A stretch of 64,000 nucleotides of DNA from an uncultured Vicinamibacterales bacterium (GTDB lineage Bacteria > Acidobacteriota > Vicinamibacteria > Vicinamibacterales > JAKQTR01). This document shows, one piece after another, positions 1-64,000 of this stretch (position 1 is its first letter; each line of letters begins with the position of its first letter). Location of the stretch: assembly GCA_964396055.1 (NCBI GenBank), contig CAYNDV010000005.1, forward strand, positions 772 through 64,771, written 5' to 3'. A model generated the notes under the pieces. That model was given only the letters and a program-made list of their open reading frames with translations. It had not been told where the DNA came from and searched no databases. The translations under genes were made by a program, and so were the position numbers.

Positions 1-193
1 TCCAGCCGTTGAAGTCGCCCACCACGGCCACGCCCGCGGCATTGGGCGCCCACACGGCGAAGCGCAGCCCGCTCACGCCGTCGTGCTCGACGACGTGCGC
101 GCCCAGCTTGCGGTAGATCTCGAAGTGGCGGCCTTCGCCGAAGAGGTGAAGGTCGAGGTCGGACAGGAGGGATGCGTCGTTCATGGCGGTCAT
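1..193 (-). CDS. glgB: 1,4-alpha-glucan branching enzyme, 5' portion (runs off the window start)
   Basis: Not in the ORF track. Manual translation from ATG 193: [64 protein letters not shown]. The LGAH...FAVWAPNA...VGDFNGW pattern is the GlgB N-terminal signature. Confidence 0.9.
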
Positions 194-287
194 CAGTACC
201 CAGCGCCTGCGGTCCGGAGTTCGTCGCGGGTCAGGACCCACGGACCAGTGCCCACGAGAGTTGCCCGTCCCTTCGTGGCGTCCGGCT

Positions 288-1208
288 TCAGCCGGACGCG
301 ATGAACTCCCCTTCAGCCACGAGAACGGCCTCGCCACCGACGCGCACGCTCGTGATCTCCGCCCCGTCGACGCCGATGGCGATGTGAATCCAGCTGGGCC
401 GCCCCATCTTCGCGCCCTGCAGGCTCAGGATGCCGCCGGCCCGCTCCGGCGGCACCACGCCGCACCTGACGAGGTAACACCCCAGCGGCCCGCTGGCCGA
501 CCCCGTAGCCGGGTCCTCGAAGATGCCCAGCCGCGGCGCGAACATGCGCGAGTACACGGTGGCGGCATCCGGTCCGCCCTCGGTCGAGAAGACGAACGCG
601 CCGTGGTCGTCCGCGCCGGCCGCGCGGCACATCGCCGTGAACGCTGCGCCGTCGGCCGACGCCGCGTCCACGTCGGCCCGCGTGCCCAGCGGGATGAAGA
701 CGAACGGCACGCCGCACGAGACTTCCTGCACCGGCAGGCCGGTGCGCCGGATGGCCAACTCGTCCACGCCCACGGCGCGCGCGGCGGCCGCCACATCAGC
801 GACCACCGGCCCGAAGACCGGCCGCCGCTGGTTCATCCACACGAAGCGGGGTGCGCCGCCGCTCCAGTCGATGTCCACCGGCGTCGGCCCCACGTTGAGT
901 CCGAACACCCAGCGCGCCCGCCCCGCGGGAATGATGCCGTCGTGCGCCAGGGCGAAGGTGGACCCCACCGTCGGGTGGCCGGCCATGGGCATCTCCTCGC
1001 CGGGCGTGAAGATCCGCATGCGGATGTCGGTGTCGGGCCGCTCCGGCGGCAGGACGAACGTGGACTCCGAGAAGTTGATCTCGCGGGCAATCGCCTGCAT
1101 CAACTCCCCGCTCAGGCCGTCGGCCTTCGGGAAGACCGCGAGCTGATTGCCGCCGAACCGCCGGCTGGTGAACACGTCCAGGTGCAGGTATCGGTATCGC
1201 TGGGACAT
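288..1208 (-). CDS. PhzF-family isomerase/epimerase
   Basis: DVFT...[35 protein letters not shown] and EDPATGSA motifs. Start moved to ATG 1208 (MSQRYRY). Confidence 0.9.
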
Positions 1209-1341
1209 CGGCACGACCTCAGCCGCCACGGGGAGCCGGAACGCCCTCCATGCTACCCCCAAACGGCACCGCGGGCGTGAATCGCGTGGGCTGCCGCACG
1301 TCACAGGCCGGCAGGTTTGACGTCCGCACGGCCTTGCAGGC

Positions 1342-1350
1342 TGTTAGGAT
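1342..1350 (+). promoter_or_regulatory. Extended -10 element (TGtTAGGAT) upstream of the cyclophilin gene
   Basis: TGn-TAnnnT pattern in the phzF/cyclophilin divergent intergenic region; no correctly spaced -35. Confidence 0.4.
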
Positions 1351-1401
1351 GGGGGGTCATCGTCGGCCCTGCGGCGGACTGTCCCGGAAAGGGGAAACGG
1401 T

Positions 1402-2004
1402 GTGATGCCGAGGAACACCTGCCCGTTCGCCTTCGTCACTCTACTCGTGCTGGCGCTTGGCGCCGGCGCCCTCGCGGAGACCACCATGCAGCCAGGCACG
1501 TACGCCACGTTCCAGACCACCGACGGCACGTTCACCATCCGGCTGTTCGAGGCCGAGACCCCGGTGACGGTCGCCAACTTCATCGGACTCGCGGAAGGCA
1601 CGATCGAGTGGACCGACCCGCGCAACGGCAAGAAGACGAAGCAGCCGTACTACGACGGCACCATCTTCCACCGGATCATCGACGGCTTCATGATCCAGGG
1701 CGGCGACCCCCTCGGCCAGGGCACCGGCGGGCCAGGCTTCACCTTCAAGGACGAGTTCCACCCGTCGCTGAAGCACGCGAAGGAAGGCATCCTGTCGATG
1801 GCCAACCGCGGGCCCAACACCAACGGCGGCCAGTTCTTCATCACCCTCGCGCCGACGCCCTGGCTCGACAACAAGCACAGCGTCTTCGGCGAGGTGGTGG
1901 AAGGCATGGAGGTGGTCCGCCAGATCGGCAAGGTGCCCACAGGGGCCGCCGACCGCCCGGTGAAGGATGTGCGCATCGAAAAGGTCACGATCACGAGGCG
2001 GTGA
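1402..2004 (+). CDS. ppiA: Cyclophilin-type peptidyl-prolyl cis-trans isomerase with signal peptide
   Basis: [50 protein letters not shown]; hydrophobic N-terminus. Confidence 0.92.
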
Positions 2005-2013
2005 TGAGGGGAA

Positions 2014-2040
2014 GGCCGTTCGGCCGTTCGGCCGTTCGGC
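2014..2040 (+). repeat. Short tandem repeat (GGCCGTTC)x3
   Basis: ggccgttc at 2014, 2022 and 2030, starting 9 nt after the cyclophilin stop. Confidence 0.9.
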
Positions 2041-2065
2041 GGTCACGCGCGCGCGGAGTACACCT

Positions 2066-4141
2066 ATGCGTCATTCACCGGTCGGACTCGTGCTGGTGCT
2101 GCTGGCCGTCGGTTTCTCAGCCGCAGACCCTCTCCCCGCGACCGCGTCGCGTGTGGTCGACTACCAGATCAGCGTGAAGCTGGACCCGCAGACGCACCAG
2201 CTCACGGGGACGGAGCGTCTCACGTGGCGCAACCCGTCCTCCGAGCCCGTGCCCGACCTGTGGTTCCACCTGTACCTGAACGCCTTCAAGAACACGAAGT
2301 CGACCTTCTACCGGGAGTCGGGCGGGCAGCTGCGCGGCGACCGGGCAGCGTCCGATTCGTGGGGCTGGATTGACGTCACGTCAATCCGGCTCTCGGGCGG
2401 AGCGGATCTCAAGGGGGCCCTCACCTTCGAGCATCCGGACGATGACAACGCCGACGACCAGACGGTGGCCCGCGTGCTGCTGCCGGAGGCGGTGCCCGCC
2501 GGCGGCTCGGTGACGCTGGAGATCGCCTTCACCGCGAAGCTGCCGCAGGTGTTCGCCCGCACCGGCTACAAGGACGACTTCTACCTCGTCGGCCAGTGGT
2601 TCCCGAAACTGGGGGTCTACGAGCCCGCCGGCATGCGGGGCCGCGCCACGGGGGGCTGGAACTGCCATCAGTTCCATGCCTCGTCCGAGTTCTACGCCGA
2701 CTACGGGACCTTCCGCGTCGAGATGACGGTGCCGTCCAGCTACGTGCTGGGCGCGACGGGCGTGCGGGTGGCCGAGCGGAAGAACGCCGACGGCACCACC
2801 ACCTACACCCACGAACAGGCCGACGTACACGACTTCGCCTGGACGGCCGACCCGGACTATCTCGTCGTGAAGGACACCTTCTCGGCCACGAAGGACGTCA
2901 CCCCGGCCGAATACCAGCGGATGGCCCAGCTCCTGGGACGGTCCCTGGACGAGGTGATGCTGTCCGACGTGGCAATCACCGCCCTTGTCCAGCCCGACCA
3001 CGCGCCGCAGGCGCAGCGGCACATCGACTCGGCGAAGGCCGCCATCAAGTGGTACGGCCTCTGGTATGGACGGTATCCCTTCAAGACGCTGACCGTGGTG
3101 GACCCCGCCCCGGGGGCCGGCGGCGCCGGGGGCATGGAGTACCCGACGCTCATCACGGCGGGCACCAGCTTCGTCTTCAACCGGTGGCCCCTCGACAAGG
3201 TGCGCGGCCTCGAGATGGTCACGATCCACGAGTTCGGCCACAACTTCTGGTACGGGCTCGTGGGCAACAACGAGTTCGAGGAGGCGTGGCTCGACGAGGG
3301 GCTCAACTCGTACTCGACCGGCAAGGTCATCGACACGGTGTACGGCGCGGACCGCGGGATGGTGGAGTTCCTCGGGCTGCGCATCGGCGAGGCCGACGTC
3401 CTGCGCGTCGTCAACAGCCCCGAGGCGAAGTACAACCGCATCCTCGCCCGGGCGTGGGACTACGTGCCGTCGGGCGACTACGGGTTCTATTCGTACCAGA
3501 AGCCCGAGCTGATGCTGCGCACCCTCGAGGGGCTGCTCGGGCAGCAGACCATGGCCCGCGTCATGCGGACGTACCACGAGCGCTGGCGCTTCGGGCACCC
3601 GCGCAGCGACGACTTCTTCGCCGTGGCGAACGAGGTGGCGGGTCAGGATCTCACCTGGTTCTTCGACCAGATCGTCCGCGGCACCGGCACCGTCGACTAC
3701 GACATCGGCTCGGCGATGACCCGGCAGCTGCCCGAGCCGCACGGCGTCTTCGACACGCCCCAGGGCCGCACGACCGTCTCGCGCGCGGACGCGCTGAAGG
3801 TGGACGCCGGGCGCGCCGCAGAGAAGCGCGCCCAGTACGAGTCGGTGGTCATCGTGCGGCGCCGCGGCGAAGCGTACGTGCCCGTGGAGGTGGCGTTCAA
3901 GTTCGAGGGCAAGCCCGTGGAGCGCCTGGCGTGGGACGGGCGCGACACGGCGAAGAAGTTCCACTTCCTCCGGGGCGAGAAGCTGGAATGGGTGGACATC
4001 GACCCCGATCGCAAGATCGCGCTCGACACCAACTGGCTGAACAACGGCCGGCGCATCGGCCCCGACACCCGGGTGTCCACGACGTGGACCGCCCGCTGGC
4101 TGTTCCTGGTCCAGAACGTCGTGGCGTGGCTGGGTCTCTGA
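2066..4141 (+). CDS. M1-family zinc aminopeptidase, secreted
   Basis: GGMEYP exopeptidase motif, HEFGH...WLDEG (HExxH-x18-E), signal peptide; ATG 2066 with GGAG RBS. Confidence 0.9.
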   Translation: MRHSPVGLVLVLLAVGFSAADPLPATASRVVDYQISVKLDPQTHQLTGTERLTWRNPSSEPVPDLWFHLYLNAFKNTKSTFYRESGGQLRGDRAASDSWGWIDVTSIRLSGGADLKGALTFEHPDDDNADDQTVARVLLPEAVPAGGSVTLEIAFTAKLPQVFARTGYKDDFYLVGQWFPKLGVYEPAGMRGRATGGWNCHQFHASSEFYADYGTFRVEMTVPSSYVLGATGVRVAERKNADGTTTYTHEQADVHDFAWTADPDYLVVKDTFSATKDVTPAEYQRMAQLLGRSLDEVMLSDVAITALVQPDHAPQAQRHIDSAKAAIKWYGLWYGRYPFKTLTVVDPAPGAGGAGGMEYPTLITAGTSFVFNRWPLDKVRGLEMVTIHEFGHNFWYGLVGNNEFEEAWLDEGLNSYSTGKVIDTVYGADRGMVEFLGLRIGEADVLRVVNSPEAKYNRILARAWDYVPSGDYGFYSYQKPELMLRTLEGLLGQQTMARVMRTYHERWRFGHPRSDDFFAVANEVAGQDLTWFFDQIVRGTGTVDYDIGSAMTRQLPEPHGVFDTPQGRTTVSRADALKVDAGRAAEKRAQYESVVIVRRRGEAYVPVEVAFKFEGKPVERLAWDGRDTAKKFHFLRGEKLEWVDIDPDRKIALDTNWLNNGRRIGPDTRVSTTWTARWLFLVQNVVAWLGL

Positions 4142-4161
4142 GGCACCGGAGGAGGACGATC

Positions 4162-5154
4162 ATGCTGACCAGTCTCATCAAGGGCCTCTGGACCGCGCTG
4201 AAGACGCCGAAGCTCGTGCTGCTGCTGTGGCTGTGGACGCTGCTGCTGGGCCTCGCGGCGGCCATGCCCGCGCGGGCATGGTTCAGTGCGGCCCTGGATC
4301 GGTCGCCGGAGGCCGCAGGGCTGCTGACCCGCTTCAGCTTCGGCACGTTCGCGGATCTCTCGAAATACCAGGCCATCGGGCCGCTCGCCCTGCTCGTCGC
4401 CGGCATCACCGGCATCGCCATCGTCGCCCTGGCCGGCAGCGCGTTTGTCGGCGGCGGCCTGATCGAGGTCATCGGCAGCCCCGCGGACTCGCGCACCTTC
4501 ATGCACCGCTTCTTCCGGGGCGGCGGCCACTTCTTCTGGCGGTTCGTCCGGCTCGCCGTGACGGCGGCGGTGCTGGGCGGCGTCGCCGTCGCGGTGGCGG
4601 CGGCCGCGGCAGGCGCGGCCGTCGAGCCCTTCACCGACTCGGAGTGGGAACCGGCCGGCCTGTTCTGGGGCCTGGTCGCGGCGGGTCTCGCCGGGCTCAT
4701 CGGCTTGTGGTTCGTCCTGGCGCTCGACTACGCCCGGATCCGCACGGCACGCGACGGCAGCCGCGGCATGGTGCGCGTCTACCTCGGATCGCTGGCGTTC
4801 GTGGCCCGGCACGTCGCCGGCACCTACCTCATCGCCCTGACGTGCCTGGCGGTGACCGGCGCGCTGCTCTTCGCCTACGTCGCGCACGAGGCCGCCTGGA
4901 CGATGTCTTCCTGGGCCGCGATCGGCATCCTGATCGCCACCCAGCAGGTCATCGTGCTGGCCCGCGCGGGCGTGCGGGTCACGCAGGTGGCGGCCGAGTG
5001 GCATTACTTTGCGGCGGCAGCGCCCCTGGTCCCGGCCACGTCACCGGTTGCGGCGGTGACGACGGCGGCGGTGGTTTCGTCGCCCGCTGAACCGGTGGCC
5101 GCCCCGCCAGACGAGCCGACACCCGAGGCGGGCGTGGCCCCACGGCAGGAGTGA
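4162..5154 (+). CDS. Multi-pass membrane protein of unknown function
   Basis: ATG 4162 after GGAGGAGG; about 6 hydrophobic segments and a Pro/Ala-rich tail. It is the 3' part of track ORF 2596..5154. Confidence 0.75.
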   Translation: MLTSLIKGLWTALKTPKLVLLLWLWTLLLGLAAAMPARAWFSAALDRSPEAAGLLTRFSFGTFADLSKYQAIGPLALLVAGITGIAIVALAGSAFVGGGLIEVIGSPADSRTFMHRFFRGGGHFFWRFVRLAVTAAVLGGVAVAVAAAAAGAAVEPFTDSEWEPAGLFWGLVAAGLAGLIGLWFVLALDYARIRTARDGSRGMVRVYLGSLAFVARHVAGTYLIALTCLAVTGALLFAYVAHEAAWTMSSWAAIGILIATQQVIVLARAGVRVTQVAAEWHYFAAAAPLVPATSPVAAVTTAAVVSSPAEPVAAPPDEPTPEAGVAPRQE

Positions 5155-5169
5155 GGCCCGGGCCTGCCC

Positions 5170-6489
5170 ATGCCTCAGACGCCGCTGCCCGCTTCGCTGC
5201 TGGCCTTCGCCACGACCCTGCACGTCGCCCTGCTCGTGCTGCGGCGGCACCGTCATCCAGCTGGGTCGTTCCCCTGGCCGGTGCTGCCGTCGATCGCGTT
5301 CGCCGCCAGCCCGTGGGTGTTCTCGACCACGACCGGCACGGCCGCGGGCCTGATCGTTCACCTGGCGTGGTTCATGGCCTGCGAATGGCTGATCCCGCGC
5401 CCCGCGCCTCCGTCCACGGCGACGGTCGCGGCGCCACCATCGCCGGCGCCCGCCGCTCGTCCGATCGCCACGCCGCGCGATTTCGTGCCGCTGCCCGTGC
5501 TGGCCGTCGTGGACGAATCGCCCACGATCCGCACGTTCCGCCTGTCGAGACCGTCCGGCTTCGCCTTCGAGGCCGGCCAGTTCCTCACCGTGCGGATCCA
5601 GGCGGACGGCAAGCCGCTCGTGCGCTGCTACTCGATCAGTTCGGCGCCCGAGGCGTCGGGCTACCTGGAGATCTCGGTCAAGCGGCAGGGACGGGTGTCG
5701 GGCCTGCTGCACGCCACGGTGCGGCCGGGTTCGCACCTCATGGTCCGCCCTCCGGCCGGCCGGTTCGTGTACCCGGCCCGCGACGACCGCCCACTCGTGC
5801 TGGTGGCGGGCGGCGTCGGCATCACGCCGCTCATCGCGATGCTGCGCCACGCGGTGGCCACCGAACCGGGCAGGCCGGTCACGTTGTTCTATTCGGCTCG
5901 GGGCCGCGACGAACTGGCCTTTGCCGACGAGATCGCGTGGCTGACCCGCCGCCATCCACAGGTTCGTGTCGTGACGATCCTGACCGGGCTGCCCGGTGCC
6001 GCGCCCGGGAACGGGCGACTGGGCGGCAACGTGCTCGCCACGCACATCCCTGACGCGGCCCACGCCGTGTTCATGATCTGCGGACCCGAGGCCATGATCC
6101 GCGACGTCCGCGCGGCGCTGACCGATCTCGGCGTGCCGGCCGATCAGATCCGGTCCGAGGTGTTCCAGCCGGCGGCCGCCATCGGCGCGAAACCGGCCGC
6201 AGACACCGAACAGCCGGCCGCCGCCCATGGCGTCGTCACGCTCACCCTGGCCCGCAGTCGGCGGACGGTACCCGTGCCGGACGGGCAGTCCCTGCTCGAG
6301 GCCGCCGAGGCTGCCGGGACCCCGGTGCCGTCGTTGTGCCGGGCCGGCGTCTGCCGCACCTGCCGGACCCGCCTGGTGTCGGGCGAGGTGTCGTGCTCCT
6401 CCGACGCGCTCGACAGCGCCGAGCGGGCCGAGGGCTGGACGCTGCCCTGCGTGGCCTGGGCGAAGACGGACTGCACGCTCGATGCGTGA
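5170..6489 (+). CDS. Membrane-anchored FAD/NAD(P)H oxidoreductase with C-terminal [2Fe-2S] ferredoxin (FNR/PaaE-like)
   Basis: RCYSISS (FAD), VAGGVGITP (NAD(P)), FMICGP, CRAGVCRTC...C (2Fe-2S); N-terminal ~75 aa with 2-3 hydrophobic segments. Confidence 0.88.
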   Translation: MPQTPLPASLLAFATTLHVALLVLRRHRHPAGSFPWPVLPSIAFAASPWVFSTTTGTAAGLIVHLAWFMACEWLIPRPAPPSTATVAAPPSPAPAARPIATPRDFVPLPVLAVVDESPTIRTFRLSRPSGFAFEAGQFLTVRIQADGKPLVRCYSISSAPEASGYLEISVKRQGRVSGLLHATVRPGSHLMVRPPAGRFVYPARDDRPLVLVAGGVGITPLIAMLRHAVATEPGRPVTLFYSARGRDELAFADEIAWLTRRHPQVRVVTILTGLPGAAPGNGRLGGNVLATHIPDAAHAVFMICGPEAMIRDVRAALTDLGVPADQIRSEVFQPAAAIGAKPAADTEQPAAAHGVVTLTLARSRRTVPVPDGQSLLEAAEAAGTPVPSLCRAGVCRTCRTRLVSGEVSCSSDALDSAERAEGWTLPCVAWAKTDCTLDA

Positions 6490-6492
6490 GAG

Positions 6493-6544
6493 GGCCATTC
6501 GGCCGTTCGGCCATTCGGCCCTGTGACCATTCAGCCGTTGGGCC
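6493..6544 (+). repeat. Degenerate 8-bp tandem repeat array (GGCCRTTC)
   Basis: ggccattc ggccgttc ggccattc ggccctgt gaccattc agccgttg ggcc, starting 3 nt after the reductase stop. Confidence 0.85.
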
Positions 6545-6550
6545 TACAAT
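6545..6550 (+). promoter_or_regulatory. -10 element TACAAT 6 nt before GTG 6557 (probable leaderless promoter)
   Basis: tacaat-tccccc-GTG with no Shine-Dalgarno; possible -35 gtgacc at 6523-6528 (16-nt spacer). Confidence 0.5.
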
Positions 6551-6556
6551 TCCCCC

Positions 6557-7375
6557 GTGACCCGTCGACGAGACCCCTTCGCGCTCGTACACGTGCTCGT
6601 CGTGAGCGCCATCGCGACGCTGCTGGTTGGCATCTGGGTGTTCATCGACCTCGGCGGCTGGTCGTACTACACCACCCCGCTGCGGGTTCGCGGCTACGCG
6701 CCGGCGCACGCCGCCCTGAAGCCCTCGGGCACCGTGGCGCACCTGCTGGGCGTCATCGGGCTGGCCATGATGACGGTGCCCGTCGTCTATTCGGTCCGGA
6801 AACAGTGGTCCCGGCTGGCGAACGCCGGGTCGCTGGCCACCTGGCTCGAGGTGCACATCTTCTGTGGCACCGTCGGGCCCGTCCTGGTCACGTTGCATTC
6901 CTCGTTCAAGTTCAACGGCCTCATCTCGGTGGCGTACTGGTCGATGGTGCTGGTGGCGCTGTCCGGCTTCGTCGGGCGCTATCTCTACGTGCGCATCCCG
7001 CGGACGATTCGCGGGGTGGAGTTGTCCCGCGAAGACATCGAGCGGCGGACGTCGGCGATCACGCAGAGCGTCGCGACGCTCGGGAGCGGCGAAACACTCG
7101 ACCTCCTGCGCGACGCGCGAGCCGACACGTGGCGGGCGCGGCGCCGCCTGCGGCGCGCGCTGATCGCCGCAGGCGTCGATGCCGCGACGGCGCAGGGGAT
7201 CACCGAGACCCTGGCGGAACGCGACGCGCTCACGCGGCGGCTGCGGCACCTTGCGCGCACGCAGCGCCTGTTTGCCGCGTGGCACGTGTTCCACCTGCCA
7301 CTGGTCTACGTGATGTTCGGCATCGCCGCCCTGCACGTGGCGCTCGCGATCTACATGGGCTACTCATTCTTCTGA
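6557..7375 (+). CDS. His-rich inner-membrane protein, cytochrome-b / ferric-reductase-like transmembrane domain
   Basis: 5-6 hydrophobic helices with His in or next to them: AHLLGVIG, WLEVHIFCG, LVTLHSS, WHVFHLP, ALHVAL; SGFVGRYLY motif. The heme b role is inferred. Confidence 0.65.
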   Translation: MTRRRDPFALVHVLVVSAIATLLVGIWVFIDLGGWSYYTTPLRVRGYAPAHAALKPSGTVAHLLGVIGLAMMTVPVVYSVRKQWSRLANAGSLATWLEVHIFCGTVGPVLVTLHSSFKFNGLISVAYWSMVLVALSGFVGRYLYVRIPRTIRGVELSREDIERRTSAITQSVATLGSGETLDLLRDARADTWRARRRLRRALIAAGVDAATAQGITETLAERDALTRRLRHLARTQRLFAAWHVFHLPLVYVMFGIAALHVALAIYMGYSFF

Positions 7376-7430
7376 GGCCGTTCGGCTGTGGGCCGTTCGG
7401 CCACTTGGCCTTCTGGCCGATCGGTCGGAC
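7376..7430 (+). repeat. Degenerate 8-bp tandem repeat array (GGCCGTTC-like)
   Basis: ggccgttc ggctgtg ggccgttc ggccactt ggccttct ggccgatc ggtcggac, directly abutting the stop at 7375. Confidence 0.85.
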
Positions 7431-7490
7431 GTCGATGTCGCCGAGCCTCGAGCCGAACGGCCTCTCTGCGATCCAGTCTCATGACCGGGG

Positions 7491-7506
7491 TGGCACGCCG
7501 GATGCT
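7491..7506 (+). promoter_or_regulatory. Sigma-54 (-24/-12) promoter upstream of the giant cytochrome gene
   Basis: TGGCACG-CCGG-ATGCT gives exact GG-N10-GC spacing (consensus TGGCACG-N4-TTGCW), about 105 nt before ATG 7612. It overlaps a TGcTAGACT extended -10 at 7503-7511. Confidence 0.6.
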
Positions 7507-7611
7507 AGACTCCCGCCTGGCAATCTCCGGCAACACCCTGTCGCGCCCCCACCGCGGCGTGCGCGATCGTATTGGCTGCCGCGATCGCCGTTCTCTGTCC
7601 CCGGGGGCCCC

Positions 7612-10600
7612 ATGCCACGTGCCATCCTTCCGGCTGGTCCGGCGAACCGCTTCAGCCAGATCGCCCGCCTCGTCCTCCTGCTGGCCGTCGGCGTGCTCGT
7701 GACGGCCCGCCCCAGCGCGGCACAACTGGGCCAACTGGCGTCGCCGGGACCGCTGTCCAAGGCTCACGCGTCCCTCGAAGGCGCGGCCAACTGCCAGAAA
7801 TGCCACGAACCCGGCCGGAAAGTCACAGCGTCGTTGTGCCTCTCCTGCCACAAGCCGGTCGCCGACCGGATCCGGTTGAAGAAGGGCGTCCATCGGGAGG
7901 TCGGGGACGACTGCGTCGGGTGCCACGTCGAACACCAGGGCCTGGATGGCGAACTGCGGCCCTTCGATCCCTCCGGGTTCAATCACGCTGTGGACGCGGG
8001 CTTCCCGCTCGACGGCCGCCACGCCCCGATTGCCGGCAGCTGCGCGAAGTGCCACAAGACCCGGTCGTTCCTCACCGCGTTACCATCGTGTAATTCCTGC
8101 CACACGGACGAGCACAAAGGGACACTGGGCACCGACTGTCAGCGTTGCCACACCACGGCGGTGCCGTTCAAGGCCGCGAAGAACGTCTTCGATCACGGGA
8201 AGACCGCCTTCCCCCTGGCGGGGGCTCACCAGCGGGTCGACTGCGCGAAGTGCCACGTCAACGGGCGCTACAAGGGCCTGGCCTTTGCCCGGTGCACGGA
8301 CTGCCACACGTCGCCTCATGCGCCATCGATCGGGGCCGACTGCCTGACCTGCCATACCAGCGACGGCTGGCGCACGCAGAAGATCGACCACGCCCGGACG
8401 GCGTTCCCGCTGCGCGGCGCCCATGCGGCGGTGCCGTGCGCGAAGTGTCATACGAAGCCGGCCACGAAGGCGAAGCCGAAGTCCGCCACGTGCGCGTCGT
8501 GCCACGCGGATCCGCACAAGGGCAGCTTCAGGCAGGACTGCTCGGCGTGTCATACGGAGAACGGCTTCAAGAGCGCGCGCTTCGACCATGCGACCACCCG
8601 GTTCGCCCTGACGGGCCGGCACCAGGCGCTGGCCTGCGCCGCCTGCCACAAGAACACCCCGTCGGGCGGACAGGCGCGTCCGGGCACGACGGTGGACTTC
8701 CGCGGCCTGCGCACCACGTGCGTGTCGTGCCACCAGGACGTGCACAAGGGCGAACTGGGCACGGCGTGCGAGTCGTGCCACACGACGGCCACCTTCAAGG
8801 TGTCGTCGTTCCAGCACCCGCGGTTCCCCGAGTTCTTCGGCGGCCGCCACAAGGGCGTCGCCTGCGCCGCGTGCCACGTGCCCCAGGCGCCAGCGGCCCC
8901 GGCCCGGACCGGCGCGCCGGTGAGCGGTATGCGCTTCAAGGGGCTCGCCAACGCGTGCACGGCCTGCCACAAGGACCCGCACCTCGGGCAGGTCGGCACC
9001 GCGTGCGAGTCGTGCCACACCGTCGACGCAGCCAGGTTCGCGCCGGCGAAGTTCTCGCACGACGCGGCGGCGTTCAAGCTGACGGGCCGGCACCAGGGCG
9101 TCGCATGCCGCCAGTGCCACAAGCCCGAAACGGGCGCCTTCCCGGCCGGGCGCGGCACGGCCGTTCGCCTGAAGGGCCTGTCGGCCGCCTGTGCGTCGTG
9201 TCACCGCGATCAGCACCTCGGGCAACTGGGCACGGCATGCGAAACCTGCCACACGACGGCGTCCTTCAAGGTCCCGTCGTTCACCCACCGGAACCAGGCC
9301 CGGTTCATGACGGGCCGTCACGCCGCGCAGCCCTGCTCCGCCTGTCACAAGTCCGAGGAGCGCGCGTACCCCGGCGGCACCGGCACGGCCGTCCGGTACA
9401 CGATGGGGCCGTCGTGCGCGGCGTGTCACACGGATCAGCACCAGGGCCAGATGGGGCCGGCATGCGAGCGGTGCCACACGCCCGAATCGTGGCGGGTGGT
9501 CTCGCGCGCGTTTCACAAGACCGGTGTCTTTCCCCTCGAGGGCCGGCACCTCGCCGTGGCGTGCGCCGCGTGCCACGTCAACGGCGCCATCAAGGGCACG
9601 CCGACACGCTGTTACGACTGTCACTGGATCCGGCGGCAGGACGACCCCTACCGCACGCGCCTCGGCAACGAGTGCGAGACGTGCCATCGGCCGATCTCGT
9701 GGGCGGCGGTGAACTGGAACCACGGCACGATGACGGGCGTGCCGCTCAGTCCGGTGCACAGGGCCCTGGGCTGCGACGGCTGCCACAAGACGAGGACGTT
9801 CACCCGCGGCAGCGTGACCTGTTTCTCGTGCCACCAGGAGGACTACCAGGCCGCGCGCGAACCCAATCACGCCGCCGCCGGCTTCCCGACGACATGCGAG
9901 GCCTGCCACCGGGCCTCGCACGTGTCGTGGACGCAGACGACCTTCAACCACAGCGCGAGTTTCCCCCTGGCCGGCACCCACGCCACGCAGACCTGCGCGG
10001 CGTGCCACCGCAACAACGTCTACACGGGCACGCCGCGCGACTGCGTCGGCTGCCACCGGGCCGACTACGACCGCACCGCGGCGCCGCCCCACGCGGCAGC
10101 GGGCTTCCCCGTGTCGTGCGAGTCGTGCCACCGCTTCACCGACGCCAGCTGGCGGGGCGCGGCATTCAACCACAACACGTTCTACCCGCTCGCGGGGACG
10201 CATGCGACGCAGGCGTGCGCGGCCTGCCACCGCAACAACGTCTACAAGGGCACGCCCCGCGACTGCGTCGGCTGCCACCGGGCCGACTACGACCGCACCA
10301 CCAGCCCGAACCACGCCTCCGCAGGATTCTCGACGGCGTGTGAGTCGTGCCACCGCGCCTCCGACACGACGTGGCGGACCACTTTCAATCACAACGCGGT
10401 GTACCCGTTGACGGGCCGGCACGCGGCCGCCGACTGTGCGGCGTGCCACAGGAACAACGTCTACAAGGGCACGCCCCGCGACTGCGTCGGCTGTCACCGC
10501 ACCGACTACGACCGCACCACCAGCCCGAACCACGCCTCCGCAGGGTTCCCGACCACGTGCGAGGCGTGCCACAGGGCCTCGGACACGACGTGGCGGACCA

Positions 10601-11256
10601 CCTTCAACCACAGTGCGGTCTACCCGCTCGCGGGCCGTCATGCCACCGCCGCCTGCGCCTCGTGCCACGTCAACAACATCTATAAGGGCACGCCGCGCGA
10701 CTGCTTCACGTGCCACCGCGCCCGGTACGACGCAACGACGAGCCCCAACCACCGCGCCGCGGGGTTCCCCACCGCGTGCGAGCAGTGCCACAGCCCGGCG
10801 GCCGCCGCGTGGTCCGCGAGTTTCGACCACAACCGTTTCTTCCCGCTCCTCGGGCGCCATCTGAGCGCGCCGTGCAGTTCGTGTCACCGCAATAGCGTCT
10901 ACCGTGGCACGCCGCGCGAGTGTTACCCGTGCCACCAGGCGCAGTACGACGGCACGCGCAACCCGAATCACCGGGCCGCGGGGTTCCCGACCACCTGCGA
11001 AACGTGCCACCGGGCCGCGGATTCGTCCTGGAGCCAGGGGCGCTTCAATCACACCTGGTTCCCCATCACGTCGGGCAAACACGCCGGCCGCCAGTGCGCG
11101 GAGTGCCACCAGGATCCGGGCAACTACAAGGTGTTCCAGTGCACCACCGCGTGCCACCCGCGCGGCGAGATGGACGATGAACACCGCGGCCGTGCCGGAT
11201 ACCGCTACGAGTCGGCCGCCTGTTACAGTTGCCACCCGACCGGGCGCGACGACTAG
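7612..11256 (+). CDS. Giant secreted multiheme cytochrome c: 1214 aa, 47 CxxCH + 1 CxxxCH, 16 triheme repeats
   Basis: Motifs counted by hand. Repeat unit: FxH...FPLxGxH...CxxCH...CxxCH...H...CxxCH. Sec-type signal (RLVLLLAVGVLVTARPSAA/Q), no lipobox. ATG 7612 is in frame with track ORF 6523..11256. Confidence 0.93.
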   Translation: MPRAILPAGPANRFSQIARLVLLLAVGVLVTARPSAAQLGQLASPGPLSKAHASLEGAANCQKCHEPGRKVTASLCLSCHKPVADRIRLKKGVHREVGDDCVGCHVEHQGLDGELRPFDPSGFNHAVDAGFPLDGRHAPIAGSCAKCHKTRSFLTALPSCNSCHTDEHKGTLGTDCQRCHTTAVPFKAAKNVFDHGKTAFPLAGAHQRVDCAKCHVNGRYKGLAFARCTDCHTSPHAPSIGADCLTCHTSDGWRTQKIDHARTAFPLRGAHAAVPCAKCHTKPATKAKPKSATCASCHADPHKGSFRQDCSACHTENGFKSARFDHATTRFALTGRHQALACAACHKNTPSGGQARPGTTVDFRGLRTTCVSCHQDVHKGELGTACESCHTTATFKVSSFQHPRFPEFFGGRHKGVACAACHVPQAPAAPARTGAPVSGMRFKGLANACTACHKDPHLGQVGTACESCHTVDAARFAPAKFSHDAAAFKLTGRHQGVACRQCHKPETGAFPAGRGTAVRLKGLSAACASCHRDQHLGQLGTACETCHTTASFKVPSFTHRNQARFMTGRHAAQPCSACHKSEERAYPGGTGTAVRYTMGPSCAACHTDQHQGQMGPACERCHTPESWRVVSRAFHKTGVFPLEGRHLAVACAACHVNGAIKGTPTRCYDCHWIRRQDDPYRTRLGNECETCHRPISWAAVNWNHGTMTGVPLSPVHRALGCDGCHKTRTFTRGSVTCFSCHQEDYQAAREPNHAAAGFPTTCEACHRASHVSWTQTTFNHSASFPLAGTHATQTCAACHRNNVYTGTPRDCVGCHRADYDRTAAPPHAAAGFPVSCESCHRFTDASWRGAAFNHNTFYPLAGTHATQACAACHRNNVYKGTPRDCVGCHRADYDRTTSPNHASAGFSTACESCHRASDTTWRTTFNHNAVYPLTGRHAAADCAACHRNNVYKGTPRDCVGCHRTDYDRTTSPNHASAGFPTTCEACHRASDTTWRTTFNHSAVYPLAGRHATAACASCHVNNIYKGTPRDCFTCHRARYDATTSPNHRAAGFPTACEQCHSPAAAAWSASFDHNRFFPLLGRHLSAPCSSCHRNSVYRGTPRECYPCHQAQYDGTRNPNHRAAGFPTTCETCHRAADSSWSQGRFNHTWFPITSGKHAGRQCAECHQDPGNYKVFQCTTACHPRGEMDDEHRGRAGYRYESAACYSCHPTGRDD
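9994..10872 (+). repeat. Near-identical intragenic tandem repeats of 219-222 nt (one triheme module each)
   Basis: First-Cys codons of successive modules at 9994, 10216, 10435 and 10654; long DNA identity such as aacaacgtctacaagggcacgccccgcgactgcgtcggctg and gactacgaccgcaccaccagcccgaaccacgcctccgcagg. Confidence 0.9.
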
Positions 11257-11264
11257 AGGAGGCG

Positions 11265-12581
11265 ATGATGCACAGGCTCTCTCTGCTCAGCGCCCCGTTC
11301 CTGCTCGTCGCAATCCCGGCCGCGGCCGCACCCGCGCCCACGCTCCCCCGCTGGGCCCGCGTGTCGTTCTTCACGCACGCCGCCAGCACCACCCAGACCG
11401 ACGGGTCGTCGGTGTCGTTCAGCGAGGTGGTCACCAATGTCGCCGCCCAGTCGGCGCAGCGCCCTGACGGCGGCTTCGAGTACGGGCTCGACGCCCGCTT
11501 CGGGGCCTACCCCTCGTCAGAGGACCGCGAGCAGCGCGTCTCGATCTACGACGCGTACGTCGCGCAGCGCCTGGCCGACGGCCGCCTGCTCGTCAAGGGC
11601 GGGCAGATGTGGCTCAACGACCTCGGCGCCCTCGGATCGGTCGCGGGCGGCCTCGTCGAGTATCGGCAGGCCGCCGGCGGATCGAGCCTGCGATGGCGGG
11701 CAGGGGCCTTCGGCGGCGTGGAACCGAAGATCCTGGAGATCGGCTACGTCCCGGGAATCCGGAAGTTCGGCGGCTACGTCGCCCTCGAGGGCGGCGGCGC
11801 CAGGAAACACGTCGTCGGGTACGTGAATGTCAGGAACGAGAGCCTGACCGAACGTTCCGTCGTCACGATGACGAATTACGTCCCGATCCAGCAGCAGGTC
11901 TTCGTGTACCAGGCCCTCGAGTACGACCTGTCCGGCCCCGGCGGACAGGGTGACGGCGGGCTCACGTACTTCTTCGTGAACGCGCGCGTGGCGCCGGTAC
12001 GCCGGGCCGACGTCCAGCTCACCTTTCACCACGGGCGGTCCATCGACGCTCGCTCCGTCACGGACGACATCCTGAACGGGCGGCCGGTGAATCCCCGTGC
12101 CCTGGAGGGGTATCTCTTCGAGTCGGTCAACGGCCGGGTCACCGTGGAGGTCCTCAAGAACGTGCGGGTGTTCGCGGGCTATGGCCGGGACAAGAACGAC
12201 AGCGACGACGAGGCCACCGGCCGGGTCACCTTCGGCCTGTTCTCGTCCAACCTGTTCGGGACCGGGATCGATCTCAACGTCTCGGACTACCGGTACCACC
12301 GCGGGAGCGAATCGTCATACGACTCCTGGTACGTTTCGGCAGGCCGGTCGATCGGGTCGAAGCTCTACCTCACCGGCGAGTACTCGTCGTCGCTCTCGGT
12401 CCTGCGTTACGCGCAGTCGAGCGGCGTCGTGATCGAGAGCCGGCCCTCGACAGACCGCTTCGGCGTCAGCGCCCTCGTCTACCTCAACCGGCGGCTGTCG
12501 CTGCTGGTGACGGCCGAGCACACCACCGGCGACGAGTACGACGAGAACCGCCTGCTGGCCGGCCTCGTGTACCGGTTCTGA
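11265..12581 (+). CDS. Outer-membrane beta-barrel protein, putative porin partner of the cytochrome
   Basis: ATG 8 nt after the cytochrome stop, with GAGGAGG RBS; signal peptide; alternating amphipathic strands; ends LLAGLVYRF (terminal Phe, BAM signal). Confidence 0.78.
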   Translation: MMHRLSLLSAPFLLVAIPAAAAPAPTLPRWARVSFFTHAASTTQTDGSSVSFSEVVTNVAAQSAQRPDGGFEYGLDARFGAYPSSEDREQRVSIYDAYVAQRLADGRLLVKGGQMWLNDLGALGSVAGGLVEYRQAAGGSSLRWRAGAFGGVEPKILEIGYVPGIRKFGGYVALEGGGARKHVVGYVNVRNESLTERSVVTMTNYVPIQQQVFVYQALEYDLSGPGGQGDGGLTYFFVNARVAPVRRADVQLTFHHGRSIDARSVTDDILNGRPVNPRALEGYLFESVNGRVTVEVLKNVRVFAGYGRDKNDSDDEATGRVTFGLFSSNLFGTGIDLNVSDYRYHRGSESSYDSWYVSAGRSIGSKLYLTGEYSSSLSVLRYAQSSGVVIESRPSTDRFGVSALVYLNRRLSLLVTAEHTTGDEYDENRLLAGLVYRF

Positions 12582-12642
12582 CGGGCGCGGCCCGAGCCCC
12601 AACAGGGTCCCGACCGGGATTTCGTGGGGACGGCAACTTCCC

Positions 12643-12651
12643 TGTTACAAT
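12643..12651 (+). promoter_or_regulatory. Extended -10 promoter TGtTACAAT for the DUF1302 operon
   Basis: Intergenic cctgttacaat, 5/6 match to TATAAT plus TG. Confidence 0.55.
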
Positions 12652-12863
12652 GGCGGGTCGGTCTATCGGCCACGCACACCCTGGTGCCCCGCCCGCCACG
12701 CCCCCTGGCAGGCGGGTGATGCGCCAGGTTCATGTACGCACGGACCTCGGACACGCAGGGCCCCCCATGCGCTCCCGCAGTGCTGCAGGATGGCCCCGGC
12801 GGACCCGGATCCGGCCGGCAGGCTGCTCCGCCGCGATTCGCCACGCGGCTACGAGGGGGTTTC

Positions 12864-14747
12864 ATGAGTCTTTTCGCGCGTACGGGATCCACCACCGCCA
12901 TCGCGGCCCGGCTGGCCGTGTGCCTGCTCGCGGCGTTGCCCGGGCTGGTGCCGGGCACGGCCTGGGCCGGCCAGTCCGGCACGGCCGCGGCTGAACAGGC
13001 CGAACCGCCGGCCGAGAAGGCGCCGTCCGCCTTCAAGTGGAACTGGGACAACACCATCACCTACGGCATCGGCGTCCGCGTGGCCGATGCGGACAAGGAC
13101 CTCATCGGCAAGGCCGCCGGGGGCAATGCCTTCTCGGTGAACTCCGACGACGGCAACCAGAACTACAAGAAGGGGCTGTTCACGAACGCCGTGAAGATCA
13201 CGAGCGAGTTCGAGTTCAGCTACAAGAACGTGGGCGGCTTCGTCCGCGGCTTCGCGTTCTACGACTTCACCAACGAGAACGGCGACCGGGCGCGCACGCC
13301 GCTGACCGAGGACGCGAAGGACCGCGTGGGCAGCCGGGCGGAGTTCCGCGACGCGTTCCTGTGGGCGCGGTTCCGGCTCGGCAAGCTGCCGGGCGAGATC
13401 CGCGGCGGCTGGCAGGTGATCAACTGGGGCGAGAGCACGTTCATCCAGGGCGGCATCAACGCCGTGAACCCGGTGGACGTCAGCGCCCTGCGCGTGCCCG
13501 GCGCGGAGTTGCGCGAAGCGCTGCTCCCGGTGGGCGCCGTGAAGTTCAGCGTCAAGCCCTCGTCGAACACGTCGCTCGAGGCGTTCTACCAGTTCGCCTG
13601 GGAGCAGACGAAGATCGACCCCGTGGGCAGCTACTTCAGCACGTCCGACATCGCCGGCGCCGGCGCGTCGAAGGTCATGCTCGGGTTCGGATCCGTCCCG
13701 GACAGCGTCAATGCCGGCCACGCACCGTTCCCGCCGACCTACAGCCCGGTCGGCTCGGTCGTCCCGAAGAAGGACGACCAGAAAGCCAGTGACGACGGGC
13801 AGTACGGCGCGGCGCTGCGCCTGTTCGCGCCGGCCCTGGGCGGCACGGAGTTCGGACTCTACTACCTGAACTACCACAGCCGCCTGCCGCTCATCATGGC
13901 CAGGACCGGAACGGCCCAGGGCCTGTTCGGGGGCAACTACGCGGCAACGGCCCACTACTTCCTGACCTACCCCGAGGACATCCAGCTCATCGGCGGCAGC
14001 TTCAACGCCCAGCTGGGCCGCACGGGCATCGCGCTGCAGGGCGAGGTGTCGCACCGCCTCGACGTGCCGCTGCAGCTCGACGACGCGGAGCTGCTGTATT
14101 CGGCGCTGACGCCCCTGCGCCGCCTGCCGCCGCTGCCGCAGCTGGCGCCGCTCATCGGCCTCGGCACGCTGCTCGCCAACAACGCGCAGACCGGCGCCTA
14201 CGAATTCGACCAGCTCGTCACCGGCTACAAGCGGTTCGACACGACCCAGGTGCAGCTGACCGCCACCAAGGTGTTCAGCCAGGTCTTCGGCGCGGACCAG
14301 ATGACGCTGGTGGCCGAGGGCGCGTGGAGCACGGTGCACGACATGCCCGATCAGAGCGTGCTCCGCCTGGACGGGCCGGCCACCTACACCAGCGGCAACG
14401 CCATCTTCACCCAGGCCGGCATCCAGCCCGCCACCGAAGCCGCCTCGGCATTCCCGACGGCGAGCGCGTGGGGCTACGTGGTGGCCGGGCGCCTGGAATA
14501 CAACAACGCCATCGGCGCCACGTCGATGATCCCGCGCTTCTCCTTCGCGCAGGACGTGTCGGGCATCTCGCCGGGGCCCGGCGGTAACTTCCTCGAGGGC
14601 CGCAAGTCGCTCACGCTCGGGCTCGGCTTCCAGTACCGGATCAACTGGGAGTTCGACGTCAGCTACACCAGCTTCTTCGGGGCTGGCCGCTACAACCTGC
14701 TCGGCGACCGCGACTTCGTGGCGGCCAACATCAAGTACTCCTTCTGA
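12864..14747 (+). CDS. DUF1302-family outer-membrane protein
   Basis: NSDDGNQNY, INWGESTFIQGGINAVNPVDVSALRVPGAELREALLP, YLNYHSRLP, ends DRDFVAANIKYSF. Start at ATG 12864 after GAGGGGG. Confidence 0.85.
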   Translation: MSLFARTGSTTAIAARLAVCLLAALPGLVPGTAWAGQSGTAAAEQAEPPAEKAPSAFKWNWDNTITYGIGVRVADADKDLIGKAAGGNAFSVNSDDGNQNYKKGLFTNAVKITSEFEFSYKNVGGFVRGFAFYDFTNENGDRARTPLTEDAKDRVGSRAEFRDAFLWARFRLGKLPGEIRGGWQVINWGESTFIQGGINAVNPVDVSALRVPGAELREALLPVGAVKFSVKPSSNTSLEAFYQFAWEQTKIDPVGSYFSTSDIAGAGASKVMLGFGSVPDSVNAGHAPFPPTYSPVGSVVPKKDDQKASDDGQYGAALRLFAPALGGTEFGLYYLNYHSRLPLIMARTGTAQGLFGGNYAATAHYFLTYPEDIQLIGGSFNAQLGRTGIALQGEVSHRLDVPLQLDDAELLYSALTPLRRLPPLPQLAPLIGLGTLLANNAQTGAYEFDQLVTGYKRFDTTQVQLTATKVFSQVFGADQMTLVAEGAWSTVHDMPDQSVLRLDGPATYTSGNAIFTQAGIQPATEAASAFPTASAWGYVVAGRLEYNNAIGATSMIPRFSFAQDVSGISPGPGGNFLEGRKSLTLGLGFQYRINWEFDVSYTSFFGAGRYNLLGDRDFVAANIKYSF

Positions 14748-14755
14748 GGCAGATC

Positions 14756-16111
14756 ATGCGAACGACGGCACGATATCTCGCGACTTTCACGCTCGTTCTC
14801 GCGGCAGCTGCCGTGTGGTTCACGGCGGTTCCCTCCGGCCAGGGCGGCCTGCCGGCCAGCCTCACGCCCCTCGGCGGCGAGAAGGCGGGCAACGCGGCGG
14901 GCACCATTCCCGCGTGGGACGGCGGCATCACGAAGCCGCCGGCCGGGTACGTCCCCGGCCGCCACTACGTGGATCCCTTCGCGGCCGACAAGCCGCTCTT
15001 CACGATCACCCAGCAGAACGCCGGTCAGTACGCCGCCCAGCTCTCCGAGGGGCACAAGGCGATGCTGAAGACGTACCCGACCTTCAAGATGGTCGTCTAT
15101 CCGACCCGCCGGTCGGCTTCGGTGCCGCAGCGCATCTACGACGCGGCGCAGAAGAACATGACGACCGCCAAGCTGGTCAACAACGGCAACGGCGTGGACG
15201 GAGCCCTGGCGGGACCGCCGTTCCTCACGCCGAAGACCGGCCAGGAAGTGATCTGGAACCACCTGCTCCGGTTCCGCGGCGAGACGATGGCCCGCTGGAT
15301 CTCGCAGGCGACCCCGACGCGCGGCGGCCAGTTCACCGTCGTCGACTTCGAAGAGGAGTCGATGGTGGTGTACGCGCAGCCGAACATGACCGCGGCGGCC
15401 CTCAACAACCGCCTCGTGTACTTCAAGCAGACCGTGACGGCGCCGGCCCGGCTGGCGGGCGGCATCCTGCTGGTGCACGAGACCCTGGACCAGGTGAAGA
15501 AGCCGCGTGACGCGTGGCTCTACAACCCGGGCCAGCGCCGCGTGCGCCGGGCGCCCCAGGTGGCCTACGACAACCCCGGCACCGCCGCGGACAACATGCG
15601 GACCACCGACCAGCTCGACCTGTTCAACGGCGCGCCGGACCGCTACGACTGGAAGCTCGTCGGCAAGCGGGAAATCTACGTGCCGTACAACGCGTACCGG
15701 CTGCAGGATCCCAAGCTCAAGTACAAGGACATCGTCACGCCGCTGCACATCAACCCCGAGCACCTGCGCTACGAGCTGCACCGGGTGTGGGTGGTGGAAG
15801 CGACGCTGCGCACCGGCGAGCGCCACATTTATAAGAAGCGCGTCTTCTACATCGACGAGGACAGCTGGTCGGCGCTGATCGTGGACCAGTACGACAACCG
15901 CGACCAGCTCTGGCGCGTCTCCGAGGGGCACGTGATGAACTTCTACAACGTGCCGCTCGTGTGGACGTCGGCCGAGGTGCACACCGACCTCCAGGCCGGG
16001 CGCTACCTCGTCATGGGGCTCTTCAACGAGAGCCGGCCCCACAACTTCCAGCTGAAGCGCAGCGAGGCGGACTTCACCGCCGACGCGCTCCGGCAGGAGG
16101 GCGTGCGGTAG
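14756..16111 (+). CDS. DUF1329-family periplasmic protein
   Basis: GNAAGTIPAWDGG, AWLYNPGQRRVRRAPQVAYD, YDWKLVGK, RYELHRVWVVEATL, FYIDEDSW. Confidence 0.9.
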   Translation: MRTTARYLATFTLVLAAAAVWFTAVPSGQGGLPASLTPLGGEKAGNAAGTIPAWDGGITKPPAGYVPGRHYVDPFAADKPLFTITQQNAGQYAAQLSEGHKAMLKTYPTFKMVVYPTRRSASVPQRIYDAAQKNMTTAKLVNNGNGVDGALAGPPFLTPKTGQEVIWNHLLRFRGETMARWISQATPTRGGQFTVVDFEEESMVVYAQPNMTAAALNNRLVYFKQTVTAPARLAGGILLVHETLDQVKKPRDAWLYNPGQRRVRRAPQVAYDNPGTAADNMRTTDQLDLFNGAPDRYDWKLVGKREIYVPYNAYRLQDPKLKYKDIVTPLHINPEHLRYELHRVWVVEATLRTGERHIYKKRVFYIDEDSWSALIVDQYDNRDQLWRVSEGHVMNFYNVPLVWTSAEVHTDLQAGRYLVMGLFNESRPHNFQLKRSEADFTADALRQEGVR

Positions 16112-16114
16112 TCA

Positions 16115-16146
16115 GGGGGCAAGGGGCAAGGGGCAGGGGGCAAGGG
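16115..16146 (+). repeat. Short tandem repeat (GGGGCAA/GGGGCAG)x4
   Basis: gggggcaaggggcaaggggcagggggcaaggg directly after the DUF1329 stop. Confidence 0.8.
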
Positions 16147-16149
16147 AAG

Positions 16150-17166
16150 ATGACTGCACAGCGCATGTTCTCGACACACCGCAACCAGCGCCCACTCTGC
16201 TCCGGGCCGCTCCTGATCGGGGCGGCCGCCCTCGTCGCCGTCGTGGCGGCGGGCGGCAGCGCCCTCGGGCTGGCACAACAAGCGCCTGAGTCGGGGGCCG
16301 AGCGGGCCGTGAAGGCCTTGCTCGCCCCCGAGTCGTGGCTCACCGACGTGGCCGCCCGGGACGGCGGTCTCGTCGCCGTGGGCGAGCGCGGCCATATCCT
16401 CCGCTCCACCGACGGCGGACAGACGTGGACGCAGTCCGACGTGGAGACCCGCGCGCTGCTGACGGGCGTGGCGATGCGGGGCCAGCTGGGCTGGGCTGTC
16501 GGCCACGACGAAGTGGTGGTCCGGACGCGCGATGGCGGTGCCACGTGGCAGCGCGTGCACAACGCGCCGGAGCGGGAGCAGCCGTTGCTCGACGTCTGGT
16601 TCGCGGACGATCGGCGCGGGCTCGCCGTCGGCGCCTATGGCACGCTCGTCGCCACCGCCGACGGCGGGGACACCTGGGACTCCCGGACGATCCACGAAGA
16701 CGACGACTACCACCTCAACCAGATCGCGGCCGCCGCCGACGGCACGTTGTTCGTCGCGGGGGAAGCGGGCCACCTGTATCGCTCCACGGATGCGGGCGCC
16801 ACCTGGCAGCCGCTCCCCTCGCCCTACGAGGGATCGTTCTTCGGGCTGCTGCCCCGCCGCGACGGCTCGCTGCTGGCCTTCGGCCTGCGCGGCCATCTCT
16901 ACCGATCCGCCGACCGGGGCGAGACGTGGACGGTGATCGAGACCGGCACGGTCGAGACGCTGACCTGCGCCCTGGAACTCGGCAACGGGCGATTCGTGGT
17001 CGGGGGCATGGCGGGCACGCTGCTGTGGAGCGATGCCGCCGGCACCGGCGTCACGCTGCAGGAACTGCCCGACCGCAAGGCCATCGTCGCGCTCGCCCCG
17101 GGGGCGGACGGCACGGTGACGATGGTGGGCGAAGGCGGGGCGCGGCGCGCCCGAATCCCCCAGTAG
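16150..17166 (+). CDS. YCF48-like / BNR-repeat beta-propeller protein
   Basis: Repeated VGxxGxILxSxDGGxTW units ([40 protein letters not shown]). Confidence 0.85.
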   Translation: MTAQRMFSTHRNQRPLCSGPLLIGAAALVAVVAAGGSALGLAQQAPESGAERAVKALLAPESWLTDVAARDGGLVAVGERGHILRSTDGGQTWTQSDVETRALLTGVAMRGQLGWAVGHDEVVVRTRDGGATWQRVHNAPEREQPLLDVWFADDRRGLAVGAYGTLVATADGGDTWDSRTIHEDDDYHLNQIAAAADGTLFVAGEAGHLYRSTDAGATWQPLPSPYEGSFFGLLPRRDGSLLAFGLRGHLYRSADRGETWTVIETGTVETLTCALELGNGRFVVGGMAGTLLWSDAAGTGVTLQELPDRKAIVALAPGADGTVTMVGEGGARRARIPQ

Positions 17167-17178
17167 GCAGGTCGAAGC

Positions 17179-19524
17179 ATGTCGAAGCTCAACGTCGCGG
17201 GGCGTCTGGAACACCTGATCTTCACCCATCGCCTGGCGGTCATCGTCCTGTTCGTGCTGGCGACGGTCGGGTTCGTCTGGGCGGCCACCGGGCTGCACAT
17301 CGACGCGGGGTACACCAAGCAGCTGCCGCTCAAGCACCCGTACATGGCCACGTTCGTGAAGCACCAGCAGGAGTTCGGCGGCGCGAACCGGCTGCTGGTG
17401 GCGGTGGTGGCCCGCGACGGGAACATGTTCACGCCCGCGTTCTTCGACGCCCTGAAGCGGGCCACCGACGAGGTGTTCTTCCTGCCGGGCGTGGACCGGG
17501 CGAAGGTGCAGTCCCTCTTCACGCCGAACGTCCGGTTCACCGAGGTGGTGGAGGACGGCATCGCCGCGGGCAACGTGATTCCGGACGACTTCGAGCCGAC
17601 GCCCGAGGGCCTGGCGGCCGTGCGCCGCAACATCCTCAAGGCGAACATCGTCGGCCGCCTCGTGGCCAACGACTTTTCGGGGGCCATCATCTCGGCGGAA
17701 CTGCTGGAGTTCGACCCGCAGACAGGCGCCAGGCTCGACTTCATCGCGGTCGCGAACGAGATCGAAACGCGGGTGCGCGACAAGTTCGACGCCGACGTTG
17801 TGCCGGGATCGCCGGTGGACGTCCACATCATCGGCTTCGCGAAGGTCATGGGGGACATGGCCGCGGGCGTCCAGCGGGTGCTGCTGTTCTTCGTGGGCAG
17901 CTTCTTCCTGACCGGCGCCCTGGTGTACCTCTACGCGCAGTCGCACCGCCTGGCCGCCCTGGTGGTCGTCGGCGCGGTGACCGCGGTGATCTGGCAGCTC
18001 GGGGTGATCAACCTGCTGGGCTACGGCATCGACCCGATGTCGATCCTGGTGCCGTTCCTGGTGTTCGCCATCGCCGTGAGTCACGGCATGCAGATGGTGA
18101 GTTCGTTCGGATCGGACGTCTTCGACGGGGCCGACGCCATGACGGCGGCCCGGCTGAGCTTCCGCCGCCTGCTGGTGCCGGGCATGGCCGCCCTCGTGAC
18201 GGACGTGGTCGGCTTCGTGACGATTCTCTTCATCGAGATCCGCGTCATCCAGGAGATCGCCATCGCGGCCGGCATCGGCGTGGCCGCCATCATCCTGACG
18301 AATCTCGTCCTGATGCCGGCGGCGCTGTCGTACGTGCACTTCGAGAAGGACTACCCCGAGAAGCTGCACCGCCGGGCGCGCCACATGGAGCCGCTGTGGC
18401 GCCGCTTCGCGCTGCTGACCCGTGGCGTGCCGGCCGCGATCATCATCGGGGTGGCCGTCCTGCTGGGCGCCTGGGGCGCGTGGAAAGGCGGCCAGGTGCA
18501 GATCGGCGACATGCACCGGGGCGTGCCCGAACTGCGGGCGACGTCGCGCTACAACGTCGACACGGCCGTGGTCACGTCGAAGTTCTCGATCGGCGTGGAC
18601 ATCCTGAACGTCATCGTCGAGACCAAGCCGCAGGGGTGCGTGGACTACGGCGTGATGCGCACGATCGACGACTTCTCCTGGCGGCTGGTGAACCTGCCGG
18701 GGGTGCAGTCGGCCATGGACCTGCCCGGCATCGCCAAGCAGCTGAACGCCGGCTGGAACGAGGGATCGCCCAAGTGGCGGGTGCTGGCGCGCAACACGTC
18801 GGTGCTGACCCAGTCGGTGACCTACGTGCCGACGTCGAGCGGCCTGCTGAACGCGGATTGCAGCGTGATGCCCGTGATGCTGTTCACGCGCGATCACAAG
18901 GCGCAGACGATCCGGGAGATCGTCGACGAAGTGAAGCGGTTCGAGGCCGGGCACGGCCACCCGGACGTGTCGTTCAAGCTGGCCACGGGCAACGTGGGCG
19001 TGATGGCTGCCACCAACGAGGCGGTGGCCGCGGCCCAGTGGCCCATCATGCTGTTCGTGTTCGGCGCCGTGATTCTGCTCTGCCTGCTGTCGTACTGGTC
19101 GGTGCGGGCCACGATCTGCATCCTGGTGCCGCTCGGGCTCGTGTCGACGCTCTCCTACGCGCTGATGACCGTGCTGGAGATCGGGCTGAAGGTGAATACC
19201 CTGCCGGTGGCCGCGCTCGGCGTCGGCGTGGGCGTGGACTACGGCATCTACCTGTACAGCCGGTTCCGGACCTACTACAAGGCCGGCGACACCCTGCGCG
19301 AAGCCTACTTCAAGACGCTCGAGGTCACGGGCAACGGCGTGTTCTTCACGGGCCTCATTCTCGCGTTGGGCGTGGGCACCTGGATCTTCTCCCCGCTGAA
19401 ATTCCAGGCCGACATGGGCGTCCTCCTGGCGTTCCTGTTCCTGATGAACATGCTCGGGGCGCTGGTACTGCTGCCGGCGCTGGCCCGCTGGGTGCTGAAC
19501 AGCCGCAAGCGGCACCAGGCGTAG
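17179..19524 (+). CDS. RND/MMPL-family transporter
   Basis: 781 aa with two halves of multiple TM helices and large soluble loops; AVSHGMQM, GVGVDYGIY and FQADMG motifs. Confidence 0.88.
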   Translation: MSKLNVAGRLEHLIFTHRLAVIVLFVLATVGFVWAATGLHIDAGYTKQLPLKHPYMATFVKHQQEFGGANRLLVAVVARDGNMFTPAFFDALKRATDEVFFLPGVDRAKVQSLFTPNVRFTEVVEDGIAAGNVIPDDFEPTPEGLAAVRRNILKANIVGRLVANDFSGAIISAELLEFDPQTGARLDFIAVANEIETRVRDKFDADVVPGSPVDVHIIGFAKVMGDMAAGVQRVLLFFVGSFFLTGALVYLYAQSHRLAALVVVGAVTAVIWQLGVINLLGYGIDPMSILVPFLVFAIAVSHGMQMVSSFGSDVFDGADAMTAARLSFRRLLVPGMAALVTDVVGFVTILFIEIRVIQEIAIAAGIGVAAIILTNLVLMPAALSYVHFEKDYPEKLHRRARHMEPLWRRFALLTRGVPAAIIIGVAVLLGAWGAWKGGQVQIGDMHRGVPELRATSRYNVDTAVVTSKFSIGVDILNVIVETKPQGCVDYGVMRTIDDFSWRLVNLPGVQSAMDLPGIAKQLNAGWNEGSPKWRVLARNTSVLTQSVTYVPTSSGLLNADCSVMPVMLFTRDHKAQTIREIVDEVKRFEAGHGHPDVSFKLATGNVGVMAATNEAVAAAQWPIMLFVFGAVILLCLLSYWSVRATICILVPLGLVSTLSYALMTVLEIGLKVNTLPVAALGVGVGVDYGIYLYSRFRTYYKAGDTLREAYFKTLEVTGNGVFFTGLILALGVGTWIFSPLKFQADMGVLLAFLFLMNMLGALVLLPALARWVLNSRKRHQA

Positions 19525-19564
19525 GCGCCCGCACCGGTGGCGGGCCCGGGTGCATCGCGGGGTC

Positions 19565-19593
19565 TTGCCAAAACATAGGAATATTCTTATATT
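19565..19593 (+). promoter_or_regulatory. Sigma-70 promoter TTGCCA-N17-TATATT with overlapping 16-bp palindromic operator
   Basis: Operator ATAGGAAT|ATTCTTAT at 19575-19590 (7/8 symmetric) in an AT-rich patch; GTG start 7 nt after the -10. Confidence 0.75.
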
Positions 19594-19600
19594 CAATGGC

Positions 19601-19939
19601 GTGACGTCATCTGAGCTGCCCGTGGTCAAGGCCGAGCTGTTCCAGGCCCTCGCACACCCCACCCGAATCCGGATCCTCGAACTGCTCGTCGGCGGCGAAC
19701 GCGCCGTGCAGGATATCCAGTCCGCCCTCGGCCTGACCCAGCCCGTCGCCTCCCAGCACCTCGCCGTCCTCCGCGCCCGCCTCGTCGTGACCGTCCGCCG
19801 CGAGGGCACGGCCTCCTACTACGACTTGCGCAGCCCCCGCATCGCCGACCTGCTCGCCGCCGCGCGCGCCTTCCTGAACCAGCGCTTCGCCGCCGACCAG
19901 ACCATCCTGCGCGAACTCCGGCGCGAAGCCCGGCGCTGA
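19601..19939 (+). CDS. ArsR/SmtB-family repressor, Rv0081-like
   Basis: KAELFQALAHPTRIRILELL...SQHLAVLR...RREG winged HTH. By recall it closely resembles M. tuberculosis Rv0081 (KAEFFKTLAHPARIRILELL). No Cys. Confidence 0.85.
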   Translation: MTSSELPVVKAELFQALAHPTRIRILELLVGGERAVQDIQSALGLTQPVASQHLAVLRARLVVTVRREGTASYYDLRSPRIADLLAAARAFLNQRFAADQTILRELRREARR

Positions 19940-19951
19940 GGCGGCCCGCCC

Positions 19952-21994
19952 ATGGACACCGCCACCGTCGCCAGCGCCCTTCCGGCCGCCTTTGCCGTCC
20001 GGGCCGTCACCGTCGCCCTGACGCTCGCCGTCGCCCGCCGGCACCGCCTCGCGCGCGTCGTCGGATTCGGAGGGGCCGCCCTCGGATCGCTGGCCGTCGC
20101 CGGGATCGCGACGGCCGCCCTGGCCGGGCACCTCCAGCCGTCGCGCGTCCTCTGGAGCCACGCGGCGTCGGGCTTCGGCGTCTCCTTCGCCATCGACGGC
20201 CTGTCGGCCTGGTTCCTCCTCGTCCTGTCGACCCTCGCCGTCCCCGTCGCCGTCTACAGCATCGGCTACGCGGGGCACGGCACGCTGGCGCGGCGATCGC
20301 CGTTCTTCGCCGCCGCCTTCAACCTCCTGCTCCTGGCCGTCGAGGGTGTGTTCGTCGCCGACAATGCCGTCGCGTTCCTCCTGGCCTGGGAGGCGATGAC
20401 GCTCACCGCCACGGGCCTCGTGGCGACCGAGCACGACGGGCCGGGCGTTCCCCGCGCGGCATTCCTCTACCTCGTGATGTCGCACGTCGGCACGGGATGC
20501 CTCTTCGCGGCGTTCCTCACCCTGGGGGCCTCGGCGGGCAGCCTGGGGTTCGCCGACCTGCTCGCGGGCCACGGGGTGACCGGATCCACGCGGACGATGG
20601 TGTTCGTGCTCTTCCTCGCCGGATTCGGCGTGAAGGCCGGCATCGTGCCGCTGCACATCTGGCTGCCCGAGGCCCACCCTGCCGCCCCCAGCAGCATCTC
20701 GGCGCTGATGTCGGGCGTGCTGATCAAGACCGGTGTGTACGGGCTCGTCCGCTTCGCCGCCTTCGGGCTCGGCCCGCCGACGCTCGCAGACGGCCTGACC
20801 ATCCTGGGCATCGGCGCGGTGTCGGCACTCCTGGGCGTGCTCTACGCCCTCATGCAGCACGATCTCAAGCGCCTGCTCGCGTACCACAGCATCGAGAACA
20901 TCGGCATCATCCTGCTCGGGCTCGGCGCCGGCATGATCGCCGTCAGCGCCGGCCGGGCGGACCTCGCCCTGATCGGCCTCGTCGCGAGTCTCTACCACGT
21001 CCTCAATCACGCCGTGTTCAAGGGCCTGCTGTTTCTCGGCGCCGGAGGCGTGGCGCACGCGACGGGCACCAGGCAGATCGAGCGCCTGGGCGGCCTCATC
21101 CCGCGGATGCCGTGGACCGCCGCGACGTTCCTCGTCGGGGCCCTCGCCATCTCGGGGCTGCCTCCGCTGAACGGGTTCGCGAGCGAGTGGCTGACCTTCC
21201 AGGCGCTCCTCTACGAGTTCCACGCGCTGCCGTCACCCCTGCTCCGCGTCCTGCTGCCCATCGCGGGCGCCGCGCTTGCCCTGACGGCCGCCCTGGCGGC
21301 GGCGTGCTTCGTCAAGGCGTTCGGCATCACGTTCCTGGCCCTGCCGAGGAGTCCGGAGGCGGCGGCGGCGACCGAAAGCCCCCTGATCATGCGGTGGCCG
21401 CAGGTCTTCCTCGCGGCGGCGTGCGTGGCGCTCGGGCTCTTCCCGGGGACCGTCGTCTCGACGCTGACGGTCGTCGTCGATCCGCTGCTGGGCGGGACTA
21501 CCGCCGTGGGCATCGGCCAGGGCGCGGTGGGCATGACCCCGGGTGCTCCCGCGTTCGACCAGGTGACTCCGCTGGCCGTGCTGGCGGCGCTGACGGGCGG
21601 GGCCGCGATCGCGTGGTGGTGGTCGGGCGTCCGCCGCCGCGCGGCGGCGCGCGTCGTCCCCACGTGGGGCTGCGGCGGCGTCCTGCAGGCCGAGTCGGAA
21701 TACACGGCCACCGCGTTTTCGAAGCCGCTGATGCTCATCTTCGCGGCGGTCTACCGGCCGACGCGCCAGGTGGATGCGCAGGCGAGGGGCTCGGTCTACT
21801 TCCCGCACGCCGTCCGGTACCACGCGCACATCGAGCCGACCTTCGAGCGGTTCCTGTACGAACCGATCACGCGGGCCGTGCTCGGAGTGGCCCAGCGGCT
21901 GAGGGTGCTGCAGGCGGGCAGCCTGCACGCCTATCTCGCCTACGTGATCCTCCTGGTGCTGTTTCTCGTGCTCCGGGTCTGGTGGAGCAGCTGA
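19952..21994 (+). CDS. hyfB: Hydrogenase-4 subunit B-like / Ehr antiporter-like subunit
   Basis: HIWLPEAHPAAPSSISALMSG, LKRLLAYHSIENIGII, GLPPLNGFASEW, TWGCG. Confidence 0.88.
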   Translation: MDTATVASALPAAFAVRAVTVALTLAVARRHRLARVVGFGGAALGSLAVAGIATAALAGHLQPSRVLWSHAASGFGVSFAIDGLSAWFLLVLSTLAVPVAVYSIGYAGHGTLARRSPFFAAAFNLLLLAVEGVFVADNAVAFLLAWEAMTLTATGLVATEHDGPGVPRAAFLYLVMSHVGTGCLFAAFLTLGASAGSLGFADLLAGHGVTGSTRTMVFVLFLAGFGVKAGIVPLHIWLPEAHPAAPSSISALMSGVLIKTGVYGLVRFAAFGLGPPTLADGLTILGIGAVSALLGVLYALMQHDLKRLLAYHSIENIGIILLGLGAGMIAVSAGRADLALIGLVASLYHVLNHAVFKGLLFLGAGGVAHATGTRQIERLGGLIPRMPWTAATFLVGALAISGLPPLNGFASEWLTFQALLYEFHALPSPLLRVLLPIAGAALALTAALAAACFVKAFGITFLALPRSPEAAAATESPLIMRWPQVFLAAACVALGLFPGTVVSTLTVVVDPLLGGTTAVGIGQGAVGMTPGAPAFDQVTPLAVLAALTGGAAIAWWWSGVRRRAAARVVPTWGCGGVLQAESEYTATAFSKPLMLIFAAVYRPTRQVDAQARGSVYFPHAVRYHAHIEPTFERFLYEPITRAVLGVAQRLRVLQAGSLHAYLAYVILLVLFLVLRVWWSS

Positions 21995-22014
21995 CATGGG
22001 GTGCTCCGGGAGCG

Positions 22015-22998
22015 ATGCCGATGTGGGCTGACACGATCTCTCTGGCGCCGACGGTGGCCGACGCGGCGCGTGCGGCGGGGTATGCGGCACTGCAGGCCGC
22101 CGGTCTGCTGGCCGTGGCGCCGCTCGTGCGTGGCGCCATCGTCAAGATGAAGGCGCGGCTGCAGAACCGGCAGGGCCCGCCCCTCCTCCAGGGCTACCGC
22201 GATCTCGCCAAGCGCCTGCGGAAGGAGCCCGTGCGATCGGCGACCGCGTCGTGGGTGTACGCCGCCGGCCCGATCGCGTACTTCGCGTCGGCCGTGGCCG
22301 CCACGGCGTTCGTGCCCGTGCTGTTCGCCTCGGCCCCGCTGCAGCACGCAGGCGGCGTCCTCGTCCTGGTCGGCGTGCTGGGGCTGGGCCGGTTCCTCCT
22401 CGCGGCCGCCGCGCTCGATACCGGCAGTCCCTTCGGCGGGATGGGATCGAGCCGCGAGATGACGATTGCCGCCATCACCGAGCCCGCGCTGCTGCTGGGC
22501 CTGTTCACGGCTGCGCTCGCGGCCGGATCGCTCAACCTGGGCGAACTGGTGCGCACGCTGCTCGCCAGGGGCATCGCCTACCACCCCAGCGACCTCCTGG
22601 CGCTCGCCGGCCTGTTCGTCGTCCTCATCGCCGAAACGGGCCGCGTGCCCGTCGACAACCCGGCGACGCACCTCGAGTTGACGATGATCCACGAAGCGAT
22701 GGTGCTCGAATACGCCGGCCCGGACCTCGCGCTGATCGAATGGGCTTCGGCGCTCAAGGAAGTCCTGTTCATGACGCTGCTGATCGACCTGTTCGCGCCG
22801 ATCGGGATCGCCACGTCGGCCGCGCCGGGGGCGATCGCCGTCTCGGTTGCCGCGTGGGGCGCCAAGGTTGTGATCGTGGCGGCGGCGATCACCGTCGTCG
22901 AGAGCACCAACGCCAAACTGCGGCTCTTCCGCGTGCCCGAACTGGCGGCGGTGTCCCTGGGGCTGGGATTCCTGGCCCTGACGTTCCGGTTCTTCTGA
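22015..22998 (+). CDS. hyfC: HyfC/HycD (NuoH-like) membrane subunit
   Basis: RLQNRQGPP, DTGSPFGGMGSSRE, AETGRVPVDNPATHLELTMIHEAMVLEY; start at ATG 22015. Confidence 0.88.
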   Translation: MPMWADTISLAPTVADAARAAGYAALQAAGLLAVAPLVRGAIVKMKARLQNRQGPPLLQGYRDLAKRLRKEPVRSATASWVYAAGPIAYFASAVAATAFVPVLFASAPLQHAGGVLVLVGVLGLGRFLLAAAALDTGSPFGGMGSSREMTIAAITEPALLLGLFTAALAAGSLNLGELVRTLLARGIAYHPSDLLALAGLFVVLIAETGRVPVDNPATHLELTMIHEAMVLEYAGPDLALIEWASALKEVLFMTLLIDLFAPIGIATSAAPGAIAVSVAAWGAKVVIVAAAITVVESTNAKLRLFRVPELAAVSLGLGFLALTFRFF

Positions 22999-23005
22999 GG
23001 CCGAG

Positions 23006-23653
23006 ATGGCGCACAACATCCTGGTGCTCTGCGCGGCGGGCATGCTCGTCAGCGCGTTCCTGATGGTCGGACAGCGCGCGCTGCTGACCACGGTGAGGCT
23101 CTACGGCGCGCAATCCTGGCTGCTCGGCATCGTGGCCGTCACGATGGGGCTGGCGGAGCAGCGCCCGCAGCTGTACATCACGGCGGCCCTCACGATCGGG
23201 CTGAAAGGCGTCGCGATCCCGTGGTTCCTCGTCCGGGTGATCGACCGGATCGGCATCCGGCGCGAAATCGAGCCGTTCCTGAACGTGCCGGCGTCGCTGC
23301 TGATCTGCCTCGTCCTGACGGTCATCGGGTACCGGGTGAGTGGCGGGTTCCCGGACGGGTCCCACGCCGTCGGGCACCAGGTGATCGGCGTCAGCCTCTC
23401 GGTGCTGCTCATCGGCCTGTTCCTGATGGTGACGCGGAAGAAGGCCATCACCCAGATCATCGCCCTGCTGACCGTCGAGAACGCGATCTTCCTCATCGCC
23501 CTCGGCATCACCGCCGGCATGCCGCTGGTGGTGGAACTGGGCATTTCGTTCGACGTCATCCTCGCGGTCATGGTGCTCGGCGTCATGGTCTACCGGATCG
23601 TCGATCAGTTCGAGTCGATGGACGTGAGCCGGCTCTCGAAACTGAAAGGCTAG
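23006..23653 (+). CDS. hyfE: HyfE-like membrane subunit
   Basis: KAITQIIALLTVENAIF, MPLVVELGISFD; position in the operon. Confidence 0.85.
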   Translation: MAHNILVLCAAGMLVSAFLMVGQRALLTTVRLYGAQSWLLGIVAVTMGLAEQRPQLYITAALTIGLKGVAIPWFLVRVIDRIGIRREIEPFLNVPASLLICLVLTVIGYRVSGGFPDGSHAVGHQVIGVSLSVLLIGLFLMVTRKKAITQIIALLTVENAIFLIALGITAGMPLVVELGISFDVILAVMVLGVMVYRIVDQFESMDVSRLSKLKG

Positions 23654-23654
23654 C

Positions 23655-25142
23655 GTGAATCCCCTTCTCGCCACCCTGCTCGTGCCCCTCGTCACCGGCG
23701 CCCTCGGCGTGGCGGTCCGCCCCGGACGCGCGCGGGACGGCGTGCTGACCGGCGGGCTTGCGCTGACCTTTGTGGCGACCCTGGCACTGGCGCGCGACTT
23801 CCTCGGCGGCACGGTGCCGTCCGCGTTCGGCGGCGTCCTGCGCGTCGACGCGCTCTCGGCGCTCGTCGTCGTCCTGTGCGGGTTCGTGAGCCTGCTCGCG
23901 GGGGTGTACGCGGTGGGATACCTGCGCCGCAACGAAGCGCGGGGCCTCCTCACGCCGCGCATGAGCCGGGAGTTCTCGGGCCTCCTGCCGGCCTACGTGT
24001 TCGCGCTGCTGTTTGTGGCCGTCTCGAACAACCTCGGCCTGATGTGGATTGCCGTCGAATTGACGACGCTCACCTCGGTCTTCCTCGTGGGGATGCACAA
24101 CCGCGACACGTCCATCGAGGCGGCCTGGAAGTTCCTGATGCTGGGCAGTCTGGGCCTCGGGTTCGCGCTGCTGGGCACGATCCTCATCTTCGCCGCCGGC
24201 CAGGGCCGCCTCGACGAGACGATCGGGTCGCTGAACTGGACGCGGCTCATCGAGGTGGCGCCGCACCTGCACCCGTTCACGGTGCAGCTCGGCGTCGTGT
24301 TCGCGCTCATCGGCTACGGCACGAAAGCCGGCCTGGCGCCCATGCACACGTGGAAACCCGATGCCTATCGCGAGGCGCCCTCGCCGGCGGGCGTGTTGAT
24401 GGCGGTCGGCATGCTCAACAGCGCCGTCTACAGCCTGCTGCGCATCCACACGATCTCGCGTGCCGCCATCGGCCCCGAGTTCTCGAGCGGGCTGCTCCTG
24501 GCCCTCGGTCTGCTGTCGGTGATCGTGGCCGTCCCGTTCGTCCTGCTGCAGTGGAACCTCAAGCGGCTGCTCGCCTATTCCAGCGTCGAGCATGCGGGCA
24601 TCATCGCCATCGGCGTCGGCCTGGGTTCGCGCGCGGCGGCGTTCGGCGCCGTGCTGCACCTGACGTATCACGCCCTGGCGAAGCCCCTCGTCTTCTTCGC
24701 GGCCGGCACCGTGGCCCAGCTGCACCGGTCGTCGGACCTGAAGGCGATTGGCACCGGGACGCTCGGCCGGACCCCGGTGGCCAGCGGCCTCCTCGTCCTC
24801 GCGATCGTCATCATCACCGGGTCGCCGCCCTTCGGGCTCTTCTTCAGCGAGATGACGATCCTGCGGGCGGGGTATGTCGCCGACCACGGCGTCGCCGCGA
24901 CGGTCCTGCTCGCCGCCCTGGTGGTGCTCTTCTGCGGGTTCTCGTACCAGGTCGGCCGCATCGCGCTCGGGCCGCAGGCCGAGGGCGGGCAGGCCGACGT
25001 GGAGCCCGAGTCCTTCGACTGGAGCCTGGCCGCCACCGTCATCGCGGCCGTCGTGGCGGTGGCGTCGGCCTTCTACCTGCCCGGGCCGCTCGCGACTCTG
25101 GTGCACGGGGCCGCCGCGGTCGTCGCAGGAGGCGCACGATGA
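23655..25142 (+). CDS. hyfF: HyfF-like antiporter subunit
   Basis: IEAAWKF, GYGTKAGLAPMHTWKPDAYREAP, KRLLAYSSVEH, GSPPFGLF. Confidence 0.88.
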   Translation: MNPLLATLLVPLVTGALGVAVRPGRARDGVLTGGLALTFVATLALARDFLGGTVPSAFGGVLRVDALSALVVVLCGFVSLLAGVYAVGYLRRNEARGLLTPRMSREFSGLLPAYVFALLFVAVSNNLGLMWIAVELTTLTSVFLVGMHNRDTSIEAAWKFLMLGSLGLGFALLGTILIFAAGQGRLDETIGSLNWTRLIEVAPHLHPFTVQLGVVFALIGYGTKAGLAPMHTWKPDAYREAPSPAGVLMAVGMLNSAVYSLLRIHTISRAAIGPEFSSGLLLALGLLSVIVAVPFVLLQWNLKRLLAYSSVEHAGIIAIGVGLGSRAAAFGAVLHLTYHALAKPLVFFAAGTVAQLHRSSDLKAIGTGTLGRTPVASGLLVLAIVIITGSPPFGLFFSEMTILRAGYVADHGVAATVLLAALVVLFCGFSYQVGRIALGPQAEGGQADVEPESFDWSLAATVIAAVVAVASAFYLPGPLATLVHGAAAVVAGGAR

Positions 25143-26719
25143 ACGTCGTCCGGGACGTCGCCTCGTGCCTCGGGATCGAGGACTCGGGCGTGGTGGTCGG
25201 CCGCGACGGTGAACTCGTCGCGGCGGTGCCGGCAGACCGGCTGCCGGCCGTCGCCGACGCGGTGGCCGCGCGGTTCGAGGCCCGCTTGCTGACGCTGTTC
25301 GCGACGGACGACCGCCGCGAGGACGGCGTGTTCCGGGTGCACCACGTGTGGTCGCTGCGGCAGGCCCGGACCTGGCTTCGCGTCGTGGCTGCGGTGCGTG
25401 AGGCGGAGCCGGCCTTCCCGTCGATTGCCGCGGCGTTTCCCGCGGCGAACTGGTTCGAACGGGAAGTCATGGACCTGTTCGGTCTCAAGCCGGAGGGGCA
25501 CCCGAACCCGGCCCGTGTCGCGCTCCACGACGACTGGCCCGACGGCGCGTGGGCGCTCCGCAAGGATTTCGCCGATTCGTCGGTCGTGCCCCGCGTCGAG
25601 GGGACCTTCCACCCCTTCAGGCCGGTGACGGGCGAAGGGGTCTTCCACGTGCCCGTCGGCCCGGTGCACGCCGGGATCATCGAGCCGGGGCTCTTCCGGT
25701 TCGGTGTCGCCGGCGAACCGGTGCTCTACCTGCAGGTGCGGCTGTTCTACACCCACAAGGGGATCGAGAAACGCTTCGAGCGGCTGCCCTGGCGCCACGG
25801 GCTCCGCCTGGCCGAGTCGATCTCCGGCGACACGGCCGTCGGCCATGCGCTGGCCTACGCCCATGCCGTCGAGCGGCTCGCGGGCCTCGAGGTCCCGCCG
25901 CGCGCGGCCGCCATCCGGACGGTGCTGCTCGAACTGGAGCGGCTCTACAACCACACCGCCGACATCGGCGCGATCGCGACCGACGTCGCCTTCATCGTGG
26001 CCGCCAGCCGCTTCCAGGCCCTGCGCGAAGGCCTGCTCCGGCTCAACGAGCAGACGTTCGGGACGCGCCTGCTCCGGGGGAGCGTCGCCATCGGAGGCGT
26101 CGCCCGCGACCTGTCCACGCGGGCGGCGGACGAGGTGCTCCGGCACGTGGACGGGTTCCAGCGCGCGTTCGACGACCTGATTGCCCTGCTGATCGACGCG
26201 GGGTCGTTCACCGACCGGATCGACGGCACGGGCATCCTGCCGAGCCAGGCGGCTCGCGACCTCGGGGTGGTCGGCCTCGCGGCCCGGGCATCGGGCATCG
26301 AGGGAGACCTTCGCCAGGACCACCCGCACGACGCGTACGCCGGGCTGACCTTCAGCGTGCCCGTCGAGCAGGGCGGCGACGTGCGGGCCCGCCTGATGGT
26401 CCGGGCGAGGGAGGTCGGGCAGTCGATCGGCATCCTGCGAGACGTCGCGTCGGGTCTCCCCGAGACGCCGATCTGCGCCGACGTGCCGCCGACGCTTCCG
26501 GCGCACCAGTCTGCTCTCGGATGGGCGGAGGCGTGGCGCGGTCCCGTAATCCACTGGGCCGCGACCGACGCCCAGGGCCGCCTCGCACGGGTCAAGGTGA
26601 CCGATCCCAGCACGCTGAACTGGCCGGGGCTCGTGCTGGCCGTGCCGGGCAACATCGTCCCGGACTTTCCCGTGATCAACAAGAGCTTCAACCTGTCGTA
26701 CTCCGGGAACGACCGATGA
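25139..26719 (+). CDS. hyfG: HyfG/HycE-like large subunit (NuoC+NuoD type) lacking NiFe-binding Cys motifs (Ehr large subunit)
   Basis: ANWFEREV, GPVHAGIIEPG, YTHKGIEK. The L1 position reads ESISGDT and the C-terminus reads KSFNLSYSGNDR, with no CxxC. ATGA overlap with hyfF. Confidence 0.88.
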   Translation: MNVVRDVASCLGIEDSGVVVGRDGELVAAVPADRLPAVADAVAARFEARLLTLFATDDRREDGVFRVHHVWSLRQARTWLRVVAAVREAEPAFPSIAAAFPAANWFEREVMDLFGLKPEGHPNPARVALHDDWPDGAWALRKDFADSSVVPRVEGTFHPFRPVTGEGVFHVPVGPVHAGIIEPGLFRFGVAGEPVLYLQVRLFYTHKGIEKRFERLPWRHGLRLAESISGDTAVGHALAYAHAVERLAGLEVPPRAAAIRTVLLELERLYNHTADIGAIATDVAFIVAASRFQALREGLLRLNEQTFGTRLLRGSVAIGGVARDLSTRAADEVLRHVDGFQRAFDDLIALLIDAGSFTDRIDGTGILPSQAARDLGVVGLAARASGIEGDLRQDHPHDAYAGLTFSVPVEQGGDVRARLMVRAREVGQSIGILRDVASGLPETPICADVPPTLPAHQSALGWAEAWRGPVIHWAATDAQGRLARVKVTDPSTLNWPGLVLAVPGNIVPDFPVINKSFNLSYSGNDR

Positions 26720-26735
26720 TGCAGGAGCCGCCTCG

Positions 26736-27575
26736 ATGCTCACGATCCTGAGCCACAGCCTGCGGACCGGGCGCCTGACGGAGGTCAACCCGTTCGAGGC
26801 GCGCCCGCCGTTCGGATTCCCGGTCATCGACTTCTCGAGGTGCACCGCGTGCCGCGCCTGCGTCGATGCCTGTCCCACCGGGGCGATCCGGCTGACGGCC
26901 GGCGGAGCGGACCGCCAGGTGCTCGCCCTGTCCTGGGCCGCGTGCACTCAGTGCCGGGACTGTCTCCCCGCCTGCCCGGAGCGGGCGATTGCCGACGGCG
27001 CCCAGGGCGACGTGACCGCCTTGACGAAGGCGCAACTCGGGCATGCCGCCGCGTTTCGTCTCGACGCGGCGACGGGACGGGGGCATCTGCTGGAGGTCGT
27101 GGCTCAGGACGGACCCAGCCCGGCCGAAAGCGCACGCCAGTTGCGCGAGCGGGTGCACAACCGCCTCGGGCGGTCGCTGCACGTGCGGCAGGTGGACGCG
27201 GGCAGCTGCAACGGGTGCGAGCTGGAGATCGCCGCGACCGGCAATCCCCTGTACGACCTCGAACGGTTCGGCATTCACTTCGTCGCCAGCCCCCGGCACG
27301 CCGATGTGCTGCTCGTGACCGGGCCCGTCACCCGCAACATGGAGTCCGCCCTGCGCGCCACGTACGAGGCCACGCCGGAGCCCCGCGTGGTGGTGGCGGT
27401 GGGCGCGTGCGGGTGCAGCGGCGGGATCTTCGGCGACGACACCTATGCGTCACGGGGCGGGGTCGACCGGATCGTGCCGTGTGACGTGTTCGTGCCCGGC
27501 TGTCCGCCCCGCCCGCAGGCCATTCTGCAGGGGCTGCTGGTCGCGATGGGCCTCCGGGAACCGGTCGCGGGCTGA
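26736..27575 (+). CDS. hyfI: Small subunit (HyfI/HycG, NuoB-like) fused to an N-terminal 2x[4Fe-4S] ferredoxin
   Basis: CTACRACVDACP and CTQCRDCLPACP, then GSCNGCE, SPRHADVLLVTG, GACGCSGG, PGCPPRP. Confidence 0.85.
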   Translation: MLTILSHSLRTGRLTEVNPFEARPPFGFPVIDFSRCTACRACVDACPTGAIRLTAGGADRQVLALSWAACTQCRDCLPACPERAIADGAQGDVTALTKAQLGHAAAFRLDAATGRGHLLEVVAQDGPSPAESARQLRERVHNRLGRSLHVRQVDAGSCNGCELEIAATGNPLYDLERFGIHFVASPRHADVLLVTGPVTRNMESALRATYEATPEPRVVVAVGACGCSGGIFGDDTYASRGGVDRIVPCDVFVPGCPPRPQAILQGLLVAMGLREPVAG

Positions 27576-27590
27576 GGCCGGGCGCCGGGC

Positions 27591-29657
27591 TCAGCGCACC
27601 AGCGGCAGCTCGACGAAGCTCGCCTGGCCGGGGGCGTGGAAGATCCGCTGCTCGGCCGCCCGATAGTCGCCGGGCTTCGCCCAGAAGATGCTCGGCACGA
27701 ACGTCTGCGGATTGCGGTCGTAGAGCGGGAACCAGCTCGACTGGATCTGCACCATGATGCGGTGGCCCGGCAGGAAGACATGGTTCGCCGTCGGCAGCGC
27801 GAACCGGTACGCCAGCGCCTTCCCGGCCTCGATCGCCCGCGGCGTCTCGAAGCTCTCGCGGTACCGGCCGCGGAAGATGTCGGCCGACACCATCAGCTGG
27901 TATCCGCCCAGGTGCGTCTGCCCCGGCACCTCGTCGGGGAAGACGTCGATCAGCTTCACCACCCAATCGGCGTCGGTCCCGCTCGTCGAGGCGATGAGGT
28001 TCGCGACCGGCTCGCCGCTGATCTTGACCGGCGCGGTCAGCACGTCCGACACGAAGGCGACGACGTCGGGCCGGCCCGAAGCTTCGCGCTGATCGTCCAC
28101 GAGCCAGCGCCACCAGGACAACGCGTCGGTGTAGCCGGTCGGGCGGATCGGCCGCGCGCGGAACGGCACCGGTTTCGCCGGGTCCGAGACGTACGCCTCG
28201 AAGAGTGCGTCGCCGGCCTTCGGCTCCGTGAAGCTGAGCTTCAGCTTCGCGTTGAGGTACAACGGCGTCGCGCTCACCGTGCAGCCGCTGGCGCAGCCCG
28301 CCGGCCACGACGACAGGCGGCGCCACCGGTTCGTCCCCGTTTCGAACGCCGTGACCGGCGCCACGTCCATCGCCGGCTCCCCGTCCTTCAGGAAGTGATC
28401 GAGGAACGGCCGCAGGATCTCCTGCCGGAAGTAGAGCGACGTGTCGCTGCCGAACTTCAGCGCCCCGAGGCGGCTGCCGTCCTCGAGCTGCTGGCCGTGG
28501 TACCAGGGCCCCAGCACCAGGAAGACGCGGTCGTTGCGCGTGTCCTTCGGCTCGATGGCCTTGTAGACGGCGATGTCGCCGTAGATGTCCTCCTGGTCCC
28601 ACAGGCCGTGGACCAGCAGCACCGGCACCTGCAGCGGCAGCGCGGCCAGGATTCGGTCCACGGCCTGGTCGCGCCAGAAGGCGTCGTACGACGGGTGCGC
28701 GAGGATCTTGTTCCAGAAGCCGACCTGCTCCAATCCGCGCCGCCGTCCCAGCTCGCCCGCCGAACCCGCCTGCAGGTAGGTGTCGTAGTCGTCGTAGTGG
28801 GTGGACCACCATGGCGCGTCGTTCGCCCGCGTCGCTCCCTGCTCGTAGATGTACGGCAGGTTCTGCTGGCGGAACGCGCCGTTGTGGAACCAGTCGTCAC
28901 CCATCCACCCGTCCACCATCGGGTTCATCGGCACCGAGACCTTCAGGGCCGGGTGCGGGTTGACCAGCGCCATCAGCGGCAGGAACCCGTCGTAGGAGGT
29001 CCCGAGAATCCCCACGCGGCCGTTGGACTCGGGGACGTGCGTCACCAGCCAGTCGATGGTGTCATACGTGTCGGTGGCGTGATCGACGTCCGTCGGGTTC
29101 TGCGGCCCGCGCAGCGGGCGGTTCATCACGTAGTCGCCCTCCGACCCGTACTTGCCGCGGATGTCCTGCACCACCCGGATGTAGCCGCCCGGCACGATCA
29201 CGTCGGTGGGGTTGTCGTAGCTGGCCAGCGCGTCGCCGGCACCCTCGGGCCCCGACAGCACCGATCCGAGATGCGCGCTGTTCAGCTTGCCTGTCAGCGC
29301 GGCCGCGCTGTACGGCGTGCGCGTCAGGAGCATCGGCGCGCGCCGGGCGCCCTTCGGCACGAGGATGACGGTGTGCAGTTTCACGCCGTCGCGCATCGGG
29401 ATCATGACGACGCGGCGTTCGTGATCGAACCGGTCGTCGGTCACTGTCAACTGCGCGGGCGTCTCGCTCGGCAGCCCGGCCGTGCCGGGCTTCTGCGCCG
29501 CCTGGGCAGCCGGCGCCGGGGGTGCCGCCTGCACGGCGTGGACGGGCGGGGCCAGCCTCACTCCGCCCACGGCGGCGAGGGCCACCACGGCCAGGGCGCC
29601 TGTGCCGCGCCGCCACCCCGAACCGTTCCACCGCTTCCGTGCGCATGCCTGCATCAT
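27591..29657 (-). CDS. CocE/NonD-family serine hydrolase (S15, alpha-amino acid ester hydrolase-like)
   Basis: IPMRDGVKLHT, QDIRGKYGSEG, GTSYDGF nucleophile elbow, VQIQSSWFPLYDRNPQ; signal region. Confidence 0.88.
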   Translation of the reverse strand: MMQACARKRWNGSGWRRGTGALAVVALAAVGGVRLAPPVHAVQAAPPAPAAQAAQKPGTAGLPSETPAQLTVTDDRFDHERRVVMIPMRDGVKLHTVILVPKGARRAPMLLTRTPYSAAALTGKLNSAHLGSVLSGPEGAGDALASYDNPTDVIVPGGYIRVVQDIRGKYGSEGDYVMNRPLRGPQNPTDVDHATDTYDTIDWLVTHVPESNGRVGILGTSYDGFLPLMALVNPHPALKVSVPMNPMVDGWMGDDWFHNGAFRQQNLPYIYEQGATRANDAPWWSTHYDDYDTYLQAGSAGELGRRRGLEQVGFWNKILAHPSYDAFWRDQAVDRILAALPLQVPVLLVHGLWDQEDIYGDIAVYKAIEPKDTRNDRVFLVLGPWYHGQQLEDGSRLGALKFGSDTSLYFRQEILRPFLDHFLKDGEPAMDVAPVTAFETGTNRWRRLSSWPAGCASGCTVSATPLYLNAKLKLSFTEPKAGDALFEAYVSDPAKPVPFRARPIRPTGYTDALSWWRWLVDDQREASGRPDVVAFVSDVLTAPVKISGEPVANLIASTSGTDADWVVKLIDVFPDEVPGQTHLGGYQLMVSADIFRGRYRESFETPRAIEAGKALAYRFALPTANHVFLPGHRIMVQIQSSWFPLYDRNPQTFVPSIFWAKPGDYRAAEQRIFHAPGQASFVELPLVR

Positions 29658-29810
29658 GGGTCGTCCTCCCCGTGCGACAGGCGACGGGTCCGCCCGCCGG
29701 CTGTGTTCGATGGGTCCGGTGCATTCTGCCCGAGCCCCGATGGGACCGCAACCCGGGCACGACAGGCACCCCGTCGTGCTGGCACATGGAGTTTCGCAGC
29801 CCCGTCCATC

Positions 29811-29816
29811 TATAAT
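29811..29816 (+). promoter_or_regulatory. Perfect -10 hexamer TATAAT upstream of the VPS10 protein gene
   Basis: Intergenic, 84 nt before ATG 29900; no matching -35. Confidence 0.4.
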
Positions 29817-29899
29817 CGCCGGGGCTCACCGGCGCGGCAGCGTCCGTCGCCGGCCACTCGACGCAGGCGGTCTGGGTTCTCCATGGCTTCGGGGTCGAC

Positions 29900-32800
29900 A
29901 TGATCAAGACACTCTCGCTGTCCGTTGTGCTCTGTCTCTGCGTGTTCACCGTCACCGCGCACGTCGCGCCGCCGGCGGCCGCGGACCTGAATGGCTTCTT
30001 CGCACCCCTGAAGTGGCGCTCCATCGGGCCCTTCCGCGGCGGGCGCTCCGTCGCGGCCACCGGCGTCGTCGGCGACCCGGACACCTACTACATGGGCACG
30101 ACCGGCGGCGGGCTGTGGAAGACCGACAACCGGGGCCTCACCTGGCGCAACATCTCGGACGGCTATTTCAAGACCAGCACGGTCGGGGCCGTCGCCGTGG
30201 CCGACAGCGATCGCAACGTCGTGTATGTCGGCATGGGCGAGCATGCGGTGCGTGGCGTCATGACGCACAGCGGCGACGGCGTGTACCGGTCCACCGACGC
30301 GGGCAAGACATGGAAACACGTGGGCCTGGCCGAGACGCGGCACATTGCCCGGATCGTGGTGCACCCGAAGGACCCTGACACGGTGCTGGTGGCCGCCCAG
30401 GGCGCGCTCTACGGCCCGTCCGCGCAACGGGGCATCTACAAGTCCACCGACGGCGGCGCCACGTGGAAGCACGTCCTGTCGGTGAACGACAAGACCGGTG
30501 CCGCCGAGTTGTCGATGGACGCGACCAATCCGCGAATCCTGTACGCCGCCATGTGGGAGCACGGCCGCCTGCCCTGGCAGGTCATCAGCGGCGGGCCCGG
30601 CAGCGGCCTCTACAAGTCGACCGACACCGGCGACACCTGGGAGAAGATGACGGACGGCCTGCCCACCGAGATGGGCAAGATGGCAATCGCCGTCAGCCGC
30701 TCCGCTCCCGACACCGTCTACGCGTTGATCGAAAGCGACTCCAAGAAGGACGACCGCGGCCTGTACGTCTCGACCAACGCGGGCAAGAAGTGGACGCAGG
30801 TCACGAGCGATCCGCGGCTGATCCAGCGGGCGTGGTACTACACCGAGCTGTACGTCGACCCCGGGGACGAACGCACGCTCTACGTGCTCAGCGCTCCCGC
30901 CCTGCGATCGACCGACGGCGGCAAGACCTGGCAGGCCCTGTCCGGCACCCACGGCGACTACCACGACATGTGGATCAACCCGGACAATCCGCGCAACTTC
31001 GTCATCGCGAACGACGGCGGCGCCGACGTCACCTTCGACGGGGGCCGGAGCTGGAGCGGGCAGGCGACGCAACCCACGGCGCAGTTCTACCGGATCAACG
31101 TGGACAACCGGTTCCCGTACCGCATCTACGGCGGGCAGCAGGACAACACGTCCGTCGTCATCGCCAGCCGCGAACTCGGCAGCGGCGGCATCACCACCGC
31201 CAGCTGGAAGGCGTCGGCCGGCGGCGAGAGCGCGTTCCTCGCCTTCGATCCCGACCATCCCCGCTACGTCATGGGTGGCAGCTACCAGGGCACCATCGAG
31301 GTGATCGACACGGAGGCGACGGCCGGTACCAACATCATGGCGGCGCCCATTCAGTACCTCGGCATGGACGCCAAGGACATGAAGTACCGGTTCAACTGGA
31401 ACGCGCCCATCATCTGGAGCCGCCACGAGCCCAACACGTTCTACCACGGCGCGCAGGTCCTGCTGAAGACGGCGGACATGGGGAAGACCTGGAAGGAGGT
31501 GTCGCCGGACCTCACCCGGAATGAGAAAGCGAAGCAGGGCACGCCGGGTGTCCCGTACACCAACGAGGCCGTCGGCGCCGAGAACTACGGCACCCTCGCC
31601 TACGTGGTCGAGTCGCCGCACGAGAAGGGCGTCATCTGGACGGGCAGCGACGACGGGCTGGTGCAGCTCACGCGCGACGGCGGCGCGACGTGGACGAACG
31701 TGACGCCAAAGGGCCTTGCCGAGTGCCTGGTGAATGCCATCGAGGTCTCGCCCCACGACAAGGCGACGGCCTACATCGCCACCACGCGCTACAAGTTCGA
31801 CGATCACGCGCCGGGGCTGTACAAGACCACGAACTACGGCGCCACGTGGACGAAGATCGACCGCGGCATTCCCGCCGGCGCCTTCACCCGGGTCGTGCGC
31901 GAAGACGAGGTGCGGCGCGACCTGCTCTTTGCCGGCACCGAGCTCGGCGTGTTCCTTTCCTGGAACGGCGGGCGGGACTGGTCGGCGTTCCAGTTGAACC
32001 TGCCGAACACGCCGATCACCGATCTGCGCATCCACCAGGGCAACCTGATCGCGGCGACGTCCGGGCGGTCGTTCTGGATCCTGGACGATCTCGCACTCGT
32101 CCGCCAGTACGCGACCGACACGCCGGAGTTCTTCGCCTATCGCCCGGGTGACGCGTACCTGACCAACAGCGGCAGCGACCTCAACGAACCCGACGAGGAC
32201 TTCACCGGGGCCCACCCCACGCGCGGCGTGAACCCCGCAAGCGGCATCGTGCTCTACTACCGGCTCCCCGAGTTGAAGAAGGACGACGAAGTCACGCTCG
32301 AGGTCACCGATGCGGCCGGCGACGTCGTCCGGTCGTTCTCGTCGAAGAAGGACGCGTCGTTCAAGAAGTGGGACGGGGGACCCGGCGCAGAGCCCGTGCT
32401 GCCGGCGAAGAAGGGGCTGAACCGGTTCGTCTGGGATCTCCGGTATCCGACGATCCCTGGCGTGCCCGACGTGTACATCGAGGCCAGCTACCGCGGCCAC
32501 AAGGCCATCCCGGGCGCCTATCGCTTCACGCTGAAGGTCGGCGGCACACAGGTGCAGACCGACGCCCGGATCCTGCCCAACCCGCTCTATCCGGCCGGTG
32601 CCGCGGCCTACGACGAGTATCACGCCGTGATGACGGCCATGGAGCGTGACGTAACGGCCATGCACCGCCTCGTGAACCGGCTGTACGGGCAGCAGCAGCA
32701 GCTCGAGGCGATTCTCGCGGCCCTGCCAGCCGGCGACCAGTACGCGGCGGTCCGGCGCGACGGCCAGGCCCTGATGGAGAAGCTCAAGGCCTGGGACGCC

Positions 32801-33061
32801 GACATGATCCAGCGGCGCACCCGGGCGTACGACGACGTGGAGAACTACCCGAACAAGTTCACCGCCAACTACCTGTTTCTCATCAACCAGGCGGAGAGCG
32901 ACCTGCCCCGCGTCAACCAGCCCGCGCGCGATCGGCTCGCACAGCTGAACGCCGAGTGGGCGACACTCAAGGCGCGGGGGGACAAGATGAGCGCCGAGGA
33001 CATCCCGGCTCTGAACAAGCAGTTGTGGGAACTGGGCGTCGGCGCCATCTGGCAGAAGTAG
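29900..33061 (+). CDS. Secreted VPS10/sortilin-like BNR-repeat protein (putative glycosyl hydrolase)
   Basis: [14 protein letters not shown] start, many Asp-boxes ([24 protein letters not shown]), C-terminal helical region. Confidence 0.85.
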
Positions 33062-33076
33062 CCGCCCGGGTGGTGT

Positions 33077-34546
33077 TCAGGAGGCCGCGTCGGCTCCAAC
33101 CAGGAGTTCCCGTGCCGTCCGGAACGAGTCATCCTCGGAGAGCAGCAGCACGCGGTCTCCTGCCTCCAGGACCGTGCCGCCCTGCGGCATGACGACCTGA
33201 CCGTTCCGGTAGACGAGCACGAGCAGGACGCCCGACGGCAGCCCGAGGCTCACCACGCTGCGCCCCACCGCCGGGGCGTGCTCGACGATTGTCACCTGAC
33301 GCAGGCCGTGCCCTTCGTCGCCGGTGATGATCGTGTCGAACGTATAGCGGTCGTTCGCCGTGGCGGGCACCTCGACGCCGAGGCGTCTCGCGGCCACGGG
33401 AATCGTGGTCCCCTGGGCCAGCACCGAGAGCAGCACGACGAAGAAGACCACGTTGAAGATGGTCTCCGCGCCCTCGATCCCGGCCACCACGGGGAAGGTC
33501 GCCAGGATGATCGGCGTGGCGCCGCGCAGGCCGACCCACGACACGAAGGCGATCTCCTTCATGGACACCCGGAATGGCCCCAGCGTCAGGAGCACGGCCA
33601 CCGGCCGCGCGATGAGCATCAGCACCGCCGCGACGAGGACGGCCTGGCCGGCCACCGGGACGAGGTGCGAGGGGAACACCAGGAGCCCCATCAGGACGAA
33701 CATCGAGATCTGCATGAGCCACGCGATCGCGTCGTGGAACCGCAGGAGGCTGCGTTTGTGCAGGAACTCCGCGTTGGCGATCGTGAGGCCGGCCACGTAG
33801 GTCGCCACGAACCCGCTGCCGCCGAGCCACGCCGTGCCCTCGTAGGTGAGCAGGACGAACGCGATCGTCAGGACGGGATAGAGCCCGTCGTACTCCAGGT
33901 GCAGCCGGTTGATCAGGACCACCGCCCCGCGGGCGAGGACCCACCCGGCGACCAGCCCGACCCCCATCTGCACGACGAACAACTGGACGAGATCGGTCAC
34001 CCCGCTGGCCGTTCCCTGGATGAGGGCAATCATGCCCACCGTCAGGAAGACCGCCGCCGGATCGTTGCTCCCGGACTCGAGTTCGAGCAGGTGGCGCAGG
34101 CGCGGGACGATGGCCACGCCCCGGGATCGCAGAATCGAGAAGACCGCAGCGGCGTCCGTCGAGGCGATGATGGAGCCCAGGAGCATGCCGTGCAGGAGCG
34201 GCATCCCGATGATAAACGCCGCGAGCGCCCCGAGGACGGTGGCGCTCAGGAGCACGGCGACCGTGGCCAGCGCCACGCCGGGCACCAGCACCCGGCGGAT
34301 GTCGTGCCAGGCGGTGCCGGCGCCGCCGCTGAACAAGATGAACGCCAGCGCCACGATGCCGTACCGCTGCGCCAGGGCGAAATCCTCGAAGTCGACGCCC
34401 AGCAGCCCCTCTGATCCCGCCAGCATGCCGACGCCGAGGAAGAGCAGCAGGCTGGGCACACCGATGCGCGACGAGGTCTTGCTCAGCAGGACACCCGCCA
34501 GCAGCAGCACGGCTGCCAGCACGATCATGGGATCTGCACTCAGCAT
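33077..34546 (-). CDS. cvrA: K+/H+ antiporter (CPA1, CvrA/NhaP2) with TrkA-C domain
   Basis: STDAAAVFSILR, LELESGSNDP, WVGLRGATPIILATFP, C-terminal RCK_C (LPSGVLLVLVYRNG...P.G.T.LE.GD). Confidence 0.88.
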   Translation of the reverse strand: MLSADPMIVLAAVLLLAGVLLSKTSSRIGVPSLLLFLGVGMLAGSEGLLGVDFEDFALAQRYGIVALAFILFSGGAGTAWHDIRRVLVPGVALATVAVLLSATVLGALAAFIIGMPLLHGMLLGSIIASTDAAAVFSILRSRGVAIVPRLRHLLELESGSNDPAAVFLTVGMIALIQGTASGVTDLVQLFVVQMGVGLVAGWVLARGAVVLINRLHLEYDGLYPVLTIAFVLLTYEGTAWLGGSGFVATYVAGLTIANAEFLHKRSLLRFHDAIAWLMQISMFVLMGLLVFPSHLVPVAGQAVLVAAVLMLIARPVAVLLTLGPFRVSMKEIAFVSWVGLRGATPIILATFPVVAGIEGAETIFNVVFFVVLLSVLAQGTTIPVAARRLGVEVPATANDRYTFDTIITGDEGHGLRQVTIVEHAPAVGRSVVSLGLPSGVLLVLVYRNGQVVMPQGGTVLEAGDRVLLLSEDDSFRTARELLVGADAAS

Positions 34547-34631
34547 GGGTACCCGGCCTTCGGCGGGGGCCGCCTGCGCCGTCCACGGCTATGATCCCAC
34601 GAATCACGCCGGCGCGCGCGGCCGTCCAGCC

Positions 34632-34806
34632 TCACGCGCCCCGCAGCGCGTCGAGCATCGCGACGATGTTCTCCGGGGGCACGTCCGCCTGGAACCAGGT
34701 CCACGAGCAGCGTCTCCATGCCCCGCACCCGCTGGGCTATCTCGAAGATGCCGGCACGGACGCCCTTGATCATCACGACGGTCCCGTTCGTCATCGCGGC
34801 GTCCAC
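34632..34806 (-). pseudogene. Internally deleted remnant of a URO-D / MtaA-CmuA-type methyltransferase gene
   Basis: 34806-34695 encodes ...KGVRAGIFEIAQRVRGMETLLVDL (mid-protein motif). A different frame, 34691-34632, encodes QADVPPENIVAMLDALRGA* (family C-terminal motif). Confidence 0.65.
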
Positions 34807-34899
34807 TCATCTCGTGGCGCTTGCGATGATCCACCTGCTCCTGCCCAGGCTCGAGCCGATGACGCTCGACCGGGCCTGAGAATCCTGACGCACGTGTCG

Positions 34900-36375
34900 T
34901 CAGGCGCCGGGGAACACCATCCGTTCGACGAACGTGTCCATGAACTGCGGGTCCGACGCCAGGTCCACGTGCGTGCAGCGCGACAATGCGCGTGCGAGGA
35001 TCGCGTCCCGCCGGCCGCCCGCAAGCAGCAGCAGGCGGGCGCCGCGCAGGGCCGTATTGCCGGCTGCCGTCGGCGAGGTGGCCCACGCCGGCAACAACCC
35101 GATGCGCCGGGCGGCCCCTGCCTCGACGTAGTTGCCGAAGGCCCCCGCGAGGAAGACACGATCGGGCGCGAGCACGCGGCCGCCCAGCAGCAGATCGAAC
35201 CCCGCCGCGAGCGCGCCCTTCGCCAGTTGCAGTTCGCGGATGTCGGCCTGGGTCAGTCGCACGGGTCCGGCCAGCGCGATGTGAGGCACGCCGGGCGACA
35301 ACCGGCCGTTCGGACCGATCCAACCCAGGTCGAGGGCGGCCGCCACGGCGTCCACCAGCCCGCTCCCACACAGCCCCCGCGCCGGGCCGCCGCCGATCAC
35401 GTGGCCTGCCAGCGCCCCGTCGACCACGCGCACCCGGTCGATCGCCCCCGTGCCCGCGCGCATGCCCATGCCGATGCGTCCGCCCTCAAAGGCGGGCCCG
35501 GCCGCCGTGGACGCGCAACGGATCCCCGACCGGCACCCGACAGCGATCTCCCCGTTCGTCCCGAGATCGAGCAGGGCCCCGGGCACGTCGGCGTCGGCCA
35601 GCCCGGTGGCCACGATGCCCGCGAGCACGTCGCTCCCCACGAACCCGCCGATGCACGGCAGGAAGGTCGCGCCTGCCGCGGCGCGCATGTGCCACCCGAG
35701 TTGCCGGGCCTCGAACGTCCGGGCCTCCGGCGTGGGCGTCTGGAAGGGCGCCGCGGCCAGCGGCTCGACGTCGAGGCCGCAGAAGAGGTGGTGCATCGCG
35801 GTGTTGCCGACCAGGAGAATCTCGGCCGCCGCGTCGTCGGGCGCGACGCGCGCGACGACGTCGCCAACGGCCTCCCGGATCAGGCGCGTCAGCGCGCCCG
35901 GGGCGCCCCGTTCGTGGTGGATGCGGCTCATCACGTCCGCGCCGAACCGAGCCTGCGGGTTCAACGCGGTCTCGACGGCCAGCACCAGCCCCGTCTCCCG
36001 GTCGACCGCCTGGGCCACCAGGGTCGTCGTGCCGACGTCCACGACCACGCCAATGCCCGCGCCGGGCTCGAAGGGAACCGGGGCCCGGTCGTCGAGGATC
36101 GTCGCGGACCACTGGGCGATCTCGAGGGTCACCGGGCCGGCGGCTTCGGCGAGGCAGCCCAGGCGCCATCCGTCCGCGATGTCCGACGCGGCGAGCGCCT
36201 CGCGCATGGTGGCGTTCACCGGCACGTGGCCCTCGAGCACGCGCACCTTGCAGCCGCCGCAGAGGGACACGCCCCCGCACGGGAACTCGACGCCGCGCTC
36301 GAACAGCAGGTCGCGCAGCGTCCGTCCCGGCACGGCCTCGAGGCGCACGATCTGGACCCGCGCGTCGTCGTTCAT
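34900..36375 (-). CDS. ASKHA-domain reductive activator of corrinoid proteins (RACo/RamA-like) with N-terminal [2Fe-2S]
   Basis: CGGVSLCGGC...C, VDVGTTT, FGADVMSRI, GGFVGSD, LDLGTNGEI, STAAGPAFEG, LAGAFGNY. Confidence 0.88.
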   Translation of the reverse strand: MNDDARVQIVRLEAVPGRTLRDLLFERGVEFPCGGVSLCGGCKVRVLEGHVPVNATMREALAASDIADGWRLGCLAEAAGPVTLEIAQWSATILDDRAPVPFEPGAGIGVVVDVGTTTLVAQAVDRETGLVLAVETALNPQARFGADVMSRIHHERGAPGALTRLIREAVGDVVARVAPDDAAAEILLVGNTAMHHLFCGLDVEPLAAAPFQTPTPEARTFEARQLGWHMRAAAGATFLPCIGGFVGSDVLAGIVATGLADADVPGALLDLGTNGEIAVGCRSGIRCASTAAGPAFEGGRIGMGMRAGTGAIDRVRVVDGALAGHVIGGGPARGLCGSGLVDAVAAALDLGWIGPNGRLSPGVPHIALAGPVRLTQADIRELQLAKGALAAGFDLLLGGRVLAPDRVFLAGAFGNYVEAGAARRIGLLPAWATSPTAAGNTALRGARLLLLAGGRRDAILARALSRCTHVDLASDPQFMDTFVERMVFPGA

Positions 36376-36651
36376 CGCGAGACCCGATCGAACCTTGCGA
36401 CGCCGTTCATGCGGCGCCGCTCAGCCGGCGCGCCAGGCTCACCGCGGCGCTGGCGGCTCGGGGCTGTGGACGCGTTCGCGCTGGCAGTCGGCATCGGGGT
36501 TCCTGGCCGGACCGTCCGGCGCCGCGCCAGCATCGCCTGTTGCGCGCTCGGATGTCAACGTGACGCGAAATCACGCGGGGCACCAGGCCTGCCGGAGCGC
36601 GTCGCTCAACGTCCGGGTCGGCCGCGCCCGCAGTCCTCGACGTTCAGGCTG

Positions 36652-36660
36652 TGGTACCCT
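36652..36660 (+). promoter_or_regulatory. Extended -10 element TGgTACCCT upstream of mrpA
   Basis: 23 nt before ATG 36684. Confidence 0.4.
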
Positions 36661-36683
36661 AAGGTTCGTCGAGCCCCGCAGCC

Positions 36684-39002
36684 ATGCTGGCACCAATCCT
36701 CGCACTCCTCCTCGCCTCGGCCCTCGCCCCGGCGGCGCACCGCGTCCTCGGAAAACGCGCAGGGGTGGTCCTCGCCTCGGCGCCGGCCCTTCTCTTCGCC
36801 CATTTCGCCCGATTCCTGGGCCCCGCCGCCGCTGGACAGGCCGTCGAGGAGTCCTGGCCCTGGGTGGCCGGCATGGGCATTCGTCTCGCCTTCCGCCTCG
36901 ACGGGCTCTCGCTCCTCTTCGCGTTCCTCGTGACCGGCATCGGGGCCATCGTCATCGTCTACGGCGGCGGCTACCTCAAGGGCGATTCCCGGCTCCCGCG
37001 CTTCTACTCGGCGATCCTCTTCTTCATGGCCGCGATGCTCGGCCTGGTCCTGGCCGACGACGCGCTCGCCCTCTTCGTGTTCTGGGAGTTGACGAGCGTG
37101 AGCTCGTACCTCCTCATCGGCTTCGACCACGAGCAGGAGAAGGCGCGCAAGAGCGCGCTCCAGGCTCTGTTCGTGACCGGCGCGGGCGGCCTCGCCCTCC
37201 TCGCCGGCCTGCTGCTCATCGGCCAGGTCGCTGGGACGCTGCAGTTGTCGGCCCTCGGCGCCCAGGCCGCCGCGATCCAGGGCCACGACGTGTACCTCCC
37301 CGCGCTGCTCCTCGTGCTGCTCGGGGCGTTCACGAAGTCGGCCCAGTTCCCCTTCCACTTCTGGCTGCCCGGAGCGATGGCCGCCCCGAGCCCGGTGAGC
37401 GCATACCTGCACTCGGCCACGATGGTGAAGGCGGGAATCTACCTCCTCGCCCGCCTCAATCCCGCCCTCGGCGGGACGGACGCCTGGCACTACCTCGTCA
37501 TCCTCGCTGGCACCGCAACGCTGGTCACCGGCGCCGTCCTCGCCTACGGCCAGACCGATCTCAAGCGTCTGCTCGCGTTCACGACCGTGAGCGCCCTCGG
37601 GACCCTCACCCTGCTGGTCGGGATCTCGACCGACCTCTCGGCCCGCGCCGCGATGGTGTTCCTCCTGGTCCACGCCCTCTACAAGGCTGCCCTCTTCCTC
37701 GGCGTGGGGGCAATCGACCACGAGGCCGGCACGCGCGACGTGCGCCTCCTCGGAGGGCTCGCCCGGCTCATGCCCCTGACCGGGATTGCCGTGATCGCGT
37801 CCGCGTTGTCGATGGCGGGGCTGCCCCCCTTCTTCGGCTTCCTCGCGAAGGAGCTCTTCTACGAGGCCAAGTACGAGGCCCCGCAGGCGGGAGACCTTCT
37901 GGTGGTCGCCAGCTTCGTGGGCAGCGCGCTGGTCGCGGCGGCGGCGGGGCTCGTGGCCTGGCGGCCGTTCTTCGGCCGCGTGCGCGGGGCGCCGACGCAC
38001 GTCCACGAGGCGCCGCCCGCCCTGTGGCTGGGTCCCGTCCTCCTCGCCGCCTCGAGCGTGGCGCTCGGTCTCTTTCCCGAACTGCTCGCCGTCCCGCTCG
38101 TCCAGCCGGCGGCGAGCGCGGTGCAGGGCGAGCACACCGAGGTCGTCCTCCGTCCGTGGGCCGGGGTGAACCCCGCGTTTGTCCAGACCCTGCTGATGCT
38201 CGCCCTCGGCGGCGTGCTCTACGCAGCCCATGACCGGATGCTCCTGCGTCTCGAGCCGCTGCGGAGGCTCGCGGCGTGGGGCCCCAACCGCGTCTACCAG
38301 GCCGTGCTGGCGGCCATCGTCGCGCTGTCGAAGGCCCAGACGCGGCTCCTCCAGAACGGGGTCCTCGGCTGGTATCTGTTCGTGACCATCGGCACCACGG
38401 TGGCCCTCGGCAGCTACGCCCTCGTGACGCGGGTGGGGGCCGTGGACGCGCCCCTCGAGCCCGTGCGGCCCGGCGAAGCGCTCGTGGCCCTCGCCATGGC
38501 GGCGGCGGCGGTGGCGGTCGTGCGCGCGCGGTCCCTCCTGGTCGCGATCGCCGCGCTGGGCGTCGTCGGCTACGGCGTGGCCGTCGTGTTCCTGCTGTTC
38601 GGCGGGCCGGATCTTGCCCTGACCCAGTTCTCGATCGAGACGCTGTCGGTGCTCCTCTTCGTGCTCGTGCTGCGCCGCCTGCCGCCGCTGCGGACCCTCT
38701 CGCCGCGCAAGGAGCGTGTGCGCGACGGTGTGCTGGCCGTGGCGGGCGGGGCGTTCGTGACCGTCCTGGTGCTCGCGGCGACCGCCGCCCCCCCCTCGAC
38801 GGCGCTGCGCGACTACTTCGCGGCGAACAGCCTCGCCCTGGCCTACGGGCGCAACGTGGTGAACGTGATTCTCGTCGACTTCCGGGGATTCGACACCCTC
38901 GGGGAGATTACCGTGCTCGCGGTCGCCGCGATCGGCGTGGTCGCGCTCCTGCGTCTGAGGGCGACGGGGAAGGGAGAGGAGGCCCGCAAGTGGACTCTCT
39001 GA
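36684..39002 (+). CDS. mrpA: Mrp Na+/H+ antiporter subunit A
   Basis: [69 protein letters not shown]. Confidence 0.93.
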
Positions 39003-39403
39003 TCCTGCGCTCCGGGGCGCGCTTCCTGGTGCCCCTCACGCTGCTGTTCTCCGTGTTCGTCCTCGTTCGCGGGCACAACGAGCCGGGAGGCGGCTTCGTG
39101 GGGGGGCTCGTCGCGGCAACCGCCTTCGCCATCGTCCTGCTCTCGGAGGGCCTGGACCGGGCTCGTCAGCTCCTGCGCCTCGACCCGCTCACCCTCGTGG
39201 CGGCCGGCCTCGTCGTGGCCCTCGCCTCCGGAATCCCTCCCATCCTGCGCGCCGGGCCGTTCATGACCGGGTGGTGGCTGAAGGTTCCGCTGCCGGTGGT
39301 CGGGAAGGTGGGCTCCCCGGTGGTCTTCGACGTGGGCGTCTACCTCGTCGTCCTGGGGATCGTCCTCGCGATCCTCTTCGCGCTGGCCGAGGAGGAACCG
39401 TGA
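38990..39403 (+). CDS. mrpB: Mrp subunit B
   Basis: GTG 38990; [23 protein letters not shown]. Confidence 0.9.
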
Positions 39404-39747
39404 CGACACTGTTCGCCGCCGTGATCGGCATCCTCTACGCGGCCGGGCTCTACCTCGTGATGCGCCGCAGCGTCGTCAAGCTCGTGCTCGGCCTCGCCCT
39501 GCTCGGCCACGCCGCGAACCTGCTCATCTTCACCATGGGCCGGCTCTCCCGGGCTGCGGCCCCGATCATCCCGGCCGGGGCGGAGAGGCTCGTCCCGCCC
39601 CACGCCGATCCGGTGCCCCAGGCCCTCGTGCTCACAGCCATCGTGATCGGCTTCGGCGTCCAGGCCTTCGCTCTCGTGCTCGTGAAGCGGGCGTATCGGG
39701 AGACCGGCACGGACGACCTCGACGCCCTGAGGTCCACGGATTCATGA
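39400..39747 (+). CDS. mrpC: Mrp subunit C
   Basis: GTGA overlap with mrpB; [17 protein letters not shown]. Confidence 0.92.
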
Positions 39748-41240
39748 CGGCGCTCGTCGTGCTTCCCGTCCTCGTGCCTCTCGCGACGGCGATCGCGTGC
39801 CTGGCCCTGCGGCCGTGGCGGATGGCCGTGCGCGCCGCGAGCGTCCTCGGGGCGGCCGCCCATCTCGCCGTCGCGGCCGCGCTGCTCGCGCGCGTGGACG
39901 GGTCGGGCATCCAGGTCATGCAGATGGGCGCCTGGCCCGCCCCGTTCGGGATCAGTTTCGTCGCCGACCTCCTCGCGGCGATCATGGTGCTGCTCGCCGG
40001 GATCACCGGCCTCGCCGTCGCCGTCTACTCGCTGGGCTCGATCGATGCCGCCCGCGAGCGCCACGGCTACCACGCCCTCTTCCATGTCCTCCTGATGGGC
40101 GTGAGCATGGCGTTCCTGACCGGGGATCTGTTCAACCTGTACGTGGCGTTCGAGGTCATGCTCATGGCCTCGTTCGTGCTGCTCGCCCTCGGGGGTGAAC
40201 GGGCCCAGCTCGAGGGGAGCGTGAAGTACGTGGCGCTCAACCTCTTCTCCTCGGCCATCTTCCTCGCCGCGGTGGGTGTCCTCTACGGCGTCGCGGGCAC
40301 GCTCAACATGGCCGACCTCGCCCGCGCCATCGAGCGGGGTGTCGCCCCCGGCCTCGTCACGACGCTCGCCTGCCTGTTCCTGGTCGCCTTCGGCATCAAG
40401 GCCGCCGTTTTCCCGCTCTTCTTCTGGCTCCCCGCGTCGTACCACACGCCGCCGGTCGCGGTGTCCGCGATCTTCGCGGGCCTGCTCACCAAGGTGGGCG
40501 TCTACGCGCTCGTGCGGGCCTTCACGCTCGTCTTCGTGGGCGATACCGCGCTCACGCACAGCCTCATCCTCGCGGTCGCGGTGCTGACGATGGTCACCGG
40601 CGTCCTCGGGGCGGCGGCCCAGTTCGAGTTCCGCCGGGTGCTCTCCTTCCACATCGTCAGCCAGATCGGCTACATGGTGCTCGGTCTGGGCCTGTTCACG
40701 CCGCTCGCCCTCGCGGGAACGGTGTTCTACCTGATGCACCACATCGTCGTGAAGACGAATCTCTTCCTCATCGGGGGAATCGTGATGCGCCTCGGCGGCA
40801 CGCTGGACCTCGCGGCGCTGGGCGGCCTCTACCGCCGGCGCCCGGGCCTCGCGATCCTCTTCCTGGTGCCCGCGTTCTCGCTGGCGGGCATTCCGCCCCT
40901 CTCGGGTTTCTGGGGCAAGCTCGTCCTCGTGAAGGCCGGAATCGAGTCCGGGCAGTACGCGGTGACGGCGGTGGCGCTTGCGGTGAGCCTCCTCACCCTC
41001 TTCTCGATGACCAAGCTCTGGAACGAAGCGTTCTGGAAGGAGCCGCCGGCGGACCATGCGGTGGCGGCTGCCCGGGTGCCGTGGACGCTCCTCGGACCGG
41101 TGGTGGCGCTCGCCGCAATCACGGTGGCGGTAGGCATCGGGGCGGGGCCGGTCTTCGACCTCGCGAGCCGGGCGGCGGCCCAGCTTGCCGATCCCTCCCA
41201 GTACGTGCGGGCGGTTCTGGGACCCGAGGCCCGGCCGTGA
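39744..41240 (+). CDS. mrpD: Mrp subunit D
   Basis: [36 protein letters not shown]. Confidence 0.92.
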
Positions 41241-41704
41241 TTGTGGAACTCTCGCTCCTCGCCCTCGCCTGGATGGCCCTCACGGGGGACTGGTCGCTCG
41301 CGGCATTCGTGTTCGCATGCGCGCTCGGCTGGCTCCTCCTGCGACTCGTGCGCCCCCTCGGCGGCGAGGGCTTCCGCCGCGTCCGCCTGGCCCGCCTCCC
41401 CGGGTTCCTCGCCTTCGTCCTGAAGGAGGTGGTGGTCGCGAACCTCAGGGTCGCGGCGGCGGTGATCGTTCCAGCCCGGCGCCTGCGGCCGGCCATCGTC
41501 GCGGTGCCCCTGACGCTGGACCGCGACGCGGAGATCGCGTTGCTCGCCAACCTGATCACGCTGACCCCGGGCACGCTGAGCCTGGACGTCTCTCCCGACC
41601 GGCGCACGCTCTACGTGCACGCCATGGCCACCACGGGCCCCGACGACCTGCGCCGGGAGATCCGGGACGGCTTCGAGCGGCGGATCCTCGAGGTGTTCCG
41701 GTGA
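41237..41704 (+). CDS. mrpE: Mrp subunit E
   Basis: GTG 41237; [15 protein letters not shown]. Confidence 0.9.
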
Positions 41705-41973
41705 GCCCGGCCGCCCTCGGCGCAACCATCGCCCTGGCCCTCGTGGGCGTTGCGGTGCTGCTGGCCTTCGTCCGGCTGTTGCGCGGACCGGACCTCGCAA
41801 ACCGCGTCGTGGCCGTCGACCTTCTGTCCGGTCTCGGAGTGGGAATCGCGGGCGCAGCCGCCGTCCTGTCGGGCAACCAGGTGTACCTCGACGTCGCCCT
41901 CGTCCTCGCCCTCATTGCGTTCCTGGGCACCGTGGCCTTCGCCCGCTACGCCGAGCAGGGGGGTGACGAGTGA
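41701..41973 (+). CDS. mrpF: Mrp subunit F
   Basis: GTG 41701; RGPDLANRVVAVD, FLGTVAFARY. Confidence 0.9.
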   Translation: MSPAALGATIALALVGVAVLLAFVRLLRGPDLANRVVAVDLLSGLGVGIAGAAAVLSGNQVYLDVALVLALIAFLGTVAFARYAEQGGDE

Positions 41974-42314
41974 GCGCCCTCGTCGCCCTGCTGCTCGTCT
42001 CGGGGGCCCTCTTCATGCTCCTGGCCGGCGTCGGCCTTGTGCGGCTCCCTGATCTCTATACGCGGATGTCGGCCGCGTCGAAGGCCGCGACGCTCGGGGC
42101 ATCCCTCGTCCTCCTCGGGGCAGCCGTCCACTTCGGCACCGCGGCGGCCGCCGGGCGGGCGGTCGTGATCGTGGCGTTCCTCTTCCTGACCGCCCCGCTC
42201 GCCGCCCAGGCGATCGGCCGCGCGGGATACCGGAGGAAGAGCCCGCTGTGGGAGGGCACCGTCGCCGACGAACTCGCCGGCGCTGAGGACGCGGCAACAG
42301 ACGCGTCCCGCTAG
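41970..42314 (+). CDS. mrpG: Mrp subunit G
   Basis: RLPDLYTRMSAASKAATLG, FLFLTAP. Confidence 0.9.
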   Translation: MSALVALLLVSGALFMLLAGVGLVRLPDLYTRMSAASKAATLGASLVLLGAAVHFGTAAAAGRAVVIVAFLFLTAPLAAQAIGRAGYRRKSPLWEGTVADELAGAEDAATDASR

Positions 42315-43222
42315 CGCTCCCACGTGTAGAGGCGCGTCATCACCACGGGCTGCGGCGCTGCCATCGAGCACACGATCGACATGGTCGGGCAGACGTCCCC
42401 GGGCCCGCACGCGGGTGGACCGGGCACCGAGGCCTCGCCATTCCCGCGCGCGTCCTTGCCGGCTGCTGCGGTCAGCGGCGGGAAGAGCGGAGTGCCGTCC
42501 AGGCCCTGGAGTCCGATGTGACAGGAGGCCGTCGCGCCTGCGCCGGCAACACCGGCGATCTGGAGCCTGGCCGAGCTGCGGAACGTCAGGCCCGGCACCC
42601 AGCCCTTCGGCCTCTTGATGTCGAAGCTCAGCCTGCCCGTGGTCTTCTGTTCCCGGCCGCTCGGTCCCGGGCAGCGAATCTCGAACGCCAGGGACGCCTC
42701 GTTGCCGTCGGCTTTCTCGAGGCGGCAACCGGGACCGAGGGCCTCGGCCCCCGGCACCTGCAGGGTGGCGTCCCGGAAGATCCACTGGGGTCCCGAGGGC
42801 CTCACATCGACGCCGTTCGATCCGCCCCACGCCTCACCGCTCTCCATCGGCGCGTCGCACGTGGTGTATCGGCCCGTGAAGGATCCGCCTTCGAACGCGA
42901 GCCGGAACCGTCCCCAGTTGTGCTGGCCCTCGTAGATGGCCGTCGAGCAGCGCTGGCCGGAATGGTCTTCGACCCACCAGTTGCCGTTGAACACGCCTGC
43001 GACGAAGAAGCCGCTGAGCCTGATCCGGCCGGCTGTCGGCGTCGTCACCGTGCCGAGGTAGCCCGCCCCGCCCAGTTCGAACGTCACCAGACCGCGGCTC
43101 GAGTACCAGGTGCCGGCGATGGACCGGCTGGTGGGTGTGGGCTTCACCGACCCGAGTTGAGCCGGGACCGGAACGGGTACCGTGAGCGCGCACGCCAGAA
43201 CGACGGAGAGGCGAATCAGCAT
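42311..43222 (-). CDS. Secreted hypothetical beta-rich protein
   Basis: ATG 43222 after GGAGG; signal peptide; several Cys. Its stop overlaps the mrpG stop (shared CTAG). Confidence 0.65.
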   Translation of the reverse strand: MLIRLSVVLACALTVPVPVPAQLGSVKPTPTSRSIAGTWYSSRGLVTFELGGAGYLGTVTTPTAGRIRLSGFFVAGVFNGNWWVEDHSGQRCSTAIYEGQHNWGRFRLAFEGGSFTGRYTTCDAPMESGEAWGGSNGVDVRPSGPQWIFRDATLQVPGAEALGPGCRLEKADGNEASLAFEIRCPGPSGREQKTTGRLSFDIKRPKGWVPGLTFRSSARLQIAGVAGAGATASCHIGLQGLDGTPLFPPLTAAAGKDARGNGEASVPGPPACGPGDVCPTMSIVCSMAAPQPVVMTRLYTWER

Positions 43223-43504
43223 GGCTTCCTCCGAGGAGCACACGGGGGGCCGTGGCGGAACCGACTCGCGCCACGCGGCCAGGTCATGTCTCAGGGGTTA
43301 CCCTGGCAGCATTGTAGCGCCACCACCCTCGGACTGATCCGGATCCGGCTGGCGACACAGCCGGGATCATTGCGGTCGGGCAGCCCCGGACCTGCCGTTC
43401 GCCCCTCGTTCTCCCGCGTTCGTCACATTCCAGGAGCACCTGCCGCGGGCGTTCGGCACACTCGACCCAGGACGGCGGTCACCGGGCCGCCGACAGGAGG
43501 TCGA

Positions 43505-44050
43505 ATGGACCGGAAGCAGTTCTTGAGGACGGTGTGCGGGCTCGGGGCGTGCGGCTGCGCGGCCACCCTGATCGAGGCTCCGGGCGTGCTGGCGGCCGCA
43601 CAGGCCGAGGCTCCCGATCAGCGTCTGGCGTTTGCGCGCTATCAGGTGGCCAACCTCACACGCTTCATCGCCGGAGGACCCGGGGCGTCGGCCGGCGTCG
43701 AGGCCATCGAGAAGACCGGCCGCGAATGCGCGAAACTCGGCGGGCTCCCGGCGAGGTTCAAGGGCAATCCCGAGGGCTACTTCGCCGCCGCCAGGCAGGC
43801 CTGGGGCACCGAGTTCCAGTGGGACAAGCCGAAGGGTATCGTCACGGTCGCCGTGGCCGAAGGCCCGTGCGGCTGCCCCCTGGTGGACACCAGGCGCACG
43901 CCGGCCGTCTGGTGCCACTGCTCGGTGGGCTACCAGAAAGAGGCATTCGCCCAGGTGTTCGGGCGGGAGGTGCAGGCGCGGCTCATGGAGTCGAAGCTCT
44001 CGGGCGGCACCCGGTGTGTGTTCGAGGTTCAGGTCGGATCGCCGGTCTGA
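43505..44050 (+). CDS. Small Cys-rich protein with Tat-like signal and V4R/DUF6144-like C-terminus
   Basis: ATG 43505 after AGGAGG; MDRKQFL; CGCP...WCHCSVGY...ESKLSGGTRCVFEV. Confidence 0.6.
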   Translation: MDRKQFLRTVCGLGACGCAATLIEAPGVLAAAQAEAPDQRLAFARYQVANLTRFIAGGPGASAGVEAIEKTGRECAKLGGLPARFKGNPEGYFAAARQAWGTEFQWDKPKGIVTVAVAEGPCGCPLVDTRRTPAVWCHCSVGYQKEAFAQVFGREVQARLMESKLSGGTRCVFEVQVGSPV

Positions 44051-44122
44051 CCGGCGTTCCACGCTATGCTTGAGGCCGTCGCGGGGCGCGGCGACGCGCC
44101 TGACTGCCCGCGTGGGACTGCC

Positions 44123-45235
44123 ATGACGATGACCGACGGCGGATCGAGCGGCACGCGGATGCCGGGCTTCCTGGTGTCGTGGGATCGACTGGGCTTCCGC
44201 CTGGTCGTCTTCGGCGGCCTGGCGCTCATGTGGACGTTGCACGGCATGATGGCCGGCACGGCGTGGCCGGACATGGTGCGCGCGGAGTTCGGCGGCCTGC
44301 TGCCGTGGGCGTTCCTGGCGCCGCTGGTGCTGTGGTGGGACCGGCGCATCGCGCTGGCCCGGCCCGGGGCCTGGCGCTACTTTGCCGCGCACGCGGTGGG
44401 CATGCTGGTCGTGTTCGTGCCCTACTGGGTCATGGCACGGACGATCGCGCTGGTGTGGCGATGGGGCGCGTCCGGCTGGTCGGCCATGCCGTTCGACGCC
44501 TTCACGCCGACGCTGCTGAACGTGGCCGGCGGCCTGCTCAACGTGCCATTCGTCTACCTGCTGATCCTGCTCGGCGCGCAGGCGATGACCCACGCGCAGG
44601 CCCGCCATGCGGAGGCCGCCCAGGCCGATCGGCTCGCGCGTCAGCTTTCCGAGGCGCGCCTCGCGCTGCTCCAGCGCCAGCTGCATCCCCACTTCCTCTT
44701 CAACGCGCTCCAGGCGATTTCGACGCTGCTCCATCGTGATCCCGCGATGGCGGATCGACTGCTCGTGCACCTGTCCGAGCTGCTGCGGGCCATGCTCGAG
44801 CGTGCGTCGGGCCAGACCCTCCCGCTTCGCGCTGAACTCGACCTGGCGCGGACGTACCTCGACATTGAGCAGGCCCGGTTCGGCAGCCGGCTTTCGGTGA
44901 ACTGGCGCGTGGACGACTCCGTGCTCGAGGCGCCCGTGCCGTCGCTGGTGGTGCTGCCCCTGGTGGAGAATGCCATCCGCCACGGCCTCTCCGCCAAGGT
45001 CGGCCCCGGACGCCTCTCGGTCGAGGCTGGGCGAGACGACGGATCCCTCCTGATCACCGTTGCCGACGATGGCGTGGGAGCGGTGCTGCCGCTGCCGGAC
45101 GGCCTGGGCGTGGGGAATACGCGGCAGCGGCTCGACGCGCTCTACGGCGGGCAGGCGGCGCTCGAGGTCGCCAGCGCGCCGGGGCAGGGCTTCCGCGCGT
45201 GCGTCCGCATTCCGCTCGGCGAGGCGGCGTCATGA
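44123..45235 (+). CDS. LytS/YehU-type sensor histidine kinase
   Basis: QLHPHFLFNAL, LPLVENAIRHG, DDGVG, GVGNTRQRL; four N-terminal TM helices. Confidence 0.9.
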   Translation: MTMTDGGSSGTRMPGFLVSWDRLGFRLVVFGGLALMWTLHGMMAGTAWPDMVRAEFGGLLPWAFLAPLVLWWDRRIALARPGAWRYFAAHAVGMLVVFVPYWVMARTIALVWRWGASGWSAMPFDAFTPTLLNVAGGLLNVPFVYLLILLGAQAMTHAQARHAEAAQADRLARQLSEARLALLQRQLHPHFLFNALQAISTLLHRDPAMADRLLVHLSELLRAMLERASGQTLPLRAELDLARTYLDIEQARFGSRLSVNWRVDDSVLEAPVPSLVVLPLVENAIRHGLSAKVGPGRLSVEAGRDDGSLLITVADDGVGAVLPLPDGLGVGNTRQRLDALYGGQAALEVASAPGQGFRACVRIPLGEAAS

Positions 45236-53806: not shown

Positions 53807-55060
53807 ATGGGTCAGCCACCACTGAGATTTGGACTTGTGGGCGCCGGGTTCATCGCGAAGTTCCAGCTGGCCGCCCTGCGGCAACTGCGCGGCATCGACG
53901 TCAGCGGCGTCGTCGCCCCGAAGGGCGCGGAGGAGCTGGCCGCGCAGTCCAGGCAGTGGGGCACCGGCGACACGATCGTCTACCCCACCATCGCCGAGAT
54001 GACGAAGCACGTGGACGTCATCGCCGTCTTCGCACCCAACTTCGCCCGCGTCGAGATCGTCGAAGCCATCGTCGACGCGGTGAAGGCCGGCGCCGCCCTG
54101 AAGGGTCTCATCTGCGAGAAGCCCCTCGGCCGGAACGTGCGAGAAGCCCGGCGCCTCGTGGATCTGGCGGGTTCGACGGGCCTGCCCACGGCGTACTTCG
54201 AGAACCAGCTCTTCATGAAGGCCATCCGCGCCCAGCTCGCGCAGCTCGAACAGGTGCGCCGCCAGATGGGCCCGATGACGCTCGTGCGCTCCGCCGAGGA
54301 ACACGGCGGGCCCCACGAAGGGTGGTTCTGGGATCCCACGCGCCAGGGCGGCGGCGTGCTGTGCGACATGGGCTGCCACAGCATCGCCACGGGCTGGTAC
54401 GCCCTCACGCCCACGGGCAAGCCCCTCACCTTCCTGCAGCCGGTCGAGGTCACAGCCGATCTGGGCCTGCTCAAGTGGGGCCAGCCGGCCTGGCGCGAGA
54501 AGCTGCTGCGCGACCGCGGCGTGGACTACGCCGCGACGCCCGCCGAGGACTTTGCCACGGGCATGGTCACCTATCGCAACCCGGAGACCGGCCAGCGGGT
54601 GAAGGCGCAGTTCACCAACTCCTGGATGTTCGAGAAGCAGGGGCTGCGCGTCCTGATGGACGGGATGGGGCCGGGCTACGCGTTCGAGGTCAACACGCTG
54701 CTGTCGCCGCTCAACATCTTCATCGGCGATGCGGCGGCAGACGCGATCGCCGACGCGGAATCTGCCCTGGAGAAGTCGACGGCGTCGCGGGGACTGCTGG
54801 CGGTGCAGCCGAACGAGCCGGATCTGTACGGCTATCCCGACGAGAACGCCGATGCCCTCGAGGCCTTCACGCAGGGGCGAGACGCGATGCTGCCCTGGAG
54901 ATACGGCCTCGAGATCACCAGGCTCGTCATGGCCGCGTACATGTCGGCCGAACAGCGGCGCGTGGTCGATCTCACCGACCCCGCCACGCGGGCGGCCCTC
55001 GACACGTACGTCCCGCTGATTCAGCAGGGCCGCGGCGCGGATCAACTCTACGGACGGTAG
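53807..55060 (+). CDS. Gfo/Idh/MocA-family oxidoreductase
   Basis: FGLVGAGFIA, CEKPLG, GGGVLCDMGCHS. Confidence 0.9.
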   Translation: MGQPPLRFGLVGAGFIAKFQLAALRQLRGIDVSGVVAPKGAEELAAQSRQWGTGDTIVYPTIAEMTKHVDVIAVFAPNFARVEIVEAIVDAVKAGAALKGLICEKPLGRNVREARRLVDLAGSTGLPTAYFENQLFMKAIRAQLAQLEQVRRQMGPMTLVRSAEEHGGPHEGWFWDPTRQGGGVLCDMGCHSIATGWYALTPTGKPLTFLQPVEVTADLGLLKWGQPAWREKLLRDRGVDYAATPAEDFATGMVTYRNPETGQRVKAQFTNSWMFEKQGLRVLMDGMGPGYAFEVNTLLSPLNIFIGDAAADAIADAESALEKSTASRGLLAVQPNEPDLYGYPDENADALEAFTQGRDAMLPWRYGLEITRLVMAAYMSAEQRRVVDLTDPATRAALDTYVPLIQQGRGADQLYGR

Positions 55061-55064
55061 GGGC

Positions 55065-56564
55065 CTACTTCCTGGGGTGTGACCCGGCTGGGGCCGTCGC
55101 CACGGCCTCGGGGGCTCCGCTCAGTACGAGTTCCTCACCCGGCAGGGCGGGCGGCAGGGCCAGCCGCTTCCGCATCGCCTCGAACTCGATCTGCAGGAGC
55201 GGCGATTTCACCATCCCGGCCGCGAGCTCGTTGACCCGCTTCTGGAGCGCCGCCACCTTCTCGGGGTGCTGGTCGGCCACGTTCGTGCGCTCGGACGGAT
55301 CCTGCGCGATGTTGTAGAGCTCCGGCACCGACGGCAGGGGCGCCCGCCACACCAGCTTCCAGTCGTGCTGCCTGATGCCGGCGCGGAGGCCCTCGAGGTT
55401 GTAGACGACCTCGGTGCGCGGCGACGGCCGCCCGTCGGCGATGGTCGACCACATGTCCAACCCGTCCAGGGGTTTCGCCCGTGCCGTGCGGCCTCCCGCG
55501 AGGCCCACCAGCGTCGGGTACATGTCGACCACGTGCATCATGCCCTCGACCGTGGCGCCGGCCCGCACCCGGCCGGGCCAGTTCACGAGGGCCGGCACGC
55601 GCGTGCCGCCCTCGTAGAGGGACGCCTTGCCGTCGCGGTACGGCCCGTTGTCGCACGGGACCTTGAACGAATTCGGGTCGCCCTCGCCGGCGAACATGGC
55701 GTTGCGGGTGCCCCCGTTGTCGCTCTGGAACACGATCAGCGTGTTACCGCGCAGTCCCTTCCGTTCGAGGGCCGCGATCACCTTGCCAATCGCGTCGTCC
55801 ATCGCCGTGATCGCGGCGGCGTACGCCCGGCGGCTCGGGTCGGCAATGCCGGCGTACCGGTCGAGATACGCCTGCGGCGCCTGGTAGGGCGTGTGCGGGG
55901 CGTTGAACGCCAGGTACAGGTAGAACGGCTTGCCCGGGTTCCTCGACTCGATGTAGCGCACGGCGTCGTCGCCCAGCAGCGTGGTGGAGTACCCGGCCTC
56001 CGTGACGCGTGTGTTGTCCCGGTACCAGTCCACCACGCCGTGCTGTTCGTGGGTGAAGTAGTCGATCTCACCGATGAGCGGCCCGTACTGGTAATCGAAG
56101 CCGCGCTGACGGGGCCAGTACTTCGCGTCCGCGTGGCCGAGGTGCCACTTGCCGACGATCGCGGTGTCGTATCCCGCGTCCTTCAGGGCTTGCGGCAGCA
56201 GCCACTCGTCGGTGGGCAGCCCGTAGGTGTGGCCCGACGGGATGACCAGCGTCTGCAGGCCGTAACGGAACGGGTAGCGGCCGGTCAGGAGCGCCGCCCG
56301 CGTCGGCGTGCACATCGGCTGGGCGTAGAACTGCTCCAGCCGCGTGCCCGTAGCCGCCAGGCGGTCGATCTGCGGCGTGGCGATGTCGCTGCCGTGGTAG
56401 CCCACGTCCTTCCAGCCGAGGTCGTCGGCCACGACGTAGACGATGTTCGGCTGCTGGGCGACGGCGGCCCGGGGCCATCCGAGCCCGAGCGCCAGGGTGA
56501 CGAACGCAGCCATGACGACACACCGGCGGCTGGCGAGACGACGGACGTGGACACTGATAGGCAT
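55065..56564 (-). CDS. Arylsulfatase (Cys-type formylglycine sulfatase), secreted
   Basis: PNIVYVVADDLG, CTPTRAALLTGRY (CxPxR), GKWHLG, SDNGG, KASLYEGGTRVP. Start uncertain (56573, 56564 or 56513). Confidence 0.9.
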   Translation of the reverse strand: MPISVHVRRLASRRCVVMAAFVTLALGLGWPRAAVAQQPNIVYVVADDLGWKDVGYHGSDIATPQIDRLAATGTRLEQFYAQPMCTPTRAALLTGRYPFRYGLQTLVIPSGHTYGLPTDEWLLPQALKDAGYDTAIVGKWHLGHADAKYWPRQRGFDYQYGPLIGEIDYFTHEQHGVVDWYRDNTRVTEAGYSTTLLGDDAVRYIESRNPGKPFYLYLAFNAPHTPYQAPQAYLDRYAGIADPSRRAYAAAITAMDDAIGKVIAALERKGLRGNTLIVFQSDNGGTRNAMFAGEGDPNSFKVPCDNGPYRDGKASLYEGGTRVPALVNWPGRVRAGATVEGMMHVVDMYPTLVGLAGGRTARAKPLDGLDMWSTIADGRPSPRTEVVYNLEGLRAGIRQHDWKLVWRAPLPSVPELYNIAQDPSERTNVADQHPEKVAALQKRVNELAAGMVKSPLLQIEFEAMRKRLALPPALPGEELVLSGAPEAVATAPAGSHPRK

Positions 56565-56644
56565 TCTGATCATCAATGCTACCGGCGCCACGGCAGGAGC
56601 ACTACTGTCCATTCGGACAGGTGGCCGGAACACGGAGCAGACGA

Positions 56645-57319
56645 TCAGGCTGGCTCGTCCGGCGGGGTCTTCGGATGGACGAGCCCGAGGGCGACGGCGT
56701 GCCGGACGAGTTCGGCGCTGGTCTTGAGGCCCAGCTTCTTCATCATGCCGTACTTGTGGAAGGCCACCGTTCGGCGCGTGAGTCCGAGCAGGCCGGCGGC
56801 TTCCGGCATGGAGCGGCCTTCGGCCAGCAACTGCAGCACCTCGCGCTCGCGCAGGCTGAGGGATGGCTGGCCCCTCCGGTCCACGCGGTTCACGAACACT
56901 GCGGCAGGCTCGGTCGTGATGGCTGCCGCGATGTACAGCTGTCCGCGTGCCACGTGTTCCAGCGCCTGGAACAACTCGCGTGCGGCCGCGGACTTGACCA
57001 CGTAGCCGGCGGCGCCGCGGCGAAGGGCTTCGGCGGCCGTGTCGGGGTCCTCGTCCACCGTCAGCACGATGATCCGCGCCCTGGGCAGGTGCTGCCGGAT
57101 GCGCAGGATGGCATCCAGGCCGTTGAGCCCCGGCATGGTGATGTCGGTCACGATGACGTCGGGTTGCAGATCCACGGCAGCCTGGATGAGGGCGCGCCCG
57201 TCGGTGACCGCCCCCACGACATCGAACGCCGGCTGGAGCAGCGACCGGAGCGAGTCGAGGAGAATCGCATGATCGTCGGCGAGCAGTACACGCACCCTGG
57301 TCCCGGGCATCGCACTCAC
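56645..57319 (-). CDS. NarL/LuxR-family response regulator
   Basis: LLADDH, DITMPGLNG, LSLREREVLQLLAEG...TVAFHKYGMMKKLG. Confidence 0.93.
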   Translation of the reverse strand: MSAMPGTRVRVLLADDHAILLDSLRSLLQPAFDVVGAVTDGRALIQAAVDLQPDVIVTDITMPGLNGLDAILRIRQHLPRARIIVLTVDEDPDTAAEALRRGAAGYVVKSAAARELFQALEHVARGQLYIAAAITTEPAAVFVNRVDRRGQPSLSLREREVLQLLAEGRSMPEAAGLLGLTRRTVAFHKYGMMKKLGLKTSAELVRHAVALGLVHPKTPPDEPA

Positions 57320-58773
57320 TCCTGGTTGCGAGCGGCGTCGACGGGCGACTCCGCCTCGTCGATGGGCACGGTGGCCTCAACGCGCGTGCCGCCCCCCTGG
57401 CGCGTCGTCACCGACAGCCGGCCGCCCAGCAGCCTGGCCCGCTCCTCCATGCTCAGCAGGCCGAGACCACGTGTCCGGCTCTCTTCGTCGACATTGAACC
57501 CGCGACCATTGTCCTCCACCACCAGGCGAATGCCGTCCGCGGCTCGGGACAGCGTCACCCGGGCGGACGTCGCCCGGCTGTGGCGCACGACATTGCGGGT
57601 GGCTTCCTGGAGGATGCGGAACAGGCTCACCCCCGCGCGGCCGCGCACGTCATCGGGCAGGCCGTCGGCCACGAAGGTGAACGCCACCCCCGACGTGGCG
57701 CTCATGTCGCGGCACCAGCCCCTGGCCGTGCTGACGAGGCCCAGTTGGTCCAGCTTGGCGGGATGCAGTCGGTACGAGAGCGCGTGCAAGTCGGAGGACA
57801 GGGACTGCACCTCCGACAGGGCGCGCGCCACGCGCGAATCGGCTGTCTCTCCGGACTGTTGCTGCAGCGCGCTCAGGTCGAGAGCCACCACCGCGAGGCG
57901 CTGGCTGTGATCGTCGTGCAGTTCCCGGGCGATCCGCCGGCGTTCGTCCTCCTGGGCGTCAATCAGCCGGCGGCTCAACTGCTGCGACTCGCGAATCACC
58001 TGGCGCATCTGGAGCTCGCGCTCCCGGAGGGCCGCCTCGCTGGCCCGCAGGTCGCGGACCAGGCTCGCCTCACGCAGCACCTTGTTGCCGAGCTCGTACC
58101 CCATCACGAGCAGCGCGGGCCCGAACAGCGGCGCGCCAAATGACGGCGCCCGGTAGAAGCCCCCGTACACCAGGGCCGCCTGCGCGGCGGCCAGCAGGGC
58201 AAAACCTCCGACGGTGCCGCCGAGCGCCGCGGCCTGTCTCTTCGCTTCCCGATCGCCCGTCCGCCACCGCGTCACCGAGGCATCGACGACGAACACCACG
58301 ACCAGCAGGAAGCTGAGATGCACGATCCAGTGCCAGGCGCTGAGCTGCCCGAGGCCGATCGTCACGGTCTCTCCCAGGTAGGAGATCCGGGCAATCCCGG
58401 TCAGGGCGCTGTAGTCGGCGTTGGGCGGGCGCACAAAGTTCACCACGAGGGTGACCAGGTTGATGCCCCACGCGGCGTGCGCCACCCAGGCGCGGCCCGT
58501 GCCGAAGTGGGCGCGGACGAAGGCCAGGATGCCCACCACCATCGCGAAAATCGGCACGTGCACCCATCGCAGGCGCGTGGCAAACACCTCCACCGTCGCC
58601 GCGCGCATCATCCCGAGTTCGAGCAGCGCGAACCCCGCCACGCCGCACGCCAGCACGGCAAAGTACAGGTGTTCCCGGCCGGAGCGGTCCCGCCACCAGA
58701 TGCTGGTGTGAATCATCGCCAGCGTCATGCTGGCGGCGGCCAGGATCCACGAGACGATCGCGATGGGGCTCAT
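57316..58773 (-). CDS. NarX/ComP-type (HisKA_3) membrane sensor kinase
   Basis: ERRRIARELHDD, LFRILQEATRNVVRHS, EDNGRGF, GLGLLSMEER; about 7 N-terminal TM segments; ATG 58773. Confidence 0.9.
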   Translation of the reverse strand: MSPIAIVSWILAAASMTLAMIHTSIWWRDRSGREHLYFAVLACGVAGFALLELGMMRAATVEVFATRLRWVHVPIFAMVVGILAFVRAHFGTGRAWVAHAAWGINLVTLVVNFVRPPNADYSALTGIARISYLGETVTIGLGQLSAWHWIVHLSFLLVVVFVVDASVTRWRTGDREAKRQAAALGGTVGGFALLAAAQAALVYGGFYRAPSFGAPLFGPALLVMGYELGNKVLREASLVRDLRASEAALRERELQMRQVIRESQQLSRRLIDAQEDERRRIARELHDDHSQRLAVVALDLSALQQQSGETADSRVARALSEVQSLSSDLHALSYRLHPAKLDQLGLVSTARGWCRDMSATSGVAFTFVADGLPDDVRGRAGVSLFRILQEATRNVVRHSRATSARVTLSRAADGIRLVVEDNGRGFNVDEESRTRGLGLLSMEERARLLGGRLSVTTRQGGGTRVEATVPIDEAESPVDAARNQE

Positions 58774-58796
58774 GGTCGCTTCCCGCGCAGTACGCG

Positions 58797-61397
58797 TCAG
58801 CGCCTGAGGTGGCGGTCCGCGAAGTCGAGGTACTGCTGCCAGTCGTACGGCGTGATGTCGTGCGTGCCCGTGCGTACGTGGTAACGCACGGTGTCGCCAA
58901 CGGGCCGGTCGGGCGGCGGCATCTCCGTCGTTCCGAGGCCGGTCTTGCCGAACAGTCCGTAGACCTCGCTCACCGCCACGGCCGAGAGGAACTCCCCCCT
59001 CGGATCGGCCCACTGGTCGTCGGTCGCGCTGGCGACATACAGGGGACGCGGCGCGGCGAGCGCGAGCAGCATGTGCGCGTCGAACGGCATCTGGTCTTCG
59101 CGGCCGCTGAAGGTCTTGTAGTTCCCGCAGAACCAGTGCGGGAAGCGGGTGTTGAGGTCGGCCACGGTCTCACCGAAACGCCGCCGGCTGATGGCCGCGC
59201 CGCCTTCGCCCGAGTCGTTGGAGATCACCATGGCAAATCGCGGATCCTGCGCCCCGGCCCACAACGCCGTCTTCCCGAGGCGCGAGTGCCCGACCACGAT
59301 GAGCCGCGACGCATCCACGTCCTTGTCCTGGCTGAGGTAGTCGGCCATCCGGCTCAGCCCCCACGCCCACGCGCCAATCGCGCCCCACTCCTCGTCTGCC
59401 GGCGCGGCCTGACCCGGCCCCAGGAACGGGCGCCTCACGCCCAGGCTCAGGGCACCGGCGTGATCGGGTTCGATGTCGCCGTAGTACACCGTCGCCAGGC
59501 CGTAGCCCCGCGACACGATGGCCTCGACGGGCCAGCGCGACGCCGCGATGCCGCGCGACGTCTCGTCCGCTGGCTTGAGCTCGATCGCCTGGGTCGTGCT
59601 GTTGCGGACCCACGTGCCGGCAAGCCGGATGCCCGGGTCTGTGTGCACGCTCTGGTTCGGCTGGAAGCCGAGTCCGACGAACACGGGAACGGGCTTCGCG
59701 GCCTTCGCCGGCAGGTACAGCAGCAGGTGCAGCGGCCGGCCGGCCGCCGTGATCGTCACCTGCTTCCGGATCGCCTGCCCGCCCAGCGCCAGGCCCTCGT
59801 CCACCTTCACGTACTGCGCCACGCCGGGTTCCCGCGGTGCGCGCCCGAACATCTGCGCCTCGAGCAGGAGGCGGATTTCCTCCCGGCGCGCCGTCCAGTC
59901 TGCCGCCTGCTGTACACGCTCGCCGTTCGACTTCACCAGCAGCGGCGGCAGGGTGTAGGCCGGCACCCTCGATTCATCGTAGTTCGCCGCCGGCGGCTGG
60001 GGCGGCACGATGCGGTCGCCCTCCACCTCCACGACGATGACCGTGCCCATCGGGTCGAGGATGGGCCGCGGCAGGGTGAACGACTTGCGGCCGTTCGTAT
60101 CGGCGATCGGGAGCGCCACGCCTGTCGCCAGGTAGTAGGCACGCTTCACCGTGTTCTGCATGGTCGGCAGTTCGAACGGCACGCGCGGCTCGACGAAGAA
60201 CGTGATGAAGAGCTTGCCGGGCTTCGTCGTGATGCGGTACTCGTCGCGCGGCAGGAACAGGGGTTGGCCGCGGAGGTCTCTGGTGCCCTTCGCGCTCGGT
60301 TCGCCGAGTTCCGCCCCGAACGGCGTCGGCTGCGCGCCGTACACGGCTTCGCCGTTCACCTTCAGCCAGCGTCCTGCCGCGCGCAGGACATCCTGGCTGG
60401 CCTGCGGGATCACGCCGTCCGCCATGGGCCCGACGTTCAGCAGGTAGTTGCCGCCCTTGCTGACGATGTCCACGAGCTTGAAGACGATCTCACCGGGCCG
60501 CTTCCAGTCGACATCGTCCTTCCGGAAGCCCCAGGTGTGGTTGATGGTGGCGGGTGTCTCCCAGGCCACCGTCTGCCGTTCGCCGGGGATGATGTTGTCG
60601 CCGGTGGTGATGTAGTCGCCTTCGGCGCCGAGTCGGCCGTCGATGAGCGTCTGCGGCTGCAGCGACCGCACGAGGTCGGTGAACCGCTGGGCGCGCGCCG
60701 GCGTCATGAGCTGCGGCGTGTCGAACCACACCAGCGCCACCGGCCCGTAGTCCGTCAGCAGCTCGCGGACCTGCGGCTCGGCCTTGTCGCGCAGGTACTG
60801 GTCGAAGTCTTTCTTGTCGTTCGGCGGGAAGTCCCAGTTGTTGCCGGCGCCGTTCGGCTCGTGCCAGTCCTGCGCCTGCGAATAGTAGAACCCCAGCGGC
60901 ATGCGGCGCTTCGCGCAGGCCGCGGCCAGTTCCTTCAGGACGTCGCGCTTGAACGGCGTGGCGTCGACGATGTCGTACGTGCTCACCTTCGAATCGAACA
61001 GGGCGAACCCGTCGTGGTGCTTCGAGGTGATGACGATGTACTTCATGCCCGCGTCCTGGGCGAGCTGGACCCAGGCGTCGGCATCGAACTTCACGGGGTT
61101 GAACTGGGCGGCCAGGGCTTCGTACTCACGGACGGGGATCTTCGCGCGGTTCATGATCCACTCGCCGATGCCCGGCACGCGCACCCCTTTCCACTCGCCG
61201 GCCGGGAGAGCGTAGAGGCCCCAGTGGATGAACAGGCCGTACTTCGCCTCGCGGAACCACGCGAGGCGAGCTTCCTTCTGCGGGTCGGGCTGCGCAGGAC
61301 CGGACGGCGCCGGTGCCTGGGCGCCGCCCGCGGCACTCAGGCCAGCCGCCAGCACGATGGGGAGAACAACCAGGCGGAGACGGTGGGCGATGGTCAT
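58797..61397 (-). CDS. GH29 alpha-L-fucosidase fused to a CE15 (glucuronoyl esterase-type) domain
   Basis: N half: FIHWGLY, ITSKHHDGF, VWFD, NYLLNVGP. C half: NYDESRVPAYTLP, AWAWGLSR, GHSRLGK, SGEGGAA, HWFC, DQWADPRGEF. One frame; signal peptide. Confidence 0.88.
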   Translation of the reverse strand: MTIAHRLRLVVLPIVLAAGLSAAGGAQAPAPSGPAQPDPQKEARLAWFREAKYGLFIHWGLYALPAGEWKGVRVPGIGEWIMNRAKIPVREYEALAAQFNPVKFDADAWVQLAQDAGMKYIVITSKHHDGFALFDSKVSTYDIVDATPFKRDVLKELAAACAKRRMPLGFYYSQAQDWHEPNGAGNNWDFPPNDKKDFDQYLRDKAEPQVRELLTDYGPVALVWFDTPQLMTPARAQRFTDLVRSLQPQTLIDGRLGAEGDYITTGDNIIPGERQTVAWETPATINHTWGFRKDDVDWKRPGEIVFKLVDIVSKGGNYLLNVGPMADGVIPQASQDVLRAAGRWLKVNGEAVYGAQPTPFGAELGEPSAKGTRDLRGQPLFLPRDEYRITTKPGKLFITFFVEPRVPFELPTMQNTVKRAYYLATGVALPIADTNGRKSFTLPRPILDPMGTVIVVEVEGDRIVPPQPPAANYDESRVPAYTLPPLLVKSNGERVQQAADWTARREEIRLLLEAQMFGRAPREPGVAQYVKVDEGLALGGQAIRKQVTITAAGRPLHLLLYLPAKAAKPVPVFVGLGFQPNQSVHTDPGIRLAGTWVRNSTTQAIELKPADETSRGIAASRWPVEAIVSRGYGLATVYYGDIEPDHAGALSLGVRRPFLGPGQAAPADEEWGAIGAWAWGLSRMADYLSQDKDVDASRLIVVGHSRLGKTALWAGAQDPRFAMVISNDSGEGGAAISRRRFGETVADLNTRFPHWFCGNYKTFSGREDQMPFDAHMLLALAAPRPLYVASATDDQWADPRGEFLSAVAVSEVYGLFGKTGLGTTEMPPPDRPVGDTVRYHVRTGTHDITPYDWQQYLDFADRHLRR

Positions 61398-61436
61398 GAC
61401 AGACTCCCGCGGTGCGTAATGCACCGCGATTGTCTG

Positions 61437-62840
61437 TCAGGCGAAGCAACCTGGCAAGCTCCGGTCGAGTCGCGCGGCCGGCGACCCGGGGGCGACGAGC
61501 CGCTCAGGTCGGAGCGCAGCCACCGTCTCAAGGACGCGGTCGATGTCGGCCGGGGCAACGTAGAGGTGCGCCGACAAGCGCACGGGCCGGTTGACGTCCT
61601 GGCCCTGGGCCCGCACGCGGATCTTCCTCGCCCACAGGGCGTCCTGCAGCGCCCGACCCGTGACGCCGTCCACGCTGAACGTCGTGAGCGCGGACATCAG
61701 GCGCCGGTCAGCCGGTGAGGCGAGCCGGGCCCGGGGGATCTGCGCCAGGCCGTCCCGCAGACGGCCGGCCAGCATCAGGTCCCACCGCTCGATGCGCTCG
61801 ATGCCAATGGCCTGGATGAAGTCCAGCGCGGCCAGCAGTCCGTCCACGACCGCCACGCTGCCCGTCCCGTACTGCATGAACCGGAAGGCGCCCGTCTCAT
61901 CGTCATCGAGCCGCCCGCTGGCCAGCGTCACCCAGAGGCGCGGCTGCACGTCGCGACGAATGTAGAGCACGCCCGTGCCCTTCGGCGCCAGCAGCCACTT
62001 GTGGGGGCTCGACACGTAGGCGTCGCAGCCGAGGGTCTTCACGTCGAGCCGGCGCTGCCCGATCACCTGGGCGCCGTCGACGACGGACAGCGCGCCTCGT
62101 TCGCGCGCGAGGGCGCACAGCTCGACGGCTGGCATCAGGATGCCCAGGCCGGAGGTGATGTGGCTGAACATGACGACGCGCGTCCGTGGCGTGATGGCGT
62201 CGGCGAACAACGGCACGATGGCCTCTGGCCCGCCCTGGGCTGCCGGCAGCAGCGGGAGTTCCTTGACGACGATGCCGTGGCGTTTCGCCCGCAGGCGCCA
62301 GCTGCCGATGCCGCCGCTGTGCTCGTGGTCCGTCGTGACGACCTCGTCGCCGGCCTTCAGGTCGAGCCCGTTCGCCACCAGGCTCATGCCGATCGTGGCG
62401 TTCTGCGTGATCGCGATTTCCTCGGCTGGCGCGTTGATGAACGTGCCGATTCTCGACCGGGCCGCCACGAGCTGCTGGTAGCCCGTGAGCGGCTCGCCGT
62501 CGGCCTGGAAGTACGGCCAGTCGGGCAGTTCCCGTTCCAGTTGCTCGAGCCGCCCGGTCATCGCCGAGAGCACGTCGCGCGGCATGGCCCCGAGCGTGCC
62601 GGTGTTGCAATAGGTGACGTCTTCCGGGAACAGGAACCGGCGGCGGGCGGCGGCAAAGACCGCGGCATCCGGCTCGTCGGCCTGGGGCGTGAACGGCCTG
62701 TGCGCACCCGCACTCCCGTCGCCCGTCGTGCAGGGCTTCAGCCCTGCCGGCGTGTCCCCCCACACACGCACGCCAGGCGCGAGAGTCGCGGCGCCGGCCA
62801 GGGCGGATTGCGAAAGGAACCGGCGGCGCGTCTGTCGCAT
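61437..62840 (-). CDS. Tat-exported class V PLP-dependent aminotransferase (IPN epimerase / Cys desulfurase-like)
   Basis: TRRRFL Tat motif; NTGTLG, VDGAQ, SSPHKW (PLP lysine). Confidence 0.85.
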   Translation of the reverse strand: MRQTRRRFLSQSALAGAATLAPGVRVWGDTPAGLKPCTTGDGSAGAHRPFTPQADEPDAAVFAAARRRFLFPEDVTYCNTGTLGAMPRDVLSAMTGRLEQLERELPDWPYFQADGEPLTGYQQLVAARSRIGTFINAPAEEIAITQNATIGMSLVANGLDLKAGDEVVTTDHEHSGGIGSWRLRAKRHGIVVKELPLLPAAQGGPEAIVPLFADAITPRTRVVMFSHITSGLGILMPAVELCALARERGALSVVDGAQVIGQRRLDVKTLGCDAYVSSPHKWLLAPKGTGVLYIRRDVQPRLWVTLASGRLDDDETGAFRFMQYGTGSVAVVDGLLAALDFIQAIGIERIERWDLMLAGRLRDGLAQIPRARLASPADRRLMSALTTFSVDGVTGRALQDALWARKIRVRAQGQDVNRPVRLSAHLYVAPADIDRVLETVAALRPERLVAPGSPAARLDRSLPGCFA

Positions 62841-64000
62841 CAGAGACCTCCCGGGGTCGGGACCGTCACCACCCAGCCTCGCGCGGCCAACTCTTTCGAT
62901 GCCGCCGGCGAGACCCGGCCCGTCAGCACGATCGTCAAGCGCTTCGCCCCGAGTTCCTGCCGGGCGCGCGTGTCGATCTCCTGCAGCGTCGCTTCGGCCG
63001 CGGTGGTCCAGCGTACCCAGTCGAGGGGCAGCAGGACGTACGCCTCGCCGCCCGCCCCCACGGCCACCGTCGCGAGCGAGTCGGTCAGCAGCGCGCTGAA
63101 CGGGGCGGCCGCGTGGCGCTGCGCCAGCAACTCGGCGCTCTCGACGTGGAACAACGCTTCACGTTCGTGACGCGACGCGGCGGCGGCCGGGATGCGCGCG
63201 GCGCTGCCGGGGATCTTCGCCGCGTGAAGCGCCGCGATCAGCCGTGTCTGATAGCTCAGCGTCAGGGCGCCGTTGCGGAAGAAGGCTTTTGCCGCCTCGT
63301 CCGGGACACCGAGATCCGCGAGGCGCTGCTCGTTGATCTTCCGCAGTTCCTCGGGGTCCTTGCCCCAGACCAGGTTGCCGGCGGTGGCGGTCATGCCGAC
63401 GACGCCCGGAATGGGCAGCGCGACCTTGCTGACGATCGATCCGGCCGCGTCTGCCTTGCCGACGTCGTCGAGGGCCTTTCGCAACACCGGGTTGGTCGTG
63501 TAGGGATCGACGCCGAGCTTCTGCGCCCACCGGCGGGCTGCGCTACTCACGCCCGTCACCGATTTGCCCGCCGACGCCGCCGCATTGCCGCCCGGCGTGG
63601 ACCCGGCCGCCGGGTCGTCCGCTGTGGCCGACTCGACCGCCCGCTTGCTCTGCCGGCCCAGGTTCACGCCCAGCCTCTTGATACCCGACCCGAGCCCCTT
63701 CACCGTGCCAGCCGGGTCCGTCACGACACCGGCCGCTCCCTTGCCGACGTTGACGACGGACTGGGCGCCGGCCTTCAGAAACACGCCGGTCTTCGAGACG
63801 TCGTCGAGCCGGGCCAGCGCGTCGACCTCGGAGAGGCGCACGGCCAGCATCGACCGGCCTTCGGCCTCGAACGCGCCGAAGTCGGACTCGATGCGGAACT
63901 CGTGGAAGTACCCCTCGGTCTGCACCGCGGCGGCCACGGCGTGACGGGGACCCTTGAGCTCGGCCGGGGTCAACAACTCGGCGGCCGTGAATACCGGCGG
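62840..64000 (-). CDS. Hypothetical protein, 5' end outside the window
   Basis: The frame stays open from 63976 to the window end (PPVFTAAELLTPAEL...); the stop overlaps the next ATG. Confidence 0.65.
   Translation of the reverse strand, partial: PPVFTAAELLTPAELKGPRHAVAAAVQTEGYFHEFRIESDFGAFEAEGRSMLAVRLSEVDALARLDDVSKTGVFLKAGAQSVVNVGKGAAGVVTDPAGTVKGLGSGIKRLGVNLGRQSKRAVESATADDPAAGSTPGGNAAASAGKSVTGVSSAARRWAQKLGVDPYTTNPVLRKALDDVGKADAAGSIVSKVALPIPGVVGMTATAGNLVWGKDPEELRKINEQRLADLGVPDEAAKAFFRNGALTLSYQTRLIAALHAAKIPGSAARIPAAAASRHEREALFHVESAELLAQRHAAAPFSALLTDSLATVAVGAGGEAYVLLPLDWVRWTTAAEATLQEIDTRARQELGAKRLTIVLTGRVSPAASKELAARGWVVTVPTPGGL

Follow-up and report, generated by a model that had tools for sequence, protein, structure and literature searches.

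A predicted 48-heme cytochrome encoded next to a putative outer-membrane barrel in an uncultured Vicinamibacterales bacterium and its relation to PCC3 porin-cytochrome conduits

The cytochrome gene and its neighbors

The stretch of DNA analyzed here (the window, 64 kb in length) comes from an uncultured Vicinamibacterales bacterium and carries four neighboring genes on its forward strand, which encode a membrane-anchored reductase, an inner-membrane protein (IMP), a multiheme cytochrome and a predicted outer-membrane barrel (Table 1). The cytochrome gene occupies positions 7612-11256 (+), from an ATG at 7612 to a stop codon at 11254-11256, and encodes 1214 aa; no second c-type cytochrome was found in the 64-kb window. 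The frame is open throughout and its GC3 is 0.91. An upstream extension to a GTG at 6523, proposed by the ORF finder, was rejected as a high-GC artefact.

Table 1. Coordinates of the cassette in the window; for the parts of the cytochrome, residue ranges refer to the 1214-aa product
Feature	Position	Strand	Basis or remark
Membrane-anchored FNR-type reductase, 439 aa, two N-terminal TM helices	5170..6489	+	Pfam domains
Inner-membrane protein, 272 aa, five TM helices, predicted diheme b-type cytochrome	6557..7375	+	PCC3/PCC4 IMP signature
Sec signal peptide of cytochrome, aa 1-37	7612..7722	+	hydrophobic core, S-A-A before Q38
Module 1, aa 38-105, N-terminal triheme, spacing 15, 25	7723..7926	+	conserved in long and short forms alike
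Modules 2-8, aa 106-622, seven type-A c7-like triheme, 21 predicted hemes	7927..9477	+	PF14522 8e-10, 3.6e-20
Module 9, aa 623-692, junction module, spacing 16, 21	9478..9687	+	two conserved distal His, three predicted hemes
Modules 10-15, aa 693-1133, six type-B triheme of 73-74 aa, 18 predicted hemes	9688..11010	+	variable-number array
Module 16, aa 1134-1214, C-terminal cap, spacing 15, 27	11011..11256 (incl. stop)	+	single CxxxCH
Predicted outer-membrane beta-barrel, 437 aa, signal peptide, C-terminal Y-R-F	11268..12581	+	AlphaFold2

The cytochrome contains 47 CxxCH motifs and one CxxxCH motif (aa 1177), that is, 25.3 residues per predicted heme, and the motif spacings fall cleanly into 16 triplets, which correspond to 16 repeated modules. 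The number of CxxCH motifs is far above chance, since 2000 shuffled sequences of the same composition contained 0.62 on average and 5 at most. All 96 Cys lie within heme motifs, while the 96 His are divided into 48 proximal residues and 48 outside the motifs; there are only seven Met, none of them conserved. Among 40 relatives, all non-motif His but one are 80-100% conserved; the exception, H770, is kept in just 30%. Given these 47 conserved distal His, the data support 47 bis-His hemes and one heme, at the junction between type-A and type-B modules, that lacks a conserved His partner, the load of 48 hemes being understood as a number of predicted sites. An earlier note on this DNA had reported the same motif count, 16 triheme modules of two types, short linkers in modules 2-8 and longer PNH-type linkers in modules 10-15, as well as near-complete bis-His ligation, and the recount, the spacings, the linker patterns and the conservation of the His all agree with it; its figure of 48 non-motif His is also correct, and of the three per module that it mostly assigned, module 9 has just two.

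Cleavage of the signal peptide is predicted at about A37/Q38, and the mature N-terminus (LGQLxSPGPLSKAHA) is conserved. The cytochrome has no lipoprotein signal or lipobox, the first Cys being already part of a CxxCH motif. AlphaFold gave no usable model of the cytochrome (pLDDT 52.9, pTM 0.25).

The two module types differ in their linkers and in the profiles they match. Modules 2-8 have a second gap of 16 residues and the pattern D-x-H-x-G-x-x-G-x-x-C, and it is the N-terminal half only that contains the 12 stretches matched by the c7 profile PF14522 (170.5 bits for the whole cytochrome, cut-off 24.8). Modules 10-15, with gaps of 16 and 25 residues and the pattern D-Y-x5-P-N-H-x-x-A-G-F-P-x-x-C, have no match to PF14522, and their profile matches Cytochrom_CIII (3e-15), Cytochrome_C554 (2e-10) and MtrC/MtrF II-IV (2e-10); in the DNA they recur with a period of 219-222 nt, and the units are 66-84% identical. 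Between the two types, module 9 carries an invariant C-x-D-C-H-W-x-R-x-x-D-D...L-G motif and an invariant K636. The cap, with its tail G-Y-R-Y-x-S-A-A-C-Y-S-C-H-P, is 46-82% identical across nearly all loci. A match of the cytochrome to TIGR04257 (28.6) lies below the cut-off of 40.

The barrel gene starts 12 nt past the stop codon of the cytochrome. The AlphaFold2 model of its product (mean pLDDT 84.7, pTM 0.73) has about 22 long strands, and the top 50 Foldseek hits are exclusively generic barrels or porins, Occ porins and the FimD usher; the protein has no Pfam or NCBIfam match, and no homology to MtrB or OmbB was detected with Pfam, NCBIfam or Foldseek. The family comprises 680 members at E <= 1e-3, and in every related locus with flanking DNA the barrel gene adjoins a multiheme cytochrome, an adjacency that spans Vicinamibacterales, Thermoanaerobaculia and Holophagae.

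On the other side of the cytochrome, the IMP is predicted to bind two b hemes. Its motifs W96-x3-H100-x13-H114 (TM3), W242-x3-H246-x13-H260 (TM5) and S136-G137-x-x-G140 (TM4) are invariant in 31 sequences. WX3HX13H on TM3 and TM5 and SGxxG on TM4 are the motifs of the PCC3 and PCC4 IMPs (He et al. 2017, PMC5566968), and this signature cannot separate PCC3 from PCC4 because both share it. Weak profile matches within the family point to DUF4405 (26 of 31), whose members bind heme b (PMC11334425), Ferric_reduct (23 of 31) and Ni_hydr_CYTB (8 of 31). The IMP of the window stays below the gathering scores of PF01794 (E 2.9) and PF14358 (E 1.2), and so do the best members of its family (8.9e-4 and 4.7e-4, respectively).

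The reductase, which is proposed as the NAD(P)H-side electron input, matches the Pfam domains Fer2 (3e-18), NAD_binding_1 (7e-16) and FAD_binding_6 (3e-12), with a plant-type 2Fe-2S domain at the C-terminus, while its NCBIfam matches (NADH oxidoreductase-like and PaaE-like) are under the curated cut-offs. RCYSISS, GGVGITP and Cys390/395/398/427 are invariant in 12 orthologues. All 61 genome loci of the family are metagenome-assembled genomes (MAGs), and the 43 complete ones were used for gene-neighbor counts: the reductase lies directly upstream of the IMP, co-directional and tightly spaced, in 24 loci, and in the other 19 the reductase and/or the IMP is absent within 10 kb, so that an NAD(P)H input is not obligatory. 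Among the complete loci the pair was never found with short-form cytochromes; in most long-form loci, as in the window, it precedes the cytochrome gene. L001 retains just a reductase remnant. Gene-call fusions of Fer2 with IMP, and of IMP with c7 cytochrome, also occur.

Relatives, split homologues and the number of modules

More than 2600 relatives of the cytochrome were found at E <= 1e-10, with about 21 to 138 hemes each; the 48-heme protein by itself is not unusual among them. They vary almost solely by the number of 73-aa type-B modules, and the same grammar (module 1, modules 2-8, module 9, n type-B modules, cap) is present in 94 of the 120 best relatives and also in the loci. The number of type-A modules is constant within the long-form family (seven in 88 of the 120 best relatives), in contrast to the type-B copy number, which ranges among orthologues from 3 to 36, the latter giving about 138 hemes in all; the type-B array of the relatives has 9 to about 108 hemes. 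The cassette is common in MAGs of uncultured Acidobacteriota.

In two loci, L003 and L004 (from MAGs of Bacteroidota and Eisenbacteria), each half of the cytochrome has a gene of its own, the small product resembling the type-A half and the giant one the type-B half plus the cap, with which it likewise ends; IMP homologues lie near the giant cytochromes. The small cytochrome of L003 (22 hemes) aligns to aa 44-581 with 36% identity (E 9e-118), and modules 1-8 together correspond to the separate small cytochrome of such split systems. Since the halves are encoded separately there, the cytochrome of the window looks like a fusion of PCC3-like periplasmic and extracellular cytochromes.

These comparisons also bear on the module count, for which an assembly artefact is unlikely. 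That repeat misassembly has inflated or deflated the number of modules, or that many sites carry no heme in vivo, is a very improbable reading as a whole, even if some observations speak for it: a short-read contig of the same strain breaks off inside the type-B array, many nanopore MAG copies have frameshifts, and an exact 66-nt repeat (10036-10101 = 10258-10323) lies between modules 11 and 12, because of which an error of one module may exist. Against it stand the type-B units, whose identities are far from near-identity, the open frame with its GC3, the placement of every Cys in a motif, the 47 conserved distal His, and relatives that share the grammar with 45, 48, 51 or 54 hemes, those at 63-70% identity likewise having 48 motifs. 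In the alignment of 40 proteins, the differences all come down to type-B modules that were gained, lost or shifted in register, and an independent assembly (L005, SRR12133403) agrees with the window from 10515 on, apart from 4 mismatches over 10145 nt. The possibility of an artefactual repeat count, raised in the earlier note, is made unlikely by the divergent type-B units, the 48-motif relatives and the match to the independent assembly.

Comparison with known systems

By published features and motif definitions, the closest described system is PCC3. PCC3 clusters have been predicted from genomes and not characterized biochemically (He et al. 2017, PMC5566968; Gallionellaceae pangenome, PMC9900912); they include a periplasmic cytochrome with 21-27 hemes, in multiples of three, an extracellular cytochrome with 10-85 hemes and porins with up to 42 predicted membrane-spanning segments, and they have been proposed for electron uptake in iron oxidisers (PMC5566968; PMC9900912). 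The cassette resembles them in the adjacency of a porin gene and a heme-rich, repetitive cytochrome with about 25 residues per heme, in an IMP of about 300 aa that has five helices and carries SGxxG on TM4 and WX3HX13H on TM3/TM5, and in the gene content of the split homologues L003 and L004. It differs in that the window encodes one 48-heme polypeptide in place of two cytochromes, a barrel of 22 predicted strands as against up to 42 segments, and a reductase gene before that of the IMP, of which there is no mention in the PCC3 studies (PMC5566968; PMC9900912); in addition, the hosts are Acidobacteriota here and Proteobacteria in the case of PCC3. On these grounds it is reasonably probable, with room for doubt, that ORF 7612-11256 encodes the cytochrome of a PCC3-related conduit, with the two PCC3 cytochromes, periplasmic and extracellular, joined in a single polypeptide.

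Chains of tandem triheme domains are also known from the Geobacter proteins GSU1996, GSU0592 (12 hemes) and GSU2210 (27 hemes), and the concepts of wire and capacitor apply to these c7 polymers as well as to the window cytochrome. The Geobacter proteins are described as periplasmic, with no porin partner mentioned, and GSU1996 has one His-Met heme per domain (PMC10138318), unlike the window cytochrome, which is predicted to be bis-His, with no conserved Met and no His-Met heme. A PDB sequence search with the cytochrome gave no match to GSU1996. The analogy with GSU1996 drawn in the earlier note holds for modules 2-8, which match the c7 profile, and does not extend to the type-B modules, which have no c7 match.

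As in MtrCAB, MtoAB and OmaB-OmbB-OmcB, a multiheme cytochrome would be sheathed by a barrel from a neighboring gene, although no sequence homology of the cassette to these systems was detected with Pfam, NCBIfam or Foldseek, and the match of the cytochrome to TIGR03508 (DmsE/MtrA; 59.3 bits) is below the cut-off of 192.2. The MtrB barrel has 26 strands, compared with the 22 predicted here, and the cassette lacks a separate surface lipoprotein cytochrome, with one 48-heme chain as against 10 + 10 hemes. A further likeness concerns the input side: as in transmembrane electron transfer of the NOX, FRE, MsrQ-Fre and DUF4405 types (ferric-reductase-domain superfamily), two His pairs on two parallel helices of the IMP could bind two b hemes, and a flavin NAD(P)H dehydrogenase would work on the cytoplasmic side. 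The cassette departs from these systems in its dehydrogenase, a separate protein that is anchored in the membrane and bears an extra 2Fe-2S domain, in the five helices of the IMP, whose Pfam matches are far below the gathering scores, and in the electron acceptor, which would be a wire of c hemes in place of O2, Fe(III) chelates or MsrP.

A possible electron route and its alternatives

The four-gene cassette is probably a conduit that takes electrons from inside the cell through both membranes and out of it. On this main reading, NAD(P)H would reduce the FAD of the reductase, from which the electrons would pass to its 2Fe-2S cluster and then cross the inner membrane via the two b hemes of the IMP. 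They would next enter the N-terminal block (24 hemes in module 1 and the seven c7-like modules), whose length, given about 1 to 1.3 nm per heme, could suffice to span the periplasm. The outer membrane would be passed inside the barrel, near the junction module 9, and the type-B array would conduct to the cap, which would meet an external acceptor, for example humic matter or minerals of Fe(III) or Mn(IV); besides conducting, the chain would store up to 48 electrons. Because electrons on such a route avoid the quinone pool and take negative charge out of the cell, its role would lie in redox balancing or metal reduction and not in proton pumping. A more specific version, which is offered tentatively and is open to considerable doubt, is a complete route from cytoplasm to exterior, independent of quinones, in which a split NOX-like module (the membrane-anchored NAD(P)H/FAD/2Fe-2S reductase plus the diheme-b protein) feeds a single-chain wire that has 24-27 hemes in the periplasm, crosses the barrel at a specialized junction module and ends outside in an array of freely evolving length. 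Both the topology of the wire and the direction of electron flow are what we infer from the sequences. The suggestion that 16 modules in line would outreach the periplasm, so that the protein may go through the barrel, was made in the earlier note, and it gains support from the universal pairing with a predicted barrel, the split halves and a type-B copy number of 3 to 36, which does not fit easily with a periplasmic gap of fixed width.

The same chain could also be a periplasmic capacitor, flexible or folded back, that stores up to 48 electrons, with a barrel that only docks the C-terminal cap or lets it exit; this is considered unlikely. A role as capacitors in the periplasm is ascribed to c7 polymers of the GSU1996 type (PMC10138318), capacitor and wire roles have both been discussed for PCC3 cytochromes (PMC5566968; PMC9900912), and the match of modules 2-8 to the c7 profile, the plain Sec signal with no lipobox and the conserved cap adjoining the barrel gene are all consistent with it. 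A dedicated barrel universally paired with the cytochrome suggests instead a reach beyond the periplasm, as does the B-array being a separate product in the split homologues, as in PCC3, and arrays with as many as 36 B modules (about 138 hemes) would crowd a periplasm whose width is taken as about 17 nm. The other alternative concerns the direction of flow: Fe(II), Mn(II), reduced humics or a partner cell would deliver electrons that reach the quinone pool through the diheme-b protein. PCC3 occurs in Fe(II) oxidisers, where it has been modeled as an IMP route to quinones (PMC5566968; PMC9900912), multiheme wires are reversible in principle, and a quinone link is plausible in the 19 of 43 loci without a complete input pair of reductase and IMP. 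For the window itself uptake is nevertheless improbable, the partner being an NAD(P)H/FAD/2Fe-2S reductase and the transfer from Fe(II) to NAD(P)+ against the membrane potential being, as judged from standard potentials, strongly uphill.

Acidobacteriota are among the most abundant bacteria of soils and sediments, and to our knowledge their extracellular electron transfer machinery is uncharacterized. The cassette is widespread in their MAGs, as the 680 barrel and more than 2600 cytochrome relatives indicate, and the grammar of the family predicts that the constant half of the cytochrome spans the periplasm and that the variable half lies outside. PCC3, so far purely bioinformatic, gains a second set of variants (fused, short-form and reductase-linked) that are comparable and testable. 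If one chain crosses the outer membrane, its biogenesis poses a puzzle, since a heme-loaded polypeptide would have to be on both sides of the barrel. If NAD(P)H feeds the wire directly, the cassette would be a multiheme counterpart in bacteria to eukaryotic ferric reductases and NADPH oxidases, with a bearing on how iron and humics are reduced in soils.

Module architecture and heme ligation of the cytochrome

The cytochrome frame (GC3 of 0.91) opens at an ATG and ends with a stop codon at 11254–11256; a longer ORF offered by the ORF finder, with a GTG start at 6523, was rejected as a high-GC artefact because a separate gene in another frame occupies 6557–7375. Its product begins with a Sec signal (cleavage at about A37/Q38) and carries no lipobox. 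A recount of the heme motifs gave 47 CxxCH and one CxxxCH (residue 1177), and these hold all 96 cysteines of the protein; 2000 shuffles of the same composition contained 0.62 CxxCH on average and five at most. Since the motif spacings resolve into 16 triplets (see the table), the description in the earlier note, of 48 sites in 16 triheme modules of two types, is accurate.

Features of the window and of the modules of the cytochrome
Feature	Position (nt)	Strand	Description
PhzF-family protein	288–1304	−	
Shared Vicinamibacterales site	1967–5154		M1 peptidase and 330-aa membrane protein
330-aa membrane protein	4162–5154		
Reductase	5170–6489	+	439 aa; two N-terminal helices, FAD_binding_6, NAD_binding_1, C-terminal 2Fe-2S ferredoxin domain
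Membrane protein	6557–7375	+	272 aa, five helices
Cytochrome	7612–11256	+	1214 aa
Module 1			spacing 15, 25
Modules 2–8			second gap constant, 16 residues; D-x-H-x-G-x-x-G-x-x-C
Module 9	9478–9687 (aa 623–692)		spacing 16, 21; junction module
Modules 10–15			spacing 16, 25; D-Y-x5-P-N-H-x-x-A-G-F-P-x-x-C
Direct repeat	10036–10101 = 10258–10323		exact, 66 nt; between type-B modules 11 and 12
Module 16			spacing 15, 27; contains CxxxCH site
Barrel	11268–12581	+	437 aa, signal peptide, C-terminal Y-R-F
Four co-directional genes after barrel	12732–19524		DUF1302 (671 aa), DUF1329/LolA-like (451 aa), BNR/YCF48-like (16150–17166), HAE3/MMPL-type RND transporter (781 aa); resemble a set for envelope transport of lipids or hydrophobes
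Membrane complex genes	19952–27575		two Proton_antipo_M (NuoL/Mrp-type) subunits and a NuoB-like Oxidored_q6 protein with 4Fe-4S domains; suggest an Mrp/Mbh-type complex
RACo-like protein	34900–36375	−	2Fe-2S and ASKHA domain of reductive activators of corrinoid enzymes

The protein contains seven methionines and 96 histidines, of which 48 lie outside the motifs. In an alignment of 40 sequences, 47 of these 48 are conserved at 80–100% and H770 at 30%, and module 9, in which the stretch C-x-D-C-H-W-x-R-x-x-D-D...L-G and residue K636 are invariant, offers only two conserved distal histidines to its three hemes. The data fit 47 bis-His hemes, close to the near-complete bis-His ligation suggested earlier, plus one heme at the junction that may be five-coordinate or have a non-His sixth ligand. 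The equal tally of 48 hemes and 48 non-motif histidines is a coincidence. Module anatomy and conserved ligands are established at the level of the sequence.

The type-B units share 66–84% DNA identity with each other, and one exact direct repeat lies within the array. An independent Logan assembly of the same strain (SRR12133403; locus L005), a short-read contig, has four mismatches in 10145 nt against the window from 10515 onward, and breaks off within the array at that position. Relatives at 63–70% identity likewise have 48 motifs, and others differ by the gain, loss or register shift of type-B modules of 60–74 residues. The assembly index contained no exact match to the cytochrome. An assembly error of one module is formally possible, and nothing suggests it.

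Pfam profiles matched on the whole cytochrome were Cytochrome_C7 (170 bits, 12 stretches), Cytochrom_CIII, Cytochrom_c3_2 and the MtrC/MtrF II–IV domain. When pieces were searched separately, the c7 matches were restricted to modules 2–8; the type-B array gave none and matched Cytochrom_CIII (3e-15), cytochrome c554 (2e-10) and MtrC/MtrF II–IV (2e-10). All NCBIfam scores fell under the cut-off (nanowire_3heme, 28.6 vs 40; DmsE decaheme, 59 vs 192), and neither the full-length sequence nor either half found anything in the PDB beyond weak sequence matches to nitrite reductase and cytochrome c554; GSU1996 and MtrA were absent. An AlphaFold2 model of the mature protein, built from the 40-sequence alignment, was unusable for geometry (pLDDT 52.9, pTM 0.25), and Foldseek with this model returned noise only (E > 3). 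The likeness to the chained triheme domains of GSU1996 put forward in the earlier note is thus partial: it extends to modules 2–8, which match c7, but the type-B modules do not match the c7 profile and the protein is not a stand-alone rod. Moreover, each GSU1996 domain has one His-Met heme (PMC10138318), whereas the window cytochrome has none.

Predicted barrel, putative input genes and their conservation

The barrel gene starts 12 nt past the cytochrome stop. Its product matched nothing in Pfam or NCBIfam, and AlphaFold2 (36-sequence alignment) predicted with confidence a barrel of some 22 strands (mean pLDDT 84.7, pTM 0.73), for which the Foldseek hits were limited to generic barrels, Occ porins and the FimD usher. 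The 64-kb window holds no further c-type cytochrome gene. A genome scan with the barrel profile yielded 61 loci, all from metagenome-assembled genomes (MAGs) and none from a cultured host, nearly all of them in Acidobacteriota (Vicinamibacterales, Thermoanaerobaculia, Holophagae, Sulfomarinibacteraceae). The closest relatives of the window barrel (75% identity) belong to Vicinamibacterales, which is consistent with the 70% GC of the window. Wherever a locus includes flanking DNA, a multiheme cytochrome gene directly adjoins the barrel gene, on its upstream side except in three loci, and this universal pairing is established by comparison of the loci.

The cofactor motifs of the reductase are intact. 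The five-helix membrane protein matched nothing significant in Pfam, and across 31 sequences its family has invariant W96-x3-H100-x13-H114 in helix 3, S136-G137-x-x-G140 in helix 4 and W242-x3-H246-x13-H260 in helix 5. This signature is exactly that of the inner-membrane protein of PCC3 and PCC4 (five helices, SGxxG on TM4, WX3HX13H on TM3 and TM5), a protein read as a b-type cytochrome with two hemes and a likeness to the ferric-reductase domain (He et al., 2017, PMC5566968). Weak matches below the gathering threshold were to DUF4405 (26/31), Ferric_reduct (23/31) and prokaryotic cytochrome b561 (8/31), and heme b binding has been demonstrated for DUF4405 proteins (PMC11334425). A PDB profile search gave only coiled-coil noise in the cytoplasmic loop. 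An exhaustive profile search retrieved 3861 clusters (50% identity, E ≤ 1e-3); the cluster names of distant relatives yielded one Fidelibacterota MAG and no link to named PCC3 hosts. Joined gene calls occur among them, of the 2Fe-2S domain with the membrane protein and of the membrane protein with c7-type cytochromes (metagenome proteins P0369, P0437, P0491, P0498 and P0477); such calls are either genuine fusions or the product of read-through, and in both cases they put the three parts side by side.

A complete cytochrome gene with 2.8 kb or more of upstream sequence is present in 43 loci. In 24 of these the genes for the reductase and the membrane protein immediately precede it, close together and in the same direction, and three further loci with less flank show the same arrangement; the other 19 of the 43 are missing at least one of these putative input genes within 10 kb. 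Locus L001 encodes a 48-heme relative with 70% identity; upstream of its cytochrome the reductase gene is reduced to the N-terminal transmembrane portion (aa 5–76; L001:2991–3206), and the membrane protein is deleted along with the rest of the reductase. Given these 19 loci and this remnant, the NAD(P)H link appears to be an accessory of one sub-lineage and not a rule.

In Vicinamibacterales the cassette occupies one chromosomal site, after the M1 peptidase and the 330-aa membrane protein (the window and L001, L007, L010–L013, L015–L017, L020, L022 and L064), and differs in content from locus to locus: the form is long or short, the input genes are present or absent, or the gene order is inverted. 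The 330-aa protein, which has no family match and travels with the peptidase, is outside the cassette; a 322-aa gene upstream in L001 is a homologue of this protein and not of the membrane cytochrome. The four genes downstream of the barrel were also rejected as members, being not conserved with the cassette; DUF1302, DUF1329 and RND co-occur with it only in L005, the same strain.

Family grammar and split homologues

Among the candidates scored, 2609 proteins are related to the cytochrome at E ≤ 1e-10, those with names coming from Thermoanaerobaculia, Holophagales and Acidobacteria MAGs. The best 120 of them carry 33–85 heme motifs (a multiple of three in 93), so a 48-heme chain is ordinary within its family. 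Genome mining had found a 49-heme protein adjoining a porin in Burkholderiales (PMC7399161), and PCC3 cytochromes reach 85 hemes (PMC5566968). A recent preprint on extracellular electron transfer in peat describes other Acidobacteriota systems, with cytochromes of 8–13 hemes, and the window system is not among them.

The long forms follow one order: M1 [15,25], M2–M8 [x,16], M9 [16,21], n type-B modules [16,25] and a cap [15,26–27]. Short forms (21–30 hemes; L006, L010, L011, L020, L032, L039 and L064) keep M1, M2, M9, the B array and the cap and lack M3–M8, and none of these seven loci has a reductase or membrane-protein gene nearby. The number of B modules ranges from 3 (L032) to 36 (L049), and close relatives differ by whole B modules gained or lost. 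Locus L049 (L049:1–9897; CAVRZJ010000024.1, Acidobacteriota MAG MFD05942.bin.2.248) holds an uninterrupted ORF of at least 3299 aa with 134 CxxCH and one CxxxCH, open at the locus edge and without module 1, which implies a cytochrome of about 138 hemes in full; its motif number exceeds the record of 113 quoted in PMC11492766.

In two loci, L003 (Lewinellaceae MAG) and L004 (Eisenbacteria MAG), a pair of cytochrome genes precedes a barrel-like gene of some 535 aa, and a membrane-protein homologue is encoded nearby. The small cytochrome of L003 (22 hemes, own signal peptide) has the same mature N-terminus as the window cytochrome and is collinear with its residues 44–581 (36% identity, E 9e-118); that of L004 (15 hemes) best matches residues 197–553. 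The giant cytochromes of these loci, with 82 and 59 hemes, have their best match in the type-B array and finish with the cap seen in the window cytochrome. The correspondence of its two halves to separate proteins elsewhere is established by these alignments. PCC3 has this gene content: its periplasmic cytochrome carries 21, 24 or 27 hemes and its extracellular one 10–85, alongside a porin and a membrane protein (PMC5566968). The window has a single chain in place of the two separate cytochromes. Since its halves match separate genes in loci with this content, the window cytochrome is best read as a fusion of two PCC3-type cytochromes.

Proposed topology and electron route

The N-terminal 24–27 hemes would span the periplasm. 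The 12-heme GSU1996, 12 nm long, gives about 1 nm per heme, and a length of 35 nm has been given for 27 hemes against a periplasm of 17 nm (about 1.3 nm per heme; PMC11492766). At these values the N-terminal part would measure 24–35 nm and the whole chain 45–60 nm. The outer membrane would be crossed inside the barrel, plausibly at the unique junction module, leaving the B array and the cap outside the cell. By our own calculation from standard barrel geometry, 22 strands give a C-alpha diameter near 4 nm. One triheme module (about 10 kDa) would fit into such a barrel, given that the plugs of 22-strand TonB-dependent receptors are larger.

A chain that passes through the barrel, which the earlier note had offered among several fates for a protein longer than the periplasm, is favoured over a purely periplasmic topology because the length of the B array varies twelve-fold, the short forms never carry the inner-membrane partner, and the B array is a separate protein in split systems; barrel pairing points the same way. 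The capacitor reading, in which the chain stores charge, is compatible with all the findings because any 48-heme chain does so.

In the threaded arrangement, electrons would pass from NAD(P)H to FAD, the 2Fe-2S center, the two b hemes and the heme wire. Such a route would bypass quinones and export negative charge, and would thus serve redox balancing or the reduction of Fe(III), Mn(IV) or humics and not proton pumping; PCC3 has been proposed for electron uptake, so the flow may instead run inward.

By gene content and membrane-protein signature, the window protein is probably the fused cytochrome of a PCC3-like cassette, whose partners are a predicted diheme-b protein of the inner membrane and, in the window, an NAD(P)H reductase. 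PCC3 is a kind so far defined by bioinformatics only, from which the window cassette would differ as a fused variant.
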